A DNA stretch of 64,000 bases from a virus (lineage: Duplodnaviria; Heunggongvirae; Uroviricota; Caudoviricetes). Both the position numbers and the translations under genes were made by a program. Positions 1 through 64,000 of this stretch are shown one piece after another; position 1 is the first letter of the stretch; each line of letters opens with the position of its first letter. The notes beneath the pieces are model-generated. The model was not told where the DNA came from and did no database searches. It saw only the letters and a program-made list of their open reading frames with translations. The stretch covers positions 66,050 to 130,049 of IMG/VR virus record IMGVR_UViG_3300028042_000002. The stretch is one strand, 5' to 3'.

Positions 1-43
1 GGCAACGTCTGCTAGATTTGAATTAACTGCCTATAGTGGAATT

Positions 44-817
44 ATGGGTAAGAATTTATTTTTAAATCATAATGAATATACTTTATTTGGTAATCCTCCT
101 TTAGATATTGTTTATAATGATGGTGAAATTATAGGAGATGATGCACCATGGCAACATGAATTTCAATCTAAATCAGGTCAAACCTTCGAATTAGCATTAG
201 AAAGTGAATATTATATTAGATTTTGTAATGGATATTTAAGACCTAGTGGCAATTTAGTACGATTTGAATTTAGCAGTCCAATAATTGAGGATTGCTTCGG
301 ATGGTTCGCTTACAATGGTCAATATTCAGTACTTGATGGATTATCAACTCAAAGTGCATTACAACCTAAAATTAATTATAATGGTCAGAAAGTTAACATA
401 GATTTAACAATTCATCCACAATTATTATTAGATTTAAAATTTTATAATGGTCAAGCTTCATACATTCCCAACCATGAATATAATGTTAATTTATACAGTG
501 GTCAGGAATTAAAAGTTGATTTATATGAAGAACCATTCATAGGATTAAATGGTCAATCAATGGTATTAACAGAGTTGTCAACCGCTACACCTAATGTTAA
601 ATTTACTACTAACTATTTGATATGTTTAGAGAATTTATATTATCCACTAACAGAAGATGGAGATATTGATTATACTTATCAACAGACTGGAATAGCAGTT
701 GAAAATGAAGAATACTATACCAAAATTGATGGAACTTGTACTAATGATTATGTATATAGAACTACATTACATTTATTTGGGTATAGTAATATTATGATGG
801 ATGTTACTTTAGATTAA
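44..817 (+). CDS. hypothetical protein with YNGQ-type repeats; possibly 5'-partial, since the frame is open to the window start; possible fiber or adhesin
   Basis: Long ORF. Repeated 'YNGQ' motifs about every 30-40 aa. No stop in frame upstream to position 2. Confidence 0.45.
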   Translation: MGKNLFLNHNEYTLFGNPPLDIVYNDGEIIGDDAPWQHEFQSKSGQTFELALESEYYIRFCNGYLRPSGNLVRFEFSSPIIEDCFGWFAYNGQYSVLDGLSTQSALQPKINYNGQKVNIDLTIHPQLLLDLKFYNGQASYIPNHEYNVNLYSGQELKVDLYEEPFIGLNGQSMVLTELSTATPNVKFTTNYLICLENLYYPLTEDGDIDYTYQQTGIAVENEEYYTKIDGTCTNDYVYRTTLHLFGYSNIMMDVTLD

Positions 818-1075
818 TTTGTATAATTTTTGAAGTTCTAAATTTAAATCATCTATTTCATTACCAATAGATTTAATATATTTTTCATCATTTTTTGTTA
901 TTTTATATGATAATAATCTATGTTTCAATTTTAATTTATTTTCAATATATGAAATAGATGATTGTGCTTGTGTTGGAGAAATGCAACTAAAACTTCGATT
1001 ACCTGAAAACGGTTTAATATTTCCATTTTCATCAACTTCACATTCAATAATTAATTGTTCTATATTATTTTTCAT
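809..1075 (-). CDS. hypothetical small protein
   Basis: ORF in a co-oriented minus-strand series. Confidence 0.35.
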   Translation of the reverse strand: MKNNIEQLIIECEVDENGNIKPFSGNRSFSCISPTQAQSSISYIENKLKLKHRLLSYKITKNDEKYIKSIGNEIDDLNLELQKLYKLI

Positions 1076-1300
1076 AATTTAACCTCGATTATTATCATAT
1101 TAAATGTTGTATTACGCTAATATACTATGGTTATAAACTGAATTAGATTTTTCATTATCATCAGGTTTATAATAATTCATATTATGAGTAGCAAAGTTTA
1201 GTTTGGTGAGTACTGCAAATTCATATCCAAATTCTTCAATTTCTGAAACGGTTAAAATTTTACCTTCTGGCACACGTTTTTTCAATTTGAACACAATACA

Positions 1301-1513
1301 TTAAGTTTCATCATCTTGCTCAAATTGAATACGATTAACTTTTACGTCAATTTTTAACAATTTAGTAAGGATTTCAGCGGTTGAACTATGACCAATTGCT
1401 GATGTAATATCATTATTTTTGACAAATTGTTGAGCTTGGATTAATGTAATTTGACGATAATCAAATACGCCAAAAGAGGTTAAGATTGAAGTGTTTAATA
1501 ATGCTAATTTCAT
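1301..1513 (-). CDS. hypothetical small protein
   Basis: ORF in the minus-strand early-gene series. Confidence 0.35.
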   Translation of the reverse strand: MKLALLNTSILTSFGVFDYRQITLIQAQQFVKNNDITSAIGHSSTAEILTKLLKIDVKVNRIQFEQDDET

Positions 1514-1524
1514 AATATTTACCT

Positions 1525-1869
1525 TTATTGGTTAGTTTCAGTTACTTCTAAAATTGTTACTTGTTTTGATGATAAAACTACATAATCAGTAAATCCATCA
1601 TAATTTAATATTGCACCATCTGCATTGTTATTAATTAGATTTTCTTTACAATCATATGTATCAATTTGACCATTTGAACCGTCATCATAGTCATTATTAA
1701 TAGTAATTTCACATTTATGACAATATGATAAACCATTAGCACCGATTCCATCTAATAATTCATTATCAGATGGTTCAATATCAGTAAACCATAATCCATC
1801 ACATTTAGAACTATCAAATTTGCTAATTTTACTATCACTATAATGATAAGCTATGTAAGTATCCATCAT
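1525..1869 (-). CDS. hypothetical acidic Cys-containing protein
   Basis: ORF preceded, on the minus strand, by the conserved early promoter, 5' UTR and an AGGAAAT SD. Confidence 0.5.
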   Translation of the reverse strand: MMDTYIAYHYSDSKISKFDSSKCDGLWFTDIEPSDNELLDGIGANGLSYCHKCEITINNDYDDGSNGQIDTYDCKENLINNNADGAILNYDGFTDYVVLSSKQVTILEVTETNQ

Positions 1870-1904
1870 ATTTCCTAATTGGTTAAGTTGCTTCGATGGA
1901 TACT

Positions 1905-1932
1905 ATTATACTGAATTTTTAACTATTGTCAA
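1905..1932 (-). promoter_or_regulatory. sigma70-type early promoter (TTGACA-16-TATAAT)
   Basis: Minus strand reads TTGACAatagttaaaaattcagTATAAT. Duplicated at 2525-2552. Confidence 0.6.
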
Positions 1933-2486
1933 CTATTTATTTCAGATTTATTATATAGTTCATCAACATTTTTATATGTATTCAATATAGTAAAATCTTT
2001 ATCTGTTACATATTTAGTATTATTAAATATATACACTTTAAATGTTATTGTATTTGTATAATTATCAATCAATACATCAACTCCACTATTTAATTTCAAT
2101 ATGCCATATCTATTTACTTTTTTATCATAATATGATAAATTTATATTACCATTTTTAAATATTTTTGAAATGTAACATCTATTATTTTCAATAAATGATG
2201 ATATTAAAGTATTTTCATTTACACGTATTAAATATCCAAAATCTTGCGTATCATTCATAGCCATTGATAAATTATAACTTGTAAAATCATCAATACTTAA
2301 TGTTGACAATTTTACAACTTTAAAAAAAGTTTCATCTTTATTAAAATGATATTCTTGTTTTGCTAAGATTTTATATTTTTTCCATGCTAATTTTAAACTA
2401 GCTTTAAAAAATGTTGATGCTGGATAACCATATTTCACTGATGCTATATTTGATATTTTCCAAGCATCTGTCATAATATTTTTCAT
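1929..2486 (-). CDS. hypothetical protein
   Basis: 185-aa ORF downstream of a duplicated early promoter. Confidence 0.5.
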   Translation of the reverse strand: MKNIMTDAWKISNIASVKYGYPASTFFKASLKLAWKKYKILAKQEYHFNKDETFFKVVKLSTLSIDDFTSYNLSMAMNDTQDFGYLIRVNENTLISSFIENNRCYISKIFKNGNINLSYYDKKVNRYGILKLNSGVDVLIDNYTNTITFKVYIFNNTKYVTDKDFTILNTYKNVDELYNKSEINS

Positions 2487-2524
2487 TATAATATTATCCG
2501 TATTAAGTTAAGTTGATAAATACT

Positions 2525-2552
2525 ATTATAATGAATTTTTAACTATTGTCAA
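2525..2552 (-). promoter_or_regulatory. sigma70-type early promoter (duplicate of 1905-1932)
   Basis: Same roughly 55-bp sequence as at 1893-1945, with TTGACA-16-TATAAT. Confidence 0.6.
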
Positions 2553-2556
2553 CTAT

Positions 2557-4347
2557 TTATTTCAGATTAGGCAATTTCATTACATCTACATCATTTTTAC
2601 CTAATTTAAATGTAGTTGTATTCATCAATAAATCAATTTCATTATCATTAATTTTCATGGACTTATCTTTAAATTGCATATCATTTTTAATGTCATCTCT
2701 ACTTTTTAACCATCCTTTCAATAAACCGTGTTGAACATTTAATAATTTCATAAAATCTTGATTAAATTTAATATGAAAATTGCCATTTTTATAACTTCGC
2801 ACAGCCATGAAAATAAATTGTTCATCATTATCATATTTAGTACAGTAATAATTATGAATAGAGTTGTCATTATATGATAAAGATTTCCATGAAGTAATCA
2901 TATTAAATCCTAAATTTTCGGCAATAATCATAATATCTTTAATGAAATTAGTTGCACGTTCAGGTAAATTAGTATGATTATCACATTCATATTGTGAATA
3001 ATAGCTTGTATAACCAGTCAAAATGATACGATAATCTAATGTAACAGCACCATAACTATCTGCCTTTCTCCACATTGTATTATATTCATCAAAATATTTC
3101 TTATTACTTTTATATGCAGTAGTTGAAGCGTCATTCATCATACATTCAAAAATATTAATTAACTGTTCATCGTAATATTGATTAGCAATTTTTAATATCA
3201 TTCCTGTAATTGCATAACAATTTTCATTATTAAAATCCAGTTGATTATTATTATCCATTGTTGATAAAATCTTACTTAGTGTTACACTTGTTAAATGTTT
3301 GGTAATAGGTGTATAATTCTTAAATAATTCAGTCCAATATTGACGTTTTAATGATGATAATTTCTTCTTTAAAGTATCTGAAATATTGGTTAATTTTACG
3401 TCAAACTCTTTAAGTACATCTTTAGGAATTTGTACTAACTGTTTGTAAACATTAAACAATTTGTCATTATCTCTAGTATATAATTGGACTAAAGCTCCCA
3501 CAATTGATTGACATTTTACAATTTCATTATCTAAACGTTTGGCAAATTCATCCTCACTTGATTTAGTGTTATCAATATCTTCATTATATTGATTAGTGGT
3601 ATCATGAGTAGCCACAAAATTATTAAATAATAAATCAAATGGATTAACTTTAACCGAATTAATTTTAATATCTTTAAAATTTGAGGTGTAATCAACTTTA
3701 ATAATATCAATATTTGCCCGTGCCTTACGTTCACCATCTAAGAAATTATCAGAATGAATTACAGTTACAATTGCTTTACGTGATTTAATAGCTACATTAA
3801 TTTCATGATTATCTTTCCATCTATCTGGTACAATTAAATACATTAATTTACAATTACTTTCATTTAATAATTTAATCATAAATTGTTCATATTCCGAATA
3901 AGGTGGATTACAGAAAACAATTTCCATAGGTTTATCAACTAATGAACATGAATGTAAATCTGCACCAATAAATCTAATATCATTATCAGGGTTAGTAATA
4001 TAATTATCAATTAAAAGTTGTGATTTTTCAATAGCATATAATTCTAAATTGGGGATAATATTATTAATTGTAATATAATCCGCAAGGTGTAATAAAGCGA
4101 CACAATTACCAGCACCAATATCCAAAATTGAATAATATTCACGATCATGGAAATTATTAGATCTATAACTATCTTCAAATTGATTATAATGTTTAGAAAT
4201 ATTATCAGTAATAATATCTAACATATCAGTTGTAGTTGGGTAAAATTCAAAATCTTGGTTAGATTGTTTTAATTGTTTAACAAGTTGAACAGTTGAAGTC
4301 ATAATAATTAAATAATAAATGTGAATTAAGGAGCTGTAATAATACAA
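2557..4347 (-). CDS. SAM-dependent N6-adenine/N4-cytosine (NPPY-class) methyltransferase, large form
   Basis: Motif I 'LDIGAGNCV' and motif IV 'FCNPPY' in the N-terminal half. 596 aa. Confidence 0.6.
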   Translation of the reverse strand: MYYYSSLIHIYYLIIMTSTVQLVKQLKQSNQDFEFYPTTTDMLDIITDNISKHYNQFEDSYRSNNFHDREYYSILDIGAGNCVALLHLADYITINNIIPNLELYAIEKSQLLIDNYITNPDNDIRFIGADLHSCSLVDKPMEIVFCNPPYSEYEQFMIKLLNESNCKLMYLIVPDRWKDNHEINVAIKSRKAIVTVIHSDNFLDGERKARANIDIIKVDYTSNFKDIKINSVKVNPFDLLFNNFVATHDTTNQYNEDIDNTKSSEDEFAKRLDNEIVKCQSIVGALVQLYTRDNDKLFNVYKQLVQIPKDVLKEFDVKLTNISDTLKKKLSSLKRQYWTELFKNYTPITKHLTSVTLSKILSTMDNNNQLDFNNENCYAITGMILKIANQYYDEQLINIFECMMNDASTTAYKSNKKYFDEYNTMWRKADSYGAVTLDYRIILTGYTSYYSQYECDNHTNLPERATNFIKDIMIIAENLGFNMITSWKSLSYNDNSIHNYYCTKYDNDEQFIFMAVRSYKNGNFHIKFNQDFMKLLNVQHGLLKGWLKSRDDIKNDMQFKDKSMKINDNEIDLLMNTTTFKLGKNDVDVMKLPNLK

Positions 4348-5084
4348 TAAATTTAATCAAATTAAATAAATAATTATATGTAAATTAACAATACAGTTAA
4401 TATTTATTACATTATGGCTTACGCCTGCGTGTGATAATTCAAAGAAATAAAGTTAATTACATTATTAAGCTATTTAAAGTGGTTAAATAATTTAAATATA
4501 GCCTACTATCAATTTAATATAATAATTCCATTTAAGAGCATTTAACCTAATTAAATCGTATATTTACTATGGCGGAAATCTTATCAAATATAAATTAATA
4601 ATAAATAAATATATAATTATAAGAAATATGACTATGAACATAACAAATAATACAATAAACATGATGATATCAAGATAGATACCACTATAAACAATATAGG
4701 TTAAAGAATAATATAATCAAACATTAGAATAATAATAAATTAATATAATAACAATATAGAATAATATTTAAACAATATAGTTCACTATGGTAATGATAGG
4801 AATATAAATCATAAATGATTAACTGCTCTATACAGCAATACTATTATGTTGCTTTTTTTTATTTTTGGAGATGTTGACTAGAATGACAGCTAGACCCCCT
4901 ATATTAGCATTTACTAATGAAAACTTTCGTGGGATTTGACCCAAAATTAGAAATATTACAATGTAAGTTGTTGATTTATAAGTAATATTAAAAATAAATT
5001 AATAAAATATTGACAATTTAACCTGTATTCATATAAATAATGATATAATTAAAATTCTTATTGATAATAATTAAGGTTGATTAA

Positions 5085-5270
5085 ATGAATATTCCAGTTA
5101 AATTGAAAAAAAGTATTAAAGGTCGCCCGCGTATAGAAATTGATATTGATTTAGCAATAAAATATCTAAATGGTGGGTACAATCTTTCGAGTGTGGCGGA
5201 GGAGATGGGAATTGCAAAATCTACATTATGTTTGAAAGTTAAACAATATAAAGAAATCCATAAATCATAA
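5085..5270 (+). CDS. small HTH DNA-binding protein (module copy A)
   Basis: 'KGRPRIEIDIDLAIKYLNGGYNLSSVAEEMGIAKSTL' is a resolvase/IS630/AlpA-like HTH. Paralogs at 18316-18528 and 63163-63402. Confidence 0.6.
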   Translation: MNIPVKLKKSIKGRPRIEIDIDLAIKYLNGGYNLSSVAEEMGIAKSTLCLKVKQYKEIHKS

Positions 5271-5338
5271 ACATAAAAAAGCTAGAAAGGTAATTACATT
5301 TTACCAATCTAGCCAACATGTTCACATTAAATATTACA

Positions 5339-5655
5339 AGGCATCTATCGTAAGAGTCCCTACTTTTGCGAAAGCTCATTTTGGGCATCCCAGCCCAAGT
5401 TCGCGGCAAAAGCTTAACGGGACTAATTATAATCTTCGATGCCCCGATTCGTCCTGCGTCCGTGACGTCTTCGTACAAGTATCGTTTCACTCGATGAACT
5501 ACGACACCACTACCTCAAATGACCTTTACGGCGATGAGAGCTGTTTTTCACCTTCTTCGTCAGTTCACTCTCGTTCTCAACTACGAATGCGCTAAACAGC
5601 ATCGCCTATCGGGGACTAATCGCCTTCGTTTCACTCTCCATGGCGATCAGCGCAT
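5339..5655. other. GC-rich (about 50% GC) noncoding island; candidate structured RNA or origin with TTCACTC and CGGGACTAAT direct repeats
   Basis: Abrupt composition shift. Long imperfect hairpin (ggcatc..gatgcc, agtccc..gggact, cttttgc..gcaaaag). TTCACTC occurs three times. Confidence 0.45.
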
Positions 5656-7003
5656 GAACAAAACTTCTATTAAACATCTTCTTTTAAGCGAATTAAATAA
5701 ATATAAAACTCGTTTATCGGATGAACCATCATTATACATCAATAATACTATTTATAACAAGTTAAAAGTTGTGAATATTAATAATTTTAAGAAGTATTAC
5801 CCAAAATTAACCCGAGTTGAAATCACAAATTTATTATATCTTATTATAAATCATAACTTTATCCATTTAAAGCAAGATGATAAACAAGGTTATAATATCA
5901 TAAAAATTTATGAAGTTTCAGGAATAAACGTGCAAGTTGGCAGAAAGATATTTACTTCTAAATTATTTACCGAACTTTTAAAATTATTACTTGACAATGA
6001 AATTATTATCAAAGTTAAAAATTATCAAAGTAAGTCACACTCCAACCAATATAAATTAAATGATAATATTATTAGCAAGATGACCACATGCCAAGGTAAA
6101 ATTATTAAATTATCGCCATTCGTCCTAAAATATAAAATTAAATTTTGCACATTAAAAATAGTTAAAACTGTTAAAGATGATATATATCCATACAAATATT
6201 TATTATTAAGCACACTAAAAACTTTAAATACTGTCCAATTTCCAACCATTGAAGAAGTTGAAAAACGATTAGATGAGGCTGTTAAAAATGGTGAAAGTAA
6301 CAAAGGTAAAATATATAAAAATTATAATGATTATAGAAATCTTGTTGACAAATCTAAATATACAAACATTCAAAACATTAAAAAAGTGTTTTTATATTTA
6401 ACAACTGGATTGATATTTTCAAGGAGTGAAGAGTTTGGCAGAATTTATACATCATTTAATATGATACCAACTATCACTCGCAATATGTGTAAATTAAATA
6501 ATAATGAATTAGTTGGATTAGATTTTAATGCACTCCATCTTAATATTGCACAATCATTAGCAGTTAAACATTATGACCATGATATTAAAGATTATAATGA
6601 AATTACTCATGATAATATTGCATCCTATATGAAAATATCACGTCAAGAGGTCAAAATAGACAATTTAAGCCTACTTAACCGAAATTTGGAAGATGGGTAC
6701 GACTATAATAATAAACGTTGGGAAAAAGGCTTAATAGGAACTCCTACAGTAAATTACTTTTTAGAGTGCATCCCAGTTTTATATAATTATATTGTACAGA
6801 AAGGCGATAAAGGTATTACAAAATTTCTATTTAATATTGAAACTAAATTGATGGATAAAATTGCTATGAAATTGTTATATAGTGGTATTAATTTTATGTA
6901 TATTTTTGATGAGATAATGGTAGAGTCGAAGTATAAAATTAATGTTAGAAAGTTGATGCTGATGGAAGCTAAAAGAATGTGGATATTGGCAGGAGTTGGA
7001 TAA
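5654..7003 (+). CDS. large conserved protein of the 3-copy module (possible primase/replication-initiator component); start reset to MNKTS
   Basis: About 60% identity to the 61826-63166 ORF. The N-terminal extension in the ORF track lies in the GC island and is not conserved in the paralog. Confidence 0.55.
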   Translation: MNKTSIKHLLLSELNKYKTRLSDEPSLYINNTIYNKLKVVNINNFKKYYPKLTRVEITNLLYLIINHNFIHLKQDDKQGYNIIKIYEVSGINVQVGRKIFTSKLFTELLKLLLDNEIIIKVKNYQSKSHSNQYKLNDNIISKMTTCQGKIIKLSPFVLKYKIKFCTLKIVKTVKDDIYPYKYLLLSTLKTLNTVQFPTIEEVEKRLDEAVKNGESNKGKIYKNYNDYRNLVDKSKYTNIQNIKKVFLYLTTGLIFSRSEEFGRIYTSFNMIPTITRNMCKLNNNELVGLDFNALHLNIAQSLAVKHYDHDIKDYNEITHDNIASYMKISRQEVKIDNLSLLNRNLEDGYDYNNKRWEKGLIGTPTVNYFLECIPVLYNYIVQKGDKGITKFLFNIETKLMDKIAMKLLYSGINFMYIFDEIMVESKYKINVRKLMLMEAKRMWILAGVG

Positions 7004-7072
7004 ATTTTAGACAAAATAAAACCACCTTTTACAGTGGCTTCTGATGATGATTTAAATTTATATACTTATTAT

Positions 7073-7339
7073 TTATTTAATATTTTCTAAATATGACATT
7101 GCATTATCCAATAAATAAATTGGTGTGATATATTCAGAATTTTTACATTCATTCAACCATACTACAGATTTATTGTTAGATCTTGAAATTAATTCAGTTG
7201 AAATATATACACGATGAATAGCGAGACCATTTGATTTATTTGTTTTTGCTGTGTTGAAAAATAAACCTTTATTAGATGCTAATGTTTTAATATTTTCAAT
7301 TTTTAGGTTGATTAATTGTGCGTTAGTTAATGTAGTCAT
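7073..7339 (-). CDS. small early protein, MTTLTN family
   Basis: N-terminus is MTTLTN. Conserved promoter, UTR and SD upstream. Confidence 0.5.
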   Translation of the reverse strand: MTTLTNAQLINLKIENIKTLASNKGLFFNTAKTNKSNGLAIHRVYISTELISRSNNKSVVWLNECKNSEYITPIYLLDNAMSYLENIK

Positions 7340-7389
7340 AATATTTATTCCTGTTAGTTTGGTTTGCTTTATTGCTTAACATGCAAAGA

Positions 7390-7417
7390 AGTATACTCTT
7401 ATTTTCATTATTGTCTA
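7390..7417 (-). promoter_or_regulatory. early sigma70-like promoter (TAGACA-16-TATACT)
   Basis: Part of a conserved cassette. Confidence 0.5.
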
Positions 7418-7493
7418 GTTATTTATTCAATTATTTTAAATGAATTTAATTATTCAACAATATCAACAACTTACCAACTTAGTCATATAATAA

Positions 7494-7501
7494 TATAAAT
7501 A
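7494..7501 (+). promoter_or_regulatory. T4-late-type promoter TATAAATA
   Basis: TATAAATA lies 37 nt upstream of the 7538 ATG, in the conserved cassette 'catataataatataaatattaataacc'. Confidence 0.5.
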
Positions 7502-7537
7502 TTAATAACCATCCTCCAACCATATAATAATATAAAA

Positions 7538-7951
7538 ATGTCCGATAAAATAGCAGAATTCCTTGATATTTCAGAACTGTCAACCATTGATGAAACTACA
7601 CCCATTATGGATATAGTCACTCATACACATAATAATACTGACATAAAATTAAACAGTATTACAGATTATGCCGAAGTTCGAGCCAACCTTAAACGATTAT
7701 CAACAAAAGGTATGCAGGTGATTGATAGTCTTGCTAAAATGGCAATAGAGGCTCAATCTGCTAGAGATTATGAAGTTTTAACATTATCATTAAAGAATTT
7801 AACTGAAATTAATTTAAGTTTATTAGATGTTAATGAGAAAGCTGGTAAATTGTTGATAGATGAACGAATGTTGAATGAAAATGGGAAAGGTGTGGATGAT
7901 GGAACAATTGATGTTACAGTTGAGCAGTTGCAGAAATTATTAAAAGAATAA
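7538..7951 (+). CDS. hypothetical late protein
   Basis: ORF after a late promoter. Hairpin terminator follows. Confidence 0.5.
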   Translation: MSDKIAEFLDISELSTIDETTPIMDIVTHTHNNTDIKLNSITDYAEVRANLKRLSTKGMQVIDSLAKMAIEAQSARDYEVLTLSLKNLTEINLSLLDVNEKAGKLLIDERMLNENGKGVDDGTIDVTVEQLQKLLKE

Positions 7952-7997
7952 AAAACCACCTGTTAAAGTGGCTTGGATAGAGTTTCAAGGGGAACGA

Positions 7998-8273
7998 TTA
8001 TAAAATTTCAATAATATCATCAGCCCATTCATTTAAGGACAAATAAATTTCATTTTTTGGAATATCATTATCTTTAACATATTCCAAAAAATCATCTATT
8101 AAATCAATAAGTTGGCTATGCGAGATTACTTCCATTTTACCATATTCAGTTAATATAATTTCAAGCTCATTAATAAGTTTAATATTTTTATGATTGGATA
8201 TATGGAGAATATTTTTCAGATTATTTAATCTGTTAATTTGGATTTCAATTTTATCGAGTGTTAATGCAGTCAT
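7998..8273 (-). CDS. small acidic early protein (MTALT start)
   Basis: ORF with an N-terminus related to the MTTLTN family. Confidence 0.45.
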   Translation of the reverse strand: MTALTLDKIEIQINRLNNLKNILHISNHKNIKLINELEIILTEYGKMEVISHSQLIDLIDDFLEYVKDNDIPKNEIYLSLNEWADDIIEIL

Positions 8274-8312
8274 AATTTGGCTAGTCCTGTTTAGTATTAG
8301 TTTATTTAATGA

Positions 8313-8504
8313 TTATTTAGTAACAAGCTCAACAAGATTAGTTAAATCTTTATTTGTAATATTATCATTATCAATGTCATTTACTAAATTTTCACATAAT
8401 GATTTAAGTTGTTCAATTTCATCATTAATATTACTAACTTTACGATTTAATTGAATTTTAAGAGTGGTTACTACAATTTTATTACTTTGAGATATTTTAG
8501 TCAT
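8313..8504 (-). CDS. small early protein
   Basis: ORF with the conserved 'cctgttag' SD region upstream. Confidence 0.4.
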   Translation of the reverse strand: MTKISQSNKIVVTTLKIQLNRKVSNINDEIEQLKSLCENLVNDIDNDNITNKDLTNLVELVTK

Positions 8505-8596
8505 AATCTTAATTCCTGTTAGTTGTTTAAGTTGTTTCGATATGAAAGAGTGTACTCTTATAATATCAACAAGTTACCAACTTAGTCATATAATAA

Positions 8597-8604
8597 TATA
8601 AATA
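8597..8604 (+). promoter_or_regulatory. T4-late-type promoter TATAAATA
   Basis: Conserved cassette upstream of 8632. Confidence 0.45.
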
Positions 8605-8631
8605 CTTAATATCACACCGCACTAGCACAAT

Positions 8632-9156
8632 ATGCCATATTTCAGTCAATTTAATAAAATTAATTACACGTTTGACAGTAACCATAAAGCAACCTTAGTT
8701 AATATCACTCAAAATATAATTCTTAAAAATAATCAAATACGTGATACAACTTTATATTTTAATTATAATATTCAAGATGGTGAAAAAGCTGAACATATTT
8801 CTAATAAATTTTATCGTACACCTGAATACCACTACATAATTTTATTATTAAATGACATCATCAACCCATATTTTGACTGGTGTGTAAGCGGACGAGAGTT
8901 AGAAAGTTTTATAAATGATAAATATGGTTCAACCGTAAATGACGTGCATCATTATATAGATTTAGCTGATAATAATAGGCAGATTGATGATTATGATAGT
9001 GTGAAAATTGGAGAAATGGCAACTATACCAGCCAATATATCAATAGTTACAAATAGAGACCATGAAATAGCGTTAAATGAAGGTAGAAGGCTGATAAAAC
9101 TTATCTCAAGTGATTATATTCTTGAGATAGTGGAAGAGTTTGAAGGATTGTTTTAA
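8632..9156 (+). CDS. hypothetical late protein (possibly structural)
   Basis: 174-aa ORF after a late promoter. Confidence 0.5.
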   Translation: MPYFSQFNKINYTFDSNHKATLVNITQNIILKNNQIRDTTLYFNYNIQDGEKAEHISNKFYRTPEYHYIILLLNDIINPYFDWCVSGRELESFINDKYGSTVNDVHHYIDLADNNRQIDDYDSVKIGEMATIPANISIVTNRDHEIALNEGRRLIKLISSDYILEIVEEFEGLF

Positions 9157-9242
9157 CTTTTAGACTATGAAAAGTGACTTTTAGGTTTAAACTGATTAGA
9201 TGAATTACAATTAATTCAACACATTGATTGTCGAGTGATTAT

Positions 9243-9539
9243 TTAAAACGATTTATAACTTTTACATTCAATTACACCATTAATAAAATCTCTATACGTT
9301 TTAATAATATTATTTAATCGAATTTCTTGTACATCAAAATCAATTTCATTTAAATTATATAAAAATCTTTCACAACTTTTATCACCATTTAATAAAATAT
9401 CTATTTCATATGCTACCAAAGTATGATAACCTTTTTCATTTCCCATTGAAATCATCGTGAATATTAACAATTCAAGTTGGTCAATAATTGTATGATTAGA
9501 TGTTTCAACACTTTTAATACATTTTCTTGAGATTTTCAT
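9243..9539 (-). CDS. small early protein
   Basis: ORF with the conserved SD cassette. Confidence 0.45.
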   Translation of the reverse strand: MKISRKCIKSVETSNHTIIDQLELLIFTMISMGNEKGYHTLVAYEIDILLNGDKSCERFLYNLNEIDFDVQEIRLNNIIKTYRDFINGVIECKSYKSF

Positions 9540-9624
9540 AATATTTATTCCTGTTGGTTAATTCAAGTACCTTATTATAATGATTTTTAAGGTAATGTCC
9601 AGATTTATTTAATTATTTTTGAAA

Positions 9625-9918
9625 TTAGATTAAATCTTCGGCAATACTTTCAGCACTATTGTAAACAATTTCATCATCTTCATTGTAATAATAAAAACTA
9701 TCACAACATTGTTCAGTATCATCAATCCAAATTTCATCATCTAAAATATCATCTTTTGGGTCATCAGTTGGACAATATGTATTAGTGCATAAAAATTCAT
9801 ATGTTACTTCACCGTAACCATTAACACCAATTCTTGCTGATGTTGAATTGTTATCCATTAAATCTAAATAAATTTGAGCAACTTGTAATGCAATTTCAGA
9901 GTTTGTTAATGTAGTCAT
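9625..9918 (-). CDS. small acidic Cys-containing early protein, MTTLTN family
   Basis: N-terminus is MTTLTN. Conserved promoter cassette. Confidence 0.5.
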   Translation of the reverse strand: MTTLTNSEIALQVAQIYLDLMDNNSTSARIGVNGYGEVTYEFLCTNTYCPTDDPKDDILDDEIWIDDTEQCCDSFYYYNEDDEIVYNSAESIAEDLI

Positions 9919-9968
9919 AATATTTAATCCTGTTAGTTAGTTAGGCTTTATTGCTTAACTTGGATACT

Positions 9969-9996
9969 ATTATACTCATTTTTTAATACATGTCAA
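9969..9996 (-). promoter_or_regulatory. early sigma70 consensus promoter (TTGACA-16-TATAAT)
   Basis: Minus strand reads TTGACAtgtattaaaaaatgagTATAAT. Identical to the one at 13316-13343. Confidence 0.6.
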
Positions 9997-10070
9997 CTAA
10001 ATTATGAAATTAATTAAAGTTATTTTAATTATCTAATAATATCAACAACTTACAAACAGTCATATAATAA

Positions 10071-10078
10071 TATAAATA
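10071..10078 (+). promoter_or_regulatory. T4-late-type promoter TATAAATA
   Basis: Conserved cassette upstream of 10119. Confidence 0.45.
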
Positions 10079-10118
10079 TTAACAACCATCTCCACACCGT
10101 ATAATAATATAATCAAAT

Positions 10119-10769
10119 ATGGCTACTAATTTTTATTTAAATCATTATGAAAGCAAACCTGAACAAAATTTAATAGAAAGTTTAACTATTGAAGCTATCA
10201 AATATTGGGGAATGGATGTATTTTACCTACCTCGCACCAGTTTAGAACGTGATAATATTTTGGGTGAAGACATTAAAACAGTATTTAAAAATTCTCATAT
10301 GATTGAAGTATATTTTGAAAATGTTGATGGTTTCGAGGGTCAAGGCAACTTTTTATCAACTTTTGGAATGCAAATTAAAGATAATGCAACATTAATTATA
10401 AGTAAATCAAGATTTCAACAAGTTGTATATGGTAAAGTAAGACCAATGGAAGGGGATTTAATTTATTTACCATTATCCAATTCAATATTTGAAATTAATT
10501 TTGTCGAGCATGAGAACCCATTTTATCAAGTTGGTAAATTATTCACATATAAATTAACGTGTGAATTATATACACATAGTCATGAAGATTTTGAAACTGG
10601 TAATGTTAATATAGATGGGATAATGGCGGACTTTGATGATGTTAAAATGGTGAATAGTGCAGATAATATTGATATTCAGAATGAAAGTGATGTAATAGTT
10701 AAGGATATTGAAAATCCTAAAGATGAATTTGAGAATATTGCGGATAATGACCCATTTAATGGATTTTAG
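10119..10769 (+). CDS. hypothetical late protein (possibly virion-associated)
   Basis: 216-aa ORF after a late promoter. Confidence 0.5.
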   Translation: MATNFYLNHYESKPEQNLIESLTIEAIKYWGMDVFYLPRTSLERDNILGEDIKTVFKNSHMIEVYFENVDGFEGQGNFLSTFGMQIKDNATLIISKSRFQQVVYGKVRPMEGDLIYLPLSNSIFEINFVEHENPFYQVGKLFTYKLTCELYTHSHEDFETGNVNIDGIMADFDDVKMVNSADNIDIQNESDVIVKDIENPKDEFENIADNDPFNGF

Positions 10770-10774
10770 GCAAA

Positions 10775-10800
10775 ATAAAACCACCTGTTAAAGTGGTTTC
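10775..10800. terminator. bidirectional hairpin terminator (AAACCAC-loop-GTGGTTT)
   Basis: Stem aaaccac/gtggttt with a T-run on the minus strand. Member of a recurring hairpin family. Confidence 0.5.
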
Positions 10801-10828
10801 ATGATGTTTCACTTGGAATAATTAATAA

Positions 10829-11419
10829 TTATAAATTCATTAAACTTTTTAAATCATCATTTGCAACGGCTAATTTCATTGCTTCAAGTTTATCATTTTG
10901 TAATTTTACAATTTCTTCTTGTTGATTAATGATTTTATTTACAAGTTGTTGTTCCATATCAGATAATTCAACTTTAGTTGTTACTTCTTCGTCATTATTA
11001 AACATTTTATCAAATTCAATCATGAATTCATTAATAATTGAATATAGTGCATCATCCAAAGTATTCCATTTTTCTTCACAATCCATTGTTGGTTTCTGAT
11101 AATTATCATTAGTAATTTCTTCATTATCATTTTCCCAATCTTCAAAAAATTGTTTATTATCTAATTCAATATTAAACCTTTTCATAATTTTTAACAAGTT
11201 AATGCCACTTTCACTATTTGATAATTCACTCATTTCAAAAAGATTAATCATTTCATTATGTAAAGTTAATTCTTCAACATTAGCACCAAAACACCCATTT
11301 CCATTGGTATCACAACCATTTGAGTAATATTGATAATGTCCACCCTTATTTACTTGATTTACATAATTTGATAATAAAGTTTCTAAACGAGTTGTTTCAG
11401 TTGTAGTTAATGTAGTCAT
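10829..11419 (-). CDS. acidic early protein, MTTLTT family
   Basis: N-terminus is MTTLTTTE. Conserved cassette upstream. Confidence 0.5.
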   Translation of the reverse strand: MTTLTTTETTRLETLLSNYVNQVNKGGHYQYYSNGCDTNGNGCFGANVEELTLHNEMINLFEMSELSNSESGINLLKIMKRFNIELDNKQFFEDWENDNEEITNDNYQKPTMDCEEKWNTLDDALYSIINEFMIEFDKMFNNDEEVTTKVELSDMEQQLVNKIINQQEEIVKLQNDKLEAMKLAVANDDLKSLMNL

Positions 11420-11471
11420 AATATTTATTCCTGTTAGTTAATTAGTTGTTTAAGTTGCTTCGATATAAAAG

Positions 11472-11499
11472 AGTATACTCCCATTTTCACTATTGTCTA
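11472..11499 (-). promoter_or_regulatory. early promoter (TAGACA-16-TATACT)
   Basis: Conserved cassette. Confidence 0.5.
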
Positions 11500-11621
11500 G
11501 TTATTTATTCAATTATTTTAAAATAAATTAATTATCTAATAATATCAACAAGTTACCAACTTAGTCATATAATAATATAAATATTAATAACCATCAAATC
11601 ACTTTATAATAATATAAAACT

Positions 11622-11909
11622 ATGTCAAAACCTGCTCATCGCACCACCGATTTATGCACTGGTCATTCATGTTACCCGCCACGCCGAAGTAAAACAGGTT
11701 CACCAGATGTCATAATAAATGATAAATTGGCTCATAGATTAGGTGATAGTTGGAATACTCATTCATGTGGGAGGTATGGTCATAAAGGTGAAACTGTAAC
11801 CGCATCTATGTATGTTATTATAAATGATAAAGGGTGCGCACGAATTGGGGATGATGTGAGTTGTGGTAGTGTGATAATGACAGGTTCAAATGATGTTATA
11901 GTTGATTAA
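11622..11909 (+). CDS. gp5.4: PAAR-repeat tail-spike tip protein (T4 gp5.4-like)
   Basis: 95 aa. PAAR-like motifs: 'AHRLGDSW', 'ARIGDDVSCGSVIMTGSNDVIV'. Cys/His-rich. Late promoter upstream. Confidence 0.7.
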   Translation: MSKPAHRTTDLCTGHSCYPPRRSKTGSPDVIINDKLAHRLGDSWNTHSCGRYGHKGETVTASMYVIINDKGCARIGDDVSCGSVIMTGSNDVIVD

Positions 11910-11911
11910 TA

Positions 11912-11940
11912 AAAACCATCATAAAAGGTGGTTTTTTTAT
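11912..11940 (+). terminator. rho-independent terminator
   Basis: aaaacca-N10-tggtttt followed by a T-run. Confidence 0.55.
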
Positions 11941-11957
11941 TGAAAAATAATTATTAA

Positions 11958-12650
11958 TTATCTAGCTAACATTACATATCTAGCATAATCATAACCTTGT
12001 GTATCAATATAAATAGTTTCTCTGTCTGTTGATACTAATGCAAATCCTGTCCAATAATCAATATTATCAGTTTCTTCATTATAACCATCATCAATATATG
12101 AAACATTAAACTTTTTACGACTTTTAAGTAAATTATTTACAATTTTATCATATTTTTTAGTTTTAACATTGATAATTTTAATCACTTTAAATTTAGTTTC
12201 AATGAATTTCTGCTCACATTCAAACCGAACCTCACCAATTGTACAATTTTTATTTAACCATGGATTTTTAACATTAACAATTTGATTAAGTTGTGGTAAA
12301 TATGATACACATTCACAATTTTGTAATGCTTCTGTACGGTTAATTCTATATAAATCTTTAGCTTTTTGTTCATCATCTTCCCGCTTCCAAATTTTAAATA
12401 AAAATTCATATTCAGTATCTAAAATATTTTGAAGATTAACTTTAACATCAGCTAAAGTTTTAAATGTCTCTAAATATCCCATACCATTCATTAAATATTC
12501 TTTAGTATCAGGTTTTAAATTAAAAAATATACACCAACCTCCAAATTGTTTTTGGATATAAACATCGGCGAAATATTTTGTGTCTTGAGTTTCATATTTA
12601 CAACTGCTTTCATCATATTTAGCTTTAATTCTAGTATAAGTACGTTTCAT
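11958..12650 (-). CDS. hypothetical protein
   Basis: 230-aa ORF with an early promoter cassette upstream. Confidence 0.5.
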   Translation of the reverse strand: MKRTYTRIKAKYDESSCKYETQDTKYFADVYIQKQFGGWCIFFNLKPDTKEYLMNGMGYLETFKTLADVKVNLQNILDTEYEFLFKIWKREDDEQKAKDLYRINRTEALQNCECVSYLPQLNQIVNVKNPWLNKNCTIGEVRFECEQKFIETKFKVIKIINVKTKKYDKIVNNLLKSRKKFNVSYIDDGYNEETDNIDYWTGFALVSTDRETIYIDTQGYDYARYVMLAR

Positions 12651-12801
12651 AATTTTTAATCCTGTTAGGTTGCGGTTAAAAAGTTAACTAATTTGCTTAA
12701 CTTGGATACTATTATACTCATATTTTAACTATTATCTAGTTATTTATTCAATTATTTTAAAATGAATTTAATTATTCAACAATATCAACAACTTACCCTC
12801 A

Positions 12802-13197
12802 TTATCTCAACCTTTGCAAATATAAATTAGTTGTAATATTATCAATTTGATTAAATATTTTATATACTATCTCAATATTATAACCATCGACACCGTCCGC
12901 AAATACATCAATTTTTATTAAATTTATTCTATTTATATACTTATTAATAAGAAAATCCAAACTAGATTTAATAGACAATGCTGTTATGGTGGTTGCAGGC
13001 TCAAATAATAATGATTTCAATGATTTACTATAATCAATATTAAATTTAAAATCACGATAATCAGACATAATTATATGTTTTAATTGTCTATTTATAGATG
13101 TTTCATTGGTTAAAATATTGATATCATTGTTAAGCGGGTGTACATTGAAATTTAAATCCACGTCTGTATATATAATAGAGTTGATATTATTGGGCAT
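12802..13197 (-). CDS. gp25: baseplate wedge protein, gp25/GPW-like
   Basis: The pattern 'YTDVDLNF..HPL..DI..L.N..SI..SLK.LL..' and 'LLFEP...INRINLIKIDV' resembles the T4 gp25 family. Late promoter on the minus strand upstream. Confidence 0.5.
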   Translation of the reverse strand: MPNNINSIIYTDVDLNFNVHPLNNDINILTNETSINRQLKHIIMSDYRDFKFNIDYSKSLKSLLFEPATTITALSIKSSLDFLINKYINRINLIKIDVFADGVDGYNIEIVYKIFNQIDNITTNLYLQRLR

Positions 13198-13233
13198 ATT
13201 GCGATAAGAAATAAGGTGATTAGAGGTTATTAA

Positions 13234-13241
13234 TATTTATA
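13234..13241 (-). promoter_or_regulatory. T4-late-type promoter TATAAATA (minus strand)
   Basis: The reverse complement tatttata is followed by 'ttaataacc', as in the other cassettes. Confidence 0.45.
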
Positions 13242-13315
13242 TTATTATAAATTTGATTGTAAGTTGTTGATATTATTAGATATTTAAATTCATTTAAAAT
13301 AATTGAATAATTTAG

Positions 13316-13343
13316 TTGACATGTATTAAAAAATGAGTATAAT
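13316..13343 (+). promoter_or_regulatory. early sigma70 consensus promoter
   Basis: TTGACAtgtattaaaaaatgagTATAAT, followed by the conserved leader 'agtatccaagttaagca' and an AGGAAT SD. Confidence 0.6.
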
Positions 13344-13394
13344 AGTATCCAAGTTAAGCAGTAACCAATTAATCAACTAACAGGAATAATTATT

Positions 13395-13535
13395 ATGAAC
13401 ATGAATAACTTTGTTAAAATGGCGTTAGAAACTGCAATTGAAATTACAGGTAAAGATGGTAAAGATGAAGAAACACAAAAAATTGCATTTGAATTAGCAT
13501 GTGTAATGATGGCTGATGAATTAGCAAATAATTAA
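13395..13535 (+). CDS. small ORF (about 46 aa) upstream of parB-like gene; not in ORF track
   Basis: ATG 8 nt after the AGGAAT SD. Encodes 'MNMNNFVKMALETAIEITGKDGKDEETQKIAFELACVMMADELANN'. Confidence 0.35.
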   Translation: MNMNNFVKMALETAIEITGKDGKDEETQKIAFELACVMMADELANN

Positions 13536-13622
13536 ATAACTATTGACAGTACCTTAAAAATCATTATAATAAGGTACTTGAAACATTAAGTAACAATTAA
13601 CTAACTAACAGGAATTAATAAA

Positions 13623-14516
13623 ATGGCTACACAAATCAAAGGTTTAATCGGTGGTACTCGTGCAACTAACTTTTTCAAAATTGACCCAGAATTAATTATT
13701 ATTCAAGAAGGGTTTAATCCTCGCGATAGTTCTAACATTGACCCACTTGAATTATATGAAAGTATTAAAGAAAATGGTGTAGTATCTCCACTTATCATCA
13801 AATTAGATAAAGACGGTAATGTACTTTTAGTTGACGGTGAACGTAGATTAACTACGGTTTTAAAATTGATTGAAGATGGTGTAGACATTCAATCTGTGCC
13901 ATGTTTAAAAATTAACAAATCTCAAGATAACGAAGTTGATTTGTTAATGATGGCAATGATTGCAAACGATAGCAAACAATTAACACCATTAGAATTTAGT
14001 GAGACCTTCGCTAGATTGTTAAAATATGGGTTAAAACCTGCTGAAATTGCTAAAAAAGTAGGTAAAAGTCGGGGATGGGTTGATAATATGATTATCTTAA
14101 ATAACCTTAATCCATCTTTGAAACAAGAATTAAGAAATGGTGTAATTACGTTAAATATTGCGTTGGATATTGTACGTGAAAATCAAGGTGATTATGAAGC
14201 CCAAAATGAAGATTTTAAAATCATTACTGAAAATGCTGAAATTATTACTGAAACTGTAATAAATGAAGATAATGAACCAGTTGAAAAAGTTGTTAAAACT
14301 AAATTATATTCAAAAGGGTCAATGAAGCCTGTTAAATTGGGTGTTGCTAAAGAAATTCTTAAGGCAGTTGCATTCAATGATGAAGAATTAGAAGATTTAG
14401 CCAATCTTAAACAACTTATTGATAAATATACAACCGATGATAAAAGTATTTCGAATGTTGAAATGAAAGCATTTGCACTTGGAATGATGGCGGCTAAAGG
14501 TAAATATATGGTTTAA
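13623..14516 (+). CDS. parB: ParB-like nuclease/partition domain protein
   Basis: N-terminal ParB box 'VDGERRLTTV', then an HTH 'KPAEIAKKVGKSRGWVDNMIIL'. 297 aa. Confidence 0.7.
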   Translation: MATQIKGLIGGTRATNFFKIDPELIIIQEGFNPRDSSNIDPLELYESIKENGVVSPLIIKLDKDGNVLLVDGERRLTTVLKLIEDGVDIQSVPCLKINKSQDNEVDLLMMAMIANDSKQLTPLEFSETFARLLKYGLKPAEIAKKVGKSRGWVDNMIILNNLNPSLKQELRNGVITLNIALDIVRENQGDYEAQNEDFKIITENAEIITETVINEDNEPVEKVVKTKLYSKGSMKPVKLGVAKEILKAVAFNDEELEDLANLKQLIDKYTTDDKSISNVEMKAFALGMMAAKGKYMV

Positions 14517-14535
14517 AAAAAGATTGAAAGAATTG

Positions 14536-14561
14536 TACACTTTGATAATAATGTTAAAGTG
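14536..14561 (+). repeat. stem-loop ACACTTT-N12-AAAGTGT in a repeated regulatory cassette (second copy at 14936-14960)
   Basis: Perfect 7-bp inverted repeat. Both copies are followed by 'ttaaaaatataggaataaattATGaaa'. Confidence 0.5.
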
Positions 14562-14600
14562 TAATTATGATGTGTTAATTTAAAAATATAGGAATAAATT

Positions 14601-14918
14601 ATGAAACCTCAATACGTTAATATCATATTAACATTTGCAATTTTACCATTTTTATTAATTATGGCAAAAGTATATAATATAATTGAAGCTGAACGATTGG
14701 CTATTGCATTATTAATAGCATTCTCAATATCATTTATTGTTTTGGTATACAGTAAACATTTTAAAAATTATGAATATCAATCTAATAATTATAAATTAAT
14801 TTATTTTGGGTTAATATGTATTATTTTGTTAATGTGGGGATGGTATTTTACGTTTACATTATTAACATTTTCAATACTTTCGGCGTATGGCGATAAATTA
14901 AATAAATCAATCAAATAA
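14601..14918 (+). CDS. small membrane protein (paralog of 15568-15882)
   Basis: 3 predicted TM helices. Shared motif 'YNIIEAERLA'. Confidence 0.5.
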   Translation: MKPQYVNIILTFAILPFLLIMAKVYNIIEAERLAIALLIAFSISFIVLVYSKHFKNYEYQSNNYKLIYFGLICIILLMWGWYFTFTLLTFSILSAYGDKLNKSIK

Positions 14919-14990
14919 TATTAAACTATATAAACACTTTGATAATAATATTGAAGTGTTCCATCAAATTTAAAAATATAGGAATAAATT

Positions 14991-15206
14991 ATGAAAGTCC
15001 CACAAGGTAACATTAAAGTATTATGTACTAATCAAAAAGGTAAATTTATTATTGCCAAAAATACAAACAGTAAAGAATTTAGAATAGTTTGCCCTAGTGA
15101 AACTACTGCTTGGAAATTGCTACAAGAATATGTTTATATTAACTTACAATCTCAAACGTTATTATTCCGTGGTAATGTTTATCAAGTTAAAATTAAAATG
15201 GTGTAA
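14991..15206 (+). CDS. hypothetical small protein
   Basis: ORF after the second stem-loop cassette. Confidence 0.4.
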   Translation: MKVPQGNIKVLCTNQKGKFIIAKNTNSKEFRIVCPSETTAWKLLQEYVYINLQSQTLLFRGNVYQVKIKMV

Positions 15207-15211
15207 TAAAA

Positions 15212-15592
15212 ATGAATATATTTGAGCAGTTTTATATTGATACCAATAAACCAGTTTACCATCATGAAAATAAAAAATATTATGATGTTAATAATACACT
15301 TTATGAATTTGATGATATTGAATGCACGTTAACAGAAATTTTAATGGTTCAACAAATTCATAATATTGACGTATTGGAATTTATTATTGAAAATGAATAT
15401 ATTATTAGTGGTATTTATTATGGGGAATATGGTGTACTTATTCATAATCCTGATGCACATGAAATTTTATTATATATTAGAAATTATCGTAATAAAGTTG
15501 AAGCGACTGTCAAATCATATAAAGAATTAAATTATGAAATTAATCCACTTAAAAAATATCAAAACTTTTGGAACTTGCGGAGAATTACCTAA
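15212..15592 (+). CDS. hypothetical protein
   Basis: 126-aa ORF. Confidence 0.45.
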   Translation: MNIFEQFYIDTNKPVYHHENKKYYDVNNTLYEFDDIECTLTEILMVQQIHNIDVLEFIIENEYIISGIYYGEYGVLIHNPDAHEILLYIRNYRNKVEATVKSYKELNYEINPLKKYQNFWNLRRIT

Positions 15593-15882
15593 CAATGAAA
15601 ATATTATTTAAACAATCATTAATTTACACCACAATAACCATTTTACTATTTAGTTCACATTTTTATAATATTATAGAAGTTGAACGGTTGGCAATGGTTA
15701 TAATTTGGATATATTCGTTGACTTTTATGGATGATGATATAGACGATATCCCATATTTCACATTAGTATATTTTTATTTATTATTAATCCCATTGGCAAT
15801 GTTTGGGTGGTGGTTTACATTAACATTATTATTAATTTCATTGGCAATCAATTCAGATATTGAGGCGTTTACAAATGATTAA
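15568..15882 (+). CDS. small membrane protein (paralog of 14601-14918); true start probably downstream of 15592
   Basis: 'YNIIEVERLAM' and a Trp-rich TM segment shared with the paralog. Confidence 0.45.
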   Translation: MELAENYLTMKILFKQSLIYTTITILLFSSHFYNIIEVERLAMVIIWIYSLTFMDDDIDDIPYFTLVYFYLLLIPLAMFGWWFTLTLLLISLAINSDIEAFTND

Positions 15883-16084
15883 ACTAACCCACAATCAAAA
15901 TTATTTATTATACATTGGAAGAATACCTAATCATTGCAATTATGATGCCATCCGTGAATTATTTAAAGACCAACACGATGGTACAAGATTTACGGTTGAG
16001 TACTGTAAGCAAAATAAAATTAAGATTTTAGACTGTCGCATTCCTATTAAATGTAAACCAATTAAAGAAGGTAATAAAATATGA
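15860..16084 (+). CDS. hypothetical small protein
   Basis: ORF. Confidence 0.35.
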   Translation: MRRLQMIKLTHNQNYLLYIGRIPNHCNYDAIRELFKDQHDGTRFTVEYCKQNKIKILDCRIPIKCKPIKEGNKI

Positions 16085-16235
16085 AACCAACAGAACAATC
16101 ATTATTAGTAACAGTAAATATAATGTTAAAATGTGGTACAATTGCCACTTTTGGAACGTTTAAAAGTTTAACTTATGATAAGCAACAATATAAAGATTTT
16201 ATCAAAAAGTATCCAATTAGCTGGTTATCATTTAA

Positions 16236-16478
16236 ATGAGCAGTCAATCAAAATTAGAAAGCCTTGTCGAAATTTCAATTAATATTTTCAGTGGGTTTAT
16301 ATTATCATTATTGATATGGATATATATTATCACACCGTATTATGATATTAATGTTACCATGCATGAAAATTTATCAATTACTGGTATATTCACCATAGCG
16401 GCAGTCATTCGTGGCTACTTTTGGCGAAGGTTTTTTAACAATAAACTACATAAAATTATTATTAAATGGTTAAAATAA
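16236..16478 (+). CDS. small membrane protein
   Basis: 2 TM helices. Confidence 0.4.
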   Translation: MSSQSKLESLVEISINIFSGFILSLLIWIYIITPYYDINVTMHENLSITGIFTIAAVIRGYFWRRFFNNKLHKIIIKWLK

Positions 16479-16479
16479 T

Positions 16480-16773
16480 ATGAATATAATTGATATAGAA
16501 CGTGCTATTGATAATGCTAAATATGAAATTATCCAAACGTGGCAACTTAAAATTACTATAACTAAAGATTTAGATTTTATTTTTAAAGTGGCGCAAGGTA
16601 ATGAAAATAGATATCATTTTAACGAGATTATAAAAAGTATATTAAATGATAAAAAAGTAATAAACTGTGATGATACATTACATGGCACATTATATCCAAC
16701 AAGTTCAATGGTATCATTATTTACTCGAAAGGGTGGAATTAAATATTATGTTACAACGGTTAAAATAATATGA
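16480..16773 (+). CDS. hypothetical protein
   Basis: ORF, translationally coupled. Confidence 0.4.
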   Translation: MNIIDIERAIDNAKYEIIQTWQLKITITKDLDFIFKVAQGNENRYHFNEIIKSILNDKKVINCDDTLHGTLYPTSSMVSLFTRKGGIKYYVTTVKII

Positions 16774-16961
16774 AATTATCAGAATTTAATAAAAGTAATG
16801 AAGATGCAAATCATCCATGTTATTTATGTAGAAATAGAATTATACATGATAATAAATATTGTAATTTTCATCCTAAATACGAACCTCATTGTATAATGTT
16901 GGTGTCACCATTTGAATTTTTAAATATGAATAAACTTTGTGATGCTATATCCTCTTCTTAA
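16770..16961 (+). CDS. small Cys/His-rich protein
   Basis: 'CYLC...CNFH' zinc-ribbon-like. Confidence 0.35.
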   Translation: MKLSEFNKSNEDANHPCYLCRNRIIHDNKYCNFHPKYEPHCIMLVSPFEFLNMNKLCDAISSS

Positions 16962-17400
16962 TACCTAATTCATATTCAGTCATTATCTTAAAATTTATGC
17001 CATGTTTAGTACAATATTCATTGGCATATTTCCATTTATCAGTATTCTTACGATAAGTCAATAATTCTTTTAATAATATTACTTTACGTTTACCTTTTTT
17101 TGGAACTGGTTCAATAGTTTCATGATATGGCTTAACTTCGATTAAATCTACTACAATTTCATCACTTTTATTACGATATTTTACTATAAAATCAGGGAAA
17201 TAACGTCTAACCTTTTTATCAACAGATGAATAATATCTTATTACTATGGTTTCACTACCCCACTCTAGGATATTTGGGTCTATGTCAAATCGTACCATCA
17301 ATTTCAATTCCCATGATGATCTATAGATTATATTTTTAACATTGCCTTTATATTTATCAGGATTTGAAGGTGTAAATCGACCTTTTTTAGCTTTATTCAT
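16945..17400 (-). CDS. PD-(D/E)xK-type nuclease-like protein (possible free-standing homing endonuclease)
   Basis: 'YFPDFIV...DLIEVKP' is a D...E.K motif. Lone minus-strand gene after plus-strand genes. Confidence 0.4.
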   Translation of the reverse strand: MNKAKKGRFTPSNPDKYKGNVKNIIYRSSWELKLMVRFDIDPNILEWGSETIVIRYYSSVDKKVRRYFPDFIVKYRNKSDEIVVDLIEVKPYHETIEPVPKKGKRKVILLKELLTYRKNTDKWKYANEYCTKHGINFKIMTEYELGIKKRI

Positions 17401-17628
17401 AATAATATTTATAATTATTTAATGGTTTAAATTTAATAATGATTTTAAAGTGGATAAGTTATTGAATACTATTTATTACTATGAAAAGATAAAACCTGCG
17501 TGTGATAATTCAAAGGCATTACTATATATTAATATAAATTTAGTACTGGATTAATATTGGGAATGGTTTTAAATTGGTTAATGTGTTAATAATATTTATT
17601 AAAATTATAATGTAATCCAGTTGAACAA

Positions 17629-17952
17629 TATTTATTACTATGGACGCTTCGCTTAGGTGTGCAAAATTCAAGGCATTATGATAAATTATTAGTTGATTAA
17701 TATTAAGCCATTTAAGCCAGTTGAATTATAATATCTACTACTTACTATTACTTTATGATTATGATTAAATTTAGCAATGGTTTTATAGTTGTTTGATATG
17801 GTAAAAGTTAGGTCATTATATTACATTGTAAGAATTGTATAATATTTATCAAAATTAATTAATATTAATAGAAGTAAGTCAAGTGGAAAATGTAATCAAT
17901 ATTATTCTTTCGAATTATCACACCAAAGCGAAGCGTCTAAAGTAATAAATTA
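17629..17952. repeat. about 320-bp noncoding element bounded by 45-bp inverted repeats (ATTTATTACT.TGGACGCTTCGCTTAGGTGTG.AAATTC); related direct copies at 17471-17521 and 4400-4445
   Basis: 17642-17661 'ggacgcttcgcttaggtgtg' pairs with 17921-17940 'cacaccaaagcgaagcgtc'. No ORF inside. Confidence 0.5.
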
Positions 17953-17969
17953 GTAATATGACCATTAAA

Positions 17970-18218
17970 GGGTCATTAATATTAAAATGGGTCATTGTCT
18001 CTAGCTGTTGATGTTATTAGTGTTTACTATACATAATGACCTAATGACCATATAAATTAATAAATATAATAATAATATAGTAGTAGTAAAACATATAACG
18101 TAAGTTGAATGGATATTATAGTCATTGGGTCATAATAACATATAAGTAGTTGATTTATATCATGTTTATATGATGACCCATTATTAATTTACTAACTATA
18201 TTAAATTGAAAGGGTCAC
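17970..18218. promoter_or_regulatory. cluster of at least 7 GGGTCA(T)/TGACC(C) repeats upstream of HTH gene (candidate operator/iteron array)
   Basis: Motif copies at 17970, 17989, 18035 (rc), 18044 (rc), 18127, 18175 (rc), 18212. Confidence 0.4.
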
Positions 18219-18315
18219 TAAATAATTTATATTGAAGATATTTATAATTTATTAAAGGTAATAATCATATTTATTATAAATACTGTTATAATAGAGTTTC
18301 ATAATAAAACGATAG

Positions 18316-18528
18316 GTGATAAAAATGGCTTTAGATGTTAATAAATTAGTAAAAAATATAAAAGGTGCAGGAGCTTATAAAGATGTTGATATGGTGGAGA
18401 TTATGGAGTTAAAGAAACAAGGTTACACATATTCAAGTATGGCAGAGCAATTAGGTATCACAAAAGTTACACTTTCTAGGAAAGTTGCAGAATATAAAAA
18501 AGAATTATTAAAACGTAAAGGAAATTAA
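18316..18528 (+). CDS. small HTH DNA-binding protein (module copy B)
   Basis: 'QGYTYSSMAEQLGITKVTLSRKVAEYKKE' is paralogous to the 5085 and 63163 proteins. Confidence 0.6.
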   Translation: MIKMALDVNKLVKNIKGAGAYKDVDMVEIMELKKQGYTYSSMAEQLGITKVTLSRKVAEYKKELLKRKGN

Positions 18529-18531
18529 AAC

Positions 18532-19725
18532 ATGATAAACCAATCAAATATGATAGATAAATCAGCATTAGAAATTTTTGAAATATTTTTAGATGATAAT
18601 TCACATAAAGCAGGTTATGAAAAATTCATTCATCCTGATGGAAATTATATTCCAATATCTGAAATACACGCAGAATTTGACGCATGGTGTTCCAAACTTG
18701 GAGTGTCTGCTAAAGTTTATACCAATAGAAAATTTAAACATACAATGGTGTTATACTACGTGAAATGGCTAAAGGATTATAAATTATATTTAAGTGAAAA
18801 ATTATCAAAATGTCCAATCTCAAACAATCAAACAGAGTGGAAAAAACTCCAAAAATTGACAGAATTTACAGATAATGACATCATCATTTATAAGGCGTTA
18901 ATATGGAAAATTAAAACCCAACTTATAACAAATAAACAAATCAAGATACAATTTCCAATGCCAGTATTATTCAGTACTAAACAAGGCTTGGGTAAATCAT
19001 ATTTTAATAAATTATTATGTGAACCATTAGGCGAACTTTCAATTGAACGTGATATTTCAGTTTTAAACGATGAAAATAATTCTAAATTATTTAAAGATAT
19101 GTTACTTATCAACTTTGATGAAATGGCTAGTCAAACTAAGGAAAGCTTAACAAACCTTAAGAGTATTTTAACTAAAGATGATATCCAATTTAGAGAAATT
19201 TATACAGCTAATCAGATTACAGTAAAAAAGATGTTTTGTAGTGTAGGTTCATCTAATAAATCATTACATGAAATTTTAAATGATACGACAGGCTCGCGTA
19301 GATTATGGCAAGTTAGTTTAATTAAATCAATATATAAGACTATTCATAGTATTGATTTTCTTGAACTGTATCGAGAAGTTGATCACAATAAACCATGTGA
19401 ACTAATGAATGATGAATGTTATACTAAAATAATGGATATTCAACAATCAACCCAGCGTAAAAAGGATATTGTTGAATATTGGATTGAAGCTTGGAATTGT
19501 AATATTAATTATGGTGATATGATAGAAGTTGATATTCCATTAAATAATAGTACATATACTTCTATGTATTTATATAAACATTTTGAAAATTGGTGTATAA
19601 TTAACAATGAAAAAGTATTATCACATAATAAATTTGGTAGAAGTGTTAAAAATTATTTATCAACTGTTTTTATTAAGCACCGTACAAGTAAATTTAAAGG
19701 TTACAAATTTATCACACCACAATAA
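18532..19725 (+). CDS. D5_N-like + VirE-family P-loop NTPase (P4-alpha-type primase-helicase C-terminal module)
   Basis: 'LYAEFDAWC' D5_N-like region. Walker A 'KQGLGKSYF', Walker B 'INFDEMAS', VirE signature 'NDTTGSRRLWQV'. Confidence 0.65.
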   Translation: MINQSNMIDKSALEIFEIFLDDNSHKAGYEKFIHPDGNYIPISEIHAEFDAWCSKLGVSAKVYTNRKFKHTMVLYYVKWLKDYKLYLSEKLSKCPISNNQTEWKKLQKLTEFTDNDIIIYKALIWKIKTQLITNKQIKIQFPMPVLFSTKQGLGKSYFNKLLCEPLGELSIERDISVLNDENNSKLFKDMLLINFDEMASQTKESLTNLKSILTKDDIQFREIYTANQITVKKMFCSVGSSNKSLHEILNDTTGSRRLWQVSLIKSIYKTIHSIDFLELYREVDHNKPCELMNDECYTKIMDIQQSTQRKKDIVEYWIEAWNCNINYGDMIEVDIPLNNSTYTSMYLYKHFENWCIINNEKVLSHNKFGRSVKNYLSTVFIKHRTSKFKGYKFITPQ

Positions 19726-19739
19726 ACAGGCACATTAAC

Positions 19740-19982
19740 ATGAACCAAAATCAATTAAAAATAATAGAAATTTCTTCATTTACATCATCTTTATATTGTT
19801 CTCAAGTATTATTTATGAATTTTATTAGTAGCAACTTTACCGACTATTTAATATTATTTTTAGCCATTGTACTTACAATTTTAACCATATTAAATTTAAA
19901 ATTAAGAAATGATATCAAGAAATTAGATATGGAATTAGGAGGGTTAGATTTACAACTTAATAATTATGCAAAAAAGTTGTAG
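19740..19982 (+). CDS. small membrane protein
   Basis: One TM segment with a coiled C-terminus. Confidence 0.4.
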   Translation: MNQNQLKIIEISSFTSSLYCSQVLFMNFISSNFTDYLILFLAIVLTILTILNLKLRNDIKKLDMELGGLDLQLNNYAKKL

Positions 19983-20110
19983 TAATTGTCAATGGTGGCA
20001 AAAAGTAAGACAAATTAAAGGTATTTGCAATCGTTATGATTATGGTTGGGTTAATTCTGATTATAATTGTAACGGGTGGCAAAGAATTAAAACTTATAAA
20101 AAGGTAAATT

Positions 20111-20413
20111 ATGATAAAAAATTTAAAAATTATGATTAGTGCAAATAGATTTAAAGGTGATTATAATGATACAATTATTTATGAATGCACCAAACCTAAA
20201 CATATTCATAAATTAATTAATTTTTTTGGAGTTGAAAAAAGTTACGATGATATTGGATATTTTGACGATAATATACCATTATTAGATGATAAAGGTGATA
20301 TTATAATTGATGAGCAAACCCTTAGACATTTAAAAACAGTTGAATTATTATTAAACGATGTGGAAGGTAATTATAATGCAACATATAGTTTGATTGTATT
20401 ACTCAAATATTGA
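20111..20413 (+). CDS. hypothetical protein
   Basis: ORF after an AAAGGTAAAT RBS. Confidence 0.4.
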   Translation: MIKNLKIMISANRFKGDYNDTIIYECTKPKHIHKLINFFGVEKSYDDIGYFDDNIPLLDDKGDIIIDEQTLRHLKTVELLLNDVEGNYNATYSLIVLLKY

Positions 20414-20578
20414 TATATAAAAAAGGTAAATCATGATGAAAATTAAAAAACAATGTAAAAATTGCTCTCATTGGGTTGAAAAATGTGAAATTGGATTATG
20501 TTTAAAGTATCCATACAAATGGACAGATTATAACCATAGTTGTATAAATTATAAACAAGTTAATAGAGGTAATATGTA

Positions 20579-20890
20579 ATGAGCATTCATAAATGTATCC
20601 AGTGTAATACCATAAAAGAATGTTATTCAAGCCTTAATAAAATTAACGATATAGTTGATTGTTGGATTTATATATGTAAAGATTGTCGAGATGATAATAT
20701 TAAATCAAATATTGAAAATTTTAATGATGACACAAGTTACACAAATGAAATAATATGCCCTCATTGCGGCTACGTTGAAGATGTTAGCTGGGAATATGCT
20801 GATAATAATGATAGAATCAATTGTCCTGAATGTGATAACAACTTTAATTATAATCGTAATATTGAAGTAACATATTCAACTAATAAATAA
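20579..20890 (+). CDS. zinc-ribbon protein (4 CxxC)
   Basis: CIQC, CKDC, CPHCG and CPEC motifs. Confidence 0.45.
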   Translation: MSIHKCIQCNTIKECYSSLNKINDIVDCWIYICKDCRDDNIKSNIENFNDDTSYTNEIICPHCGYVEDVSWEYADNNDRINCPECDNNFNYNRNIEVTYSTNK

Positions 20891-20900
20891 GGTAAATACA

Positions 20901-21182
20901 ATGATGAAAAATGGTAAACTGTCTGCCGAAGAATGTACAATGAAATTAAAAGATAACGATATTAACAATAATTTTTCATATTCAAACTGGTTTATATATA
21001 GTAATGACGAATTTAATTATGCTTTTTATCGTAATTATGGTTATATTAAAGCATGGGTTACACCTAAATCATTATTATTAAAATATTATAACACTTTTAA
21101 AGCTAAATGTTTACATGATAATAATTTCCCCGTTTACATAATGAATGAACAAGCTAACCAATATGAACTAAAACTAAAATGA
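20901..21182 (+). CDS. hypothetical protein (domain shared with 21196-21798)
   Basis: 'NYAFYRNYGYIKAWVTPKSLLLKYYNTFK' aligns with 'NNAFYKYYGYIKSKFTPNFILLKFYNRFK'. Confidence 0.45.
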   Translation: MMKNGKLSAEECTMKLKDNDINNNFSYSNWFIYSNDEFNYAFYRNYGYIKAWVTPKSLLLKYYNTFKAKCLHDNNFPVYIMNEQANQYELKLK

Positions 21183-21195
21183 AAAGGTAAATAAA

Positions 21196-21798
21196 ATGAA
21201 AAATATTCAATATTATTATATTAAAATTGAAGTTTATTCTGATGGTAAAGCATTAGTAACCTACAATAATCAAAAAAAATTAGATTATTGTTATAATAAA
21301 TTAACGTTAGAAAAATGTATTGAAGATAAAGGAAGATTTTCAGATGAAGAAATAGGATATAATTCATTCATTAAAAATAGGTATAAATTATATACACTAA
21401 GATTGAATGTAATAGAACGTGAAAATTATGTAGAATTTGATATCAATCTCAATGATAGTCCAGTTGATATTTATTTTAATATTTGTGAAAATTTAAGTCA
21501 TATTAAAATTGAAAATACTATTAAAAATATGAAGAAAACTAAAATTGAGGCGGAAGAACATTATATGAGATTAGTTGATAATACAACTTTAGAATTAAAA
21601 ACGTTTATATCATCAAATGAAGATTTTAATAATGCATTTTATAAATATTATGGATATATTAAATCGAAATTCACACCTAATTTCATATTATTAAAATTTT
21701 ATAACCGATTTAAATATAATGCTTGCTATGTACCTTCAAATATTCGTATAATGGAACAACAATATTACAAATATAAGTTAAATGATTTACTCAAATAA
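21196..21798 (+). CDS. hypothetical protein with duplicated domain
   Basis: C-terminal domain is paralogous to the previous ORF. Confidence 0.45.
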   Translation: MKNIQYYYIKIEVYSDGKALVTYNNQKKLDYCYNKLTLEKCIEDKGRFSDEEIGYNSFIKNRYKLYTLRLNVIERENYVEFDINLNDSPVDIYFNICENLSHIKIENTIKNMKKTKIEAEEHYMRLVDNTTLELKTFISSNEDFNNAFYKYYGYIKSKFTPNFILLKFYNRFKYNACYVPSNIRIMEQQYYKYKLNDLLK

Positions 21799-21937
21799 TA
21801 GCGAGAATAATTAAAATGACTAAATTGTTAATAAATACTTACACTTTTAGTGTTGTTGTTTATATCAACAATATAACTAAAATAATGTAACTTGACAATG
21901 GAAGTAACATATTCAACTAATAAATAAGGTAAATATT

Positions 21938-22162
21938 ATGAATAAATTTTCAGAACTACCAAATTTTAAATGTCTTTATTGCGACACAAAAATATATATT
22001 AATAATACTCAACTTAAAAAATATTCTGTAACTTGTCCCACATGTCATACTGAAATAATAGCAACGTTAACTATATCTAAAAATTGTGCAACTGGTAAAG
22101 ATTATTATATCTTCACCAAAATTAAATTATATAATAAACATTTAAAAGTTTTTATTGAATAG
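21938..22162 (+). CDS. zinc-ribbon protein
   Basis: CLYC and CPTC motifs. Confidence 0.4.
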   Translation: MNKFSELPNFKCLYCDTKIYINNTQLKKYSVTCPTCHTEIIATLTISKNCATGKDYYIFTKIKLYNKHLKVFIE

Positions 22163-22163
22163 A

Positions 22164-22655
22164 TTAAACATTAACCCACTTTTCAAACGTAAAAGTAACT
22201 GTACTAATAATAACCTCATTTAACATGGAATATCCCATATTTATCTGGGGGGCATCAAGTGGATAAGCATTAATTAATTTTATAGCATAATCCACACTCC
22301 CATCTAATTTATCAAGATGTTCAATTGTAATATCCTTAACATAATCATCGTAGAATTTAATTAAACCTGTATTATTATCAATAACATCATTAAGCCAGTT
22401 ATCAAAGAATAACTTTTGTGGCAAACCTTTCGTATTAATAAATGAAAATGTAACATCTTGAAATACATTACTAATTGGTAATTTAAATTTATTATTATAA
22501 TGTTGATTATTAGACGTTAAAAAATTTCTACTTGGTAATGATGAAGTGTTGCACATCATAGTTAAACTTTCATCGCCATTTGGAAATATAATATTATATC
22601 TTGATGGACTTGCTAACCCTTCACTAATGTTGGCTATAAATTTATCAATATTCAT
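22164..22655 (-). CDS. gp3: tail-tube-fold protein (gp19 paralog; gp3-like tail completion/sheath stabiliser by size and neighbourhood)
   Basis: N-terminus 'IDKFIANISEGLASPSRYNIIFP' parallels the gp19 N-terminus 'INEFIANFQGGGARPNLYRISF'. 163 aa. Confidence 0.45.
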   Translation of the reverse strand: MNIDKFIANISEGLASPSRYNIIFPNGDESLTMMCNTSSLPSRNFLTSNNQHYNNKFKLPISNVFQDVTFSFINTKGLPQKLFFDNWLNDVIDNNTGLIKFYDDYVKDITIEHLDKLDGSVDYAIKLINAYPLDAPQINMGYSMLNEVIISTVTFTFEKWVNV

Positions 22656-23284
22656 GAATTTTTAACCATTGCTCGACTATCCTTCCACACTTCACGTTTA
22701 TCAGCTTTCTTAAATTGTTCAACGGGTAAAAATACGACAATTTCCCATTCATCAAAATCAACTTGAACAAAATTAGACCTAACGTGAGACCATAAATACC
22801 TTTTAATAGTAGGTTGATATGGAGTACCCTTTAAACTTTGTAATAATTGATAGCTTATTTTAATATAATCTTCATTTTTACCACGGTCAATAGTTTTAGA
22901 TTTTAACTTTAATAATTCATCAAGTAATTTAGCTCTTAATAAGTTAGGCAAATAATGAAAATTTAACCCTAAAAAACCATTATCAGTATATCCAATTGGA
23001 ATAACTAGAGGGAAAGTGTCGTAATATTTCAATACTTTTTTCCACTTTGGGTCATAAATATAAAAATACATAAATCCTATTCTTGGTAATGAATGAAATG
23101 TAAATTTATCACGACTTGATTTATCTGCTCCACCTTTTTTAATTATACTAAAAAACCATGAATTGCCTTTCTTTTTACCTTTAATTTTATCGGTGAACCA
23201 CGATTTAGCATTTTTTATCTTCGCACGAATGCCATTATTGGTTAAACTTTTTAACTTATCTGATAGTGATTTAGTTTTCTTCAT
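22652..23284 (-). CDS. gp2/gp4-like head completion / DNA end-protector candidate
   Basis: Adjacent to the gp3-like gene, as in the T4 3-2-4 cluster. Motif 'YDPKWK..YYDTFPLV...GFLGLNFHYLP'. Assignment is from memory of the family, not verified. Confidence 0.3.
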   Translation of the reverse strand: MKKTKSLSDKLKSLTNNGIRAKIKNAKSWFTDKIKGKKKGNSWFFSIIKKGGADKSSRDKFTFHSLPRIGFMYFYIYDPKWKKVLKYYDTFPLVIPIGYTDNGFLGLNFHYLPNLLRAKLLDELLKLKSKTIDRGKNEDYIKISYQLLQSLKGTPYQPTIKRYLWSHVRSNFVQVDFDEWEIVVFLPVEQFKKADKREVWKDSRAMVKNS

Positions 23285-23357
23285 GTTTTTAATAGTATTT
23301 ATATTAATAAATCTGATATAATTAATTTTTAATAATTATAATTAAATAGGTAAAATA

Positions 23358-23585
23358 ATGAAAAATGTACAAGAAATGACAATTGATGAATGGTTAAATA
23401 AATTAGGATATTATTCTAATAAATATGGAAAAACTACTGATAAAAGGTGTTATGCTGACTACTTTAGAAAACATAATATAGATAAAAACTGTATCACAAC
23501 ATGGAAACGTGAACAATATTCAGTTATTGGCAATGATGAAAATGGTTGGAAATTGGTTACATGCAGACGAGTATTGAATATATGA
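23358..23585 (+). CDS. hypothetical small protein
   Basis: ORF. Confidence 0.35.
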   Translation: MKNVQEMTIDEWLNKLGYYSNKYGKTTDKRCYADYFRKHNIDKNCITTWKREQYSVIGNDENGWKLVTCRRVLNI

Positions 23586-23933
23586 TAAATAAATTAAAAA
23601 ATATATTAGGTTTACCGAATAAAGATATTATTAAAATTGTTGAACATCAATCTAGTGCAAGTATTAATACAGTTTATAATATTTTAAATAATGTCTTTGA
23701 TTTTAGTCCAGCATCATTAAGTAAAACATATTTAATAAATGGTAATACTTTATTTGAATTATTAATTAGAGATAACCTTAATTTCTTATTGATTACTCAT
23801 CATTCAATTATATTAAATAGATTAATGAATGATAAAGCTAGTACGATAAATTTACATTATATAAATTAACACGACATTTCCTTAATATTATAAATAATAA
23901 CGACAATAAACTTATAATTTTAAGGAAATAAAA

Positions 23934-24413
23934 ATGAATATATCTACAGCAGAAATTAATCAATATAGAACATGGTTAACTGACTATTTAGCAACCCACA
24001 AACTTGAAGATAGTGCAACAGTAAAAACATCATTAGGTAATTATTATTTTTCTAACCAAGATGCTAGAATTAAAAATTTATTAATTGAATTACAATCTAA
24101 TATACCATTTCAATCGGCTCAAGGTGGAATAATTGATGTGGTTACTATTACAAACGGTGGCACAGGTTATTCTATTGGTGATAAAATTGTAATTACATCA
24201 TTAACAGGTGAAAATGGTGGAATTGTTGTTGATGGTGTAACTTTAGGTGTTATTACATCTGTAAAAGTAGTGAATAATGGTACAGGTTACGAAGATATTA
24301 CGTTAGATGCTACAAATATTGGCAATGGTGATGCGGTATTAACTGCTACATTTACTGCAACTACTGCAAAATCTCAAGTATCGGTAGTACAAGGTATTAT
24401 TGATACATTATAA
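23934..24413 (+). CDS. Gly-rich NGGTGY-repeat protein (surface/decoration candidate)
   Basis: Repeats 'VTITNGGTGYSIGDKIVIT' and 'VVNNGTGYEDITL' are also present in the gp18 insertion. Confidence 0.5.
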   Translation: MNISTAEINQYRTWLTDYLATHKLEDSATVKTSLGNYYFSNQDARIKNLLIELQSNIPFQSAQGGIIDVVTITNGGTGYSIGDKIVITSLTGENGGIVVDGVTLGVITSVKVVNNGTGYEDITLDATNIGNGDAVLTATFTATTAKSQVSVVQGIIDTL

Positions 24414-24436
24414 AAATAATTAAAGGTTATATAAAT

Positions 24437-24703
24437 ATGAATACAATAAAAGAAGATTTACTTAAATTTTTAAAAAGAATGGAACGAGATAACCCAAGAA
24501 ATAAATTTAAAGTTACTGATGGTGTAAATTATTATAAAATAGAAAATGATAATCAAACATGGGGATTTATGGATAAAAAAGGTTATATATGGGCTTCGTT
24601 GAGTGCAAATAACCCAAACCCTAATTATTCTCGTGGATATGTTGATGATTTAATGTGGAATTATAAAAAATATTCTAAAAAATGGGAATTGGCGGTAGAA
24701 TAA
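24437..24703 (+). CDS. hypothetical protein
   Basis: ORF. Confidence 0.4.
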   Translation: MNTIKEDLLKFLKRMERDNPRNKFKVTDGVNYYKIENDNQTWGFMDKKGYIWASLSANNPNPNYSRGYVDDLMWNYKKYSKKWELAVE

Positions 24704-24954
24704 TATGATAAATACAGATAAAAGTTCAACCTACAAATTTAGACCAGCTTTAGACAGTGAATGGAAAGAACGACAACACAATCGCAACTTAAATCCATTT
24801 TATACTCCTAATAAACGTAACGATAATAATAAATATAATAATACACAAAAAGATTATATTGAACAATATCCTTACATGTAATAATTGGTATAAATATGAA
24901 TTTTTCAAAAGCTTTACAAGAATTAAAAAATGGTAATAAAGTTAGTCGCACAAT

Positions 24955-25407
24955 ATGAAAATTTTAAAATACGTAGAAACTTCATTTAGAGGTAAACCAA
25001 GTTTCATCATTAAAATGAATGGAATTAAATATTTATCAAATGGTTGTGTATTTGTTGAATATAATAATAAAAATGTTAAGAAGTTAATTAATAAATATGA
25101 TTGTAGAAGTTTTATTGATGAATTAATGCAAAGTAAATCTATTAAATTTAAAAATTTAACAAATGGTCGTTATATGTTCTATGGTTGTACATTACCGGAC
25201 AATTTTAACCCTAATTTAGAAAAGTTAACATGTGGTTATTCGATGTTTGAAGGTTGCACATTACCTGACAATTTTAATCCTAATTTAGAAAATTTAACAG
25301 ATGGTCGTTATATGTTCTATGGTTGTACATTATCTGATAAATTTAACCCTAATTTAGAAAAGTTAACAAAAGGTCTTTTCATGTTTGAATGTTGTACACG
25401 TTATTAA
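24955..25407 (+). CDS. BspA-like leucine-rich-repeat (LRR_5-type) protein
   Basis: 3.5 tandem 23-aa repeats 'NLTNGRYMFYGCTLPDNFNPNLEKLT'. Confidence 0.5.
   Translation: MKILKYVETSFRGKPSFIIKMNGIKYLSNGCVFVEYNNKNVKKLINKYDCRSFIDELMQSKSIKFKNLTNGRYMFYGCTLPDNFNPNLEKLTCGYSMFEGCTLPDNFNPNLENLTDGRYMFYGCTLSDKFNPNLEKLTKGLFMFECCTRY
25153..25404 (+). repeat. 69-bp tandem repeat, about 3.6 copies (encodes LRR units)
   Basis: Near-identical DNA units visible directly in the sequence. Confidence 0.7.
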
Positions 25408-25430
25408 TTTATAATAATATAATTTTAATC

Positions 25431-25466
25431 AACCACTATTTAACTTTTAATAGTGGTTTTTTATTG
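25431..25466 (+). terminator. rho-independent terminator
   Basis: aaccactat-loop-atagtggtt followed by tttttt. Confidence 0.55.
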
Positions 25467-25527
25467 CCACAAATTTATTATAATGATAATATACATATTC
25501 ACTAATTAAAGGTAATAACATAATAAT

Positions 25528-26667
25528 ATGAACAATTTATATAATGGTTTAATGAAATTACAACATGATAATCCAGCATTTTATTACTCTGACCAAAATT
25601 ACAACGATAAAACATTAATTCGAACATTTAATTATAGACTAGCAACTTGGACAGATTTTCAACTTCCTTATGCGTTGGATAGTCGCGGAACTTCATTCAT
25701 TTTAAGAGATAATCAAAAACCTAAATTATTTTGCCGAGGGTATCAAAAGTTTTTTAATTTGGGTGAAGGTATTCCAAAAGACGAATTTATTAAAAATAAT
25801 AGAATAGTTTCAGTATTTGAAAAAGTTGACGGGAGTTTAATATCAGTTGGTATGATTGACGATAACTTAAAATTATTAGCTAAATCTAAATCAACAATTC
25901 ATTCAGACCATGCTATAACTGCACAATCAATTATTGATAATAATGTAGAATTACAACGATTTATTGCTAATAAGATTACTCGGGGATACACTCCACATTT
26001 TGAATTAGTTGGTAAAGATTTTAGAATAGTTTTGAATTATAAAGAAACTGAATTAATTTATTTAGGGTGCGTAAATAATCTTACAGGTGAATTAGTAGAA
26101 TTACCACCAATCAGAGGTTCATTTAAATATAATAGTTTTAAAATGGTTAAAGATTATTTATATACATGGAAAGATTTATTAGATATTCAAGCCAATCATC
26201 CAGCTAATATTGAGGGATTTGTAGTTAAAGTTGATGACGGTTCATTAGTTAAGGTAAAATTAAATAGTTATTGTCATATTCATCATTTAAAAGATAATAT
26301 TTATAATTCTAAAAATTTAGTTGCATTAATATTAGACAGAAAACTTGACGACCTCTATGATATTTTTAGTGATAATAATGAAGCATTGGCGCACATTAAA
26401 AACTGTGAAAAATTGATATCCAATCATTATAATAATTTAATCATAGAAATTAATAAATTAGCAAGTTCTTATATTGATGATTATAATTCAAATCGGAAAG
26501 AGTTTGCAATTAAGAACCACACCAATACAATATTTCATATAGTAATGAAAATAATTCATGTTAGAGATGATATACTTATTGAAAGTATGTTAACTGATTA
26601 CATTAAAAAACAATGTTCAACTAAAGATAAAGCGGATTTATATTTAAGAAAAATGATAGAATTATGA
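25528..26667 (+). CDS. rnlA: RNA ligase 1 (T4 Rnl1/gp63-like)
   Basis: Motif I 'KVDGSL', motifs IV/V 'EGFVVKVDDGSLVKVK'. Collinear similarity to T4 Rnl1 from the N-terminus ('LYNGLMKL...FYYSD'). Confidence 0.85.
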   Translation: MNNLYNGLMKLQHDNPAFYYSDQNYNDKTLIRTFNYRLATWTDFQLPYALDSRGTSFILRDNQKPKLFCRGYQKFFNLGEGIPKDEFIKNNRIVSVFEKVDGSLISVGMIDDNLKLLAKSKSTIHSDHAITAQSIIDNNVELQRFIANKITRGYTPHFELVGKDFRIVLNYKETELIYLGCVNNLTGELVELPPIRGSFKYNSFKMVKDYLYTWKDLLDIQANHPANIEGFVVKVDDGSLVKVKLNSYCHIHHLKDNIYNSKNLVALILDRKLDDLYDIFSDNNEALAHIKNCEKLISNHYNNLIIEINKLASSYIDDYNSNRKEFAIKNHTNTIFHIVMKIIHVRDDILIESMLTDYIKKQCSTKDKADLYLRKMIEL

Positions 26668-27014
26668 AAATAATTATAGTAAATGTATTGAAATCTAAAT
26701 CAACTCATTATTGTGGCAGACCCTCATATTATAAATTAAAATATGGTGAAAATTGTTCAACGTTAGGTAATCCTTTTTTAATAACAAAATATGAAAATAG
26801 AGATAATGTTTGCGATAAATATGATGAATATTTCAACAATAATATATCTAATAATGGTAATATGATTAATACGTTAAATAATATGGTTAAATATTTGGAA
26901 ATTGGTAATGATATAAAATTAGGTTGTTTTTGCACCCCAAAACGTTGTCATTGTAGTACAATTAAAACATATTTAGAAAGTAAAAATATTACTAAATATA
27001 ACACATTTTTTTAA
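26664..27014 (+). CDS. DUF4326-like small protein (HYCGRP...LGNPF motifs), translationally coupled to rnlA
   Basis: ATGA overlap with the rnlA stop. Motifs recalled from the DUF4326 family. Low certainty. Confidence 0.35.
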   Translation: MKIIIVNVLKSKSTHYCGRPSYYKLKYGENCSTLGNPFLITKYENRDNVCDKYDEYFNNNISNNGNMINTLNNMVKYLEIGNDIKLGCFCTPKRCHCSTIKTYLESKNITKYNTFF

Positions 27015-27035
27015 CATTAAAAAAGGTAAAATATT

Positions 27036-27239
27036 ATGAATGACAGACGTAAAACATATTCTGAATTACTGAATGAAAACGACCAATTAAATTTTAAAGT
27101 TTTAAACCTTGAAATTGTTATCAATGGTGTTGAACTTTATATATCTACATTACGGGAAAGCTCATTGACAAGAGTTAATATTACTAATAAAACTTTAATC
27201 AAGCATCAAGAATATTTAATTAAAGTTTTATTCAAATAA
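27036..27239 (+). CDS. hypothetical small protein
   Basis: ORF after an AAAGGTAAA RBS. Confidence 0.35.
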   Translation: MNDRRKTYSELLNENDQLNFKVLNLEIVINGVELYISTLRESSLTRVNITNKTLIKHQEYLIKVLFK

Positions 27240-27421
27240 TATCCAAATTTAAAGATTATTACGATTATTCTGTATGTAATAATTATTGCTGAGATGATTG
27301 ACATATTTATAAACGATTTACAACTATTGCAGAATTACCAACTGATAAAGTTAGATTATTAAAGCATAGTAAATTTAATGATTATAAAAGTATTACAGAA
27401 TTTATTAATATCAATAATAGA

Positions 27422-27964
27422 ATGGTTGAACGGGTGACCGAATATCATTATGATTTATATATTGGTTTTTGTGGTGAAATATATCATTGTTATGTGGTAA
27501 AAATGCCTCGTAATTATACACAATGGTCTAAATATTTAGATTATCATCATTATGATTTTTATTATAATGTAAATGATTTTATTGATGGTAATATTAAAAC
27601 TAAAGATAAAAATATTATTAAATTATTTAAACGTGATGAAAATTTAAAAATTAAGCATATGTTAAATATTATCAAGAAATTTAACTTATTTGCCAAATAT
27701 AAGACACCAGTGTTTATGATGTATACCCATAATTATGATAAAGAATATAATGTAATTATCAATCCAAAACTTGAAGATGTACAATTTCATAAATTATTTA
27801 ATGGTATGCAAACGTATCAAGAAATTGAAATGTATATTGGTTCTATGATGCTTCAACGTGAAATGAATGGTAATATTACTGATGATAAAATATTAGCATT
27901 AAATCATGGTTTTGATAAATGGTCATTTCGTAAACGTCCTAAAAATTTAACAAAAGGTAATTAA
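27422..27964 (+). CDS. hypothetical protein
   Basis: 180-aa ORF. Confidence 0.45.
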   Translation: MVERVTEYHYDLYIGFCGEIYHCYVVKMPRNYTQWSKYLDYHHYDFYYNVNDFIDGNIKTKDKNIIKLFKRDENLKIKHMLNIIKKFNLFAKYKTPVFMMYTHNYDKEYNVIINPKLEDVQFHKLFNGMQTYQEIEMYIGSMMLQREMNGNITDDKILALNHGFDKWSFRKRPKNLTKGN

Positions 27965-27966
27965 AA

Positions 27967-28320
27967 ATGAATAAAACATTCGAATTAAGAGATATTTTAA
28001 CGGTAACAACTGGTAGATTATTAACAAAATCTAAATCAGATAAAGATAATGGGATTAGTTCGTTATATATAATATTGGATTATTTAACAGGTGTATCAAA
28101 TTTTACACACCAATTAGGTCAAGCCTCAACTAAAGTTAAACCAACTTTATTATCATTACACCCCGAATTAGGTAATGTGAATTTAGATTACCTAGATGAG
28201 TTATTACAAGATGATGATAAAGGATTAGCAATTTTAACATGGTTGGATTATTGTATTTCTGATTGTAAAATGAAAGCTGAATATATATTGTCACCATTAA
28301 ACATCAGTAAGATAAGATAA
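27967..28320 (+). CDS. hypothetical protein
   Basis: 117-aa ORF, coupled to the previous one. Confidence 0.45.
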   Translation: MNKTFELRDILTVTTGRLLTKSKSDKDNGISSLYIILDYLTGVSNFTHQLGQASTKVKPTLLSLHPELGNVNLDYLDELLQDDDKGLAILTWLDYCISDCKMKAEYILSPLNISKIR

Positions 28321-28321
28321 A

Positions 28322-28531
28322 ATGAATAATCACAATCAACAATTTAAATATGATGGTACTATGACTAAAGATAAAATTATTCATCATATTATTAAAGATT
28401 TAAACGGTGCTAAATATATTTATGAAAATTCAATTATTGGATTATTTGAATATTATAATGTAAGTGGATTATTTTATGAAAAGGTTAAACCTGATTTATA
28501 TAAAATGATTAAACAAGTTTATAATTATTAA
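28322..28531 (+). CDS. hypothetical small protein
   Basis: ORF. Confidence 0.35.
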   Translation: MNNHNQQFKYDGTMTKDKIIHHIIKDLNGAKYIYENSIIGLFEYYNVSGLFYEKVKPDLYKMIKQVYNY

Positions 28532-30096
28532 TTATATCCAACAGTAGGGTCATTATAAAATCCTACTGGTGGTAAATCATCTTCAATATTATTACTTTTA
28601 ATCAACTCAGCCCGTGTATTATTATTATACATATCTTTAAAGTATTCCTCATTAGTCAACCATCCAAAACTTACCAACGTCATTACAATATCATCATTTT
28701 TACCTTTTTCGGCACTATAGCTATCTTTATTATTAATTGAAAATGTTTGCAGCTCTGAAATTGTATTTTCATCTTTAATAATAAGTATTTCATTTTCTAT
28801 TAATATTTTAAGATTTGCACACCCAACCTTTTTACTACTTTTAGTCATTTTTAATCCATATTGAATATTTGAACAAAAACCACTACTAATTTTAACTTTA
28901 CCGCCTTTGGAAACAGTAATAATCATGTTTTCATATTCATAATCATAGTATAAACTTCGTGCAACTTCTGCACCAATTGTATTAGTTTCAATAATGGTTA
29001 ATGCCTCGTTATATTCTAATGCAAAATTATTAACAACTTGAGATAATAAAATAGGGGAGATTAGATTATTTCGATATAATGCAACTTGAGTATAAGGTGA
29101 TGATGTAATATCCATAATATTAATAACACTATAATCTAATCCTACACCTTCTGATACGTCAACACATGCTACATAATTATGACCAGCAATAGGTTTTTCA
29201 TATATAGTATAATTATCATTTAATAATAACGGTTGAATATGAGTTAAGTTTTCAATTTTTGAACCTTCTATTAATGTGTTACTACTGCCGAAAAATTCAT
29301 TACCATATTCACGTCTAAATTTAAGTAATCCAATATTTTTAATGGTTTCAGCTTTCCAATCATCATCATAACCTTCATTCTCCCAATAATCGACACGAAT
29401 AGGATTAAATGTGTTATTACCTTGAGTTGCCTCTGTCCACAATTTATAAAATAATTCCATACCATTTGGAGTAGATGAAATTATAAGCTTGGATGTTTTA
29501 CCACTTGAAATCACTGGATATGTAGATGAGTAAAATTCACTAGCATTATCAACCTTAGAAAATTCATCTAAATATAATAAATTATATGCATTACCAACTG
29601 CACTATCAGATGATGTTGCAGATGATAATATTCTTGAACCATTGCCAAATTCTACATCAGTTTTATTCCATATTTCAACCCCACATTGTAAAAAATGAGG
29701 TAAACTTTCATACATTAACTTGATGCCACGTAAGATTTTTTTAGAAACATCTCCTTTATTAGCTAATATTCCTATATATTTATCACTATTAAATATAGCA
29801 TAATGTAAAATATAGGTCATTGTTGTGGTAGTTTTACCCGTTTGCCGAGATGCTAATAATATATTAAATCTATTAGCATTATATTTATTAATAATACGTT
29901 CTTGATATTTCCTCATTACAAACTTTTGAACGCCTTGGTCTAAAGTATGAATTTTGCAATAAGTTTTAGCAAAGTATATAATATCATTAGAGCATTTAAT
30001 ATACTCTGAAATTTGTTTTTTGGTAAGTTTAACCGTTACCCCAGCTTTTTTGAGGTGTGGATTACCATTATAAAATGTATTATTTTTTATAGCCAT
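28528..30096 (-). CDS. gp17: terminase large subunit (T4 gp17-like)
   Basis: Walker A 'SRQTGKTT'. Conserved 'GILANKGD', 'LPHFLQ', 'ISSTPNG' and a C-terminal nuclease region, aligned to T4 gp17. Confidence 0.9.
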   Translation of the reverse strand: MAIKNNTFYNGNPHLKKAGVTVKLTKKQISEYIKCSNDIIYFAKTYCKIHTLDQGVQKFVMRKYQERIINKYNANRFNILLASRQTGKTTTTMTYILHYAIFNSDKYIGILANKGDVSKKILRGIKLMYESLPHFLQCGVEIWNKTDVEFGNGSRILSSATSSDSAVGNAYNLLYLDEFSKVDNASEFYSSTYPVISSGKTSKLIISSTPNGMELFYKLWTEATQGNNTFNPIRVDYWENEGYDDDWKAETIKNIGLLKFRREYGNEFFGSSNTLIEGSKIENLTHIQPLLLNDNYTIYEKPIAGHNYVACVDVSEGVGLDYSVINIMDITSSPYTQVALYRNNLISPILLSQVVNNFALEYNEALTIIETNTIGAEVARSLYYDYEYENMIITVSKGGKVKISSGFCSNIQYGLKMTKSSKKVGCANLKILIENEILIIKDENTISELQTFSINNKDSYSAEKGKNDDIVMTLVSFGWLTNEEYFKDMYNNNTRAELIKSNNIEDDLPPVGFYNDPTVGYN

Positions 30097-30101
30097 AATT
30101 A

Positions 30102-30563
30102 TTAATCTTTTAATCTTTCATAATATTCATGACAATTTAATATGAATGGTTTTAATATTGGTAAATTGTTAATATCACCTTTAAACTCTGTTGATAATGT
30201 AATATGAGGATTATAAGCTGGGTATGGATGAGTAAAATTATACTTAGTTTTCAAGTAGTTATGACGTTTTTGTAATGTAACACTTTCAAAACTAATAACA
30301 AGAGTATTCTCACCAAATATCTCATAATTAGGGTTATTAATTTTAATACCTTTATTATAGTAATCTAATTCTATAACATGATTTATATGATGGTTTACAT
30401 TGAAAAAGGTTGAACTTTCATCATAAATAATTGTAGTGTGGATATCATTAATATTTGATAAATTTTCTATATTTTTATAAGGTGATAAGTCAAAATTAGT
30501 ATATTTAACGGCACAGTAAAATCCTAAAGGTGTATAATTCATGGCTCTCGTGTTGAATAACAT
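30102..30563 (-). CDS. 2H phosphoesterase (two HxT motifs); Acb1-like anti-CBASS cyclic-nucleotide phosphodiesterase candidate
   Basis: 'IHTTIIY' (H42) and 'PHITLST' (H120). 153 aa, close to the T4 Acb1 size. Sits where gp16 would be expected. Confidence 0.55.
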   Translation of the reverse strand: MLFNTRAMNYTPLGFYCAVKYTNFDLSPYKNIENLSNINDIHTTIIYDESSTFFNVNHHINHVIELDYYNKGIKINNPNYEIFGENTLVISFESVTLQKRHNYLKTKYNFTHPYPAYNPHITLSTEFKGDINNLPILKPFILNCHEYYERLKD

Positions 30564-30605
30564 TTAAAAAGTAGTATTAATATTTATAATAAGAGGCTTA
30601 AGATA

Positions 30606-33600
30606 TTGAAACAGTACTTAAATATAACCCAAATTAAGAATAAAATTTATCATAAATATATTGATGAAAATGCTCAAAGGCAGGTAGAATTTACAGATAT
30701 TAAACCTGAATTATTCGTTAAAACCAATAGTGATTATGAAACAGATTATAAAAGTTTTAATGGTGGATATCTTGATAAAGTTGATTTTAATTCTATTAAA
30801 CATGCTCAATCATTTGTATATGAATATAAAGACCATATAGGATTTGATATTTACGGCAATCGTAACTACTGGGCGCAATTTATACATGAATACTACCCTG
30901 ATATTATTAATTATAATAAATCATTATTAAATGTAGTTTCATTAGATATTGAAAATTTGATAGGAGATGGTCGAACGTCACCAACAGAAAGTGCAATGTT
31001 AGCTAAAAATGAAATCACAGTAATTACACTTGGATATAATGGTAAATATTTCACTTTTACAACTAAACCATTTGAAAACAATGATAAAAATGTAATCCAT
31101 ACTCAAGCAAAATCGGAACAAGAATTATTATATAACTTTTTAATGAAATGGCGTGAAATTGACCCCGATATTATTACAGGGTGGTTTATAGACCAATATG
31201 ATATACCATATATTGTAAATAGAATTAGAAACTTGTTAGGTGATAAATATGTTAAATGGTTAAGTCCAAGCGGTAAACAATTTGTGGGGGATGATAGTGT
31301 AAAATACAATGATTATATTCATGATAATAAACATTATGATATATTAGGTATTACAACTTTAGACTACCTTGCAATGTACAAGAAATTTACATTCACTAAA
31401 CGTGAAAAATATTCATTAGATTTTATATCTCATATTGAATTGGGTAAAAATAAGCTAGATTATTCGGAGTATAGTAATTTAGATGATATGTATAATAATA
31501 ATCCACAAAAATACTTTGATTATAATATTATAGATGTAAAATTAATTGATGAGCTTGATGAAAAGTTAAACCTTATCGAATTATGCTTAAACCTTAGCTA
31601 TAAAAGTAAGATTAACTTTGATAAAGTATTTTCACAGGTTCAAATGTGGGATAGTTATATTTATCATGAATTAATGAAAGATAATATTATTATACCACCA
31701 AAGCAAGACCATAATAAATCAGAAAAATATGAAGGTGCGGCAGTAATTGAACCTAAAATTGGTTTGCATAATTGGGTAGTATCATACGACCTTGATGGAC
31801 TTTATCCACATTTAATGATGCAATATAATATTTCACCTGAAACAATCAGAAAAATATTGGATGGTGTAACAGTTGATAAATTGTTAAATAAATCTATAAA
31901 TGTTAATGAATTATTAGAAGGTGATGACGATTTAACATTATGTGCCAATGGTGTGACATTTAGTAAAACTGGTGGAATTATTCCTAAATTAATGAGGGAT
32001 ATTTATAAAGAACGGAAAGAAGTTAAGCAACAAATGTTGAAATATGAACAAATGTTAACAAATGATAAGAATAACAAAGAGTTACAGAATTTATATAGTA
32101 AATGTAAGGTTACTCAAATGGGATTAAAAGTATTTTTAAATTCATGTTATGGGATGCTAGGTAATCAATATTCAAGGTATTATAATATTAATATTGCCGA
32201 AGCTATCACTTTAAGTGGACAATTATCATTAATGTGGATTAAAAATGATATGAATACACAATTAAATAAAGAATTTAAAAATGTTGATGCTGATTATATT
32301 ATTGCGGGTGATAGTGTAGGTTATGAAAGTGAAGTTCATATTAGAAAACTTTTAAATAATGGTAATTATGATTATAAATCTATTAAAATTAATGAATTAT
32401 TTAATATGGTTGATATTGATAATAAATATTTAAATGATGATAAAGGTAAGCAAAGAATATTCAATATGCAAGGTTGGGAGACTTTAACTTACGATGAAAC
32501 AATTCATGAAAATTGCTATAAACCTATTAAATATATTTATCGTCATAAAGTAGATAAGCCAATTTGGAAAGTAAATATTAATAATTGCGAACATATTATT
32601 GTTACGGATGACCATAGTTTAATGGGATATGTCAATACTAAAAATAGATTAAATCATAAGTCTTCAATATTTAAGCGTGTTAAAGTTAAAGAATTAAACA
32701 AGACATCCTTAATTCAAAATAAACATTTGAAAATTCCATTATTAGAGTATGATAATATTGATAGTGATGAAGTGTTGAAATATCAATTCTTAGGTTACAT
32801 GTTGGCTGATGGTAATTATAATCATAAAATGTGTGAATTGAGTGTTGGAATTCAAGATGTTAATGAAATTGAAATTAAATTATTTAAACCATTATTAAAA
32901 GCTAACTTAATTACACGATATACAATCAGAGAAAATCGCCACGATGTTAGGATATATGGTGTAAATATGTTTAATTTTTGTGGTGATATTTGCAATAGAA
33001 CTGGAAAGTTAGAAACTTTGACAAATATTGAAAATTTAGAAGAATATAAAATTAAAGCTTTTTTAAGCGGGTATTTCACTGGAGATGGTCATGCTGGAGT
33101 AACTAACATAAAAGTTTCATCTATACATAAAAATATAATATTAAAAATTAAACGATTATTATTATTAATTAATATTTCTAGCACAATCTTTAAAGATAAC
33201 ACTGAAAATTCTTATAATGGCGTATTTAGTGGAACATTTAATTATGTATTAGTAATAAAAAGTGATTTTAATGAGGTTGCATTTATCTTAAACCGTAAAA
33301 ATGATTATAAAGATTATAATGATACCCCACGTAGAAGATATTTTAAAAAAAATGGATATAATTTTACTCTATCAACAATTAAAAATATAACACCTGTTAA
33401 TAATTACAATGAATTTGTTTATGATATTGAAGTTGAAGACACCCATACATTTTATGCTAATGATTTATTAGTTCATAATACCGACAGTATTTACACTACA
33501 TTTAACCCAATAGTTAAAAACTATGATGATAATTTATCTAACCATGAAATCACTATTAAATTAGATAAATTTTCAAAGTCTAAAATTCAACCAATGATTA

Positions 33601-34295
33601 ACCAATCTTACATAAATTTAGCAGAATATATGCACGCTAAAGAACAAAAAATGAATATGAGTAGAGAAGTTATTGCTAGTCGTGGAATTTGGAGAAAGAA
33701 GAAAAATTATGCTTTAGATGTTTATAATAGTGAAGGTGTAATTTATAATCCACCAAAATTAAAAATCATGGGGTTGGAAAGTGTAAAATCATCAACTCCT
33801 CAATTATGCAGAATTGCTATTACTAAAATTATTGAAATCATGTTACGTGAAGATGAACTAACTTTACAAGAATTTGTATCAAAATTTAAAATAGAATTTA
33901 ATAATGCTCCACTTGAAGATATTGCCAAACCAACAGGGGTTAATGATATCGTAAAATGGGATTATGATGATAAATTTAATAAATGGGGATTTACAACTAG
34001 AACACCTGCTCACGTTAAAGCTAGTATTACATACAATAGATTAATTGATGAATTAGATTTATACACTAAATATAAAACTATTAATAATGGTGATAAGATA
34101 AAATATTTATATTTATTAAAAAGTAATCCACTTTTCACAAATACAATAGGGTTTCCTGATGTTCTACCATCTGAATTTAAACTTAATGAATATATTGACT
34201 ATAATAATCAATTTTATGTTACATTTAAAAAGCCATTGGATAGTTTATGCAATATAATAAATTGGAAATCTGAAAAACTTAAAACATTTTTTTAA
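30606..34295 (+). CDS. gp43: family B DNA polymerase (T4 gp43-like) containing an intein
   Basis: Exo motifs ('LDIENL'), 'GWFIDQYDIPYIVNR', 'SLYPHLMMQYNISPETI'. Motif C is split: ..IIAGD|intein|TDSIYT. Confidence 0.9.
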   Translation: MKQYLNITQIKNKIYHKYIDENAQRQVEFTDIKPELFVKTNSDYETDYKSFNGGYLDKVDFNSIKHAQSFVYEYKDHIGFDIYGNRNYWAQFIHEYYPDIINYNKSLLNVVSLDIENLIGDGRTSPTESAMLAKNEITVITLGYNGKYFTFTTKPFENNDKNVIHTQAKSEQELLYNFLMKWREIDPDIITGWFIDQYDIPYIVNRIRNLLGDKYVKWLSPSGKQFVGDDSVKYNDYIHDNKHYDILGITTLDYLAMYKKFTFTKREKYSLDFISHIELGKNKLDYSEYSNLDDMYNNNPQKYFDYNIIDVKLIDELDEKLNLIELCLNLSYKSKINFDKVFSQVQMWDSYIYHELMKDNIIIPPKQDHNKSEKYEGAAVIEPKIGLHNWVVSYDLDGLYPHLMMQYNISPETIRKILDGVTVDKLLNKSINVNELLEGDDDLTLCANGVTFSKTGGIIPKLMRDIYKERKEVKQQMLKYEQMLTNDKNNKELQNLYSKCKVTQMGLKVFLNSCYGMLGNQYSRYYNINIAEAITLSGQLSLMWIKNDMNTQLNKEFKNVDADYIIAGDSVGYESEVHIRKLLNNGNYDYKSIKINELFNMVDIDNKYLNDDKGKQRIFNMQGWETLTYDETIHENCYKPIKYIYRHKVDKPIWKVNINNCEHIIVTDDHSLMGYVNTKNRLNHKSSIFKRVKVKELNKTSLIQNKHLKIPLLEYDNIDSDEVLKYQFLGYMLADGNYNHKMCELSVGIQDVNEIEIKLFKPLLKANLITRYTIRENRHDVRIYGVNMFNFCGDICNRTGKLETLTNIENLEEYKIKAFLSGYFTGDGHAGVTNIKVSSIHKNIILKIKRLLLLINISSTIFKDNTENSYNGVFSGTFNYVLVIKSDFNEVAFILNRKNDYKDYNDTPRRRYFKKNGYNFTLSTIKNITPVNNYNEFVYDIEVEDTHTFYANDLLVHNTDSIYTTFNPIVKNYDDNLSNHEITIKLDKFSKSKIQPMINQSYINLAEYMHAKEQKMNMSREVIASRGIWRKKKNYALDVYNSEGVIYNPPKLKIMGLESVKSSTPQLCRIAITKIIEIMLREDELTLQEFVSKFKIEFNNAPLEDIAKPTGVNDIVKWDYDDKFNKWGFTTRTPAHVKASITYNRLIDELDLYTKYKTINNGDKIKYLYLLKSNPLFTNTIGFPDVLPSEFKLNEYIDYNNQFYVTFKKPLDSLCNIINWKSEKLKTFF
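32313..33479 (+). mobile_element. intein (389 aa) with LAGLIDADG homing endonuclease, inserted in DNA polymerase motif C (DTDS)
   Basis: Starts with Ser after AGD. Block B 'IIVTDDHSLMGY'. LAGLIDADG motifs 'FLGYMLADGNY' and 'FLSGYFTGDGH'. Blocks F/G 'VYDIEVEDTHTFYANDLLVHN', followed by +1 Thr. Confidence 0.85.
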
Positions 34296-34308
34296 AGGTA
34301 AATAAATT

Positions 34309-34602
34309 ATGAAAGAATATAGAATTAAAGTAACAGTAAAAAATATATCATATGGTGATATATTATATATAAGTACCTATTATATTGAACATTTAACATG
34401 GTCTGTTGATAATCTTAATATTTGTAAAAATAATCTTAAAATATTAAAAAATGGATATTTAGAAAATTTAAATATGATTAGTATACTTGATAATAAAGGT
34501 AATTTAGTTAAAGTTCGGCAAATTTGGCGTGATTATGATAAGCAATTAATTAGATTTGATATAGAATTAATTGATGATGACTTAACATTTATTGTAGAGT
34601 AA
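34309..34602 (+). CDS. hypothetical protein
   Basis: ORF after an AAAGGTAAAT RBS. Confidence 0.4.
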   Translation: MKEYRIKVTVKNISYGDILYISTYYIEHLTWSVDNLNICKNNLKILKNGYLENLNMISILDNKGNLVKVRQIWRDYDKQLIRFDIELIDDDLTFIVE

Positions 34603-34802
34603 ATAAATTATGAAATAATTACTTCCAATCGATACATTAATAACTAAACTTGAATTATTTAAAATCACTTACATTCAAGCAGAAATTGATAGATTATCAA
34701 CTCGTCAACGAAAATTAAAATCTTAAAAGTGAAAGGAAATTTAACATATATTTATTAATGTATCAAGTAGAATTTAAACGTAAAATTCTAGACAAAATCA
34801 AC

Positions 34803-35273
34803 TTACTTTAAATCATAATATTTACCATAATTATCAACCCTACTTTCATTTAGTTTTGGATTATGGTAATAAACTCTACAAATATTTTCATTATAATAAA
34901 CACGTTCCCCATTTGTATCAACCTTCTCCAAAACTTCTAATAATATTTGTAACCGCACTTCATTATAATTTAAATCTCCCCTATCTGAATGTAAGCTAAT
35001 TATTTCACGTTTAAAATTACCTTTACCAAATTTGGTAATATCATCATTTAAATATTTACAACTTCCATAATATTTTTCCCAGTTTGATTGCTTTACAACT
35101 CTTCTTTTACGTTTATATCCTTTCAATGGTGGTAATAGTTTTTGACTATGGAATAACTTTTTGCCAATATATTTCATACCATTAACTTTATTAGTGATAA
35201 TATATATAAATCCTTTATAATTATTAATGTCATCTATAGTGAAATCTTGATTATTATATTGCCACGCTTTCAT
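34803..35273 (-). CDS. GIY-YIG homing endonuclease (Seg-like)
   Basis: 'GFIYIITNKVNGMKYIGKK' GIY-YIG motif. Lone minus-strand gene between plus-strand genes. Confidence 0.55.
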   Translation of the reverse strand: MKAWQYNNQDFTIDDINNYKGFIYIITNKVNGMKYIGKKLFHSQKLLPPLKGYKRKRRVVKQSNWEKYYGSCKYLNDDITKFGKGNFKREIISLHSDRGDLNYNEVRLQILLEVLEKVDTNGERVYYNENICRVYYHNPKLNESRVDNYGKYYDLK

Positions 35274-35383
35274 AAATTAATTACCTTTAAATTGTGATTA
35301 TTGTCTTAATATTTATAGTAATAATGATAAAATATTATATACTAATGGTTCATTATATCACACACAAAGAGAGTACTTAAATA

Positions 35384-35677
35384 ATGAAACCCACATTAAT
35401 ACTACAAACATATAATAAAAATGATGAATTATGTAATCACAATAAACAAACTGGGTTATTTAATAATATTATTAAATTTGAACTTGGCGTAGATATTACA
35501 TGTGAAGATGAATTTATCATTAAAGTAAATTCAAATAGTCATAATTCTAATTATTATATAAATTTAGTCCCATTTGATTGGGATATTGGTGTAAATGATA
35601 TAGAATACAGTAAAATAAATAATATGATTGAATTAATAATTATGGCTAAAACTGAAAGATTTTCTATTACGTACTAA
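35384..35677 (+). CDS. hypothetical protein
   Basis: ORF. Confidence 0.4.
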   Translation: MKPTLILQTYNKNDELCNHNKQTGLFNNIIKFELGVDITCEDEFIIKVNSNSHNSNYYINLVPFDWDIGVNDIEYSKINNMIELIIMAKTERFSITY

Positions 35678-35689
35678 AGGTGTATTAAA

Positions 35690-36844
35690 ATGAAACAAAG
35701 AATGATTAAATTTCCAAAAATTACAGATTTTATTTCAACTGTTAAAAATATCAGATTTATGGCTCAATACAATGGTCAAGATGAAATCAATAAAGCAATT
35801 ATTGATTATAATACACCATTGCCATCAAATTTAAAATATCATGCAACTGAAAAAATTCATGGTACTAATGCAGGTGTGTCATATAATAATAAATTAGGAT
35901 ATTGGGTTCAAAGTCGTAATAATATTTTAACAATTGAACGAGATAATGCAGGATGTTATTTATTTTCAATGAAACGTAAATCTAATTTTATTAATATTAT
36001 CAATAACTTAGCTGAATATTATAACATTGATTTAGATGTTGATATTATTACAATATTTTTTGAATTTGCGGGTGGAAATATTCAATCTTATAGTGCCTTA
36101 TCAAATTATGATGATAAAGTTGCAATTATATTTTCACATTTTAAAGTGTCTCCAATAGTTGAAGAAGTTAATGGACATACAACTAAATATTCACAATTAT
36201 ATAATGGAAGATGGGAAAGTACTAAAGCTTATAATGATAATGAAAATTCTATTTATAATATCAATAATTTTAAAAGTTATGAAGGTGTAATTGACGTTAA
36301 TGATATTAATAAAAGTGTCGCAGAATTTAATAATATTATCGCAAAGTTAGAAGATAATTCGCCCGTTGGTCAATCATTTGGAATTGATGGCAATATTGGT
36401 GAAGGTGTCGTAGTATCATTAATTTATAATAATAGATTAATCAGATTTAAAGTAAAAGGAAGTAAGCATAGTAAATCCAAGGTTAAAACATTAACACCAG
36501 TTGATGATAAATTAGAACAACGTAAAATTGACTTTTGTAATAAGTTTACTTGCACACCCGAAAGATTAGAACAATTTTATCAACAATTATTACATGAAAA
36601 CAATAATGATATATCTATGAAGAATTTCGGTAGTTATATTAAATATGTAATGAAAGATATTGCAGTTGAAGAATGCGACAACCTTATTGAAAATGAATTA
36701 AATATGAAAATGATTAATAAGTATGCGGTAGGAATGATTAAAAGTTATTATGTTGACCAGCTTTACGCTAATATTGCAATTAAAAATATTAATGAAGGGT
36801 TAGTCAGTGAAGAAGAAAGTAAAAATCTTATGAATGGTATTTAA
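35690..36844 (+). CDS. rnlB: RNA ligase 2 family (T4 Rnl2-like)
   Basis: Motif I 'EKIHGTN', motif IV 'GEGVVV', motif V 'KFKVKGSKHSK'. Confidence 0.75.
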   Translation: MKQRMIKFPKITDFISTVKNIRFMAQYNGQDEINKAIIDYNTPLPSNLKYHATEKIHGTNAGVSYNNKLGYWVQSRNNILTIERDNAGCYLFSMKRKSNFINIINNLAEYYNIDLDVDIITIFFEFAGGNIQSYSALSNYDDKVAIIFSHFKVSPIVEEVNGHTTKYSQLYNGRWESTKAYNDNENSIYNINNFKSYEGVIDVNDINKSVAEFNNIIAKLEDNSPVGQSFGIDGNIGEGVVVSLIYNNRLIRFKVKGSKHSKSKVKTLTPVDDKLEQRKIDFCNKFTCTPERLEQFYQQLLHENNNDISMKNFGSYIKYVMKDIAVEECDNLIENELNMKMINKYAVGMIKSYYVDQLYANIAIKNINEGLVSEEESKNLMNGI

Positions 36845-36930
36845 TATCATCAACTCCAACAAAATTAAAGGGTAAATTAAAAATGAATATTAATATTATT
36901 GAATTATCATATACAAGAAAAGATTAAAAT

Positions 36931-37422
36931 ATGAAAACTTTATTATTCCACAAAGAAATATCATTTAAACGTGCTATCAAAATTCCAATATTTAAATCTA
37001 CATTAATAAATAAATTGCACCCGTTTATAGATTGGGAATTATGTACATTTGATATTAAAATACATAAACTTAATAAAGGTGATTGTCCATGTCGTCCAAT
37101 TTGGCATTATGATGGACATAATGATCCATTTAATACACCTTTAAATTATTATATGTTATTTTTACAGGGCAATGCTGAGTGTAAAACTAAATTCTTTAAG
37201 AATGAACCACCATTAAAATGTGAAAATACTGAACGTAGTATCCACAATTTAGCCAAGTTTTATGAAAATATAATAGGTAAAACTGGTATAATACAACTTG
37301 ATTACAATAAATGTAATTACTATACAAATAAACAACTTCACCAAGCTGATTATAGTCAAAATAATGGTGAAAGGTTGTTAATCCGAGCAAACTTAAAAAG
37401 GTTAATAAAAAATGAATATTAA
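36931..37422 (+). CDS. hypothetical Cys/His-rich protein (weak 2OG-Fe(II) oxygenase-like HxD)
   Basis: 'IWHYDGHND'. Low confidence. Confidence 0.3.
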   Translation: MKTLLFHKEISFKRAIKIPIFKSTLINKLHPFIDWELCTFDIKIHKLNKGDCPCRPIWHYDGHNDPFNTPLNYYMLFLQGNAECKTKFFKNEPPLKCENTERSIHNLAKFYENIIGKTGIIQLDYNKCNYYTNKQLHQADYSQNNGERLLIRANLKRLIKNEY

Positions 37423-37777
37423 TATTATTGCATTATCATATACAAGAAAAGATAATCTTATTGAAGTGTCAAGAGATATGGCAAGACTTATTTTTAATAC
37501 TAAACAATATAATAATGTACATTTATTTGGAAGGGTGCTTATTAAAGAGGTTAGTATTATTGATAGTATTATAATTAAATATCCATTATTGGATAATAAT
37601 ACTTATAATATTTTTATTGTGGAAAATGAACCAGATATGATTATTAACATCAACTCGTTAAATATTAACTATTCTAATTATACAATTATTAATGTTGCAG
37701 ATTATGAAATCCATAACACAGATGCACTAACAACAATTACTGATATTATTTCTCAAAGTGAAGGTAAATTAAAATGA
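37412..37777 (+). CDS. hypothetical protein
   Basis: ORF. Confidence 0.4.
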   Translation: MNINIIALSYTRKDNLIEVSRDMARLIFNTKQYNNVHLFGRVLIKEVSIIDSIIIKYPLLDNNTYNIFIVENEPDMIININSLNINYSNYTIINVADYEIHNTDALTTITDIISQSEGKLK

Positions 37778-38295
37778 ATGTAGAACAATTTAATAAAGAA
37801 AATAAATTAAATTTAGAGTTATTGATTTCTAAAATTATAAACAAAGTTGTAAATTTAAAAGAGGTTGCCAAGTTGAAACAATTAGTTCCATCATTAAATA
37901 ACATTATTATTGGTTATGGTTGGTCAGGTTTCAATGATGGTGATGCTGAATATCCAATTATCCAAGGATTATTTAATTTTGATATTGATTGTGATTATGA
38001 TATTGGAGTTATCGATGATTTAGATGATATTAGATACAGGTGTGTTAATGGTGATGGGTTTGAAGTGTTTCAACATGTTAAGTTCGGTAAAAGATTTGTA
38101 TATGAATTATCAAAATTAACCAAATCAGATAAAACTAGATTTTGTAAATTATATGAAGATATTTCAGACGCATTAATATTTGTAGTTGAGAATACAAAAG
38201 AAGTTGGTGAATTATTAACAATTAAGATTGGTAAAAACTTAAATAAAAATGGTAAGTTTGTAAATTCTGTATATGTTAAAAATAAAATAAATTAA
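37774..38295 (+). CDS. hypothetical protein
   Basis: ORF. Confidence 0.4.
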   Translation: MNVEQFNKENKLNLELLISKIINKVVNLKEVAKLKQLVPSLNNIIIGYGWSGFNDGDAEYPIIQGLFNFDIDCDYDIGVIDDLDDIRYRCVNGDGFEVFQHVKFGKRFVYELSKLTKSDKTRFCKLYEDISDALIFVVENTKEVGELLTIKIGKNLNKNGKFVNSVYVKNKIN

Positions 38296-38306
38296 GGTAA
38301 ATTAAA

Positions 38307-38897
38307 ATGAACAAAATAAATAAATTATTAGTATTGGTAGATGATGATTACCAAACAGTCGAACTTAGAAATTATTTAGATGATTTTAAAAATGTAAAAG
38401 ACTATTCAATTTACAATTATAATGATTATAGTGGTGATTATTGGTTAGACACTTTATTTATTATTATAACAAAAAGAATTGGAGTAGTTAATGATGTAAA
38501 AAATCATAGTAATATTGTAACCATTAATGAAAATGATATAAAAAATGATGAACTTTACAATATATTACTTGACATTATAAAGCCATTTGAATTTAACCAA
38601 CTTAAATCGGGTATTAAAAATGATGAAAATAAACTAAGATGGTCATTATTACCAATCAAGCAAGTTGAAACAGTTGTAAAAGTTCTTCAAAAAGGTTCAA
38701 TTAAATATAGTGATGATAATTGGCAGAAAGTTGATAATTTTGAAAATCGTTATTATGATGCAATGATGAGACATTTAACATCTTGGAAGAATGGGGAACG
38801 GTTAGATCCTGAAACTAAATTACCACATTTGGCACATGCTATTTGTAATGGATTATTTTTAATGTGGTTTGATGATAATAAAAAGGTGAATAAATAA
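38307..38897 (+). CDS. DUF550/dATP-dGTP pyrophosphohydrolase-like (MazG-like all-alpha NTP-PPase) domain protein
   Basis: 'RWSLLP...KYSDDNW...RYYDAMMRHL..W..GERLDPETKLPHLAHAICNGLFL'. Confidence 0.45.
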   Translation: MNKINKLLVLVDDDYQTVELRNYLDDFKNVKDYSIYNYNDYSGDYWLDTLFIIITKRIGVVNDVKNHSNIVTINENDIKNDELYNILLDIIKPFEFNQLKSGIKNDENKLRWSLLPIKQVETVVKVLQKGSIKYSDDNWQKVDNFENRYYDAMMRHLTSWKNGERLDPETKLPHLAHAICNGLFLMWFDDNKKVNK

Positions 38898-39151
38898 TGG
38901 TAAAATTTATAAATATAGCAGGTGTAACATTAATTAAAACTTGCAATCTTATTGAAATATCATTAACTCTTGAAAATTCTTTAAGATTTTTGTATAGTGA
39001 TACTGAAAAGATTACGGTTATTGAATGTCCTTCAAGTGTTGATAATGTAAAAGAGCTTGAAAGAATTAATAAACTTTTAAATTATGTTGATAATATTGAA
39101 GATGTTCCGTTGGAAGTTGAAGCACCTAAATTTAGTGTTTTTCGGTGGTAA
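38897..39151 (+). CDS. hypothetical protein
   Basis: ORF. Confidence 0.35.
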   Translation: MVKFINIAGVTLIKTCNLIEISLTLENSLRFLYSDTEKITVIECPSSVDNVKELERINKLLNYVDNIEDVPLEVEAPKFSVFRW

Positions 39152-39435
39152 ATTATAACAATGAAAAAAGAAATAAAGTTATCAAGATTATCACGGTTAA
39201 ATTTCATAGTTATTTTGACTATTATTTTATATTTACTGGTATTGATATGTCTGATAATATAGAATTAACTATTTCAATTGGTGGTAATTCCAAATTAATT
39301 GAGAATATAAAACCCATATACCAATCAGATGAAGTCCCTATTAATGAAATTTTTAATAAATATGGACAACATATTCAAACTGGTGTTACTTCATATGTAT
39401 ATAGTCATAGTATAATTGATAAATATATTAAATAA
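39145..39435 (+). CDS. hypothetical protein
   Basis: ORF. Confidence 0.35.
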   Translation: MVNYNNEKRNKVIKIITVKFHSYFDYYFIFTGIDMSDNIELTISIGGNSKLIENIKPIYQSDEVPINEIFNKYGQHIQTGVTSYVYSHSIIDKYIK

Positions 39436-39468
39436 AGGTAACAATCATTAAAACAATTTAACAATAAG

Positions 39469-39798
39469 GTGAATAAAAAAGTGAAATACACTATTACAGA
39501 TACAACAATAAAAATGAAAGTTAAAAATGGTGAAAATAAAATTATAAATTGCCATGTTGGAGACCCTTTACGAAGCTTGATATTGATTGCCATAAATGAA
39601 TGTAATCATAAAAAGGTTAAATATTATTTCAATAATCAATATCACACCAACTGGTCTGAACGTGGAGAAATGGTAATTGATAATATTCAATATGACAATG
39701 AAACGGATAACCTTACAAATATTGAACAGTCCTGTAAAACTTTATACAAACTTGGTCAAGATTTATATGGTAACAACTGGTTAGATGATATAAGATAA
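39469..39798 (+). CDS. hypothetical protein (GTG start)
   Basis: ORF after an AAGGTGAAT RBS. Confidence 0.35.
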   Translation: MNKKVKYTITDTTIKMKVKNGENKIINCHVGDPLRSLILIAINECNHKKVKYYFNNQYHTNWSERGEMVIDNIQYDNETDNLTNIEQSCKTLYKLGQDLYGNNWLDDIR

Positions 39799-39992
39799 TG
39801 ATATATTTTAAAGGTGTTAAGGTTAATAATCATATTGAAAATTTATCACATAGAGAATTTACTGACTATATAAACAAAAAATATTCATATATGATAGATA
39901 ATGAATATAATCATAATTGTTACAATCAAGAAACCGAAAAATTTAATCATATACAACCCTCAAGAGGGTTTAAATTATATGATAATGAATAA
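39798..39992 (+). CDS. hypothetical small protein
   Basis: ORF. Confidence 0.3.
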   Translation: MIYFKGVKVNNHIENLSHREFTDYINKKYSYMIDNEYNHNCYNQETEKFNHIQPSRGFKLYDNE

Positions 39993-40401
39993 ATTTACTA
40001 AATATTTCATGTCTATTGCGATATTAACTTCAAAGTTATCCCATTGCAAACGTAAGCAAGTTGGTGCAATATTAGTTAAAAATAATTCAATTATATCAAT
40101 AGGTTATAATGGTACTCCTAGTAATGAAGATAATAATTGTGAAGATGATGAAAATGGATTGACATTAAATAATGTAATCCATGCAGAGGATAATGTATTT
40201 AGAAAGTTATATAATTCTCATGAAACTGCAAAAGGTGCTGAATTGTATTGTACTTTATTTCCATGTTGTCGATGTACTGATATTTTAATTGATAGTAAAA
40301 TTAAAAAGTTGATTTATCTTGATGAATATGGTAATAGTGAAGTAAATATTAAGAAATTAAATGATAATAATATAGAGGTTATAAAGTATGATAAATTATA
40401 A
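39979..40401 (+). CDS. cd: dCMP deaminase
   Basis: 'HAEDNV' and 'PCCRCTDIL' zinc-binding motifs. Start chosen at MIMNKF. Confidence 0.75.
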   Translation: MIMNKFTKYFMSIAILTSKLSHCKRKQVGAILVKNNSIISIGYNGTPSNEDNNCEDDENGLTLNNVIHAEDNVFRKLYNSHETAKGAELYCTLFPCCRCTDILIDSKIKKLIYLDEYGNSEVNIKKLNDNNIEVIKYDKL

Positions 40402-40918
40402 AATATTACAACGGGAATTAGATGATATACATTTACATTCATTTCATAGTTTTTTTATAGATGATGTTAAAGAAATTATGAAATATAAAGGTAATGAAGA
40501 ACACCTTTTAGCAATGTATTTAAGTCGAAAAACAATACCAAATATTGATTATTATAATTCAGGTTTAGAAGGTAAATATGATGGATTGTATTTTAAATAT
40601 ACTAATTTATATGGTTATTATACTGATATAAATTTATCAATATATGTATTGAAAGAATTAGATGAACATGATAGTGATGAACCAGCAAAGTATTATAATA
40701 TTGAAGAGTTTAATAGTTTCAATAAAAATAATTTAGTTAAGGTGTATGAAAATGGTGAATGGTTACACCTTGGTAAATGGGTTATTGATATTATCAGATT
40801 GTATGATAGTAAAAACCATTCGAAAATAAACCAATGGAAATATAATAGACCTGATAAATTTATTTTAGATAATCAGCAGTCAATCCTTAGTAATTATATA
40901 AATAATATTACAACATAA
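40388..40918 (+). CDS. hypothetical protein
   Basis: ORF. Confidence 0.4.
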   Translation: MINYKILQRELDDIHLHSFHSFFIDDVKEIMKYKGNEEHLLAMYLSRKTIPNIDYYNSGLEGKYDGLYFKYTNLYGYYTDINLSIYVLKELDEHDSDEPAKYYNIEEFNSFNKNNLVKVYENGEWLHLGKWVIDIIRLYDSKNHSKINQWKYNRPDKFILDNQQSILSNYINNITT

Positions 40919-40941
40919 CTAACAATTTAAATAATATTATA

Positions 40942-41184
40942 ATGACAACTAATTACACTACAACACCTCCAACATTTGCCAAAGATGCTAAACCTTCAAA
41001 ATTAGGTTGGCACGATAAATCAACTGGTGAATTGTTGGTATCTAATCGAAATATTAACCCCGATTTATACGCTAAGAAAAATATTAAAGTTGAGAAGGAA
41101 GTTAAAGTAGTTAAAGCATCTCAAACCACAATTAAGAAAAAAGTTGTAACAACTAAAAAGAAAGTTACCAAAGCTAGAAAATGA
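40942..41184 (+). CDS. small basic Lys-rich (histone H1-like tail) protein
   Basis: C-terminus 'KKKVVTTKKKVTKARK'. Confidence 0.4.
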   Translation: MTTNYTTTPPTFAKDAKPSKLGWHDKSTGELLVSNRNINPDLYAKKNIKVEKEVKVVKASQTTIKKKVVTTKKKVTKARK

Positions 41185-41537
41185 TAACAGATGATAAATC
41201 ATTTTTAGAGTATTGCCTTAGTCATTATAAAAATTCTTATTATACCCACGATGAATTTATTGATGATATTAACCAAATTGTAGTAATTAAAAGGTTATTT
41301 AGTCGATACTCTAAAAGTAATAAAATTAACGAGAGATTAGTATTAAATATTATTATAACCTTATTAAATATATTTGATATTGAAACTGTTAATATTATTT
41401 TATTCTATAAATTACCATCTATTTATTATCCTCAAATTAAACCATTTCTAATCCACTTAAATTCTTACGCGCCAAATAATGTTGCCGATAATATCCAATC
41501 TGACATCAATATAATTAGATTATTAGAAGCAATGTAG
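41181..41537 (+). CDS. hypothetical protein
   Basis: ORF. Confidence 0.4.
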   Translation: MITDDKSFLEYCLSHYKNSYYTHDEFIDDINQIVVIKRLFSRYSKSNKINERLVLNIIITLLNIFDIETVNIILFYKLPSIYYPQIKPFLIHLNSYAPNNVADNIQSDINIIRLLEAM

Positions 41538-41580
41538 TATAATTACTGCATATTTTAACATTCAAGGTAAGTTATTTAAG

Positions 41581-42597
41581 ATGTATATAGATTTAAAATA
41601 TGTAAAATTATTATCACCACAATTAAAAAACTTTAAACAAACTGATAGCCATACTTTTAATTTTAGTTGTCCAATTTGCGGAGATAGTAAAAAAGATACT
41701 AAGAAGGCTAGAGGTTATTTATTTGCTGGTAAATCTAAACTATTTTATAAATGTCATAATTGTGGCACTCCGTCAACATTTAAAAAAATATTACAAAGTA
41801 TTGATGATAATTTATATAATGAATATGTCGATGAATGTAAATCGGATTTAATGTATGGTAAAATAGATTTAACACCTCAACGAATTATATCTGAACCTAA
41901 AATTAATAATAATTATCTATTAAGTTGCACCGATAATATTACATTATTATCAGATGACCATATTGCTAAAAAGTATATAAATAATAGACAAATTCCCGAA
42001 AGCTCACAATATGATTTATATTACATTAATGATTTAAATGTATTAGCAAATCAGTTAGATAAATATAAAATTAATAAAAGTAAGTTTTATAGTACAGATT
42101 ATATTATTATACCAATAAGGAATAAGTTTGATACAATTACTCATATTCAAGCACGACTAATAACGCCTACTAATGATAAATTTAGGTTTATTACATTGCA
42201 AGTTATTAAAAATACTGTTAAATTATATGGTATTAATAATATTGATAAGAATAATGAAAATATCTATATTGTTGAAGGTGCTTTCGATAGTATGTTTATT
42301 GATAATTCAATGGCAATGATGGGAAGCTCTGTAAATATTAAAAATATTAAAGGCAATCTTATATTTATTTATGATAATGAGCCTCACAATGATGAAATTA
42401 TGAAACTAATGAAACGTAGGATCGAAAATGGGTATAATGTGGTAATTTGGGGTACGTTAGTTGGTGCGATAAAAGATATAAATGATATGATATTGGCTAA
42501 TGTATTTAAAAATAAATTTAATTTATTAGAGTATATTAAATTACATACGTTTAAAGGTGAGAAAGCAATGATTAAATTTGAAGAGTATATAAAATAA
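41581..42597 (+). CDS. gp61: DNA primase (T4 gp61-like)
   Basis: N-terminal zinc ribbon 'CPICGDS...CHNCG'. Toprim-like 'IVEGAFD'. 338 aa. Confidence 0.75.
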   Translation: MYIDLKYVKLLSPQLKNFKQTDSHTFNFSCPICGDSKKDTKKARGYLFAGKSKLFYKCHNCGTPSTFKKILQSIDDNLYNEYVDECKSDLMYGKIDLTPQRIISEPKINNNYLLSCTDNITLLSDDHIAKKYINNRQIPESSQYDLYYINDLNVLANQLDKYKINKSKFYSTDYIIIPIRNKFDTITHIQARLITPTNDKFRFITLQVIKNTVKLYGINNIDKNNENIYIVEGAFDSMFIDNSMAMMGSSVNIKNIKGNLIFIYDNEPHNDEIMKLMKRRIENGYNVVIWGTLVGAIKDINDMILANVFKNKFNLLEYIKLHTFKGEKAMIKFEEYIK

Positions 42598-43701
42598 ATG
42601 ACAAAAATACTAGACTTAGAACACATTCAGAATAATGTTAAAGACCGTAAATTATTCATGGGACATTATTCAGGATATCAACGATTTGACCAATATAAAT
42701 ATCAAGATATAAAATCATTAGAGTTCATAATGCGTAAAGCATATTGGACACCAGAAGAAGTCAACCTCACTCAAGCTAGAATTAATTTTAAAACTTTACC
42801 ACAACATCATCAAGATATTTTAACTGTAAATTTATTATTTCAAACTTTAATGGACAGTGTGAATTCTCGTTCACTTGATTTAATATTATCACAATTAACC
42901 ACGTCTAATGAACTTGAAGCATTATTCAAAACTCAAGCATTTTTTGAACTTATTCATAGTTTTTCATATTCTCATATTATCCGTGAAGTATTCCCAAACG
43001 CGACAGCAGAATTTGATAAATTATATAATATTCCTGAAATTACCAATAGATTGACAGGTGAAGTAGAATTATTTAACATTTATTCAACTGGTAAATATTA
43101 CTTACTTTCTCACGATGAAAAACGTCATTATATTGTTAAAATATTATTAAAAACTTACATTTTAGAAAGTATTAAATTTTATGTATCATTTTTAATTACT
43201 TATGCTATTGACCATGCTAACGATAATAAAATATTACCAATTTCTCATATTATTAAATTAATTAATTTTGATGAAGATAAACATGTTGATGTATTTTCCA
43301 AAATTATTAATATTTTAACCAATAATAAAGATGAAGGATTTAGTGATATATTTAAGTCAGACTGGTATAATGATTTAGTAATTTCATCCTTTAAACAATG
43401 TTATGAAGATGAATTAGAATGGGGTAAATTTTTATTATCTTATGGACGTATTCCATCTATCACAATTGAAGTTTTAGAAACCTTTATTAAATATTGGATT
43501 GATGAAAGATTGGGTAGAATTAATCAACCTAAAATTTATAATGAAAAATCTAGTGATATTATTACTTGGTTTAACCTTTTCCGAGATGTTGACAAAGATA
43601 ATACAGCATTTCAAGAAGGTGATGGACTGGCTTATAATATTGGTATTTTGGTTAATGATTTAACTGAAAATAAATTAACTTATAATGAGAATATAAAATG
43701 A
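42598..43701 (+). CDS. nrdB: ribonucleotide reductase class Ia beta subunit
   Basis: 'FFELIHSFSYSHIIR' iron-ligand motif. Tyr radical region. Confidence 0.85.
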   Translation: MTKILDLEHIQNNVKDRKLFMGHYSGYQRFDQYKYQDIKSLEFIMRKAYWTPEEVNLTQARINFKTLPQHHQDILTVNLLFQTLMDSVNSRSLDLILSQLTTSNELEALFKTQAFFELIHSFSYSHIIREVFPNATAEFDKLYNIPEITNRLTGEVELFNIYSTGKYYLLSHDEKRHYIVKILLKTYILESIKFYVSFLITYAIDHANDNKILPISHIIKLINFDEDKHVDVFSKIINILTNNKDEGFSDIFKSDWYNDLVISSFKQCYEDELEWGKFLLSYGRIPSITIEVLETFIKYWIDERLGRINQPKIYNEKSSDIITWFNLFRDVDKDNTAFQEGDGLAYNIGILVNDLTENKLTYNENIK

Positions 43702-43970
43702 TTAATAAATACCCAAAATTTAAACTGTTGATGGAATTGTTTGATATTAAACCTAAAGTAACTAATGTAATAATTTGTAAATATTGTTACTCAAATGGTT
43801 ATAATTTTTATTTCAATTTAAATGAAATAAAACGTGATACATATTTCAACATATTTAAATATGATAATATTATAAATTCTCGACAGTTTGAGACTAAGAG
43901 TTTTATGTTAGACGAGATAAAAGCTTATCAAAATGTAGATTTAATTCTAATCCACGGTGACCCAAAATGA
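43698..43970 (+). CDS. glutaredoxin/thioredoxin-like (NrdC/NrdH-like) protein
   Basis: 'CKYC' redox-motif candidate. Lies between nrdB and nrdA. Confidence 0.4.
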   Translation: MINKYPKFKLLMELFDIKPKVTNVIICKYCYSNGYNFYFNLNEIKRDTYFNIFKYDNIINSRQFETKSFMLDEIKAYQNVDLILIHGDPK

Positions 43971-46279
43971 GTAAAAAATTAATCACTTTAGAAGATGTTA
44001 TTCAAAATTATAACACTAAAAACCTTAATATTATTAAACGTAAAGGTCATACAGAGCCATTTAATGTGACCAAATTATTAAAGGTTATAAATTGGGCTAC
44101 TCAAGATAATGAAAACTTTACTAAAGAATTATTATTAGACACTAAAATTAAATTATATAATGATATTCGTATTGTTGACTTATATAATGAATTAATTAAT
44201 ACTGCTAGTAATAAAATTTCATTAATGTACTCACAATGGGAATATATTTCAGCACGTTTGTTTTTATTAAAAATTTATAAAGACGTGTGGCAAATCGAAA
44301 CGAAAGATTATCCAAATTATTCAGATGTAATTAAAAAAGGTTTACGTCATCATATTTATGACCATAAAATTATTAATACATTTACAGATGATGAAATTGA
44401 CCAATTGGATATTGTTATTAAAGCTTCTCAATCTAACGACCTTTTATTCACATGGAAAAGTTTAAATACAATTTATGATAAATATTGTTTAAATTATACC
44501 AAGACTAAAAAGCTTGAATTACCACAACATGTGTATATGAGAGTGGCTATTGCATTACATTATAAATCTAATAATAAAATATCTAAAATTATTGAATGTT
44601 ATAATAATTTAGCCACTCATAAATTTACTGTATCAACTCCTATTGCATTAAATGGATTAACAATAAATTCAAACTATGCAAGTTGTGTACTATCTCAAAT
44701 GGATGATGATACACATAATATTTTAGATGTTAATAAAGATATGGGGATTTATTCAAAATATAAAGGTGGAACTGCGTGTGATATTACTAGATTAAGAAGT
44801 AAATTATCTTATATTAAAGGTAATCAAGGTTATTCAAGTGGTACAGTTCCATTTATTAAAATAATTGAAAGTACATTAAAAGCATTTAATCAAGGTGGAA
44901 AACGTACAGGAAGTTGTAATATATTTTTTCAGTGGTGGCATCATGATTTTAAAGATTTAATTGTGCTTAAAAGTAATACTGGTACTGATGATAATCGTGC
45001 AAGGTCATTAAAATATGCTGTAAAATTGAATAACTTATTAATTCATCGTGTAATTAGAGATGAAGATATTACATTATTTGACCCCAAAGATGTTCCAAAA
45101 TTATTCAATATTTATGGTGATGAATTTGATAAACAATATATTGAATATGAAAATAAAGTAGGCATTCGTAAATCTAAAATGAAAGCCAGTGATTTATGGT
45201 ATATGATGATGAAAGAACGTGCCGAAACGTCTAATATTTATCTTTTCCACGAAGAAAATGTTAATAATCATTCAATGCTAAAAAGGTATATTAATAGTTC
45301 TAATTTATGTATGGAAATTTTAGAACCCTCAAGAGCATCCAAACTTATTAATGAAACTTATCATACTGATGAAAATGGTAAGGTTACTATAAATAAATCT
45401 TATCAGGCTGGTGAAATTGCATTATGTAATTTATCATCCATCAATCTATTAGAATATTTTAAACTTTCTGAAAGTGGAAGAGCTAAATTAATCTTTAATA
45501 TTGTTGAAACACTTGATAATAGTATTGATTTATCATATTACCCTGTTAAAGAAGGTAAAATATCTAATTTAAAATATAGATACCTTGGAATAGGTGTTAA
45601 TAATTATACAAATTATCTTGCTACGTTAGGGATTATTATTGATAGTGAAGAAGCTTTAACAGAAACTCATAGAATATTTGATGAAATTTCATATAATATT
45701 ATCAATAGTTCAATGTTATTAGCTAAAAGTAAGGGTAAATTTGCAGGGTATAACGATACAAAATGGGGAGATGGTGTATTACCTGTTGATATTTGTAATA
45801 AACGTGCATTAGAATTGGGTGATTATAATCAAAGTTTATCAATGAGGTTAAAATGGGATAAATTACGTATAGATATTAAATATTATGGTGTGAGAAATGC
45901 TTTAATGTTGGCTATTATGCCCACTGCAACATCAGGAAAGTCAATTAATGCTACAGAAAGTATTGAACCTATTTCAAATTTATTATATAAAGAAAGTGGA
46001 ACTAAAAATATAACTAGCCTTGTTCCAAATTTTAGAAAGAATAATAAATATTATAAAAATGGTTTTGAATGTAATCAAGAAATGTTAGTTAAATTAGCCG
46101 CTATTAGACAATGTTACATAGACCAGTCTCAATCATTAAATTTATACTTTAAGCACCCCGACAGCCTATATGAGCTTAGTAGGATACATTTATTAGGCTT
46201 TGAATATGGTGTTAAAACTTATTATTATATGAAACAGCTTAAATCTAGTGATGAAGAAATATGTGAAAGTTGTTCTTAA
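43967..46279 (+). CDS. nrdA: ribonucleotide reductase class Ia alpha subunit
   Basis: 'ASCVLSQ', 'SNLCMEI', 'GEIALCNLSSINL', C-terminal CxxC. Aligns along its length with E. coli/T4 NrdA. Confidence 0.9.
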   Translation: MSKKLITLEDVIQNYNTKNLNIIKRKGHTEPFNVTKLLKVINWATQDNENFTKELLLDTKIKLYNDIRIVDLYNELINTASNKISLMYSQWEYISARLFLLKIYKDVWQIETKDYPNYSDVIKKGLRHHIYDHKIINTFTDDEIDQLDIVIKASQSNDLLFTWKSLNTIYDKYCLNYTKTKKLELPQHVYMRVAIALHYKSNNKISKIIECYNNLATHKFTVSTPIALNGLTINSNYASCVLSQMDDDTHNILDVNKDMGIYSKYKGGTACDITRLRSKLSYIKGNQGYSSGTVPFIKIIESTLKAFNQGGKRTGSCNIFFQWWHHDFKDLIVLKSNTGTDDNRARSLKYAVKLNNLLIHRVIRDEDITLFDPKDVPKLFNIYGDEFDKQYIEYENKVGIRKSKMKASDLWYMMMKERAETSNIYLFHEENVNNHSMLKRYINSSNLCMEILEPSRASKLINETYHTDENGKVTINKSYQAGEIALCNLSSINLLEYFKLSESGRAKLIFNIVETLDNSIDLSYYPVKEGKISNLKYRYLGIGVNNYTNYLATLGIIIDSEEALTETHRIFDEISYNIINSSMLLAKSKGKFAGYNDTKWGDGVLPVDICNKRALELGDYNQSLSMRLKWDKLRIDIKYYGVRNALMLAIMPTATSGKSINATESIEPISNLLYKESGTKNITSLVPNFRKNNKYYKNGFECNQEMLVKLAAIRQCYIDQSQSLNLYFKHPDSLYELSRIHLLGFEYGVKTYYYMKQLKSSDEEICESCS

Positions 46280-46384
46280 ATTTAATTAATATATTTTAGA
46301 ATATTTAAGGGTATAATTTAATTATTATATCCTTTTTTTAATGTATAATAAGTTTTAACAAATTAACCAATAGGCAAACAAAAG

Positions 46385-46678
46385 ATGGGATATTATACGA
46401 ACCATAAAATTATAATTGAAAACGACGAAAATGAAACAATTTTAAATGAACTTATTGAAATTGTTGGATATGACCCATTTGATGATGATTGTAAATGGTA
46501 TGAAGAACCTAATGATATGAAATTAATTTCAAAAAGATACCCAAATGTATTATTTACATTAAATGGCGAAGGTGAAGAATCTTTTGATATATGGGTAAAA
46601 TACTATAAAAATGGTAAATGTCAAGAATGTATAGCCGAACTAACATTTGATAAATTTGATGAAAGTAAATTAAAATAA
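46385..46678 (+). CDS. hypothetical protein
   Basis: ORF. Confidence 0.4.
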   Translation: MGYYTNHKIIIENDENETILNELIEIVGYDPFDDDCKWYEEPNDMKLISKRYPNVLFTLNGEGEESFDIWVKYYKNGKCQECIAELTFDKFDESKLK

Positions 46679-46689
46679 GGTGATAAAAA

Positions 46690-47076
46690 ATGATTGATAT
46701 ATACCAAAATATAAAAAATGATGAATATGAAAATAAACTACAATACCCAAAAAATATTAGCAGAAAATGTGAATGTGGAAATTTATTAAGTAAAAACGAT
46801 AAATATTGTAGTAAATGTGGTTTAAAATCTGATTATGATAATAAATTGAAATTATATCAAGTTGAGAAATTAAAATATAATAATGAAGACGATATTATAT
46901 ATAACCAATTTAAAAAAGATTTAATTGAATATTTCGAATGGGGTAATTATAAAAGCAAATTAAAATTATTTGATATTGCATGGCAAAATGGTCACTCTAA
47001 TGGATATTGGGATGTTATTAACTCTGCTGCACATATTAACAATATTATAAAATTAATTAATGATGATAAAGGTTAA
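46690..47076 (+). CDS. zinc-ribbon protein
   Basis: 'CECGN...CSKCG'. Confidence 0.4.
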   Translation: MIDIYQNIKNDEYENKLQYPKNISRKCECGNLLSKNDKYCSKCGLKSDYDNKLKLYQVEKLKYNNEDDIIYNQFKKDLIEYFEWGNYKSKLKLFDIAWQNGHSNGYWDVINSAAHINNIIKLINDDKG

Positions 47077-47440
47077 AATAATGACTGAAAATGAAAAATA
47101 TAGAACCGGTAATCGTAAATATTTATATAAATTGGTTATTGATAATTTAGGTGACATTAATATTGATGAATATAGTAAACATTTATCAAATATAAGTATT
47201 CGCAATTTACATACACCTTTTTATATGTATAATATTGATAAAAGTATTATAATATCAATAGCAGAACAAGATGATACTTTATATATACATAATGACCAAT
47301 GTTACGATAAAACTAAATTAAAAATAAACTTACACAAAGTATTAATTTCAGAAGATAAGAACATTGAAAATGAAATTGTAAATATTATCACATTTAAAGA
47401 AAGTGAATTAGTTGAAAGATTTATAAATTTATTAGGGTAA
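47060..47440 (+). CDS. hypothetical protein
   Basis: ORF. Confidence 0.4.
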   Translation: MMIKVKIMTENEKYRTGNRKYLYKLVIDNLGDINIDEYSKHLSNISIRNLHTPFYMYNIDKSIIISIAEQDDTLYIHNDQCYDKTKLKINLHKVLISEDKNIENEIVNIITFKESELVERFINLLG

Positions 47441-47450
47441 TAATAATAAC

Positions 47451-48014
47451 ATGAAACAAATAAATAGAATTATAAAAAGACTTAATAGTTTAGGAGAACC
47501 ATCAACTCGTGAAGATGTTTGCGATGACATGTGGAGTAATTTTCCAAATATCAGAACATTTGATAAGGCTATAAAAATTGGTAAATTGTATAAATGTAAT
47601 GATTTATATGGTATTAGAAATTATGAAGATACAATTACATTAGGTCAATTTATCGCGAAGTGTAAACATAAAAACTTACCAAATTTTCCAGTATATTATT
47701 ATCATGATTATGGCATTTCATCAGGTATTGAAAGTTGGAGAGGTGTATATGATGAATTAGCTTTAGATGTTGCATCTGATTATGATAAAAATATTAAACC
47801 TTTAATACTTAATGAATTTATTTTAATGTTAGAAGAATGTAACGGTGAAACTTATGATGGGTATAAAGGTGGTGAATTTACAATGAATTTAGATACTAAA
47901 GTATGGGTTGATAATTATGGCGAAAGTTCTAATCCATCTACAACAATTCAAGATGTAATTCATATTGCAGATAAAATATTTATTCTTACATGCCCATTAG
48001 ACGAGGGATATTAA
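47451..48014 (+). CDS. hypothetical protein
   Basis: ORF. Confidence 0.4.
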   Translation: MKQINRIIKRLNSLGEPSTREDVCDDMWSNFPNIRTFDKAIKIGKLYKCNDLYGIRNYEDTITLGQFIAKCKHKNLPNFPVYYYHDYGISSGIESWRGVYDELALDVASDYDKNIKPLILNEFILMLEECNGETYDGYKGGEFTMNLDTKVWVDNYGESSNPSTTIQDVIHIADKIFILTCPLDEGY

Positions 48015-48015
48015 A

Positions 48016-48552
48016 ATGATTAAAATTAAACCATCTTATTATAATGCATTATTATCATCATTAGCTAATAAGAACGACCCACGATATTATTTACATGGTA
48101 TTAATTTAACCAGTAATTATATTGTTGCAAGCGATGGTGTATTACTTACTAAAGTTATTATTGATACATGTATAGAAATTAATGATGATGATAATATTAT
48201 AATAATCCCAATTTCAATTAAAGCCAAACGAGCTAATAAAAATTTAAAATATATCTTAATTGATATAGACGAGTTACAAGCTCAACATATTGATAAAAAT
48301 GATAACATTATCCATATTGAAATGTTTTCAAATATTGAAGATAATTATCCCAATATTGATAGAATATTACATAAAAATAATAAAGATATTGAAATTGGAT
48401 ATATGCTTAATATTAAAAGTATTAATAAAGTTTTATCATCAATGTGGGTTGATAATGCTGAAATATCACCACTAAATGAAAGATGTGTTAATGTCAATAT
48501 AAATGATGATAATATTGTAATAATTTCAACAATCATACAAAAAGGTAAATAA
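48016..48552 (+). CDS. hypothetical protein
   Basis: ORF. Confidence 0.4.
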   Translation: MIKIKPSYYNALLSSLANKNDPRYYLHGINLTSNYIVASDGVLLTKVIIDTCIEINDDDNIIIIPISIKAKRANKNLKYILIDIDELQAQHIDKNDNIIHIEMFSNIEDNYPNIDRILHKNNKDIEIGYMLNIKSINKVLSSMWVDNAEISPLNERCVNVNINDDNIVIISTIIQKGK

Positions 48553-48743
48553 AATGGTTACATATAGCTTAATATTAACAACTTTAATATCATCCTTATT
48601 ATTTTACATCAATGGTTCTAATGATAATGCGATATGGTGTATATTTATTGGAGGTGTAATATTTTCAATGCAACATTTAATTGTTAAATTGTGGAATGTT
48701 TATGAAATTTATTTATCTTCTAAAATGTAAAAAGGTTAAAATT

Positions 48744-49115
48744 ATGAAATTTGAAAATATAAAAGTCGGAGACTATGTTTTAATTAATGTAGATTTAGAT
48801 TATGGTTGGCGTATGCACTATAATAATTATAATATTAAACTGAAAATTGAACGGTTGACACCTAAACAGATGGTTGTTGGTGGTTGTAAATATTGGAGGG
48901 AAGATGGAAAAGGTTTGGGAGGTTTATATAATGATAAACTTTATCATATTGATGAATTTGATGATGATACAGAACAATATAATAAAGATAAAATATTAAT
49001 TGATAATTACATATATATGAATAATTATACAAAATTTAAAATTGATATTCGTAATCCTAATATTGATAAAATTATTGAAAGGTGGTTAGAGTTTAAAAAA
49101 TTGATAGATTTATAA
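48744..49115 (+). CDS. hypothetical protein (start reset to MKFENIK after AAAGGTTAAAATT RBS)
   Basis: RBS-consistent start. Confidence 0.4.
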   Translation: MKFENIKVGDYVLINVDLDYGWRMHYNNYNIKLKIERLTPKQMVVGGCKYWREDGKGLGGLYNDKLYHIDEFDDDTEQYNKDKILIDNYIYMNNYTKFKIDIRNPNIDKIIERWLEFKKLIDL

Positions 49116-49122
49116 CAATAAA

Positions 49123-49154
49123 AAACCACCTAACAACTTAATGAAAGGTGGTTT
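49123..49154. terminator. hairpin terminator (AAACCACC-loop-GGTGGTTT), T-run on minus strand: terminator of gene 23 transcript
   Basis: Stem 8 bp. On the minus strand it is followed by ttttttatt. Confidence 0.55.
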
Positions 49155-49180
49155 ATAATTATAATACGTTTTAAATGATA

Positions 49181-50407
49181 TTACAACAAATTAGTTACTT
49201 TAACTTTACGGTAATAAACATTTTGACCAGCATTTAAGTTTGTAAAAGGATTTGCAACAATGCCGTATCTAGTACGAAAGCCGATAATAGGTTGCATTGA
49301 CGCAGTGTCCATAACTTGAACTTGTTCTAAAGGACGATATGGACAATAGAACATTCCTGCATCATATTGATGTTGACCTTTATAACCAACTACATAAAAA
49401 TCAACAGTTGCATAAGGGTCAATATATACACGAACTTTACCACGATAAATACCTACAAATGTATTACCTTGTGGATCAACGTCTAAATTTGTACCTTTAG
49501 CTAAAGCTGGACTATAATCTAATGCACCTGCTAATTCTAATGCTACTGCTACATCACTAGAACAAATTAAAACATTACCTTTACCGCGTCTAGTATCAAT
49601 CCCAATTTGATTACAATCTCTATCAATTTGGAAACATAATCCCTTAACTTTTTCACCCAACCAACGTCCATCACTATCAACATCTAAATCAAATGTTCCT
49701 GCCACTGTGGTATTAGTTGCACCAGCTTTAGAAATACTGTAAATAGTACGAATAACTTCACGATTAATTTCAGAAATTAATTCATTACTTAAAATATTAG
49801 ATAATTCACTTTTAGCATCTAAACCATGTACAGCTCGTAAATCATCTTCCAATTGTTTAGAGTATGACGCACGTAATTGACGACTACCAGCAGTAACAGT
49901 AGTTCTATCAATATTAAATTTCATTTCTCGCCAAAAATCGCTACCTTCTGCCTCAGCTGTTGATAATGCTGTACCAGTAGTTTGACCCGTATTAGGATCT
50001 GTTCCAGCGTGAGTACCTTTACCCGAATATGCAGTGTCAGCTTCATTAAATAATGCTTCATCTGTAATTGCACCAGCCGCATCAACATAATCACTATGGA
50101 TACTGAAAATAGTTTGAGTAGGTGCACGCATAGGTTGAATACCACATACATCAAATGCAATTAATTTAGTTGACAATCGTCTAATTAAACTAATTAAAAC
50201 TGGGTCAGTGTATTGAATATCACCACTTCCCATATTATTAACAGGTTCACCAGCTTCTTTAAGCATTTCTTGAGTATTTTCAAGTAATTGTGCAACTACT
50301 TTCTCTTTGCCAATACTTTCAATTTTTGGCATTTTATCAGATTTTAATACACCATCCCACTTTTCAATCAATAAATCTAGTGTTGGTTTATTATCATTTG
50401 TTCCCAT
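49181..50407 (-). CDS. gp23: major capsid protein (T4 gp23-like)
   Basis: 'LIAFDVCGIQPM', 'AVHGLDA', 'YKGQHQYDAGMFYCPY' and 'GFRTRYGI' align to T4 gp23. Start reset to MGTND after an AGGAGA SD. Confidence 0.9.
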   Translation of the reverse strand: MGTNDNKPTLDLLIEKWDGVLKSDKMPKIESIGKEKVVAQLLENTQEMLKEAGEPVNNMGSGDIQYTDPVLISLIRRLSTKLIAFDVCGIQPMRAPTQTIFSIHSDYVDAAGAITDEALFNEADTAYSGKGTHAGTDPNTGQTTGTALSTAEAEGSDFWREMKFNIDRTTVTAGSRQLRASYSKQLEDDLRAVHGLDAKSELSNILSNELISEINREVIRTIYSISKAGATNTTVAGTFDLDVDSDGRWLGEKVKGLCFQIDRDCNQIGIDTRRGKGNVLICSSDVAVALELAGALDYSPALAKGTNLDVDPQGNTFVGIYRGKVRVYIDPYATVDFYVVGYKGQHQYDAGMFYCPYRPLEQVQVMDTASMQPIIGFRTRYGIVANPFTNLNAGQNVYYRKVKVTNLL

Positions 50408-50429
50408 TTTAATATCTCCTATGATATTG

Positions 50430-51137
50430 TTATACAAGTTGTTCAGCTAATTTATCCATACTAGATTTATTGCTTTCAAATAATGGTGTTTCATTATTAG
50501 CATTATGCTTTACAGTATTACCATTAAAATACTGGTCTTTAATTAATCCTAATTGAACCAAAGTTGTACTATCATCAATATAATCAATATTTTCAGATAA
50601 TCCTTTAAACTTTTCAGCTTGAGTTTCGGTTAAATTACTTTTAGAGAGGTAACTACTAATAACATTTTCTTTATGAAGATTATCAACATGTGAGTGTAAG
50701 GTTGAGTTCATTTCAATAAGTGTATTAATTTTATTTTCAAGGTTTTCAATTTTAGTATCAGCTTCACCAAGAATATCCACATATTCAGTAGGCATATCAA
50801 TATGACACTCATTGAATACATCTTTCATTTTACTGACAAATTCATTAAGTTTTTCAACTCTTAAACCATGGTCAAGTTCAACTTTATTATTTTCAATCCA
50901 TTCATTAATGGCATAATCTGAATATTGTTTAACTTTTTCATCTAATGTTTCAGATTGTTTTTCTAAAGCTTCGGAAAGGATTTCAAGGTTTTTAATTTCC
51001 AACTCTGATTGAATTGTTTTAACCTTTTCAGATAATAATTCATCTAAACCAGTAATAAATTTATCTTGTTCACTTTCAGATAATTGTACATCTTTGAAAA
51101 TAATATTCTTATCTTCATTTGTTAATAATGTGGTCAT
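50430..51137 (-). CDS. gp22: prohead core scaffold protein (gp22-like)
   Basis: Acidic coiled-coil protein between gp21 and gp23. Late promoter TATAAATA and GGAG SD upstream. N-terminus is MTTLLTN. Confidence 0.7.
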   Translation of the reverse strand: MTTLLTNEDKNIIFKDVQLSESEQDKFITGLDELLSEKVKTIQSELEIKNLEILSEALEKQSETLDEKVKQYSDYAINEWIENNKVELDHGLRVEKLNEFVSKMKDVFNECHIDMPTEYVDILGEADTKIENLENKINTLIEMNSTLHSHVDNLHKENVISSYLSKSNLTETQAEKFKGLSENIDYIDDSTTLVQLGLIKDQYFNGNTVKHNANNETPLFESNKSSMDKLAEQLV

Positions 51138-51188
51138 TTATGACAACTCCATAATTCTATTTTTATTAGTATTTATAAGTATTAAAAT

Positions 51189-51845
51189 TTATAATGTATT
51201 CTTAATACTTTGCATTAATTTATCTATTGAAACCTTTGAAAATCTGTTATATTTTACTTCATTATCAATATACTTTTTAGTAGCTTCTAATGATTGTTCA
51301 GTTAAAATACCATCGACAATAATCCATTCTTTGCCTTCCATGATTCCATTTACAAATGCTGATGGAGCTGATGGATCTTGTACAACATCCCAACATTTTA
51401 AAAAGTAATCTTCTTGGACTATATCAACATTGTTACTATTTTTTACAGTACCAACCCCGCGTGTAGAAACCCCTAATTTAATACCATCGTCAATAACTAA
51501 ATTACGAACCAGATTTCCTAATGGTGTATTAGTTAATTTACTTTTACCATAAATATCACTTTCATTAACCCATTTCAACTCTACCATTTTATGACAAATT
51601 CTTTCAGGGTTAATAGTTAGATTTTTCGGATGATTTAATTCACCTGTTGCCTGATTATCATTAATTATAATATTATATTTATTAACTTCCCGTTCCATGA
51701 TAGGCTTAGGGTACATTCTATTATTACGATTTAATACTGTTTGAGCATAAATACCTTCAATAAATACATCTTTACGATTAGTACTTTCATTTAAAGGTGA
51801 TACAGTAGATTTAATATCATTATAATTCTCTACTATTAATTTCAT
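51189..51845 (-). CDS. gp21: prohead core protease (gp21-like)
   Basis: 'IEGIYAQ..LNRN.RMYPK', 'GELNHP', 'STRGVGT' align to T4 gp21. Confidence 0.85.
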   Translation of the reverse strand: MKLIVENYNDIKSTVSPLNESTNRKDVFIEGIYAQTVLNRNNRMYPKPIMEREVNKYNIIINDNQATGELNHPKNLTINPERICHKMVELKWVNESDIYGKSKLTNTPLGNLVRNLVIDDGIKLGVSTRGVGTVKNSNNVDIVQEDYFLKCWDVVQDPSAPSAFVNGIMEGKEWIIVDGILTEQSLEATKKYIDNEVKYNRFSKVSIDKLMQSIKNTL

Positions 51846-51851
51846 TGTTTA

Positions 51852-52505
51852 TTATCCAACCATAGACTTACGTTTTTTAAGAGCTTTATTACGTTTTTTA
51901 ATCATATTCTTCAAAAATCCACTACCTTTAGCTTTCTTAGTTTTAACAGCTTTACGGATTGCTAATTTACGATTAATACGTTCTTTACCAGTAATCTGAA
52001 CACATTTACCATTAGTGAACTTAAACCCTTTTTTACATTGCATTTTAATTCTGCGTTGACCTTTGGAGTTTACTTTGATTACACGTTTAGCTTCATTAAT
52101 TTCTGCATCATCAGGTAATTCATTATTTTCATATTCAGCATTATACAAACTAATAACCATAGTAAATTTATCATCACCATGTTCATCAAATGTCATCAAA
52201 TCTTCTAATGATAGTTCTTCACCTTCATAAAAAATCATATAATCAACATAATCTTTATAGTATTCATCAAATTCAACTATTAATGATAATGTTTTAGTAT
52301 AATCAGTAGTAATTGTAATTGTATCATCTTCAATACTATATGGAATATCTTGATTTTGAATAATAGTAGCGATGTCTAATTTATCAGCATAACCTTCCGT
52401 GAAAATAGTTTTAATTACATTATCAATATGAGGCTCTACGATAGTTTCAACACTTTCATTGACAACAGTTCTGCAAATATTTAAAAGGTGTTCATCTTGT
52501 TTCAT
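51852..52505 (-). CDS. prohead core/internal-protein-like protein (acidic N-terminus, very basic C-terminus) at gp67/68 position
   Basis: Lies between gp20 and gp21. C-terminus 'KKAKGSGFLKNMIKKRNKALKKRK'. Confidence 0.4.
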   Translation of the reverse strand: MKQDEHLLNICRTVVNESVETIVEPHIDNVIKTIFTEGYADKLDIATIIQNQDIPYSIEDDTITITTDYTKTLSLIVEFDEYYKDYVDYMIFYEGEELSLEDLMTFDEHGDDKFTMVISLYNAEYENNELPDDAEINEAKRVIKVNSKGQRRIKMQCKKGFKFTNGKCVQITGKERINRKLAIRKAVKTKKAKGSGFLKNMIKKRNKALKKRKSMVG

Positions 52506-52509
52506 TTTA

Positions 52510-52830
52510 TTACTTTCCTAATTGTGGGATTAATTTTAAACTATTTTGTAAAGTATCAATCAGTTTACCTTGATTTACATCTGCATTATTAACACTTTTC
52601 ACACCTTGTACCGAACTTTTAAATGCACATTTTTCATTTAAATCTAATGTAGCAAAATCAACAGGTTTACCACTTGTTACACTAATTTCACATTTAAAAT
52701 CTTTATTAGAGTGTATAATTCTATAAGTTGATGCACCTGCTACAGATGATTGATTATCTCCACGAATTGTAGAAAATTGTGAACATGCTGATATCATAAA
52801 TAACGTTAATAATAATATAAAATATTTCAT
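52510..52830 (-). CDS. small lipoprotein encoded inside head-gene cluster
   Basis: Signal peptide with lipobox 'MISAC|S'. Conserved Cys pair. Confidence 0.5.
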   Translation of the reverse strand: MKYFILLLTLFMISACSQFSTIRGDNQSSVAGASTYRIIHSNKDFKCEISVTSGKPVDFATLDLNEKCAFKSSVQGVKSVNNADVNQGKLIDTLQNSLKLIPQLGK

Positions 52831-53456
52831 TTCATATCCACTTTATTGTTAAGTTTATTTATGATACTTTCAACACTATCATTAGGGTTCGATATAATAT
52901 TACATTCTTTACCATTGACACTTACACATAATTTAACACTTTTACCATACTTCTTAGTATTTAAAAATATCATATTAGGTTGGTCATTAATATATTGCTT
53001 CATTCCAATATCATAAAATTTTAAATTTGGTGGAGTGTAATCAACATCCATCATAGTCATCATTTCATTAATATTATTATCACCATTAATTCGGTCTAAA
53101 ACTACTCTAATATCAACAACTTTATTAACTTTAATATCTTTATCTTTATTGTTAACTTTCACGCAAAGATTATATACTCGACCATCTTTAACTGCCTTGA
53201 CAAATTTTAAACCTTTTAATTGGTTGATTATTTTCTTAAATTTATCACTTGTAATATCAATTAAAAATTTTTCATCACGACTATAAATATTAGCTTGCTT
53301 AGCATCAGATATTTTATAAAATGAAACCTTCTCTTGCATAATTTCATCAATATTTAAAGATGTTTTATAATTTTTAACTTTTTCATTAAGGTATTGTGAT
53401 ACTAACCCACTGAATTTACTAGGGTTTTTATTCTGAATATGTGTACTAAAAGTCAT
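52827..53456 (-). CDS. hypothetical head-module protein
   Basis: 209-aa ORF, coupled to the portal gene. Confidence 0.45.
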   Translation of the reverse strand: MTFSTHIQNKNPSKFSGLVSQYLNEKVKNYKTSLNIDEIMQEKVSFYKISDAKQANIYSRDEKFLIDITSDKFKKIINQLKGLKFVKAVKDGRVYNLCVKVNNKDKDIKVNKVVDIRVVLDRINGDNNINEMMTMMDVDYTPPNLKFYDIGMKQYINDQPNMIFLNTKKYGKSVKLCVSVNGKECNIISNPNDSVESIINKLNNKVDMK

Positions 53457-54999
53457 TATTAGGCTCTTCTATTTTAAATTGTGGGTTACTTTTTTCAGCT
53501 TTAATTAACTTATCTTCATGTTCAATTTCTATATCAGATTGTTTAAATATATTCCTTCGGATTGTGTCATAAGAATACAATGTTCCAATTACACCACTTT
53601 GAACGTACATTCCATATAATTCAATACGATCTTGAGCAATTTCAAGTTCTTTCAATTCTGAAAAATAATTATCTTTTAAGTATTTATAATTTATTAAATT
53701 TTCAATGCTATTCCACTCTGATAATGTGATTACATTTCTTAAAATTAATTGGGTTTTTAATAATTGGGTAAATAATGAATTAAATTTAATCCGTTTATGA
53801 ATAATAAATTTATTAAACCTTATTTCATCTCGTGAGATTTCACTACTTCTGCCAATATTAAATCCTGTACCAGTTTCAAACCGTGATAATGGTATATTTA
53901 ATGCACGATATAATTTATTTTTAAAATATTCAACATCGGTTAATTCTCCTAAAGCATCGCCACTTGGCAATGTTGAAACCTCTGTTCCACGTCCACCTTC
54001 TCGTCTAGGTAGCCAATAATCTTCTAATAATGATTGAAATTTAGACCTATTTTTAATTGCACCCGTATTAACATCATAACTAATATTAGATTTAAATTTA
54101 TCCATTACAGATTTAATGTATTGGTCAGCTTTACCGCTTTGCATTGAACCTACATCAACATAAAATATTCTACGTTCAGGTGCGCGTGAAACTCGATAAA
54201 TAATGATACTATCTTCCATCATTTTTAAATTATTATAAGGTTTAATTACTTTATATAATTCTGATAAATTCATATTACCATCGGGTGATAATAATCCACT
54301 CGTAACGTATGTTATTAATGATTTAGGAATTTTTAAAGTATGTGAATTTCCTTGCCTATAATTAGAATTTGTAATACCCTTACTTGAATATATATAATAT
54401 TCCTTGACATCCTTAACATTATACAAATCTAATTCAATATTTTTATTACTTTTATTAGATTTTATTTCCCTTACAGATAATATATTAAGTGGATTTACTT
54501 TAACCAATTTAATAATACCATTTTTAATATTTTTACTATCTATAACACTATGATACACCAACTTACCATCAACATACCATCTTTTAAATATTTCATTACC
54601 ATTCTGATTGAAATTTAATAATTTTAAAATTGTATCAAATTCTACTATTATTTTATCTTTAATATTATCACTAAGAGTTTCAATCTTATCTAAATTCAAT
54701 TCAACTAAATTATTATCCGAACTATCCATGATAATGGCTTCATTTGTAATTTCCTTTACTGCAATATCAATATCATGGTTTAACATCATATTTCGATAAG
54801 TATTAATTAATCCACTTTCATCTTTTGGAAGTTCATCTAAATCTATACTATAATCATTATAAAAGCTATTATTTCCACCATTATCAACAATCAATTCATG
54901 ACTATCATCTTCGGCGGATGGTGGTATAAAAGTTTCACCTTTTTCATCTTCAACTTTGAATATTTTGAATACATTGTTAAATATTTGAGATAATTCCAT
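53446..54999 (-). CDS. gp20: portal vertex protein (gp20-like)
   Basis: 'FKRWYVDGKLVYHSVID' and 'IIYRVSRAPERRIFYVDVG', 'DYWLPRREGGRGTEV' align to T4 gp20. Confidence 0.9.
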   Translation of the reverse strand: MELSQIFNNVFKIFKVEDEKGETFIPPSAEDDSHELIVDNGGNNSFYNDYSIDLDELPKDESGLINTYRNMMLNHDIDIAVKEITNEAIIMDSSDNNLVELNLDKIETLSDNIKDKIIVEFDTILKLLNFNQNGNEIFKRWYVDGKLVYHSVIDSKNIKNGIIKLVKVNPLNILSVREIKSNKSNKNIELDLYNVKDVKEYYIYSSKGITNSNYRQGNSHTLKIPKSLITYVTSGLLSPDGNMNLSELYKVIKPYNNLKMMEDSIIIYRVSRAPERRIFYVDVGSMQSGKADQYIKSVMDKFKSNISYDVNTGAIKNRSKFQSLLEDYWLPRREGGRGTEVSTLPSGDALGELTDVEYFKNKLYRALNIPLSRFETGTGFNIGRSSEISRDEIRFNKFIIHKRIKFNSLFTQLLKTQLILRNVITLSEWNSIENLINYKYLKDNYFSELKELEIAQDRIELYGMYVQSGVIGTLYSYDTIRRNIFKQSDIEIEHEDKLIKAEKSNPQFKIEEPNNDF

Positions 55000-55031
55000 A
55001 AATTTGGTTAGATTGTTGTTATATTTGTATA

Positions 55032-55039
55032 TATTTATA
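55032..55039 (-). promoter_or_regulatory. T4-late-type promoter TATAAATA for portal operon
   Basis: Reverse complement tatttata lies 33 nt upstream of the gp20 start. Confidence 0.4.
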
Positions 55040-55089
55040 AAATATTCTTATATAATTAGACTTTAATAATATTAAATATAGGTGAAACT

Positions 55090-55791
55090 GTGCAAGAAAT
55101 AATAAATATGACAATGAAAATGATAATGAGACATGAAAAATTAACATCATTTTTAACAGAACTTAATCTTCATGACAGTTATAATATATTAATTGTTGAT
55201 GAAAATGGTGATGCTTTGGTACATGAGACTAATTTAATACGTGAATTTTCTGCCATTAACACAAAACGTAAAAATATGCTAGATAAAATTAAAAAAGAAT
55301 ATTATGATTATTTTACAGTATTAGATTATGTAAAATTGTTACATGGTAATAGCGATGATTATGCTAATACACATAATAAATTTTATTATGACATCGAATA
55401 TAATTATCAATTTTCACCTGATTTATTTACAGATGCCAATCAAGAACGTTTTATTATTATCGAAACTACTCATAATGACAGTCATAAAACATTAAATACT
55501 ATTCATCGTGTTGATGATGATTGTGAATTATTGGGATATGGTAGATATGTAACAATCAGCGTTAAATTATATTATGATGATAATGCAGAATATGAATGTT
55601 TACGATTTTATGTAACCAGTGCAGATGATTTAAATATGAGTTTCAATTATAATGTTACCACTTTGGATGAATATAATAAAATGTATTTAGAATGCGTAAA
55701 ATATTTAAGAAATGTTAAAGATTTGCCATCTATTACAGAATTTGAAAAATATTGGAGGGTTTTAAATGTTGTAGAATTTGATTATAATTAA
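55090..55791 (+). CDS. hypothetical protein
   Basis: 233-aa ORF. Confidence 0.45.
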   Translation: MQEIINMTMKMIMRHEKLTSFLTELNLHDSYNILIVDENGDALVHETNLIREFSAINTKRKNMLDKIKKEYYDYFTVLDYVKLLHGNSDDYANTHNKFYYDIEYNYQFSPDLFTDANQERFIIIETTHNDSHKTLNTIHRVDDDCELLGYGRYVTISVKLYYDDNAEYECLRFYVTSADDLNMSFNYNVTTLDEYNKMYLECVKYLRNVKDLPSITEFEKYWRVLNVVEFDYN

Positions 55792-55880
55792 AGTAAATCT
55801 TGACAACATTTAAAATTTGATTATACTTAGCTACATGTTGAGTATGTTACTTAACTTAAATTCAATTAGGAATTAAAATT

Positions 55881-56543
55881 ATGTTAAAAAATATCACAAT
55901 CAATAAAATCAATCGTAAATATGCTAAAATCACTATCTCAAATGGTTTTGAATGTAAATTAATCGTAGATGATGCAGTTAAAAGGTTGGGAACTGGTACA
56001 TTTGATTTGGATATCAAAGATGTTTCAATTAAAACTAAATATGGCACAAATTGTATTTATGAATTGGTTAGTAATGGTGAAATTAATGAAAATAATATAG
56101 TTTTTCTTAAATCTGATTATTATAATCAAAATTTAGTTAATGAATGTCATAAATTAGGTGGACGTTATGATAGTACAACTAAAGTATGGGATTTTCCATC
56201 ATATATTGAAGATAAAGTCGAAGAATTGGATTATATTTATAATAGTCCATTAAAACCTTATCAAATTACTGTAAATTATAAATTTTATGAATACAATCAA
56301 CCAATTGAAATTATGGGATTTACTATTGCAACTGCTTATGATAGAGATGGTGGGGCTAAAGTAAATAATGATGAAATGTTAAGAATTTCAGTATTGCAAG
56401 GCGGATTTACAAGTGGTGGAAGTCATAAAAATTGGAAAACAGTTGCTAAAGAAGGTACAATAATCAGATTATATTTACCATCTAAATTAGTTGAAGAATT
56501 TGGAAATTTTGATGATGATGTTTATAAAATTGAGGAAGTTTAA
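55881..56543 (+). CDS. hypothetical protein
   Basis: 220-aa ORF. Confidence 0.45.
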   Translation: MLKNITINKINRKYAKITISNGFECKLIVDDAVKRLGTGTFDLDIKDVSIKTKYGTNCIYELVSNGEINENNIVFLKSDYYNQNLVNECHKLGGRYDSTTKVWDFPSYIEDKVEELDYIYNSPLKPYQITVNYKFYEYNQPIEIMGFTIATAYDRDGGAKVNNDEMLRISVLQGGFTSGGSHKNWKTVAKEGTIIRLYLPSKLVEEFGNFDDDVYKIEEV

Positions 56544-56545
56544 TA

Positions 56546-56734
56546 ATGAAAATTATCAATAATGGTGAAATTAAACCAAAATATCTGTACGAAGGAAAAT
56601 GTAATGAATGTGGATTTCATGCTCATTTAACTGAAAATGAATGTGTTAGGAATTATACACAAGATAAAGTATTTACAGGGTTGTCTATCGATTGTCCAAC
56701 ATGTAAGAACTTTATCAATGTGAATCCACTTTAA
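56546..56734 (+). CDS. zinc-ribbon protein
   Basis: 'CNECG...CPTC'. Confidence 0.4.
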   Translation: MKIINNGEIKPKYLYEGKCNECGFHAHLTENECVRNYTQDKVFTGLSIDCPTCKNFINVNPL

Positions 56735-56744
56735 TTAATAATGA

Positions 56745-56775
56745 AAAAGGTTATCTAAATTGATAACCTTTTTTA
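56745..56775 (+). terminator. rho-independent terminator
   Basis: aaaaggttatc-loop-gataacctttttt. Confidence 0.6.
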
Positions 56776-56798
56776 ATGCTTAAATTATATTATTATAT

Positions 56799-57320
56799 CT
56801 ATTCTGAAATAGTATCACTAAACCAATAATTATATTCAAATGTTACTTGAAATTCTTCAACTGTATCATTTTCTGCGTATCCTAAGCTAATCTCACCAAC
56901 TTCTGTAGGAAAAGCATTTTTAATGGTATAAGTATATAAAACTTTTCCACCATCTCTATCAAGTTGTTCAACTATAATATCACTATAGTAATCATTGGGA
57001 TTTGTTGACCCTACATTACTTTCATGAGTATTCATCAATGCTGACCAACGTTCAAAAGATGACTTACTTACAAAATCTGTATCTTCATAAATTGTAACTG
57101 TCCATGGTTCAAAAGTTTTATCACCCGCAATTTTAATCTTACGTCCCATATATGATACATCTGCTACACCCATTGTTGAAGGTGGTAATGATGCGGCTTT
57201 ACACATAAATGATGTTTTTTGAGGATTATCCATAAATTTCGTAAATGAAATACGGTATAAATTTGGTCTAGCTCCGCCACCTTGGAAATTTGCAATAAAT
57301 TCATTAATTCCTATTGCCAT
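56799..57320 (-). CDS. gp19: tail tube protein (gp19-like)
   Basis: 'ARPNLYRISF', 'KIKIAGDKTFEPWTVTIYED', 'FPTEVGEISLGY' align to T4 gp19. Confidence 0.85.
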   Translation of the reverse strand: MAIGINEFIANFQGGGARPNLYRISFTKFMDNPQKTSFMCKAASLPPSTMGVADVSYMGRKIKIAGDKTFEPWTVTIYEDTDFVSKSSFERWSALMNTHESNVGSTNPNDYYSDIIVEQLDRDGGKVLYTYTIKNAFPTEVGEISLGYAENDTVEEFQVTFEYNYWFSDTISE

Positions 57321-57353
57321 TTTGTATTACTCCTAGTTTATATTAATATAAGT

Positions 57354-59582
57354 TTAAATATTTTCTGACAATACGCCAATTACTTCACTAAATTCAACAT
57401 TGCCACCAACTGCCACAAAATTTAATTGAATATAATTAATTGAATAAACTGGTTTGATGTAAATATCACAAATAAATTCTGAATTTTGGATAACTTGTGG
57501 AGTGTTATTACTTTCATCACAAACCACTTTAAAATCACTAATTCCACGTCTACCTTGAACAGTGCGTAAAAATGGTTCAACTTGTGATACAAAAGATTGG
57601 CGAGTAAATCTATCATTAAATTCAAATAATTTATATTTAGCTGACTTTGCAATACTCTTTTCTAAAGTAATGAATAATCGTCTAATATTCAACTTTTGGA
57701 ATGCTGATGGACGAGCTAATAAAGTTTTATCACCAAGTAAAATTACGCCTTCACCAACTTCACTAATAATTGGATTGATACCATTTTTATAAAGGTTATC
57801 ACGTTGTCCTTTATTTGGATTATATGCCAATTTTACAACGTTTTTAATTTGCCCACGCTCATAACCAGCGGGAGACCACCAAGTATCACGATTAAAATCA
57901 GTATAAGCACATTTTCCAGCGACATCAGCATTTAATGGTAACCAGCGATATTTATCATTATATTTATCATATTGATATTTCCAATTGCAATCCATAAAAG
58001 CGTAACTTGATGAAATATTCACATCTTGTCTAGTGTTAATTACATTTGCATTAGCATTAACATCATTAATACCAACAATATCACTATATTTAGGTGAATA
58101 AAACATGACACAATCTTTACGAACTGTTGCAATATTATCATTTACATATTTAACAATAGTTTTAAAAGTGTTAACGGTTGCACCTTCACCAGCATCACCT
58201 ACAATTAATAATGATACGTCAACTACTTCACTATTTACAAATAAATCCCATCCACGAGTTAATTCATCTTCACCAACTGTTGCACTATTAATACCACCTG
58301 ATAAAGTTTTATCAAAGGTTGCGGATAATGATTTAAAATTTTGACCACTGGCAATTGTATTCCAAGGGTCATCAAAATTAGCATCAACTACAATTACAGT
58401 ACTTGCTAATGCTTGAGTACCATTGGCAGGTGCATCAATAGTAATTACAGTTGTTGCAGTAATATAATTTTGACCACTTGAACCGACTGCAACACTTTCA
58501 ACACTTTTACTAATTGTGGATGTTGCTGTAGCATCGCCATTACCCGAACCAGTTGTATCAATATTAGCAGTTGAATATCCTGTGCCAGCATTTGTAACAG
58601 TAATAGTATCAATTACTCCACCAGTTACCGAACCTACAGCCGCACTTGCACCATTTCCATCACCAATAATTACAATTAAATCACCAAGGGTGTAACCTGT
58701 ACCACCATCTGTAACAATAATACTATCAATAATACCAGTGGATGATAATGTTGCTGTCGCTGATGCAAGAGTTCCATCACCAGTAATTACCACATTTGGT
58801 ACACTTGTATAACCATCACCACCATTATCAACAGTAATATTAGTAATTGAACCACCTACAGCATAATCACCACTTTCAGGGTCAGTTAAATACCATACAT
58901 AATCTGATTGATTATTAATTACAGTTCCATAAAAGTTAGGAGTACCGTCTAATTCTTTACCATCCTTAGCTTTTGATAAATATGCAAACCGTTCTAATAC
59001 TGTATCAGGAATACCCGTAAATAATCCTAATTTATCCACAATTACAACATGAATTTCATCATTAGAACCATTTACACTTTTAACATATTCTGAACTACTA
59101 GGCGCACCATCAAATAAGTTTTCATAACTTTTATAATTAGGATTAGTTCCCCATGTTGCACTATCAATTAAGATAATTTCTAATGAATTACCTAAATTAC
59201 TTGGATATTTTGAGGCAAATATAGCAGTATTGCCAGCCGATGTACCAATAATTTGACTATGTGAAGTTTCATTTTTAATTAGTAAACCAGTTCCATCTAC
59301 TGTAGCATTTTTAGCCACCGTATCATCAACTACCCTAACTACATTGATATTATTTGAATAATCTAAAAAGTTTGATACGCTGAACCAGTCTCTATAATTT
59401 ACATCATTAGGTTTACCAAGTTTAAACTCTAATTGACTTTTATTATTAAGGTTGATATATTCTTCTACAGCTCCCCATTCAAATTGACCTACAAACGCTG
59501 CACCAGTTGTGGCTACATTTTGAATAAATCCACTAAAATCAAATTCACGAGTTACTACACCTGCTGAAAGTTGAAATCCCAT
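57354..59582 (-). CDS. gp18: tail sheath protein (gp18-like) with Gly-rich repeat insertion
   Basis: N- and C-terminal sheath domains. Central 'NGGxGY' repeat insertion. 742 aa. Confidence 0.8.
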   Translation of the reverse strand: MGFQLSAGVVTREFDFSGFIQNVATTGAAFVGQFEWGAVEEYINLNNKSQLEFKLGKPNDVNYRDWFSVSNFLDYSNNINVVRVVDDTVAKNATVDGTGLLIKNETSHSQIIGTSAGNTAIFASKYPSNLGNSLEIILIDSATWGTNPNYKSYENLFDGAPSSSEYVKSVNGSNDEIHVVIVDKLGLFTGIPDTVLERFAYLSKAKDGKELDGTPNFYGTVINNQSDYVWYLTDPESGDYAVGGSITNITVDNGGDGYTSVPNVVITGDGTLASATATLSSTGIIDSIIVTDGGTGYTLGDLIVIIGDGNGASAAVGSVTGGVIDTITVTNAGTGYSTANIDTTGSGNGDATATSTISKSVESVAVGSSGQNYITATTVITIDAPANGTQALASTVIVVDANFDDPWNTIASGQNFKSLSATFDKTLSGGINSATVGEDELTRGWDLFVNSEVVDVSLLIVGDAGEGATVNTFKTIVKYVNDNIATVRKDCVMFYSPKYSDIVGINDVNANANVINTRQDVNISSSYAFMDCNWKYQYDKYNDKYRWLPLNADVAGKCAYTDFNRDTWWSPAGYERGQIKNVVKLAYNPNKGQRDNLYKNGINPIISEVGEGVILLGDKTLLARPSAFQKLNIRRLFITLEKSIAKSAKYKLFEFNDRFTRQSFVSQVEPFLRTVQGRRGISDFKVVCDESNNTPQVIQNSEFICDIYIKPVYSINYIQLNFVAVGGNVEFSEVIGVLSENI

Positions 59583-59622
59583 CTTTTATACTCCATAAAA
59601 AATATTAATTAATTTTTAATAG

Positions 59623-59630
59623 TATTTATA
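59623..59630 (-). promoter_or_regulatory. T4-late-type promoter TATAAATA for gp18
   Basis: Reverse complement tatttata. GGAG SD precedes the ATG. Confidence 0.5.
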
Positions 59631-59663
59631 AATTAGGGAATTATAATAAATTTTAGACAATAA

Positions 59664-59700
59664 AAAACCACTCTAATAATATTAACTAGAGTGGTTGCTA
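59664..59700 (-). terminator. rho-independent terminator (minus strand)
   Basis: aaccactct-loop-agagtggtt, with ttttttatt on the minus strand. Confidence 0.55.
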
Positions 59701-59728
59701 ATAGGTTTTATCTATTAGTCAGTGTAAG

Positions 59729-60592
59729 TTATTGATTTTGTTGATACATTCTCATTCTAGCACCACTATCATTAAAGGCTTCAAATGGCATAAACACTGT
59801 TGATTTATTTTCTGCCATTTTCTCTTGAACTTCTAATGCTCTTAATTTTAATAATGCTGGAGTAATACCTTCACCAATAATTTTATTACTATCTCGAACA
59901 GCCTTAGCCATAGTTAATTTAATTTGATAGTCGGCTTCTGCTAATAAACGTTCATTCTTTTTCTTAATTAATTCAATTTTGGCTTGACTTTCTTCTTTTT
60001 TAATAGCTAATTCACGTTCTTTAACCATATTAACAACATCTGTCACAACTTTAGGATATGAAATGTCACCTAAATTAATATCACTAATTTCAATTGGTGT
60101 ACCTTGTAATCCATCTTGAATACTTTTTCCAATTTCGGCAGATAACCTATTATAGTTTTTATGAATATCATTTACATTATATTGAGATAATACACTTCTA
60201 GTGCGGTTTCTAATGGTTGGTTTACCATAAATTCTATAAACATCATCAAAATCAACTGTATTAGTATCATGATCAACTTTAATATCATTGAACATACTAT
60301 CAATAATTTTATCAGTTGCTGAAATCCTACCTCTAAATCGTACATCAACATTTAATGTAAGTTTATCTGAAAGGATTACTTTTACAGTTTCTTTATATGT
60401 ATCAGTATTAACATTTAATAAAATTAGCTTATCTCGACCCCAAATTGTATATTTTCCACTTGGTAAAGTTTCGGGATTATATCCACTTGTTGTTAAAATT
60501 TTACCTTTGGTTGCAGGTGGTACAGTTTGAAATGAACAAGCTTGAATTAATGTAAAGGAAGTAATCAATACTACAATTTTAAATACTTTCAT
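59729..60592 (-). CDS. SPFH/band-7 domain lipoprotein
   Basis: Lipobox 'LIQAC|S'. C-terminal Ala/Glu-rich coiled-coil typical of HflK/C-prohibitin. Confidence 0.5.
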   Translation of the reverse strand: MKVFKIVVLITSFTLIQACSFQTVPPATKGKILTTSGYNPETLPSGKYTIWGRDKLILLNVNTDTYKETVKVILSDKLTLNVDVRFRGRISATDKIIDSMFNDIKVDHDTNTVDFDDVYRIYGKPTIRNRTRSVLSQYNVNDIHKNYNRLSAEIGKSIQDGLQGTPIEISDINLGDISYPKVVTDVVNMVKERELAIKKEESQAKIELIKKKNERLLAEADYQIKLTMAKAVRDSNKIIGEGITPALLKLRALEVQEKMAENKSTVFMPFEAFNDSGARMRMYQQNQ

Positions 60593-60875
60593 TTTTACTA
60601 CTCTCTTTTAGTTTATTTAATTCTGATTGTTGGAAATCATTAAAATCAATTTCAGGTACAATCACACGGGGGTTAATATTGTTAAATTTACTATCAATAT
60701 CTTCAAATCTACTCATATTAGATTGAACCACTTTTACAGGCATTGCAATTATTGAAATAATTCCAATAATTAAGCAAAATATACCCATTTTATTATATTT
60801 AATCCAAAATAAATATATTGTTAAACAAATTAAACCTAATGGTATTAATTGAAATATTGTAAATTCTATTGTCAT
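60579..60875 (-). CDS. small membrane protein (2 TM)
   Basis: Overlaps the SPFH gene start, suggesting an operon. Confidence 0.45.
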   Translation of the reverse strand: MTIEFTIFQLIPLGLICLTIYLFWIKYNKMGIFCLIIGIISIIAMPVKVVQSNMSRFEDIDSKFNNINPRVIVPEIDFNDFQQSELNKLKESSKNESI

Positions 60876-60902
60876 AAATAATCCTCACTTTCGTCTTCTC
60901 TA

Positions 60903-61031
60903 CTTACCTTTATCACATTGTTTATTATTTGAATTGCCATAAAAAGTACATTCAATATCATATTTAATATCGTAGCATGCTTGCAATGATAATAATATTA
61001 AAATCACCATTAACAATTTAATTCTCTTCAT
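60903..61031 (-). CDS. mini-lipoprotein (about 42 aa), not in ORF track
   Basis: 'MKRIKLLMVILILLSLQAC|Y' has a lipobox. Confidence 0.3.
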
Positions 61032-61256
61032 CATAATCAGAATTTAACGGTCTTGGTAATGGCATATCATTGATGATATTATCACATTCTTCAAATGGTA
61101 ATCCAGTTTCCAATAATCCATCTTTTAATAGTGAGTAAATATCATCACATTGGTTTTCATCTTCTTGCATTGTTTATTACCTTTAATTAATTTGTTTGAG
61201 TGATTTAATTATTCTATCATAAAGTATTATTTATTAGTTACAATAATCAACTATTT

Positions 61257-61802
61257 TTACATTTTAGATATAAATTTAAAGCATCTTAAACCGCCCTTTC
61301 GACATTTATTAAATTGACCACTTAAATAATTATTTAAATCTCGACTAAATTTAATATTACTAATAATTTTAATATTGCCAACTGTACACCCGTTTTCGAA
61401 ATGTTTATATAAGTTGGAGGATGAATAAATTTTATTAGGTTCTGCTTGAATAATTGGTTCACATTCACCATAATTTACATTATCAAGCCAATCTATATAC
61501 AATAATTCAACAATAGTCTTTTTACGTTGGGTTTCATAATTCTTTAATTCATCTTTATGTTCCTTTAACCATTCTTTATGATGTAAAACAAGTGTAAGTT
61601 TAAACTTAGTTTTATTATAATATTTACGGGGCACTTTAAGGTCAAAACACCACGCATCAAATTCTGCATAAAGTTCGGATTGAAAAATTTCATCATCATT
61701 TAAATCTATAAATTTTAAATATCCTGTTTTATATTCACGAAAATCCAAAAAAGTTTGAAATATTTCTAATGGTGTTTTATTTTCTATTGTTGTCATATTC
61801 AT
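61257..61802 (-). CDS. truncated D5_N-like fragment (paralog of N-terminus of 18532-19725; helicase part missing)
   Basis: 'LYAEFDAWCFDL' is shared with the paralog's 'IHAEFDAWCSKL'. Ends before the Walker A region. Confidence 0.5.
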   Translation of the reverse strand: MNMTTIENKTPLEIFQTFLDFREYKTGYLKFIDLNDDEIFQSELYAEFDAWCFDLKVPRKYYNKTKFKLTLVLHHKEWLKEHKDELKNYETQRKKTIVELLYIDWLDNVNYGECEPIIQAEPNKIYSSSNLYKHFENGCTVGNIKIISNIKFSRDLNNYLSGQFNKCRKGGLRCFKFISKM

Positions 61803-61825
61803 TAACCTATATTAATAATCATAAA

Positions 61826-63166
61826 TTAGCTTACATTGGATAAAATATTTAAATTTCTGCTACAGTTAATCATCGTATCATATAGGACTATTTTATTTTT
61901 AATTTCAACCATTAATTCATCAAATACATATAAAAAAGACATACCTGAATATAATAATACCTTGGCAATCTTATCCATTAATGAACTTTCATTATTAAAT
62001 AAAAATTTAGTAATACCTTTATTACCCATTTCCAATATATAATTATATAAAACTGGAATATGACGTTGAATATAATTCATAGTTGGAGTATTTAATGAGC
62101 CTTTCTCCCATCGTTCATTTTTATAATCATAACCATCATTTAAATTTCTATTAAGGATGCTAAGATTGTCTATTTTGACTGATTGGCGGGTAACATTCAT
62201 AGAGTTTGCAATATTATCATGAGTTATTTCATTATAATCATTTATATTATGGTTGTAGTGATTAACTGCCAAAGCTTGTGCGATATTAAGATGTAAACCA
62301 TTAAAATCTAATCCAACTAATTTATTATTGTTAAGTTTGCACATGTTACGGGCAATGGTTGGTAATAAATTAAATGATGTATAAATTCTGCCAAAGTCTT
62401 TACTAATTGAGAATATTAAATCATTGATTAAGTAGTTGAAAGTGTTTTTAGAGTTTTCAATATCAATATATTTACTTTTATCTTCCATTTTAATATATTG
62501 TTTATGGTTTAAATATACTCGACCCTTGTTAATTTCGCCATTCTCAACCGCTAATTCTAACCTTCTTTCAAATTCTTCAATAGTTGGAAATGTAATATCT
62601 CTGTAAGTATAAATACAACCTAATAATAAATGTAAATATTTGTACTCTGCGTTTGCAATAATATTATTTAATTTTAATATAGAGGATTTAGTTTTATATT
62701 TAGTTACTCGTGGTGATAATCTAATATCTTTATGTTTACAATTATAACGTTTACTTATGATATTATCATTTAATTTATATTTATTTGAACTTTTACCTAC
62801 TTTATACGATGCAGTCTTATAAATAATATTGTTATTGGTTAATAATTTTAATAATCGTGGAAATAATATCCTATTGAATATATTTTTACCATTTTCAAAA
62901 TTTATTCCAGCCTCTTCTGCAATAATAACATTTGTATCTATGCGTTCATCTCTTTTTACGCTAATAAAATTATTCTGAATTAATAGATACATCATATCGG
63001 TAACATCTTTCTTACTATATGAAGTGTTACCAATTTTAAATTCTTTAACTTTAATCTTAAATAATTCCCTATATATTGCATTATTAGCATATATGTAATT
63101 ATTTTTATCCAATGTCTTTTTATATTCAATTACAGCATTTTTTAATTTGTGTTTAATATCAATCAT
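61826..63166 (-). CDS. large conserved protein of the 3-copy module (paralog of 5654-7003)
   Basis: About 60% identity over about 330 aa ('GRIYTSFN..PTI.RNMCKLNNN.LVGLDFN.LHLNIAQ'). Confidence 0.6.
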   Translation of the reverse strand: MIDIKHKLKNAVIEYKKTLDKNNYIYANNAIYRELFKIKVKEFKIGNTSYSKKDVTDMMYLLIQNNFISVKRDERIDTNVIIAEEAGINFENGKNIFNRILFPRLLKLLTNNNIIYKTASYKVGKSSNKYKLNDNIISKRYNCKHKDIRLSPRVTKYKTKSSILKLNNIIANAEYKYLHLLLGCIYTYRDITFPTIEEFERRLELAVENGEINKGRVYLNHKQYIKMEDKSKYIDIENSKNTFNYLINDLIFSISKDFGRIYTSFNLLPTIARNMCKLNNNKLVGLDFNGLHLNIAQALAVNHYNHNINDYNEITHDNIANSMNVTRQSVKIDNLSILNRNLNDGYDYKNERWEKGSLNTPTMNYIQRHIPVLYNYILEMGNKGITKFLFNNESSLMDKIAKVLLYSGMSFLYVFDELMVEIKNKIVLYDTMINCSRNLNILSNVS

Positions 63167-63402
63167 TTTTTTAATTTTCCTAAATTTGGTTTCTTTGCTT
63201 TCATTGTTCTTTTTGGTTTTAAATTATGTTCCTTTCTATACGCATGAACCCTCTTATATAACGTGCATTTATTTACACCTAATGCATCGGCAATACTTTC
63301 ATGAGTATATCCTTCGTCCTTCAATTTCATAACCAATTCAATATCAATAACAACACCCCATGCAGTTTGTTTTAATTTACTTCTATCTAAATCCGAATTC
63401 AT
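63163..63402 (-). CDS. small HTH DNA-binding protein (module copy C)
   Basis: 'EGYTHESIADALGVNKCTLYKRVHAYRKE' is paralogous to the other two HTH proteins. Confidence 0.6.
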   Translation of the reverse strand: MNSDLDRSKLKQTAWGVVIDIELVMKLKDEGYTHESIADALGVNKCTLYKRVHAYRKEHNLKPKRTMKAKKPNLGKLKK

Positions 63403-63904
63403 AATATTACCTAATTTGTTTAATTGTTATGGTATTATAACAGTATTTATACATATTGAATTTAAAGTTGAATATAAAGTGTAAAAAATTATATAATAAT
63501 ATAAATATCTACCAATTTTGAAAAGTTTTAATAAATTAATTATTATATAAATCAATGACTTATAATTTTGTAATTCTGAACGTTTTATTATTACAAAAGT
63601 TGAAAATGTATAGTCTAGCTGTCATTCTAATAATGTTTACCCAAAATTGAAAATGACCCACATTATATATATGGGGCATATGTAAATATGCTTTATTAAT
63701 TTGTTTCATAAAGAAACATAATTATCAAATATTCTTTAAGAAAACATTGTACTACTATGATAAATATTATTGATATGATTATTGTCTTACTATACTGTTA
63801 AATATTGAATGGATTATCTTGATAGTACTAATCTTGATTATTATGATAATAAATTTAATTTAAATTTTGATTATATGTCAGAATATAGTGAATATATAGT
63901 GAGA

Positions 63905-63994
<90 letters not shown>

Positions 63995-64000
63995 TACTTT

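Follow-up and report, generated by a model that had tools for sequence, protein, structure and literature searches.

What is a ~200-bp intergenic block that recurs in about six copies in a very AT-rich T4-like phage, and how did it come to lie between so many of its genes? A sequence-only reading of the window (the whole 64,000-nucleotide stretch of DNA analyzed here) had described repeated cassettes in the intergenic regions, and we found them where it had placed them. The repeat family is real and far above chance: ATATCAACAASTTACMAAC, with no more than 3 mismatches, has 8 matches against 0.33 expected, 6 of these 8 inside cassettes, and CATATAATAATATAAATA has 19 matches against 6.3 expected. 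Our best explanation, which we regard as probable when taken as a whole, is that all cassettes are paralogues derived from a single intergenic module with divergent promoters, which has spread, exchanged segments between copies, and taken part in rearrangement.

Read from left to right on the plus strand, a cassette begins with the first ~5 codons of a leftward gene, its start codon, and an AGGA Shine-Dalgarno sequence, followed by an unstructured leader of ~50 nt and a sigma70-type early promoter. An AT-rich spacer of ~75 nt containing the conserved block ATATCAACAA(C/G)TTACC then leads to the T4-type late promoter motif TATAAATA, a G-poor leader of ~30 nt, and the start of a rightward late gene. 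Four copies (A, D, E, and G, the last inverted) are complete, and two (B and F) are cut down. In cassette A (7340 to 7537), the minus strand carries the early −35 (TAGACA, 7417 to 7412) and −10 (TATACT, 7395 to 7390) hexamers, and the plus strand carries the M block (ATATCAACAASTTACC; 7460 to 7478), TATAAATA (7494 to 7501), and a proximal duplicate box (7521 to 7537). Cassette D (9919 to 10118) has TTGACA-16-TATAAT on the minus strand (9996 to 9969) and an M block (10039 to 10057), TATAAATA (10071 to 10078), and proximal box (10098 to 10115) on the plus strand; cassette E (11420 to 11621) has TAGACA-16-TATACT (minus strand, 11499 to 11472), an M block (11542 to 11560), and TATAAATA (11576 to 11583, both on the plus strand). 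Cassette G (13198 to 13394), the copy previously noted in reverse orientation at 13260 to 13390, has TTGACA-16-TATAAT on the plus strand (13316 to 13343) and, on the minus strand, an M block (13273 to 13255) and TATAAATA (13241 to 13234), the predicted promoter of gp25. Cassette B (8505 to 8631) is truncated by an internal deletion of ~75 nt that takes out the early −35 and the spacer; its M block (8563 to 8581) and TATAAATA (8597 to 8604) are both intact. Cassette F (12651 to 12801) is an early half only, with TAGATA-16-TATAAT on the minus strand (12738 to 12711) and an M block (12782 to 12800) that adjoins the gp25 stop codon without a late promoter; it ends exactly past the block ATATCAACAACTTACC, and the late part is absent.

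Relatives of the early part also occur. Cassette C (9540 to 9624, minus strand), between two leftward ORFs, consists only of a second type of early promoter (type 2; TGGACA-16-TATAAT, 9601 to 9574), and H (13536 to 13622, plus strand), upstream of a ParB/KorB-like gene, has a promoter of the same type (TTGACA-16-TATAAT, 13543 to 13570); the two are 93% identical over 57 nt. An inverted repeat flanks the −10 in both, which in H consists of the 9-bp arms AGTACCTTA/TAAGGTACT (a significant fold, z = −2.8). The early part was found again at ~1.9 and ~2.5 kb, as had been claimed, in two early-promoter-only relatives on the minus strand, X (1870 to 1948; TTGACA-16-TATAAT, 1932 to 1905) and Y (2487 to 2568; TTGACA-16-TATAAT, 2552 to 2525); the recurring early part itself spans 1883 to 1948 in X and 2503 to 2568 in Y.

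The overall arrangement of the sequence-only reading, a leftward sigma70-type promoter with leader and AGGA Shine-Dalgarno sequence opposite TATAAATA, is borne out, and several of its details need revision. Perfect TTGACA-16-TATAAT hexamers occur only in D, G, H, X, and Y (C matches at 11/12), with a 12/12 sigma70 match in D and G; the hexamer pair is TAGACA/TATACT in A and E and TAGATA/TATAAT in F, and nothing in B is acceptable as a −35. The leader AGTATCCAAGTTAAGCA, claimed for all cassettes, is present in D, F, and G, whereas the leaders of A, B, and E are of a second type. Fold analysis indicated that the early leaders are unstructured, and spacings are consistent, the distance from the early −35 to TATAAATA being 74 to 76 nt in A, D, E, and G. 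Early promoter activity is a prediction from consensus matching, and the weakened hexamers of A, E, and F and the missing −35 of B count against our best explanation.

T4 late promoters carry TATAAATA and depend on gp55, gp33, and gp45. Similarly, exact TATAAATA stands before late-gene homologues in the window, both in the cassettes, 27 to 40 nt ahead of the ATG, and elsewhere in the same genome, 5 to 45 nt upstream of sheath, portal, scaffold, the TerL operon, gp2, and gp4; the rightward T4 late consensus that had been proposed is present, and the same motif precedes canonical late genes. The motif is not enriched overall (43 occurrences against 49 expected for a 25% G+C genome), and only its position is informative: of the 43 occurrences, 18 precede ORF starts, where 2.3 would be expected (p = 2e-12). 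Unlike in T4, the cassette motif sits inside a conserved block of 49 nt that also includes a −35-like TCAACA, a block missing from the other late promoters. A scan of window ORFs did not turn up gp55, the late sigma gene, which may be encoded in the remaining half of the 130-kb genome.

Could functional constraint alone explain the family, as a long consensus of early promoters, leaders, and late promoters with no role in rearrangement? All strong sigma70 promoters in the window indeed share AAATAAAT(A/C) before the −35, an TTAAAAAT-type spacer, and 16-nt spacing; all early genes of the region share the Shine-Dalgarno context AACAGGAAT; and late ATGs follow a TATAATAATATA box in L002 and L083 as well, both of them relatives. 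However, six other late promoters of the window share TATAAATA only and none of the flanking cassette sequence, and the only other strong early promoter (55800) has little in common with the cassettes beyond its hexamers. Because these promoters lack the flanking blocks, we read the extended ~200-bp similarity as homology and common descent rather than as a promoter consensus. Blocks without a consensus role are also 89 to 98% identical (the A-F spacer, 42 nt, at about 97 to 98%; D against G, 140 nt at 89%), the repeat enters coding sequence at promoter and terminator ends alike, reaching ~14 nt into three early ORFs (ATGACTACATTAAC, encoding MTTLT), and B and F, being truncated, look like products of recombination, as does the mosaic pattern. 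We therefore consider constraint alone unlikely.

The M block raises a second alternative, in which the conserved nonpromoter blocks (the M block, the central AT-rich palindromes, and the inverted repeat around the type 2 −10) are binding sites of a phage regulator and their conservation reflects binding. The M block is 79 to 100% conserved, behind only the late promoter and Shine-Dalgarno region and above the early hexamers, and it occurs only in the cassettes; it could have a function of its own rather than reflect neutral homology. A ParB/KorB-like protein (13623 to 14516) with ParB_N, HTH_ParB, and KorB domains is encoded next to the array, behind the structured promoter of H, and could act as an early-to-late switch. 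Against this, the M block is nonpalindromic, its distance from TATAAATA is off by 2 nt in D and G, the central regions are no more structured or symmetrical than shuffled controls, and nothing links the ParB-like protein to the cassette sequences; the truncated and mosaic copies are compatible with an operator array but unexplained by it. We judge it a rather improbable account.

Comparison of the copies, as the sequence-only reading had suggested, revealed a mosaic family. Whole copies are 61 to 89% identical (A and E share a 153-nt block at 88%), and 97 to 100% is reached in sub-blocks only; the claim of near-identical cassettes in at least six regions thus stands for the repetition but not for near-identity, and two of the copies are truncated. 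In the four-gamete test, 71 of 210 informative site pairs fail, and a PHI-type permutation gave p = 0.0004. Cassette F combines the leader of D and G with the −35 region of A and E and the spacer of A; G has the promoter of D (100%) and a spacer closest to that of A. These patterns suggest past recombination among the copies and may point to a process that is still ongoing, and part of the mosaicism could come from recurrent mutation in AT-rich sequence. A 46-nt inverted repeat, whose left arm (12756 to 12801) is 85% complementary to its right arm (13254 to 13299), brackets gp25 and its late promoter.

The sequence is metagenomic, and an assembler that chimerized or collapsed repeats might have produced the alternating pattern; in a separate ENA assembly, the contig breaks off at the edge of a repeat (window position 5352). 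That ENA contig, however, is 100% identical to the window over 5352 to 21909, which covers the whole array. The copies differ by 11 to 39% and should therefore be resolvable in assembly, every junction gives intact ORFs and correctly spaced signals, and the isolated-gp14 arrangement is also found in a second sample (L083). An artefact is accordingly very hard to credit.

The genes flanking the cassettes fall into two groups. Those on the late side are homologous to core late genes of T4: the small terminase subunit (gp16-like; 7538 to 7951, plus strand, 137 aa; phrog_445, 1.2e-12), a gp53-like baseplate wedge protein (8632 to 9156, plus strand, 174 aa; phrog_232, 5e-36; PF11246), the neck protein gp14 (10119 to 10769, plus strand, 216 aa; PF11649, 1e-39), a PAAR spike tip (gp5.4-like; 11622 to 11909, plus strand, 95 aa), and a gp25-like baseplate wedge protein (12802 to 13197, minus strand, 131 aa), inverted relative to the other four and 46% identical to the gp25 adjoining PAAR in L089. 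On the early side are orphan ORFs on the minus strand at 7073 to 7339 (88 aa), 7998 to 8273 (91 aa), 8313 to 8504 (63 aa, downstream of cassette B, which lacks a −35), 9243 to 9539 (98 aa), 9625 to 9918 (97 aa), and 10829 to 11419 (196 aa), of which the first and the last two begin with MTTLT. A further minus-strand early ORF (11958 to 12650, 230 aa) lies between PAAR and gp25, and a small early ORF (13395 to 13535, plus strand, 46 aa) is predicted to be expressed rightward from cassette G. The description of the flanking genes as unrelated small ORFs therefore fits the leftward side but not the rightward one, and the label of a classical hyperplastic region, made up of dispensable genes, does not apply, since half of the genes are core virion or packaging genes.

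Four of five convergent junctions have a hairpin followed by a U-tract, predicted from sequence to act as a terminator. These lie at 7018 to 7041 (at convergent gene ends, strongest for the leftward early transcript, with the U-tract after the stem), at 7953 to 7974 (AAAACCACCTGTTAAAGTGG) and 10778 to 10799, which belong to the same repeated family as the first (at the latter of these two, the repeat takes in the last gp14 codons), and at 11911 to 11938, a putative bidirectional terminator with A- and T-tracts on either side. The hairpin is missing at junction 9157 to 9242, and B, the cassette that comes next downstream, is the one without a −35; read-through may therefore supply the ORFs of B. 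Cassettes and convergent-end hairpins split 7.0 to 13.6 kb into self-contained 1.2- to 1.5-kb units, each pairing a single core late gene with one to a few orphan early genes on the opposite strand.

Gene order here is unlike that of every relative examined. The protein-level relatives are cyanophage-, pelagiphage-, and phiM12-like rather than Campylobacter phages, and in relatives with 55 to 68% gp14 identity, gp13-gp14-gp15-x-gp16 are codirectional and cassette-free. PAAR and gp25 abut in MAG GCA_027031645.1, whereas here they are set apart by a terminator, the 230-aa ORF, and cassette F, with gp25 inverted. The cassettes appear to mark places where small orphan genes have come between essential virion genes. 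In L083, the only close relative (91%; a 1.2-kb fragment), a homologue of window ORF 24955 to 25407 is convergent with gp14 and stands in place of ORF 10829 to 11419; the 50 nt upstream of gp14 contain the proximal box but neither TATAAATA nor a recognizable cassette. The cassette-mediated gene replacement that had been proposed may be reflected in the different neighbor of gp14 in this one short fragment of one relative.

Such insertions might also suggest a self-mobile element, with the cassette, either by itself or together with its early ORF, acting as a MITE-like or homing endonuclease-driven invader of late-gene gaps. Early-ORF-plus-cassette units do seem to be inserted between genes that are adjacent in relatives, and a mobile ~300-nt element of Methylococcales-type bacteria has been accepted 1.7 kb away. 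However, the cassette edges have no terminal inverted repeats or target duplications, no flanking ORF has a nuclease, transposase, or recombinase domain, and a cassette always runs from one functional start codon to another, making self-mobility highly improbable.

Under the divergent-promoter module that we favor, host RNA polymerase would fire leftward from each cassette early in infection, and the transcript would halt at the hairpin before entering the next late gene in antisense. Late in infection, phage late-sigma polymerase would fire rightward from TATAAATA. The two promoters would need no interaction with each other; of the "coupling" of early and late promoters previously suggested, physical adjacency is seen, but not an influence of one on the other. 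The module would have been duplicated and spread together with early-ORF insertions between once-adjacent late genes, as the mosaicism and the relatives suggest. The phage homologous recombination system would keep swapping segments between copies (gene conversion), and the copies would serve as rearrangement breakpoints, for example in the inversion of the gp25 unit between the 46-nt cassette arms.

Morons of lambdoid phages are promoter-gene-terminator units, and the units here are likewise autonomous, with their own promoter and terminator, inserted between neighbors; however, they include core late genes and are built from one repeated cassette serving both strands. Campylobacter group II phages CP21/CP220 have four large modules with long repeat regions between them and many transposase and homing-endonuclease genes (PMC4546147). 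Both are AT-rich T4-related myoviruses with similar repeats between modules and an order that varies among relatives, but here the units are single-gene, the repeats are promoter cassettes, and the region has no such enzymes.

The closest parallel drawn was with the PeSL/PmSL cassettes of T4-type phages (Arbiol et al. 2010, PMC2839356; Comeau et al. 2014, PMC4122927). In both cases, a T4-like genome carries many copies of a conserved composite regulatory sequence, in which a strong sigma70-like promoter preceded by AT-rich DNA is combined with a Shine-Dalgarno sequence and a small ORFan's start codon. Both also have degraded or "half" copies close to rearrangements, and for both a role has been proposed as homology patches for the shuffling of modules that terminators insulate transcriptionally. 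The analogy holds for portable composite cassettes, mosaicism, and altered gene order, but folding against shuffled controls detected no PeSL-defining stem-loop directly upstream of the early promoter, which rules out a true PeSL; the cassettes are PeSL-like in logic. The terminator hairpins here are instead 0.3 to 1.2 kb off, at convergent 3′ ends past an antisense late gene, and the upstream side is occupied by a late promoter firing the opposite way; neither "late promoter" nor "bidirectional" occurs in Arbiol et al. 2010 (PMC2839356). PeSLs are reported to be infrequent in structural regions (PMC4122927), whereas the units here bracket essential core virion genes. The conserved unit here is ~200 bp, and these cassettes are known from sequence rather than from mini-circles or pairwise genomes. 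Together, these comparisons suggest a bidirectional early/late form of PeSL-like cassettes that would be new relative to PeSLs. The PeSL principle is that portable regulatory cassettes let modules move while their regulation is kept; here, that principle would be stretched to cover genes of two temporal classes, essential virion genes among them.

Reading of positions 7000 to 13800, repeat finding, and alignment confirmed the repeated intergenic cassette that the sequence-only reading had described. In its full form, this block of about 200 bp carries a leftward early promoter of the sigma70 type and a rightward promoter of the T4 late type. Copies A (7340-7537), D (9919-10118), and E (11420-11621) are complete, as is G (13198-13394), which is inverted; B (8505-8631) is missing about 75 nt, the early −35 hexamer among them, and the end of F (12651-12801) falls exactly after ATATCAACAACTTACC. 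A second kind of early promoter (type 2) is carried by C (9540-9624) and H (13536-13622), which match one another at 93% identity. Repeat finding showed the family to be restricted to this part of the 64-kb window, and the early cassettes reported near 1.9 and 2.5 kb proved to be two early-promoter-only relatives, X (approximately 1905-1932) and Y (approximately 2525-2552). The copies had been called near-identical, which is too strong because whole copies share 61 to 89% identity and reach 97 to 100% in sub-blocks only. The gap from the early −35 to the late consensus TATAAATA is 74 to 76 nt in all four complete copies. The M block, a conserved segment of the spacer between these elements, has 8 matches (0.33 expected), and the late box has 19 (6.3 expected).

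A TTGACA-16-TATAAT promoter had been assigned to every cassette. These hexamers are indeed perfect (12/12) in D and G, as they are in H, X, and Y; C matches at 11 of 12 positions and A, E, and F at 10 of 12, and B has no acceptable early promoter. The early leaders of about 50 nt lack structure (folding z-scores of −0.5 or higher), and a riboswitch or attenuator role was rejected for that reason. In all eight copies the leader ends in AACAGGAAT followed, after 7 to 8 nt, by ATG; in three, the repeat runs on through ATGACTACATTAAC (MTTLT). Beyond these first five residues the early proteins are unrelated, and the small ORFs were therefore rejected as paralogues. Apart from a weak match for a 230-aa ORF, the leftward ORFs had no PHROG or Pfam assignment and appear to be orphans. 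An Rfam search of 1 to 20 kb gave no match, and no tRNAs were found. Two repeat pairs elsewhere, 20861-20909/21898-21946 (90% identical) and 36867-36924/37396-37453 (93%), cover ribosome-binding regions and first codons of plus-strand genes and look like shared gene-start modules of the cassette kind.

The type 2 promoters (13543-13580 and 9564-9601) carry an inverted repeat, AGTACCTTA-N13-TAAGGTACT, around the −10 box, which may be an autoregulatory operator; the copy upstream of a ParB/KorB-like gene (13623-14516) has a fold z-score of −2.8. The whole array might be read as a set of operators for this adjacent protein, with the M block and the type 2 palindromes as its sites. We regard this reading as quite unlikely.

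In the rightward direction, a 49-nt block, ATATCAACAA(C/G)TTACC...CATATAATAATATAAATA, terminates in the T4 late consensus TATAAATA, 27 to 40 nt ahead of the ATG in the cassettes. In the AT-rich window this octamer is not enriched overall (43 found, 49 expected); 18 of the 43, against 2.3 expected, lie 5 to 60 nt upstream of an ATG-initiated ORF (p = 2e-12), a placement in keeping with the late promoter proposed for this strand. Outside the cassettes, late genes preceded by it include those for sheath, portal, and scaffold, the TerL operon, gp2, and gp4, so that TATAAATA stands shortly upstream of late genes as in T4-type late promoters. The cassettes had been thought to lie between unrelated small ORFs. 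That description suits the leftward orphans, but the rightward genes are T4 late-gene homologues: small terminase (7538-7951), gp53 (8632-9156), the neck protein gp14 (10119-10769), and PAAR/gp5.4 (11622-11909). A fifth, gp25 (12802-13197), lies on the opposite strand to these four, with its predicted promoter in the inverted cassette G. The region is one of orphan early genes alternating with core virion genes.

Pure functional constraint would explain the cassette similarity by the promoters themselves. The other late promoters, however, have only the octamer in common with the cassettes, and a strong sigma70 promoter at 55800 (TTGACA-16-TATACT) shares little with them except the hexamers. 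Because these promoters do without the cassette flanks, the 200-bp similarity points to common descent rather than to a promoter consensus, and we consider constraint alone unlikely.

Several features of the late side are recorded here in their own right. TCAACA-17-TATAAT could be read as a sigma70 promoter pointing rightward; the spacer shrinks to 15 nt in D and G, and such a promoter is probably not under selection. A second copy of the box CATATAATAATATAAA lies directly before the ATG in A (7521-7537), D (10098-10115), and E (11603-11619) and is kept upstream of gp14 in the closest relative, L083 (36-50). As a late promoter, the proximal box TATAATAATATAAAA was rejected because the start site would be inside the ORF; the proximal CATATAATAATATAAA box, likewise too near the ATG for a promoter, could be a duplicate that has decayed or an A/U-rich element acting in translation. 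TATAAATA stands just 5 nt ahead of the gp4 ATG and 11 nt ahead of the gp2 ATG (17400-17413 and 23284-23303; also 54999-55039), distances that would predict late mRNAs with no leader or almost none. Many late genes, cassette-driven ones included, have G-poor leaders without a Shine-Dalgarno sequence, and the early genes all have AGGA. PHROGs scans of about 50 window ORFs, with 20 of these added in the search for gp55, found none of gp55, gp33, and gp45; about half of the 130-kb genome lies outside the window.

A second repeat family, the hairpin AAAACCACCTGTTAAAGTGGTTT, occupies convergent gene ends (7018-7041, 7953-7974, and 10778-10799); a further hairpin, at 11911-11938, is bidirectional. 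When the stem is read in leftward RNA, G·U pairs add to its stability and a run of U comes after it (−8.9 to −13.7 kcal/mol), so these hairpins should end early transcription before it enters the neighboring late gene in antisense. The terminator repeat takes in the final codons of two late genes. The convergent interval 9157-9242 contains no hairpin, and the cassette that early transcription would reach next beyond it is B, which lacks a −35. Transcripts reading through from D or C, antisense to gp53, are a plausible supply for ORFs 8313-8504 and 7998-8273.

In a PeSL, by definition, a stem-loop terminator immediately precedes a sigma70-like early promoter, and a Shine-Dalgarno sequence and ATG come next. 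PeSLs cluster in hyperplastic regions, where they flank ORFans that vary among sister phages; they are infrequent among structural genes, and their recombination yields indels and mini-circles (PMC2839356, PMC4122927). The PeSL analogy drawn in the sequence-only reading holds for the strong sigma70-like promoter, Shine-Dalgarno sequence, ATG, and AT-rich upstream part of the cassettes but not for the stem-loop: the 63 to 76 nt upstream of each −35 folded with z-scores of −1.6 to +1.1 and no conserved hairpin, and the hairpins that do occur are at convergent 3' ends, 0.3 to 1.2 kb from the early promoters. Compared with a PeSL, hairpin and promoter on the early strand are pulled apart, with an antisense late gene and its own promoter between them. 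As to location, the region has orphan leftward ORFs together with five core late genes, and a different ORF adjoins gp14 in the one close-relative fragment. The cassettes are PeSL-like in logic and, because no stem-loop precedes the promoter, should not be filed as PeSLs.

Segment-wise identities among the copies are discordant. F has a leader like that of D and G (28 nt identical to D), a −35 region like that of A and E, and a spacer like that of A (97%); the promoter of G is 100% identical to that of D and its spacer closest to A; and E resembles A in its left part and D and G at three spacer sites. Of the 210 pairs formed by 21 informative sites, 71 were incompatible by the four-gamete criterion, and neighboring sites were less incompatible than in permuted order (p = 0.0004). 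B, with its internal deletion, and F, cut at the M block edge, look like recombination scars. One pair, B and E, has a 49-nt stretch in common with 98% identity, and less than 50 bp of homology suffices for recombination of the T4 type (cited in PMC2839356). Because direct repeats around essential genes should yield lethal deletions, the array is presumably held by selection.

Arms of 46 nt (12756-12801 and 13254-13299), 85% complementary, flank gp25 and its late promoter. A flip of this segment would rebuild a complete A-type cassette at F and place gp25 on the plus strand like the other four late genes. It would not work as a switch because gp25 keeps its own promoter in both orientations, and, despite the inverted arms, the neighboring ORFs lack the recombinase of a Gin/Hin-type invertible segment. 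Dispersed copies could also stem from a self-mobile element, but the cassette edges have no terminal repeats or target-site duplications of the MITE or transposable-element kind, and the flanking ORFs have no transposase, nuclease, or homing endonuclease domain; we judge such an origin very unlikely.

In five relatives with gp14 identities of 55 to 68% (L001, L002, L084, L085, and L087), gp14 lies within a co-directional gp13-(x)-gp14-gp15-x-gp16 cluster, and none of the five has opposite-strand ORFs or repeated cassettes there. A search with PAAR returned a single relative, at 60% identity. In the MAG GCA_027031645.1, PAAR and gp25 are immediate neighbors on one strand, their stop and start codons overlapping, whereas in the window a terminator, the 230-aa early ORF, and cassette F separate them and gp25 is inverted. 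In L083, the only close relative (gp14 91% identical in amino acids and about 88% in nucleotides), gp14 is convergent with a different opposite-strand ORF, which encodes a BspA-like repeat protein homologous to that of window ORF 24955-25407, about 15 kb away. Around gp14, homology to the window extends from about 13 nt ahead of the ATG to the stop codon; judging from this one 1.2-kb fragment, the junctions are variable. The contrast between operons in relatives and dispersal here argues that late-gene dispersal arose in this lineage. ORF 24955-25407 (L083 714-1166) has tandem 69-nt repeats, a weak match to BspA-type leucine-rich repeats, and TATAAATA in front.

In T4, gp19 and gp20 are adjacent. 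In the window, two opposite-strand orphan ORFs and the sigma70 promoter at 55800 lie between the tube (gp19) and portal (gp20) genes (55090-56543), indicating that antisense early-gene insertion is a genome-wide habit of this phage, there without a cassette.

The window, with about 25% G+C throughout, encodes T4-type DNA polymerase, NrdAB, large terminase, portal, protease, scaffold, major capsid, sheath, and tube proteins, together with gp2, a tube-like protein, and gp4; among phiM12-type and cyanophage proteins, identity to its gp14 peaks at 48%. A repeat array could be an assembly artefact. The window is part of a 130,049-bp JGI contig, and an independent ENA assembly (ERZ27262682, k141_1386850) is 100% identical to it from position 5352 on; we regard an artefact as extremely unlikely. 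Megablast of 7 to 14 kb against GenBank phages found no nucleotide-level relative, and sensitive blastn with cassette D and the G+C-rich stretch found no match. Exact gapped cassette patterns had no match in IMG/VR or JGI metagenomes, collections from which the source contig itself is missing. No database record was found for the window proteins 44-817 and 1929-2486, and the 90% clusters for ten region proteins contain the source contig and its ENA twin only.

The ENA phage assembly breaks precisely at the left edge (window 5352) of a G+C-rich, ORF-less stretch of about 300 nt (5350-5652), located immediately ahead of ATG 5654, probably the true start of a 449-aa ORF. Overall the stretch shares about 81% identity, and over its first 130 nt or so about 98%, with a multicopy bacterial element of about 310 nt, present in at least seven contigs of an uncultured Methylomonas MAG (copies 99 to 100% identical to one another) and in two contigs of the methanotrophic gill symbiont of Bathymodiolus platifrons. 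Rfam found no family in 5230-5720 or in a bacterial copy, and the fold z-score is −2.6. The element resembles mobile elements of the MITE-like or ncRNA type and, situated next to the cassette array, may hint at a Methylococcales host. ORFs 5654-7003 and 61826-63166 are inverted paralogues (75% nucleotide identity over 519 + 170 nt), and PHROGs and Pfam assign neither of them; the pair probably represents a duplicated late structural gene, possibly one for a fiber. The long non-coding stretches 4350-5030 and 17400-18300 have their own repeat families: 4402-4463, 17889-17950, and 17630-17679 share ...GGACGCTTCGCTTAGGTGTG...AATTCAAGGCATTA, and short AACAATATAG repeats occur at 4664-4780. These stretches may be small RNAs or origin-like regions.

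We regard the architecture as clear and backed by statistics; its function and dynamics we infer from one metagenomic genome with almost no close relatives. We think it reasonably probable that the cassettes are paralogous divergent-promoter modules. Each would make an early/late gene pair transcriptionally autonomous; the modules would have spread together with early-ORF insertions, homologous recombination would homogenize and shuffle their copies, and the copies would act as breakpoints in rearrangement. A bolder version, possible but doubtful, is that this portable two-way temporal module dismantled the virion operons, turning essential late genes into separate, freely permutable units amid early orphans, that recombination is ongoing, and that the M block and type 2 palindromes are perhaps ParB/KorB-like operators. 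Active cassette recombination would show as gp25 flipping and as excision or integration of circles carrying a late gene. On this version, shuffling of the PeSL type would reach the conserved core as well as accessory regions.

T4-like genomes are the standard case of a stable syntenic core with plasticity limited to accessory islands. Repeated promoter cassettes that mediate shuffling are already known in T4-type phages, and PeSL cassettes have been proposed as the engine of accessory plasticity. New here are the bidirectional early/late make-up, the conserved unit of about 200 bp, the separation of terminator from promoter, and the holding of core virion genes singly: a PeSL-like cassette that also bears a late promoter brackets packaging, neck, and baseplate genes one by one, where relatives have ordinary operons. 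The analysis defines promoter signals of both temporal classes, along with leader and terminator signals, for an uncultured T4-like lineage of 25% G+C. If the proposed mechanism is true, core virion operons can be broken up once every gene has a portable promoter and terminator. The cassettes would then offer a concrete entry route for orphan early genes into structural clusters, and this phage would be a natural case of a "refactored" genome.

Follow-up and report, generated by a model that had tools for sequence, protein, structure and literature searches.

An orphan ParB-family gene behind repeated early-type promoter cassettes in an AT-rich T4-like phage

The parB locus and its regulatory cassettes

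The locus lies in a 64-kb window (the whole stretch of DNA that was analysed) from a T4-like myovirus with a GC content of 25%. Its main constituents are an orphan gene of the ParB family, hereafter parB, and a mini-ORF upstream of it, each preceded by a perfect TTGACA-16-TATAAT sequence, with a gp25-like gene diverging from them on the opposite strand. The features are as follows:

12802-13197, minus strand: gp25-like baseplate wedge gene (phrog_261 match)
13234-13250, minus strand: T4-late-promoter-like motif TTATAATAATATAAATA, facing the divergent gp25-like gene
13316-13343, plus strand: promoter P1, a perfect TTGACA-16-TATAAT upstream of the mini-ORF
13375-13387, plus strand: conserved block AACTAACAGGAAT with leader and Shine-Dalgarno sequence, separated by 7 nt from the ATG of the mini-ORF
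13395-13535, plus strand: mini-ORF, 46 aa, acidic (pI 4.25, charge -5.5), an ORFan
13543-13570, plus strand: promoter P2, again a perfect TTGACA-16-TATAAT, located directly upstream of parB in the gap that follows the mini-ORF
13548-13578, no strand assigned: perfect 9-bp inverted repeat AGTACCTTA-N13-TAAGGTACT, bracketing the -10 box of P2
13603-13615, plus strand: second copy of the AACTAACAGGAAT block, separated by 7 nt from the ATG of parB
13623-14516, plus strand: parB, orphan ParB-family gene, 297 aa
13698-13934, plus strand: ParB N-terminal (ParB-CTPase fold) domain, residues 26-104 (Pfam, alignments, AF2)
13977-14177, plus strand: ParB-type helix-turn-helix (HTH) DNA-binding domain, residues 119-185, including GKSR150 (pLDDT 91-97)
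14205-14513, plus strand: C-terminal 103 residues (195-297), acidic, with a predicted beta-hairpin and three helices (pLDDT 41-59)
14536-14563, plus strand: hairpin 20 nt downstream of the parB stop, with two G.U pairs in its 12-bp stem

Both ORFs lie where the first-pass annotation had placed them, and the GERRL motif that it named in the ParB-like protein occupies residues 72-76 (nt 13836-13850). That annotation also described a strong TTGACA-16-TATAAT promoter and suggested immediate-early expression; the promoter, P1, is present, and since it is of a strong sigma70 type, early expression is plausible from its sequence. The 28-mer of P1 is identical to one at 9969-9996 on the minus strand and belongs to a 140-nt repeat that is 89% identical to positions 9948-10087. 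P2, which had been overlooked in the first pass, has a paralogous copy with one mismatch at 9574-9601 (minus strand), and the 57-nt repeat around it is 93% identical to its copy. In the whole window, the perfect TTGACA-16-TATAAT arrangement occurs five times versus 0.69 expected, a number reached in 0 of 100 shuffles. The leader block AACTAACAGGAAT is likewise repeated: with up to two mismatches, it was found in eight copies (3.6 expected), all of which precede ORF starts on the early strand.

The inverted repeat AGTACCTTA-N13-TAAGGTACT was detected only at P2 and at its paralogue. At P2, it folds as RNA with -9 kcal/mol (z = -2.55), while the paralogous copy is decayed (8 of 9 bases, hairpin z = -0.18). 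No T-run follows the repeat at P2, and no intrinsic terminator was predicted there. The hairpin region downstream of parB folds with -13.9 kcal/mol (z = -4.0), and the G.U pairs of the hairpin indicate a structure that forms in RNA. The conserved leader of the next gene comes after it, and a second copy of the hairpin (14933-14960) stands behind that gene. An Rfam search of the window returned no known RNA element. On the other side of the locus, the TTATAATAATATAAATA motif constitutes the other half of a bidirectional intergenic cassette. The motif ATATAATAATATAAATA, searched with up to two mismatches, matched 13 times versus 2.8 expected, and its perfect or one-mismatch copies are positioned upstream of late structural genes.

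A point of comparison is provided by the promoter-early stem-loop (PeSL) cassettes of T4-type phages (Arbiol et al. 2010, PMC2839356; Comeau et al. 2014, PMC4122927). By definition, these are repeated and flank ORFans, and each combines a stop codon embedded in AT-rich sequence with a sigma70 consensus promoter, a stem-loop on or between the two promoter boxes (-35 and -10), and a Shine-Dalgarno sequence with ATG (PMC2839356). The cassettes described here share the stop of the upstream gene in an AT-rich stretch, the sigma70 -35 and -10 boxes, a stem-loop over the -10 box and a conserved Shine-Dalgarno sequence and start codon; they are also repeated, flank small ORFans and reside in a T4-like genome. 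However, their stems are AT-rich and not of the GGGG...CCCC type, and several of them are bidirectional, with a T4-late-type TATAAATA motif on the opposite strand. P1 and P2 belong to repeated regulatory cassettes that fit the PeSL definition, with promoter, attenuator and recombination activities being predicted ones. The inverted repeat at P2 represents the stem-loop part of such a PeSL-like cassette and could act as a hairpin in RNA reading through from P1 or as an operator on DNA.

The mini-ORF has been given a start at 13401 by a metagenome gene caller, which shortens its product to 44 aa. Its sole database match was itself, no Pfam, PHROG, NCBIfam or PADLOC match was obtained, and an ORF of this length appears in 3% of shuffles of the region; its expression is supported by its own promoter and conserved leader. 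In the first-pass annotation, it was presented as an upstream mini-ORF driven by the consensus promoter. This is correct as far as the promoter is concerned, but the mini-ORF is an ORFan between two PeSL-type cassettes. A role as a leader or uORF of parB was rejected, because parB has a promoter and leader of its own and both units are of the same cassette type. Since both promoters are members of a repeated regulatory cassette family, the mini-ORF should in all likelihood be read as a cassette gene in its own right.

Megablast searches with the locus and with 25 kb found no similar phage genome in INPHARED. The genes downstream of parB are small ORFans and genes for membrane proteins. In our reading, the phage is a novel T4-like myovirus, and parB belongs to the accessory early genes of its cassette-rich (hyperplastic-type) region. 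PADLOC searches for defence and anti-defence genes returned zero matches, and a defence or anti-defence link of parB was rejected on this ground.

Fold, nucleotide pocket and C-terminal region of the ParB-like protein

The 297-aa product of ORF 13623-14516 is a ParB-family protein with an N-terminal NTP-binding fold and a ParB-type HTH. It is acidic overall (pI 4.9). The domain searches upheld the ParB fold and HTH that the first-pass annotation had recognised: HTH_ParB (PF17762) matched residues 119-185 with 35.1 bits (cut-off 22.6, 1.6e-8), ParB_N (PF02195) matched residues 26-104 with 25.9 bits, slightly below its cut-off of 26.3, and PHROG 1033, a family annotated as 'ParB-like partition protein', matched residues 1-194 at 1.7e-42. 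Sequence matches in the PDB included Spo0J at 1.3e-12, as well as HpParB, BsParB, Noc and KorB, while Pfam KorB (PF08535) was barely above its cut-off (22.8 versus 22.3 bits, 9e-5) and covered the HTH region only. Weaker matches were obtained to GmrSD_N/DUF262 (Pfam, 4.9e-4, below cut-off) and to phrog_498, a ParB-domain methyltransferase family (8e-5). An AF2 model from the single sequence was uninformative (pLDDT 44); the prediction was therefore rerun with an alignment of 83 sequences, giving pLDDT values mostly above 90 over the N-terminal domain and HTH. With this model, the top Foldseek matches were Noc 7nfu, KorB 8qa9 and Mx, Cc and Bs ParB, each with a probability of 1.00, and 101 viral structure models matched at E<=1e-3.

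The first-pass annotation had called the N-terminal domain 'nuclease-like'. This label goes back to an old name of the domain; the residues that are conserved belong to the nucleotide pocket of the ParB-CTPase fold (PMC8367383), and no sign of nuclease activity was found. The pocket was compared in the 83 aligned sequences, comprising the query, 15 close phage relatives and 67 others (canonical ParBs). Box I reads FNPR, the C-motif is formed by S47 and G52, box II reads GERRLTT, and box III (IANDSK, residues 113-118) is situated just downstream of the N-terminal domain. R34, S47, G72, E73, R74 and R75 are invariant in all 83 sequences, and G52 and N115 are nearly so. In Caulobacter (Cc) ParB, nucleotide is contacted by R60, S74, G79, R103, R104, N136 and R139 (PMC8367383). 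Six of these seven residues are kept in the ParB-like protein as R34, S47, G52, R74, R75 and N115. Such conservation of the residues matching Cc R60, S74, G79, E102, R103, R104 and N136 suggests binding of a nucleoside triphosphate, CTP being the most likely one.

Several substitutions point in the other direction. The equivalent of Cc R139 is S117/K118, box III lacks one residue relative to canonical ParBs, and T77 replaces the third Arg of the GERRxR motif, a position at which all 82 aligned homologues have R, K or Q; because of these changes, NTP binding could be weakened or lost. In a survey of ParB-fold proteins, 11 of 28 purified proteins bound any NTP, and some of them bound ATP or GTP (PMC12704722). 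Loss of Q58 or E135 abolishes hydrolysis in Caulobacter ParB (mutant classes, PMC8367383), and both positions are altered here. The Q58 position is occupied by N32, with N in 15/15 close relatives and Q in 66/67 others; the E135 position is occupied by A114, with a residue other than E in 15/15 close relatives and E in 66/67 others. The replacement of both hydrolysis residues makes it possible to suggest that nucleotide turnover is slow or absent.

The C-terminal 103 residues found no homologue among 1.84 billion representatives searched, their sole match being themselves, and the ParB C-terminal dimerisation domain PF23552 gave no match anywhere in the protein (Pfam). Given a C-terminal model of low confidence and no recognisable dimerisation domain, the formation of a clamp by this protein is put forward as a proposal only.

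Phage relatives, ParA and candidate DNA sites

The best-matching family, PHROG 1033, includes orphan ParB-like phage proteins such as gp089 of Agrobacterium phage 7-7-1 and the 'nucleoid occlusion protein' of phage Milano. The query is 35-39% identical to them and shares their architecture of N-terminal domain and HTH and the lack of an adjacent ParA; however, only its N-terminal ~65% can be aligned, the C-terminal 103 residues being unique. It alone carries Thr at the GERRxR Arg position, and, unlike its phage relatives, it keeps the canonical Arg150 of the HTH motif GKSR. The close relatives from metagenomic phage contigs carry the same signature as the query, N in place of Q in box I and a residue other than E in box III. 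No ParA was called nearby in the contigs of the relatives, some of which are of jumbo-phage size and which also include the lytic Agrobacterium phage 7-7-1. In phage 7-7-1, the ParB-like gene follows an annotated TTGACA..TATAAT sigma70 consensus promoter and a small hypothetical ORF. IMG/VR yielded no close relatives with the single protein as the query and only distant relatives with the alignment. A literature search found no experimental study of PHROG 1033-type phage ParB-like proteins.

The window, which represents only about half of the ~130-kb contig, has no ORF with a deviant Walker A motif (KGGxGK[ST]), and tblastn with the B. subtilis Soj sequence gave a best E of 1.8; over these 64 kb, the earlier observation that no ParA lies nearby is thus borne out. 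The contig in ENA stops where the window does, and the ORF that opens the window has no record there. [quoted passage not shown] It was found in 0/15 close relatives, compared with 55/67 canonical ParBs.

The search for parS-like palindromes proposed in the first-pass annotation gave results at the level of chance. With up to three mismatches, parS TGTTNCACGTGAAACA had five matches in the window, at three sites of which two scored on both strands, versus 2.0 expected, a count equalled or exceeded in 8 of 100 shuffles. Palindromes, whether perfect or near-perfect, were at or below chance in the window, as were recurrent palindromic half-sites, and no GC-containing palindrome recurred. KorB OB-like sites were also at chance level, and NBS-like sites of Noc did not exceed it. 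The specificity positions of the HTH are R150, M156, N161 and N178 (R-M-N-N), compared with RTAG for ParB and QKKR for Noc. From these residues, we infer that the HTH recognises a candidate DNA site other than parS or NBS. Of the roles offered in the first pass, namely, partition, DNA modification and anti-defence, none gains anything from the context, in which no ParA-binding motif, parS, modification neighbour or PADLOC match was found.

A predicted early DNA-binding regulator and its alternatives

Taking together the predicted NTP binding, slow turnover and a site other than parS, we propose that the ParB-like protein is a ParA-independent, NTP-gated early DNA-binding regulator with a lineage-specific C-terminus, a reading that we give about even chances. 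In this scheme, host RNA polymerase would transcribe parB immediately after infection, the early timing being deduced from the promoter sequence. P2 would serve as the main parB promoter, read-through from P1 would add to it, and the stem-loop may attenuate this read-through. The protein would then bind a nucleoside triphosphate, most likely CTP, with slow or no turnover, its HTH would pick a DNA site that is neither parS nor NBS, and it would act as an NTP-gated clamp or regulator on phage or host DNA early in infection, without ParA. Functionally, it would resemble KorB, VirB, BisD or HerB and not a partition protein. Weighing against this proposal are the sub-threshold scores of ParB_N and TIGR00180 (canonical partition ParB), the acidic character of the protein, the substitutions in the nucleotide pocket, the failure of the site searches in the window to reveal a binding site, and a view of only about half of the ~130-kb genome.

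ParA-independent ParB-fold regulators have precedents on mobile elements (PMC12704722, PMC11790492, PMC13370423). KorB (RK2), VirB (Shigella) and BisD are ParB-fold CTP switches of such elements that regulate transcription and not partition. KorB structures 8qa8 and 8qa9 are among the top structural matches of the query; unlike KorB, the query has no OB-like operator above chance in the window and no KorA/TrbA-like partner was identified, so that a regulatory role is suggested by analogy. HerB/YfjB, from the leading region of the F plasmid, is likewise a ParB-like orphan; it combines a CTP-binding domain and an HTH with a novel C-terminal module and is expressed immediately on cell entry (PMC13370423). 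The likeness of the query to HerB concerns the ParB core and general layout, and binding to host DNA is for the query a proposal only; HerB is about twice as long (residue numbers up to 625) and possesses a structurally defined novel dimerisation domain (PMC13370423).

The first alternative to be weighed is a Noc-like or host-takeover factor that would occupy many sites on the host nucleoid, possibly tethered to the membrane by an N-terminal helix, and would block division or silence or reprogram host transcription. Noc is the best NCBIfam match (TIGR04285, 2.4e-15, by a small margin) as well as the best Foldseek match (7nfu), AF2 predicts a short N-terminal helix at residues 2-8, and HerB offers a precedent for an entry-phase ParB-like host reprogrammer (PMC13370423). 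However, the Noc model scores 56.6 bits against a cut-off of 315, the QKKR residues are replaced by R-M-N-N, and the window has no NBS-like site. Furthermore, an N-terminal amphipathic helix of the Noc type was rejected, because the hydrophobic moment is unremarkable (67th percentile); pLDDT in this segment is below 50. Such a factor is considered unlikely.

True partition or positioning is still less probable. The protein would act on a centromere-like site of the phage, its partner being either a ParA from the half of the genome outside the window or a host ParA/MinD-type ATPase, and would serve to place phage DNA during replication or to sustain a carrier or pseudolysogenic state. In sequence, its N-terminal domain and HTH are closest to chromosomal Spo0J/ParB. 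The canonical Arg150, the QIKGLIGG of the N-terminus, which loosely recalls LG(K/R)GL, and the inspection of only 64 of ~130 kb also speak for this possibility. Against it stand the lack of ParA in 64 kb, of a ParA-binding motif, of parS and of PF23552. In addition, the genome architecture is that of a lytic T4-like phage, and the relatives also do without an adjacent ParA. Compared with the chromosomal and plasmid ParB/Spo0J proteins, the CTP-dependent sliding clamps of ParABS systems, the query shares the fold of both domains and conserves GERR, the Arg of box I, the Asn of box III and the S/G pair that contacts cytosine. It differs from them in its TIGR00180 score, which at 54.8 bits is below the cut-off of 58.45, in the replacement of both class II hydrolysis residues, and in specificity residues R-M-N-N, not R-x-x-G.

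A similarly low probability is assigned to an accessory or targeting subunit of a DNA-modification pathway, comparable to the ParB activators of 5mYOX or to ParB-methyltransferase fusions. Phage ParB homologues activate their cognate 5mYOX, thymidine dioxygenases (PMC13229309), and the gene of one close relative, P0003, closely follows genes for dUTPase, carbamoyltransferase, thymidylate synthase and dCMP deaminase; the weak phrog_498 match is consistent with such a role. However, the 5mYOX-associated activators consist of an NBD and a CTD without a DNA-binding domain and are encoded beside the dioxygenase gene (PMC13229309), whereas the query has a confident HTH. The nine ORFs tested around parB contain no dioxygenase, methyltransferase, kinase or glycosyltransferase domain, and small ORFans and membrane proteins follow downstream.

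More doubtful still is an autoregulator or cassette binder acting on AGTACCTTA-N13-TAAGGTACT at P2 and at the paralogous promoter (9562-9618), where it would shut the promoters or assist cassette recombination. Several members of the ParB family, KorB among them, repress the operon that encodes them, and the perfect repeat brackets the -10 box of P2 and is confined to the two paralogous promoters. Known sites of the family (parS, NBS and OB) are contiguous palindromes of 13-16 bp, whereas the half-sites here are spaced 22 bp from centre to centre. The two copies are paralogues, and thus common descent alone may explain the shared sequence; the second copy is also decayed. [quoted passage not shown] The last alternative, a 'ParB-like nuclease' degrading host or competitor DNA, is highly improbable, being favoured only by the historical domain name and the below-cut-off GmrSD_N/DUF262 match, whereas the conserved residues form an NTP pocket, the N-terminal domain is joined to an HTH as in DNA-binding ParBs, and Pfam detected no HNH or other nuclease domain.

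The proposed ParA-independent regulator can be extended to its relatives, in a version that we regard as speculative and rather unlikely: the query and its 15 closest relatives would form a distinct phage clade of ParA-independent ParBs, possibly hydrolysis-deficient, NTP-locked clamps that, once expressed from a consensus early promoter, would load and stay on the host chromosome or on the repeated promoter cassettes of the phage and silence or reprogram transcription during takeover. If true, an NTP-locked clamp of this kind would be a phage counterpart of plasmid HerB or KorB. Orphan proteins with the ParB-CTPase fold are widespread on mobile elements, mostly without known function (PMC12704722), and the roles recently assigned to ParB-fold proteins include a silencer (KorB), an anti-silencer (VirB), a host reprogrammer (HerB) and an enzyme activator (5mYOX-ParB). 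On present evidence, the ParB-like protein is one more uncharacterised member of a large and common phage family, and the type of system is not new. The locus is nevertheless a clean example of an orphan ParB in a lytic T4-like phage, with its own consensus early promoter, a unique C-terminus and a clade-wide loss of hydrolysis residues, and this combination makes it a reasonable candidate for the idea of a slow or non-hydrolysing takeover switch. The locus also has a value apart from parB, as it pairs PeSL-like early promoters with T4-late-type motifs pointing the other way, in a T4-like phage of very high AT content.

Fold and nucleotide pocket of the ParB-like protein

The coordinates given in the first-pass annotation for the mini-ORF and the ParB-like gene (parB) were reproduced exactly by ORF calling, and the GERRL motif named there lies at residues 72-76 (nt 13836-13850). 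The features of the region are as follows.

12802-13197, minus strand: gp25-like baseplate wedge gene, immediately upstream of the mini-ORF and parB and divergent from them
13316-13343: promoter P1, TTGACA-16-TATAAT
13395-13535, plus strand: mini-ORF, 46 aa
13543-13570: promoter P2, a second perfect consensus promoter, between the mini-ORF and parB
13623-14516, plus strand: ParB-like ORF, 297 aa

Five lines of evidence (Pfam, PHROG, phmmer, AF2 and Foldseek) agree on a ParB-CTPase fold with a ParB-type HTH, so the proposed ParB assignment stands. In Pfam, HTH_ParB matched residues 119-185 with 35.1 bits (cut-off 22.6), the KorB domain scored 22.8 bits (cut-off 22.3), and ParB_N at residues 26-104 reached 25.9 bits, slightly below its cut-off of 26.3. 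PHROG 1033 ("ParB-like partition protein") matched residues 1-194 at 1.7e-42, and a phmmer search of PDB sequences returned Thermus Spo0J (1.3e-12) together with Helicobacter and Bacillus ParB, Noc and KorB. The AF2 model, built from an 83-sequence alignment, mostly exceeds pLDDT 90 from residue 20 to 200; with this model Foldseek retrieved Noc (7nfu), KorB (8qa9) and the Myxococcus, Caulobacter and Bacillus ParBs, each with a probability of 1.00, and 101 predicted viral proteins matched at E<=1e-3. The protein is a new, divergent phage ParB-like protein of PHROG 1033, a known and common kind, and it is an orphan ParB under the definition of the Le laboratory survey (PMC12704722).

The nucleotide pocket was compared with the mutant classes that Jalal et al. 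defined in Caulobacter ParB (PMC8367383). Six class I (CTP-binding) residues, R60, S74, G79, R103, R104 and N136, correspond to R34, S47, G52, R74, R75 and N115 and are all conserved, with R34, S47, R74 and R75 invariant in the 83 aligned sequences; class I R139 has no exact equivalent, and box III is one residue shorter (A-N-D-S-K). Both class II residues are replaced (Q58 by N32, E135 by A114), and in Caulobacter ParB class II loss abolishes hydrolysis and leaves binding intact (PMC8367383). All 15 closest relatives carry Asn at the Q58 position and a residue other than Glu at the E135 position, versus Gln and Glu, respectively, in 66 of 67 canonical ParBs. Class II replacement is thus a property of the whole clade. 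Peculiar to this protein are a GERRxR motif whose third Arg is replaced by Thr and an HTH that retains the canonical GKSR arginine missing from the phage relatives. All functional readings of these pocket and HTH residues are inferred from sequence; of the 28 ParB-fold proteins purified in the survey, no more than 11 bound any NTP, and some bound ATP or GTP (PMC12704722).

Consensus promoters and repeated cassettes

The strong promoter claimed upstream of the mini-ORF is confirmed as P1, and perfect matches of this type are rare in the window: five TTGACA-N15-18-TATAAT sequences were observed versus 0.69 expected, and 0 of 100 shuffles reached five. The architecture proposed with it holds only in part, because P2, one of the five and absent from the first-pass annotation, gives parB a promoter of its own and the mini-ORF is most likely a separate cassette gene. 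Around P2, 57 nt (13526-13582) recur at 9562-9618 with 93% identity, and a 140-nt stretch (13225-13364) has an inverted copy at 9948-10087 with 89% identity, in which the P1 28-mer is unchanged. Ten aligned cassette regions have a common order, in which an AT-rich stretch and the -35/-10 boxes are followed by AACTAACAGGAAT ending 7-8 nt before the ATG. The -10 box of P2 is bracketed by the arms (13548-13556 and 13570-13578) of a perfect inverted repeat of 9 bp, whose predicted folding energy as RNA is -9 kcal/mol (z = -2.55) and which is not followed by a T-run.

The layout around the mini-ORF and parB matches the published description of the promoter-early stem-loop (PeSL) cassettes of T4-type phages, in which an upstream stop codon within an AT-rich stretch precedes a sigma70 promoter and an SD with start codon, and the stem-loop lies between or overlaps the promoter boxes; within hyperplastic regions, PeSLs flank small ORFans (PMC2839356, PMC4122927). 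This PeSL-like layout is therefore most simply read as two neighbouring cassette genes, the mini-ORF and parB, with a separate early promoter for each; the P2 stem-loop may attenuate transcription that runs on from P1. For the acidic mini-ORF product (pI 4.25) the searches gave no homologue or family match, and an ORF of this size occurs in 3% of shuffles of the region, so the gene status of the mini-ORF rests mainly on the promoter and the conserved leader. The PeSL-like cassettes that bound this setting, the unique C-terminus and the clade-wide replacement of hydrolysis residues are modestly interesting features.

A conserved hairpin whose 12-bp stem includes G.U pairs (14536-14563) lies just past the parB stop codon, ahead of a conserved leader, and a second such hairpin, also with a 12-bp stem (14933-14960), follows the stop codon of the next gene; after each comes TTTAAAAATATAGGAATAAATTATG. 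The copies differ yet stay paired through exchanges between Watson-Crick and wobble pairs in both directions, and they resemble attenuator or stabiliser cassettes that act at the RNA level. Two small hydrophobic proteins are predicted downstream of parB (14601-14918 and 15568-15882, plus strand; 105 and 104 aa); they look like paralogues with a common motif, YNIIE(A/V)ERLA, and no family match was found for them. The plus-strand early ORFan cluster that begins with the mini-ORF and parB ends at a 151-aa ORF (16945-17400, minus strand) with a TnsA-like endonuclease N-terminal domain (1.3e-20).

Upstream of parB, at 5500-13400, small ORFan genes on the opposite strand alternate with late structural genes, among them gp53-like (8632-9156), T4 neck protein (10119-10769), PAAR protein (11622-11909) and the gp25-like wedge gene. 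The gaps between the genes all consist of repeated bidirectional cassettes (~140-200 nt), with a sigma70 promoter and AACTAACAGGAAT leader on one strand and ATATAATAATATAAATA on the other; ATATAATAATATAAATA includes the T4 late-promoter consensus TATAAATA (13 matches versus 2.8 expected). Four early-strand ORFans (7073-7339, 8313-8504, 9625-9918 and 10829-11419, minus strand) have leaders and first codons (ATGACTA..) in common, with MTTLT.. in the two translated, which indicates that the repeated cassette reaches into the coding 5' end. The 140-nt inverted arms flank a 3.1-kb segment with late and early genes, which could invert through homologous recombination between them.

Differences from partition ParBs and a possible early role

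The absence of a nearby ParA noted in the first-pass annotation extends to the 64-kb window, about half of the genome, where no ORF has a deviant Walker A box and Soj as a tblastn query found no match. The ParA-binding motif (L|F|I)G[KR]G(L|F|I) of the survey (PMC12704722) is absent from the protein and from all 15 closest relatives, versus presence in 55 of 67 canonical ParBs. The ParB C-terminal dimerisation domain PF23552 was not detected by Pfam, and for residues 195-297 no homologue turned up in 1.84 billion representatives; the AF2 model of this region, a beta-hairpin and three helices, is poor and of low confidence.

The search for parS-like palindromes suggested earlier yielded nothing: canonical parS, KorB OB and Noc NBS sites do not exceed chance in the window, and no GC-containing palindrome recurs there. 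A near-parS 16-mer, TGTTTCAGGTGAAATA (31829-31844, inside the DNA polymerase gene), differs from TGTTNCACGTGAAACA by 2 mismatches and, counted with other near-parS matches, is not above chance. Four positions set parS/NBS specificity, RTAG in ParB and QKKR in Noc (PMC7383237); this protein has R-M-N-N, so its DNA site is probably neither parS nor NBS.

What the sequence presents is a ParB NTD and HTH protein with its own consensus sigma70 promoter and, within view, without ParA, ParA-binding motif, parS or ParB C-terminal domain. We propose that parB would be transcribed by host RNA polymerase immediately after infection, and that its product would bind NTP, probably CTP, with slow or absent hydrolysis, would bind DNA sequence-specifically through the HTH and would serve ParA-independent regulation or DNA organisation early in infection. 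This class of mechanism has, in our judgement, about an even chance of being correct. Precedents exist in KorB, a sliding clamp that has become a repressor (PMC11790492), in VirB and BisD, and especially in HerB/YfjB of the F plasmid, an entry-phase ParB-like protein with a novel C-terminal module that binds the host chromosome and reprograms transcription (PMC13370423).

A role like that of Noc, or one at the host nucleoid, is unlikely; Noc is among the structural matches, but the Noc equivalog score is 56.6 versus a cut-off of 315. We give still less weight to a true partition ParB served by an unseen or host ParA; the TIGR00180 score for canonical partition ParBs is 54.8 bits, under the cut-off of 58.45. 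Equally doubtful is a DNA-modification helper resembling 5mYOX-associated ParBs, since those lack an HTH and no modifying enzyme is adjacent to parB. That the protein binds the inverted repeat at P2 is very unlikely, as the half-sites are spaced by 22 bp and the PeSL explanation suffices for the repeat. The original label "nuclease" needs correcting, and such an activity is highly improbable.

Relatives and genome setting

The exact protein is a singleton among 5.8 billion proteins, recorded on a 130-kb contig and a 58.6-kb ENA contig. The nearest proteins, about 40% identical across the N-terminal 60%, lie on phage-like contigs rich in small unannotated genes, and no ParA was called near their genes. 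In one group the relative's gene directly follows genes for dUTPase, carbamoyltransferase, thymidylate synthase and dCMP deaminase; this holds for the close relative P0003 (locus L004, 1373-5839), so its phage may have a pyrimidine hypermodification pathway. Other relatives come from contigs of jumbo-phage size (320-500 kb). The homologue of the lytic Agrobacterium phage 7-7-1 is, like parB, preceded by a small hypothetical ORF and an annotated TTGACA..TATAAT promoter; genes for replication and nucleotide metabolism are close by.

The window has a GC content of 25%, and no close relative of it was found among deposited phage genomes. The genes it carries mark it as a T4-like myovirus: portal, terminase, tail sheath, gp19, gp2, gp53, T4 neck protein, PAAR protein, T4-type DNA polymerase, RNA ligase, ribonucleotide reductase and a gp23-type major capsid protein with 51% identity to Stenotrophomonas phages of the Moby/IME-SM1 group. 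The DNA polymerase ORF (30606-34295, 1229 aa) contains a ~340-aa insertion at about 32450-33480, and its matches to Intein_splicing (1.1e-13) and LAGLIDADG_3 (9.1e-12) indicate an intein with a homing endonuclease.

Follow-up and report, generated by a model that had tools for sequence, protein, structure and literature searches.

A candidate origin-like control region ahead of an SF3 helicase gene in an uncultured T4-like phage

Introduction

T4-like phages are thought to replicate by means of gp43, gp41 and gp61, from R-loop and recombination-dependent origins, and with a replisome of their own they have no obvious need for a further replication module. To our knowledge, the selfish DNA of these phages comprises homing endonucleases and introns only. 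We analysed a 64,000-nucleotide stretch of a viral genome (the window) that carries several copies of a cassette composed of a leader, a small helix-turn-helix (HTH) protein, and an SF3 helicase of the VapE/D5 type and/or a compact polymerase with a PolA fold (X). What does the long non-coding leader of one of these cassettes, cassette B, do for the genes behind it? Here we examine its repeats, promoters and inverted repeat, and weigh a role as a replication origin against transcriptional control, mobility, a transposon insertion and chance.

Results

Leader B separates a T4 core gene from a helicase cassette

The window belongs to a T4-like phage, with genes for gp4, gp2, a gp3-like protein, gp53, gp23, gp18, gp19, portal and terminase identified. 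Its gp23 is at most 51% identical to that of any cultured phage, and judged by these sequences the genome that hosts the cassettes is that of an uncultured, deeply divergent T4-like phage. The region around leader B is organized as follows.

16945–17400, minus strand: gp4 head-completion homologue (phrog_218 'head closure', E=2e-52)
17401–18315: non-coding leader of cassette B (leader B), 915 bp
18325–18528, plus strand: HTH_B, a 67-aa helix-turn-helix protein (Pfam HTH_8, E=3.6e-5)
18532–19725, plus strand: VapE_B, an intact SF3 (VapE/D5-type) helicase (Pfam VapE-like, E=8e-18; DUF5906; Pox_D5)
19740–22162, plus strand: about nine small ORFan genes in the same orientation as cassette B, filling the gap to the next two genes
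22164–23284, minus strand: gp3-like and gp2 genes

The gp4 homologue, which also matches Pfam Tn7_TnsA-like_N (E=1.3e-20) and, at the DNA level, cyanophage gp4 genes, is a T4-core gene that flanks leader B and is transcribed away from it. On the other side, leader B is bounded by the HTH gene, whose ATG lies at 18325. A first-pass annotation had described a non-coding leader of about 900 bp, and this description holds: no ORF in leader B exceeds 43 aa, and an independent gene call on an identical ENA contig leaves the gap empty. The possibility of a decayed gene was dropped, as blastx against all other window ORFs found no pseudogene remnant. Rfam searches of leader B gave no match at gathering thresholds or at E≤1, and no intrinsic terminators were found within it. 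GC skew across the window tracks gene orientation and is uninformative on origins.

Look-ups of identical gp4, HTH_B, P0001 and P0006 returned one ENA contig only, 100% identical to the window, and no population variants or empty sites were found among them. IMG/VR searches with VapE_B and P0002 found no locus, identical sequences to P0002 and P0003 were looked up without a record being returned, and metagenome scans for relatives gave no match.

Cassette B retains the only intact helicase of the window

The HTH gene opens every cassette and is intact in all three copies in the window (5085–5270 in A, 18325–18528 in B, and 63163–63402 on the minus strand in C). HTH_B is of the Fis / resolvase-DBD / sigma region 4 type, and the paralogues are about 40% identical, with a fairly conserved recognition helix (K-x-T-L-x-x-K/R-V).

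The protein downstream of HTH_B had been labelled a VirE NTPase, a name that should give way to VapE/D5-like SF3 helicase. Its Walker A (GLGKS), Walker B (INFDE), sensor (SSN) and arginine finger (SRR) motifs are intact. The AF2 model reaches a pLDDT of 79.7, with values of 38–69 in the C-terminal part, and its best Foldseek matches are PriRep1, the closest, and also the NrS-1 helicase, MPXV E5 / vaccinia D5 and papillomavirus E1 (E values of 2e-9 to 1e-6). As modelled, VapE_B folds like the SF3 replicative helicases that load at origins. Neither Pfam nor Foldseek recognised a primase domain, and no origin-binding domain was found in the AF2 model, whose C-terminal part is poorly predicted.

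Among the three window cassettes, only B has an intact helicase; cassette C keeps a 181-aa helicase remnant that lacks the NTPase core, and cassette A has none. The X paralogues of cassettes A and C are 54% identical. Two further helicase paralogues are recorded on the 130-kb contig: P0002, which is intact, and P0003, whose Walker motifs have decayed. The contig also encodes a protein identical to X of cassette C. The genome thus holds at least three paralogous cassettes and probably five.

The X polymerase family comprises 183 cluster representatives and has no Pfam model. Sequence searches of the PDB with X and VapE_B gave no match, as did tblastn of X against cultured phages. In other phage contigs, genes for X homologues likewise follow long non-coding gaps at divergent junctions, and one member of the family carries a NUMOD1 domain, typical of homing endonucleases. 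Previously uncharacterised, and with no solved relative detectable by sequence, this polymerase family merits attention.

A GGTCAT array brackets and abuts AT-rich DNA

The window contains 25 copies of GGGTCA where 8.4 would be expected, and five of these lie at 17970–18217. GGTCAT is the better core: leader B holds eight exact copies, whereas the frequency of the motif in the remainder of the window predicts 0.38 (Poisson p=8e-9), and seven of them fall inside 300 bp, compared to a maximum of three in 100 Markov simulations. The motif cluster described at first pass is borne out. When the variants AGTCAT and GGTCAC are included, ten sites extend over 17811–18217. At least seven GGGTCA/TGACC motifs had been reported immediately before the HTH gene. 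The motifs are present, but not directly ahead of that gene: about 108 bp separate the last site from the HTH ATG.

17811–17816: tenth, outlying (G/A)GTCA(T/C) site
17958–18217, both orientations: array of nine (G/A)GTCA(T/C) sites, at 17958 (−), 17971 (+), 17990 (+), 18036 (−), 18044 (−), 18120 (+), 18128 (+), 18173 (−) and 18213 (+)
18050–18118: AT-rich spacer between inverted tandem GGTCAT pairs, 85.5% AT
18218–18282: candidate unwinding element, about 92% AT, the most AT-rich 65 bp of leader B

The inverted tandem pairs ATGACCtaATGACC and AGTCATtgGGTCAT flank the spacer at 18050–18118 on both sides, and the candidate unwinding element is situated between the last GGTCA site and the promoter; the mean AT content of leader B is 78%. 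Spacings within the array are irregular (8, 13, 19, 40, 45, 46 and 76 bp) and orientations are mixed. Regular, helically phased direct repeats of the kind found in classical plasmid iterons (about 22 bp) were not found in leader B. The dyad symmetry of the array is approximate and only modestly supported (score 40 vs 28.8 ± 5, reached by 14 of 500 shuffles). A parS/KorB-type role tied to the ParB-like gene at 13623–14516 was also considered and set aside, no palindromic parS-like site being seen.

Leader B alone among the three window leaders displays a dense, ten-site array in contact with AT-rich DNA. Cassette B, with its intact helicase, has ten sites, cassette C, with its remnant, about two degenerate ones, and cassette A, without a helicase, one, such that a full array is found with the intact helicase alone; this correlation covers three cassettes of one genome, with leader C cut by the window end.

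We tentatively regard the GGTCAT array as best read as an origin-like binding-site array for the cassette helicase or the HTH protein. The GGTCAT sites would be bound by the helicase, by way of N- or C-terminal domains specific to its cassette, by the HTH protein, or by both, and the bound protein would melt the adjacent AT-rich DNA and load there, making the array a cassette-specific origin. The same sites could possibly also serve autoregulation. The first-pass proposal of iterons or operators in an origin/regulator arrangement finds support in the non-random array, the AT-rich DNA, and the HTH and intact helicase genes downstream.

Conserved putative promoters and the case for transcriptional control

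Additional short elements of leader B are shared with the other leaders or with the rest of the phage.

17406–17413, minus strand: exact match to the TATAAATA box, directly upstream of gp4
18000–18008, minus strand: ACAGCTAGA box, present once per leader in all three cassettes and nowhere else in the window
18142–18159, plus strand: TAAGTAGTTGATTTATA box, common to leaders A, B and C
18275–18292, plus strand: predicted proximal promoter TATAAATAcTGtTATAAT, in which an extended −10 is joined to a late-type TATAAATA

TATAAATA is the T4 late-promoter consensus, and we presume its promoter role from T4. All three window leaders end in the same predicted composite (dual) promoter, TATAAATAnTGnTATAAT, ahead of the HTH gene; a 19-mer of this proximal promoter is identical between B and C, and cassette A has the same pattern. 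The core of TAAGTAGTTGATTTATA, GTAAGTTGTTGAT, recurs phage-wide in association with promoters, and elsewhere it precedes TATAAATA by about 18 nt. The ACAGCTAGA box is inverted in leader B relative to A and C, and the 17-mer TAGAATGACAGCTAGAC is identical in leaders A and C. Identical 17–21-mers are shared by the leaders pairwise, and about 250 bp of leader A align collinearly with leader B. At the level of sequence, these comparisons show the three window leaders to be diverged homologues that retain short identical boxes. IMG/VR searches with GTGTGATAATTCRAAG and AGAATGACAGCTAGAC gave 9 and 14 single matches, which we judged to be chance because no clear HTH, X or VapE homologue lies nearby; one marginal HTH_C match (E=7e-4) was noted.

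These elements bear on the main rival to the origin reading, a purely transcriptional role with no origin in leader B, which we consider somewhat unlikely. The GGTCAT sites would then act as operators or enhancers on which the HTH protein, or some other regulator of phage or host, works, and the 50-bp boxes described below would be extra promoters. Such a role would suit an HTH gene that comes first in every cassette with its recognition helix fairly conserved, the presence of GGGTCA-type sites in all three leaders, the supply of promoter-like elements (TATAAATA on both strands, TGnTATAAT, TGTGATAAT and the phage-wide GTAAGTTGTTGAT), and the long gaps at divergent junctions ahead of X homologues elsewhere. 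The layout of the array argues otherwise. Its nearest site is about 70 bp upstream of the −10, most others lie 110–330 bp upstream and none overlaps the promoter, which makes the operator reading weak for most sites, since they do not occupy operator positions. Ten sites over 400 bp are also excessive for a simple operator, and array size tracks the helicase, not the HTH gene, which is intact in all three cassettes.

The arms of the inverted repeat are copies of a leader box

Leader B holds three of the four copies of an approximately 50-nt box, the fourth being in leader A.

4402–4444, plus strand: box A1, in cassette A, 21 of 21 bases identical to B1
17471–17515, plus strand: box B1, consisting of ATTTATTAC, 20–24 variable bases, then GTGTGATAATTCAAAG
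17630–17679, plus strand: box B2, the left inverted-repeat arm, with a degenerate −10-like hexamer (GCAAAA)
17680–17900: inverted-repeat interior, 221 bp, an imperfect palindrome collinear with leader A
17901–17950, minus strand: box B3, the right inverted-repeat arm, with TGTGATAAT intact on the minus strand

An inverted repeat bounding about 320 bp, a direct copy of its unit and a further copy in leader A had all been reported before, and each is confirmed with its boundaries corrected to those given above. The arms are 50 nt long, 78% complementary and 221 nt apart, with a core of 29/32 matches (blastn-short E=1.7e-6). By plain scoring, the inverted repeat beats 197 of 200 dinucleotide shuffles, a moderate result when taken alone; it is validated by the recurrence of the box in B1 and A1. 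Leaders A and B have 21 of 21 bases in common, CCTGCGTGTGATAATTCAAAG (E=3.4e-7).

Every box copy in the window lies in a cassette leader. Box B1 includes the extended −10-like TGTGATAAT and was flagged as a TG-extended promoter-like site; TGTGATAAT is present in three of the four boxes, with a poor −35 (9/12 matches overall). Because of this −10-like element, the most likely role of the boxes, judged from their sequence, is that of a distal promoter or protein-binding site. At the distal end of the leader, they may act as cassette-boundary control boxes.

The segment at 17630–17950 had been interpreted as a MITE-like non-autonomous transposon inserted in leader B. Its 50-nt terminal inverted repeats around a small non-coding segment of about 320 bp do resemble a MITE, but the sequence comparisons largely refute this reading, which we rate as highly improbable. 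The interior is collinear with, and homologous to, the paralogous leader A (4372–4620 aligned with 17603–17849, score 108 vs a shuffle maximum of 81), and the box copied in the arms is found again, in direct orientation, at 17471 and 4402. No target-site duplication is present at the arm ends, where the flanks (ending in GTTGAACAAT on the left and beginning with TAGTAATATG on the right) share only AAT. Nor does the segment have the dispersed copies or parent transposon of a MITE: the window holds no transposase and no more copies, the arm core has 0 matches in IMG/VR, and its four matches in GTDB are unrelated single ones in 185,579 reference genomes, at chance level. The interior contains nested inverted repeats and folds into a long hairpin (z=−4.9 and −4.3). 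Since it is collinear with leader A, the "320-bp element" would be the ancestral leader with one box inverted; we propose that it arose by local inverted duplication of the box around ancestral leader DNA.

Another account, in which local duplications in a hyperplastic, AT-rich region left the repeats behind as debris without function, also appears very unlikely. Chance repeats are common in AT-rich DNA, 3 of 200 shuffles reach the inverted-repeat score, and the region holds many weak repeats. Against this stand the GGTCAT enrichment and the perfectly conserved 17–21-mers, which persist in diverged leaders beside proteins only about 40–55% identical and so point to purifying selection.

The boxes and inverted repeat could instead be recombination or mobility ends of a selfish, self-copying cassette, copied in a homing-like manner, by box-mediated homologous recombination as proposed for promoter-early stem-loop (PeSL) cassettes, or by replicative transposition through the cassette polymerase and helicase. 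The number of paralogous cassettes in one genome and their varied states of decay fit this idea, as does their placement: each is inserted in reverse orientation beside unrelated genes, the type-1 box lies 55–70 bp from the flanking gene in A and B (55 bp for A1, about 70 bp from gp4 for B1), A–B homology begins right at the flanking start codon, and cassette B splits the late genes gp3-like/gp2 from gp4. The NUMOD1 domain of one X-family member points the same way. We nonetheless think mobility ends improbable, as the far ends of cassettes A and B have no matching box or inverted repeat, and searches of the cassettes turned up no integrase, transposase or homing endonuclease. The paralogues are, moreover, only 40–55% identical, which implies that the copies are old. 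Terminal inverted repeats at the level of the whole cassette were looked for and rejected, being absent at the far ends of A and B.

Discussion

Our preferred interpretation, held with some reserve, is that leader B controls, in cis, copy B of a replication-type cassette that this genome carries several times over, and that it probably functions as a replication origin. The cassettes may have either of two meanings for phage biology. One possibility is that they serve a divergent T4 relative as dedicated, protein-primed-style origin modules; the other is that they are replicative parasites of a lytic phage and constitute a new class. Leader B is the best candidate for the cis site at which such a module acts, which makes the question directly testable.

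The stronger form of the parasite idea, which treats every cassette as an autonomous selfish replicon within the genome of a lytic T4-like phage, seems unlikely to us. Each cassette would then possess an origin (GGTCAT or CAATATAG arrays), a specificity factor in the HTH protein, an SF3 helicase and a PolA-fold polymerase, and would over-replicate or self-copy within the phage genome, leaving decayed copies behind. Such elements would be a phage-borne counterpart of satellites or giant-virus transpovirons.

Comparison with known systems

Iteron arrays serve the SF3 helicase initiators of phage P4 and of papillomavirus or SV40. The origin of satellite phage P4 pairs the alpha protein with ori/crr octamer iterons, and that of SV40 large T antigen combines GAGGC pentamers, an imperfect palindrome and an AT tract. 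Leader B resembles the P4, SV40 and papillomavirus E1 origins in having a 5–8-bp motif in both orientations, close to AT-rich DNA and an SF3 helicase gene, with an imperfect palindrome adjoining the array, and VapE_B shares the helicase fold. It differs in that its ten sites are irregularly spaced over about 400 bp, that VapE_B has no detected origin-binding or primase domain, and that the module belongs to the genome of a lytic T4-like phage, where it is present in several copies undergoing decay.

The replication modules of satellites and staphylococcal elements include PICI/SaPI alpA or pri-rep-ori, SCCmec PriRep1, and PLE RepA with iterons (PMC7145576). As in these modules, a small DNA-binding protein gene precedes a helicase-type initiator gene, with a repeat-rich non-coding origin (here a candidate) nearby, and SCCmec PriRep1 is the best structural match of VapE_B. 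From the satellite-type gene set, the HTH protein and SF3 helicase are present, a primase domain was not detected and the origin is putative. Unlike those elements, the cassettes lack genes for packaging or capsid redirection and do not reside in a bacterial chromosome; no integrase was found in or near them, and they are flanked by T4 core genes. Here the array precedes the genes instead of following them, and polymerase X has no counterpart in those elements.

The orf56/orf904 operon of the crenarchaeal plasmid pRN1 similarly pairs a small DNA-binding regulator with an SF3 (D5-like) replication protein, and essential cis regions flank the operon (PMC4234260). In pRN1, however, the origin is a stem-loop downstream of the operon, and ORF904 is a single protein that unites prim-pol, helicase and a winged helix. 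The cassettes encode their polymerase, which has a PolA fold and is no prim-pol, separately from the helicase, and one is often present without the other.

Finally, the 50-bp boxes invite comparison with the PeSL cassettes of T4-like phages (PMC4122927, PMC2839356). Identity with PeSLs as defined in PMC4122927 was rejected, as the four leader boxes share no hairpin (z-scores −1.6 to +0.6) and thus lack the conserved stem-loop. The boxes further differ in having no adjacent Shine-Dalgarno sequence and start codon, the next co-oriented gene being 700–850 bp away, and in numbering only four copies, all in cassette leaders. What they have in common with PeSLs is their nature as short, conserved boxes with a putative promoter, repeated in plastic regions of a T4-like genome, and their position at the borders of inserted gene blocks.

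Genomic setting and the cassette family

The window (25% G+C) derives from a deeply divergent T4-like myovirus. It codes for the large terminase, portal, gp23 (E=7e-117), gp18 and gp19, together with homologues of gp53 and a neck protein, and gp23 shares at most 51% identity with any cultured phage. An ENA metagenome contig (ERZ27262682:k141_1386850) is 100% identical over 8550-29725; database look-ups returned no other samples, strain variants or close relatives, and the analysis covers one genome. A ParB-like protein gene (13623-14516, +; ParB_N, HTH_ParB and KorB matches) lies 3 kb upstream of cassette B, and an ORF at 24955-25407 contains a 69-bp unit three times in tandem (25143-25398; copies 77-86% identical).

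Cassettes A, B and C, paralogous units of a leader, a small HTH gene and an SF3 helicase and/or protein X (a compact PolA-fold polymerase), were located by tblastn with local proteins. The three HTH paralogues found in the window share ~40% identity.

Genes of the cassettes and flanking homologues
5085-5270 (+), HTH gene of cassette A
5654-7003, protein X gene of cassette A (X_A, 449 aa)
16945-17400 (-), gp4 head completion homologue (phrog_218, E=2e-52)
18325-18528 (+), HTH gene of cassette B
18532-19725, intact helicase gene of cassette B (VapE_B)
22164-23284 (-), homologues of gp2 and a gp3/gp19-like protein
61257-61802 (-), 181-aa helicase remnant of cassette C
61826-63166, protein X gene of cassette C (X_C)
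63163-63402 (-), HTH gene of cassette C

X_C is 54% identical to X_A. The 181-aa ORF, from which the NTPase core is deleted, aligns with VapE_B residues 1-84 and 307-395; it is a helicase in decay or else a fragment retained for DNA binding or as an adaptor. The cassette-B helicase has two further paralogues, both 39-41% identical to it: P0002 (400 aa) is intact, and in P0003 (288 aa) the Walker motifs have decayed. Both are recorded on a contig of 130 kb that also codes for a protein identical to X_C, and which therefore represents the same or a near-identical genome. The genome has at least three cassettes and, with these two counted, probably at least five, in different states of decay.

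VapE_B matches the Pfam families VapE-like (8e-18), DUF5906 and Pox_D5, and its AF2 model (pLDDT 79.7, poor beyond residue 300, in the C-terminal domain) is closest to PriRep1, the NrS-1 helicase, poxvirus D5/E5 and papillomavirus E1; these matches and this model similarity identify it as an SF3 replicative-helicase-type protein. Protein X has no match in Pfam, PHROG, NCBIfam or PDB sequences. Its family comprises 183 cluster representatives, its AF2 model is confident (pLDDT 91.7), and residues D290, K334 and D419, at motif A-, B- and C-like positions, are invariant.

Across 17 loci, X genes mostly stand at divergent junctions, behind gaps of 200-1400 bp. The nearest outside homologue (31% identity; locus L003, 1100-2160) is preceded by ~770 bp of mostly non-coding DNA in which promoter-like units (GTTGTATCTTTGTAC) are duplicated and hairpin-plus-T-run elements occur several times. 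In cassette A, the ~390 bp between the HTH gene and the real X_A start (5262-5653) are much more G+C-rich than their surroundings, are missing from cassette C and fold far beyond shuffles (-101 kcal/mol, z=-4.1). This stretch, within which the ENA contig ends (window 5352), has no match in Rfam, IMG/VR or the phage database; it may represent a structured RNA or DNA of foreign origin.

The leaders and their common elements

The 915-bp leader B (17401-18315) is non-coding, as the first-pass annotation had it: its longest ORF is 43 aa, an independent gene caller placed no gene in it, and neither a gene remnant (blastx) nor an Rfam match was found there. Judged from sequence comparison, the leaders conserve a set of elements despite strong divergence. 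In A and B, 55-70 bp separate a distal box from the divergently oriented gene that flanks the leader. ACAGCTAGA occurs once per leader, flipped in B, and nowhere else in the 64 kb; a 17-mer containing it is identical between A and C. The leaders also have in common TAAGTnGTTGATTTATA, whose core, GTAAGTTGTTGAT, is a phage-wide motif (17 matches with at most two mismatches, 4 expected) found outside the leaders ~18 nt upstream of the TATAAATA boxes of structural genes. A composite promoter, TATAAATAnTGnTATAAT, stands ~30 bp ahead of every HTH start, with a 19-mer identical in B and C.

Between structural genes, repeated intergenic cassettes (7385-7537, 8556-8604, 9964-10116, 11467-11619, 12689-12797 and 13259-13271) each have ATCAACAA(C/G)TTAC ~18 nt upstream of TATAAATA, which suggests that late-type promoters of this phage have an upstream element. 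At the window edge (63900-64000), which cuts leader C short, two poly(T) runs of ~35-50 nt on the + strand, near the ENA contig end at 63927, either arose in assembly or form a genuine homopolymer of leader C.

A family of 50-bp boxes

The inverted repeat reported earlier in leader B is present, with 50-nt arms (17630-17679 / 17901-17950) that are 78% complementary, separated by 221 nt and matching at 29 of 32 positions in the G+C-containing core. Taken by itself it is only moderately significant, because 3 of 200 dinucleotide shuffles equal its score under plain match/mismatch scoring. Its arms belong to a family of four ~50-bp boxes, each consisting of ATTTATTAC, 20-24 variable bases and GTGTGATAATTCAAAG, which includes the two further copies noted on first pass (B1, direct, and A1). 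A1 and B1 have 21 of 21 bases in common.

Boxes
4402-4444 (+), box A1, leader A
17471-17515 (+), box B1, leader B
17630-17672 (+), box B2, leader B
17908-17950 (-), box B3, leader B

The repeat had been taken to bound a 320-bp MITE-like insertion, an identity that we reject as highly improbable. Leader A (4372-4620) is collinear with leader B (17603-17849) across box B2 and most of the supposed interior (alignment score 108; shuffles 56 ± 8, maximum 81), which makes the interior ancestral leader DNA; the arms copy a box that is also found in direct orientation. The segment has no target-site duplication and no additional copies in the window or IMG/VR, and 185,579 reference genomes gave only four single matches of the kind expected by chance. 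Over its full length, the segment forms a long, imperfect palindrome (nested inverted repeats; hairpin folds z=-4.9 and -4.3), best explained by local inverted duplication. The boxes might be ends at which a selfish cassette recombines or moves, a reading favoured by the multi-copy, decaying and reverse-oriented state of the cassettes, but the far ends of cassettes A and B carry no matching box and no recombinase was found, and we consider this unlikely.

A GGTCAT array adjoining the HTH and helicase genes

The GGGTCA cluster recognized on first pass withstood comparison with background: the motif is found 25 times in the window, where 8.4 are expected, with five occurrences at 17970-18217. 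GGTCAT is a sharper core and the top enriched hexamer of leader B, which has eight copies where the rest of the window predicts 0.38 (p=8e-9); seven fall inside 300 bp, where simulations give at most 3. Counting two one-base variants, ten sites run from 17811 to 18217, in both orientations. Inverted tandem pairs, ATGACCtaATGACC (18036-18049) and AGTCATtgGGTCAT (18120-18133), flank an 85.5% AT spacer, and a 92% AT tract (18218-18282) comes after the last site. Overall dyad symmetry is only marginal (score 40 versus 28.8 ± 5; reached by 14 of 500 shuffles). A large array is found in leader B alone; about one related site occurs in leader A and about two in the part of leader C preceding the window end. 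A different small array is present in leader A, where three of the six CAATATAG of the window lie within 82 bp (4692-4780; p=7e-6); it may be the counterpart for cassette A.

Leader B is thus a conserved, non-coding region of several boxes in which a 6-7-bp motif forms a strongly non-random array, next to AT-rich DNA and to the HTH and intact SF3 helicase genes. That its repeats are functionless debris seems very unlikely. SF3 initiators, P4 alpha, SV40 large T and papillomavirus E1 among them, act at short motifs that occur in both orientations next to AT-rich DNA and a palindrome. On this ground, and because array size tracks helicase state across the three cassettes of one genome, we tentatively propose that the array may be a cassette-specific origin, a candidate site at which the cassette's own helicase and/or HTH protein would bind and load, possibly with autoregulation. 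Purely transcriptional sites and boxes, the main rival, are favoured by the HTH protein in every cassette and the many promoter-like elements; for most sites, however, the distance to the downstream promoter is too great for a simple operator, which argues for the origin, and we consider the rival the less likely of the two. The iterons or operators in an origin/regulator arrangement proposed on first pass are supported by the non-random array, AT-rich DNA and adjoining genes, but phasing and orientation are not those of a classical iteron origin, and the region cannot be classed as one.

Comparison with known systems

Two other identities were rejected: the cassette region has no integrase and is located in a phage genome, unlike a satellite, and the leader region has neither the stem-loop nor the adjacent start codon of the promoter-early stem-loop cassettes (PeSL) of T4-like phages (PMC4122927). 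The closest functional analogues include the origin-plus-SF3-helicase modules of P4 and of SaPI/PICI and SCCmec elements (PriRep1), the origin-plus-helicase module of PLE with its RepA iterons (PMC7145576), the pRN1 plasmid operon, which pairs a small regulator with a helicase-containing Rep (PMC4234260), and papovavirus origins. Leader B is best described as a variation on the pairing of an initiator gene with a neighbouring repeat-array origin or operator, here in an unusual host, a lytic T4-like phage with several copies.
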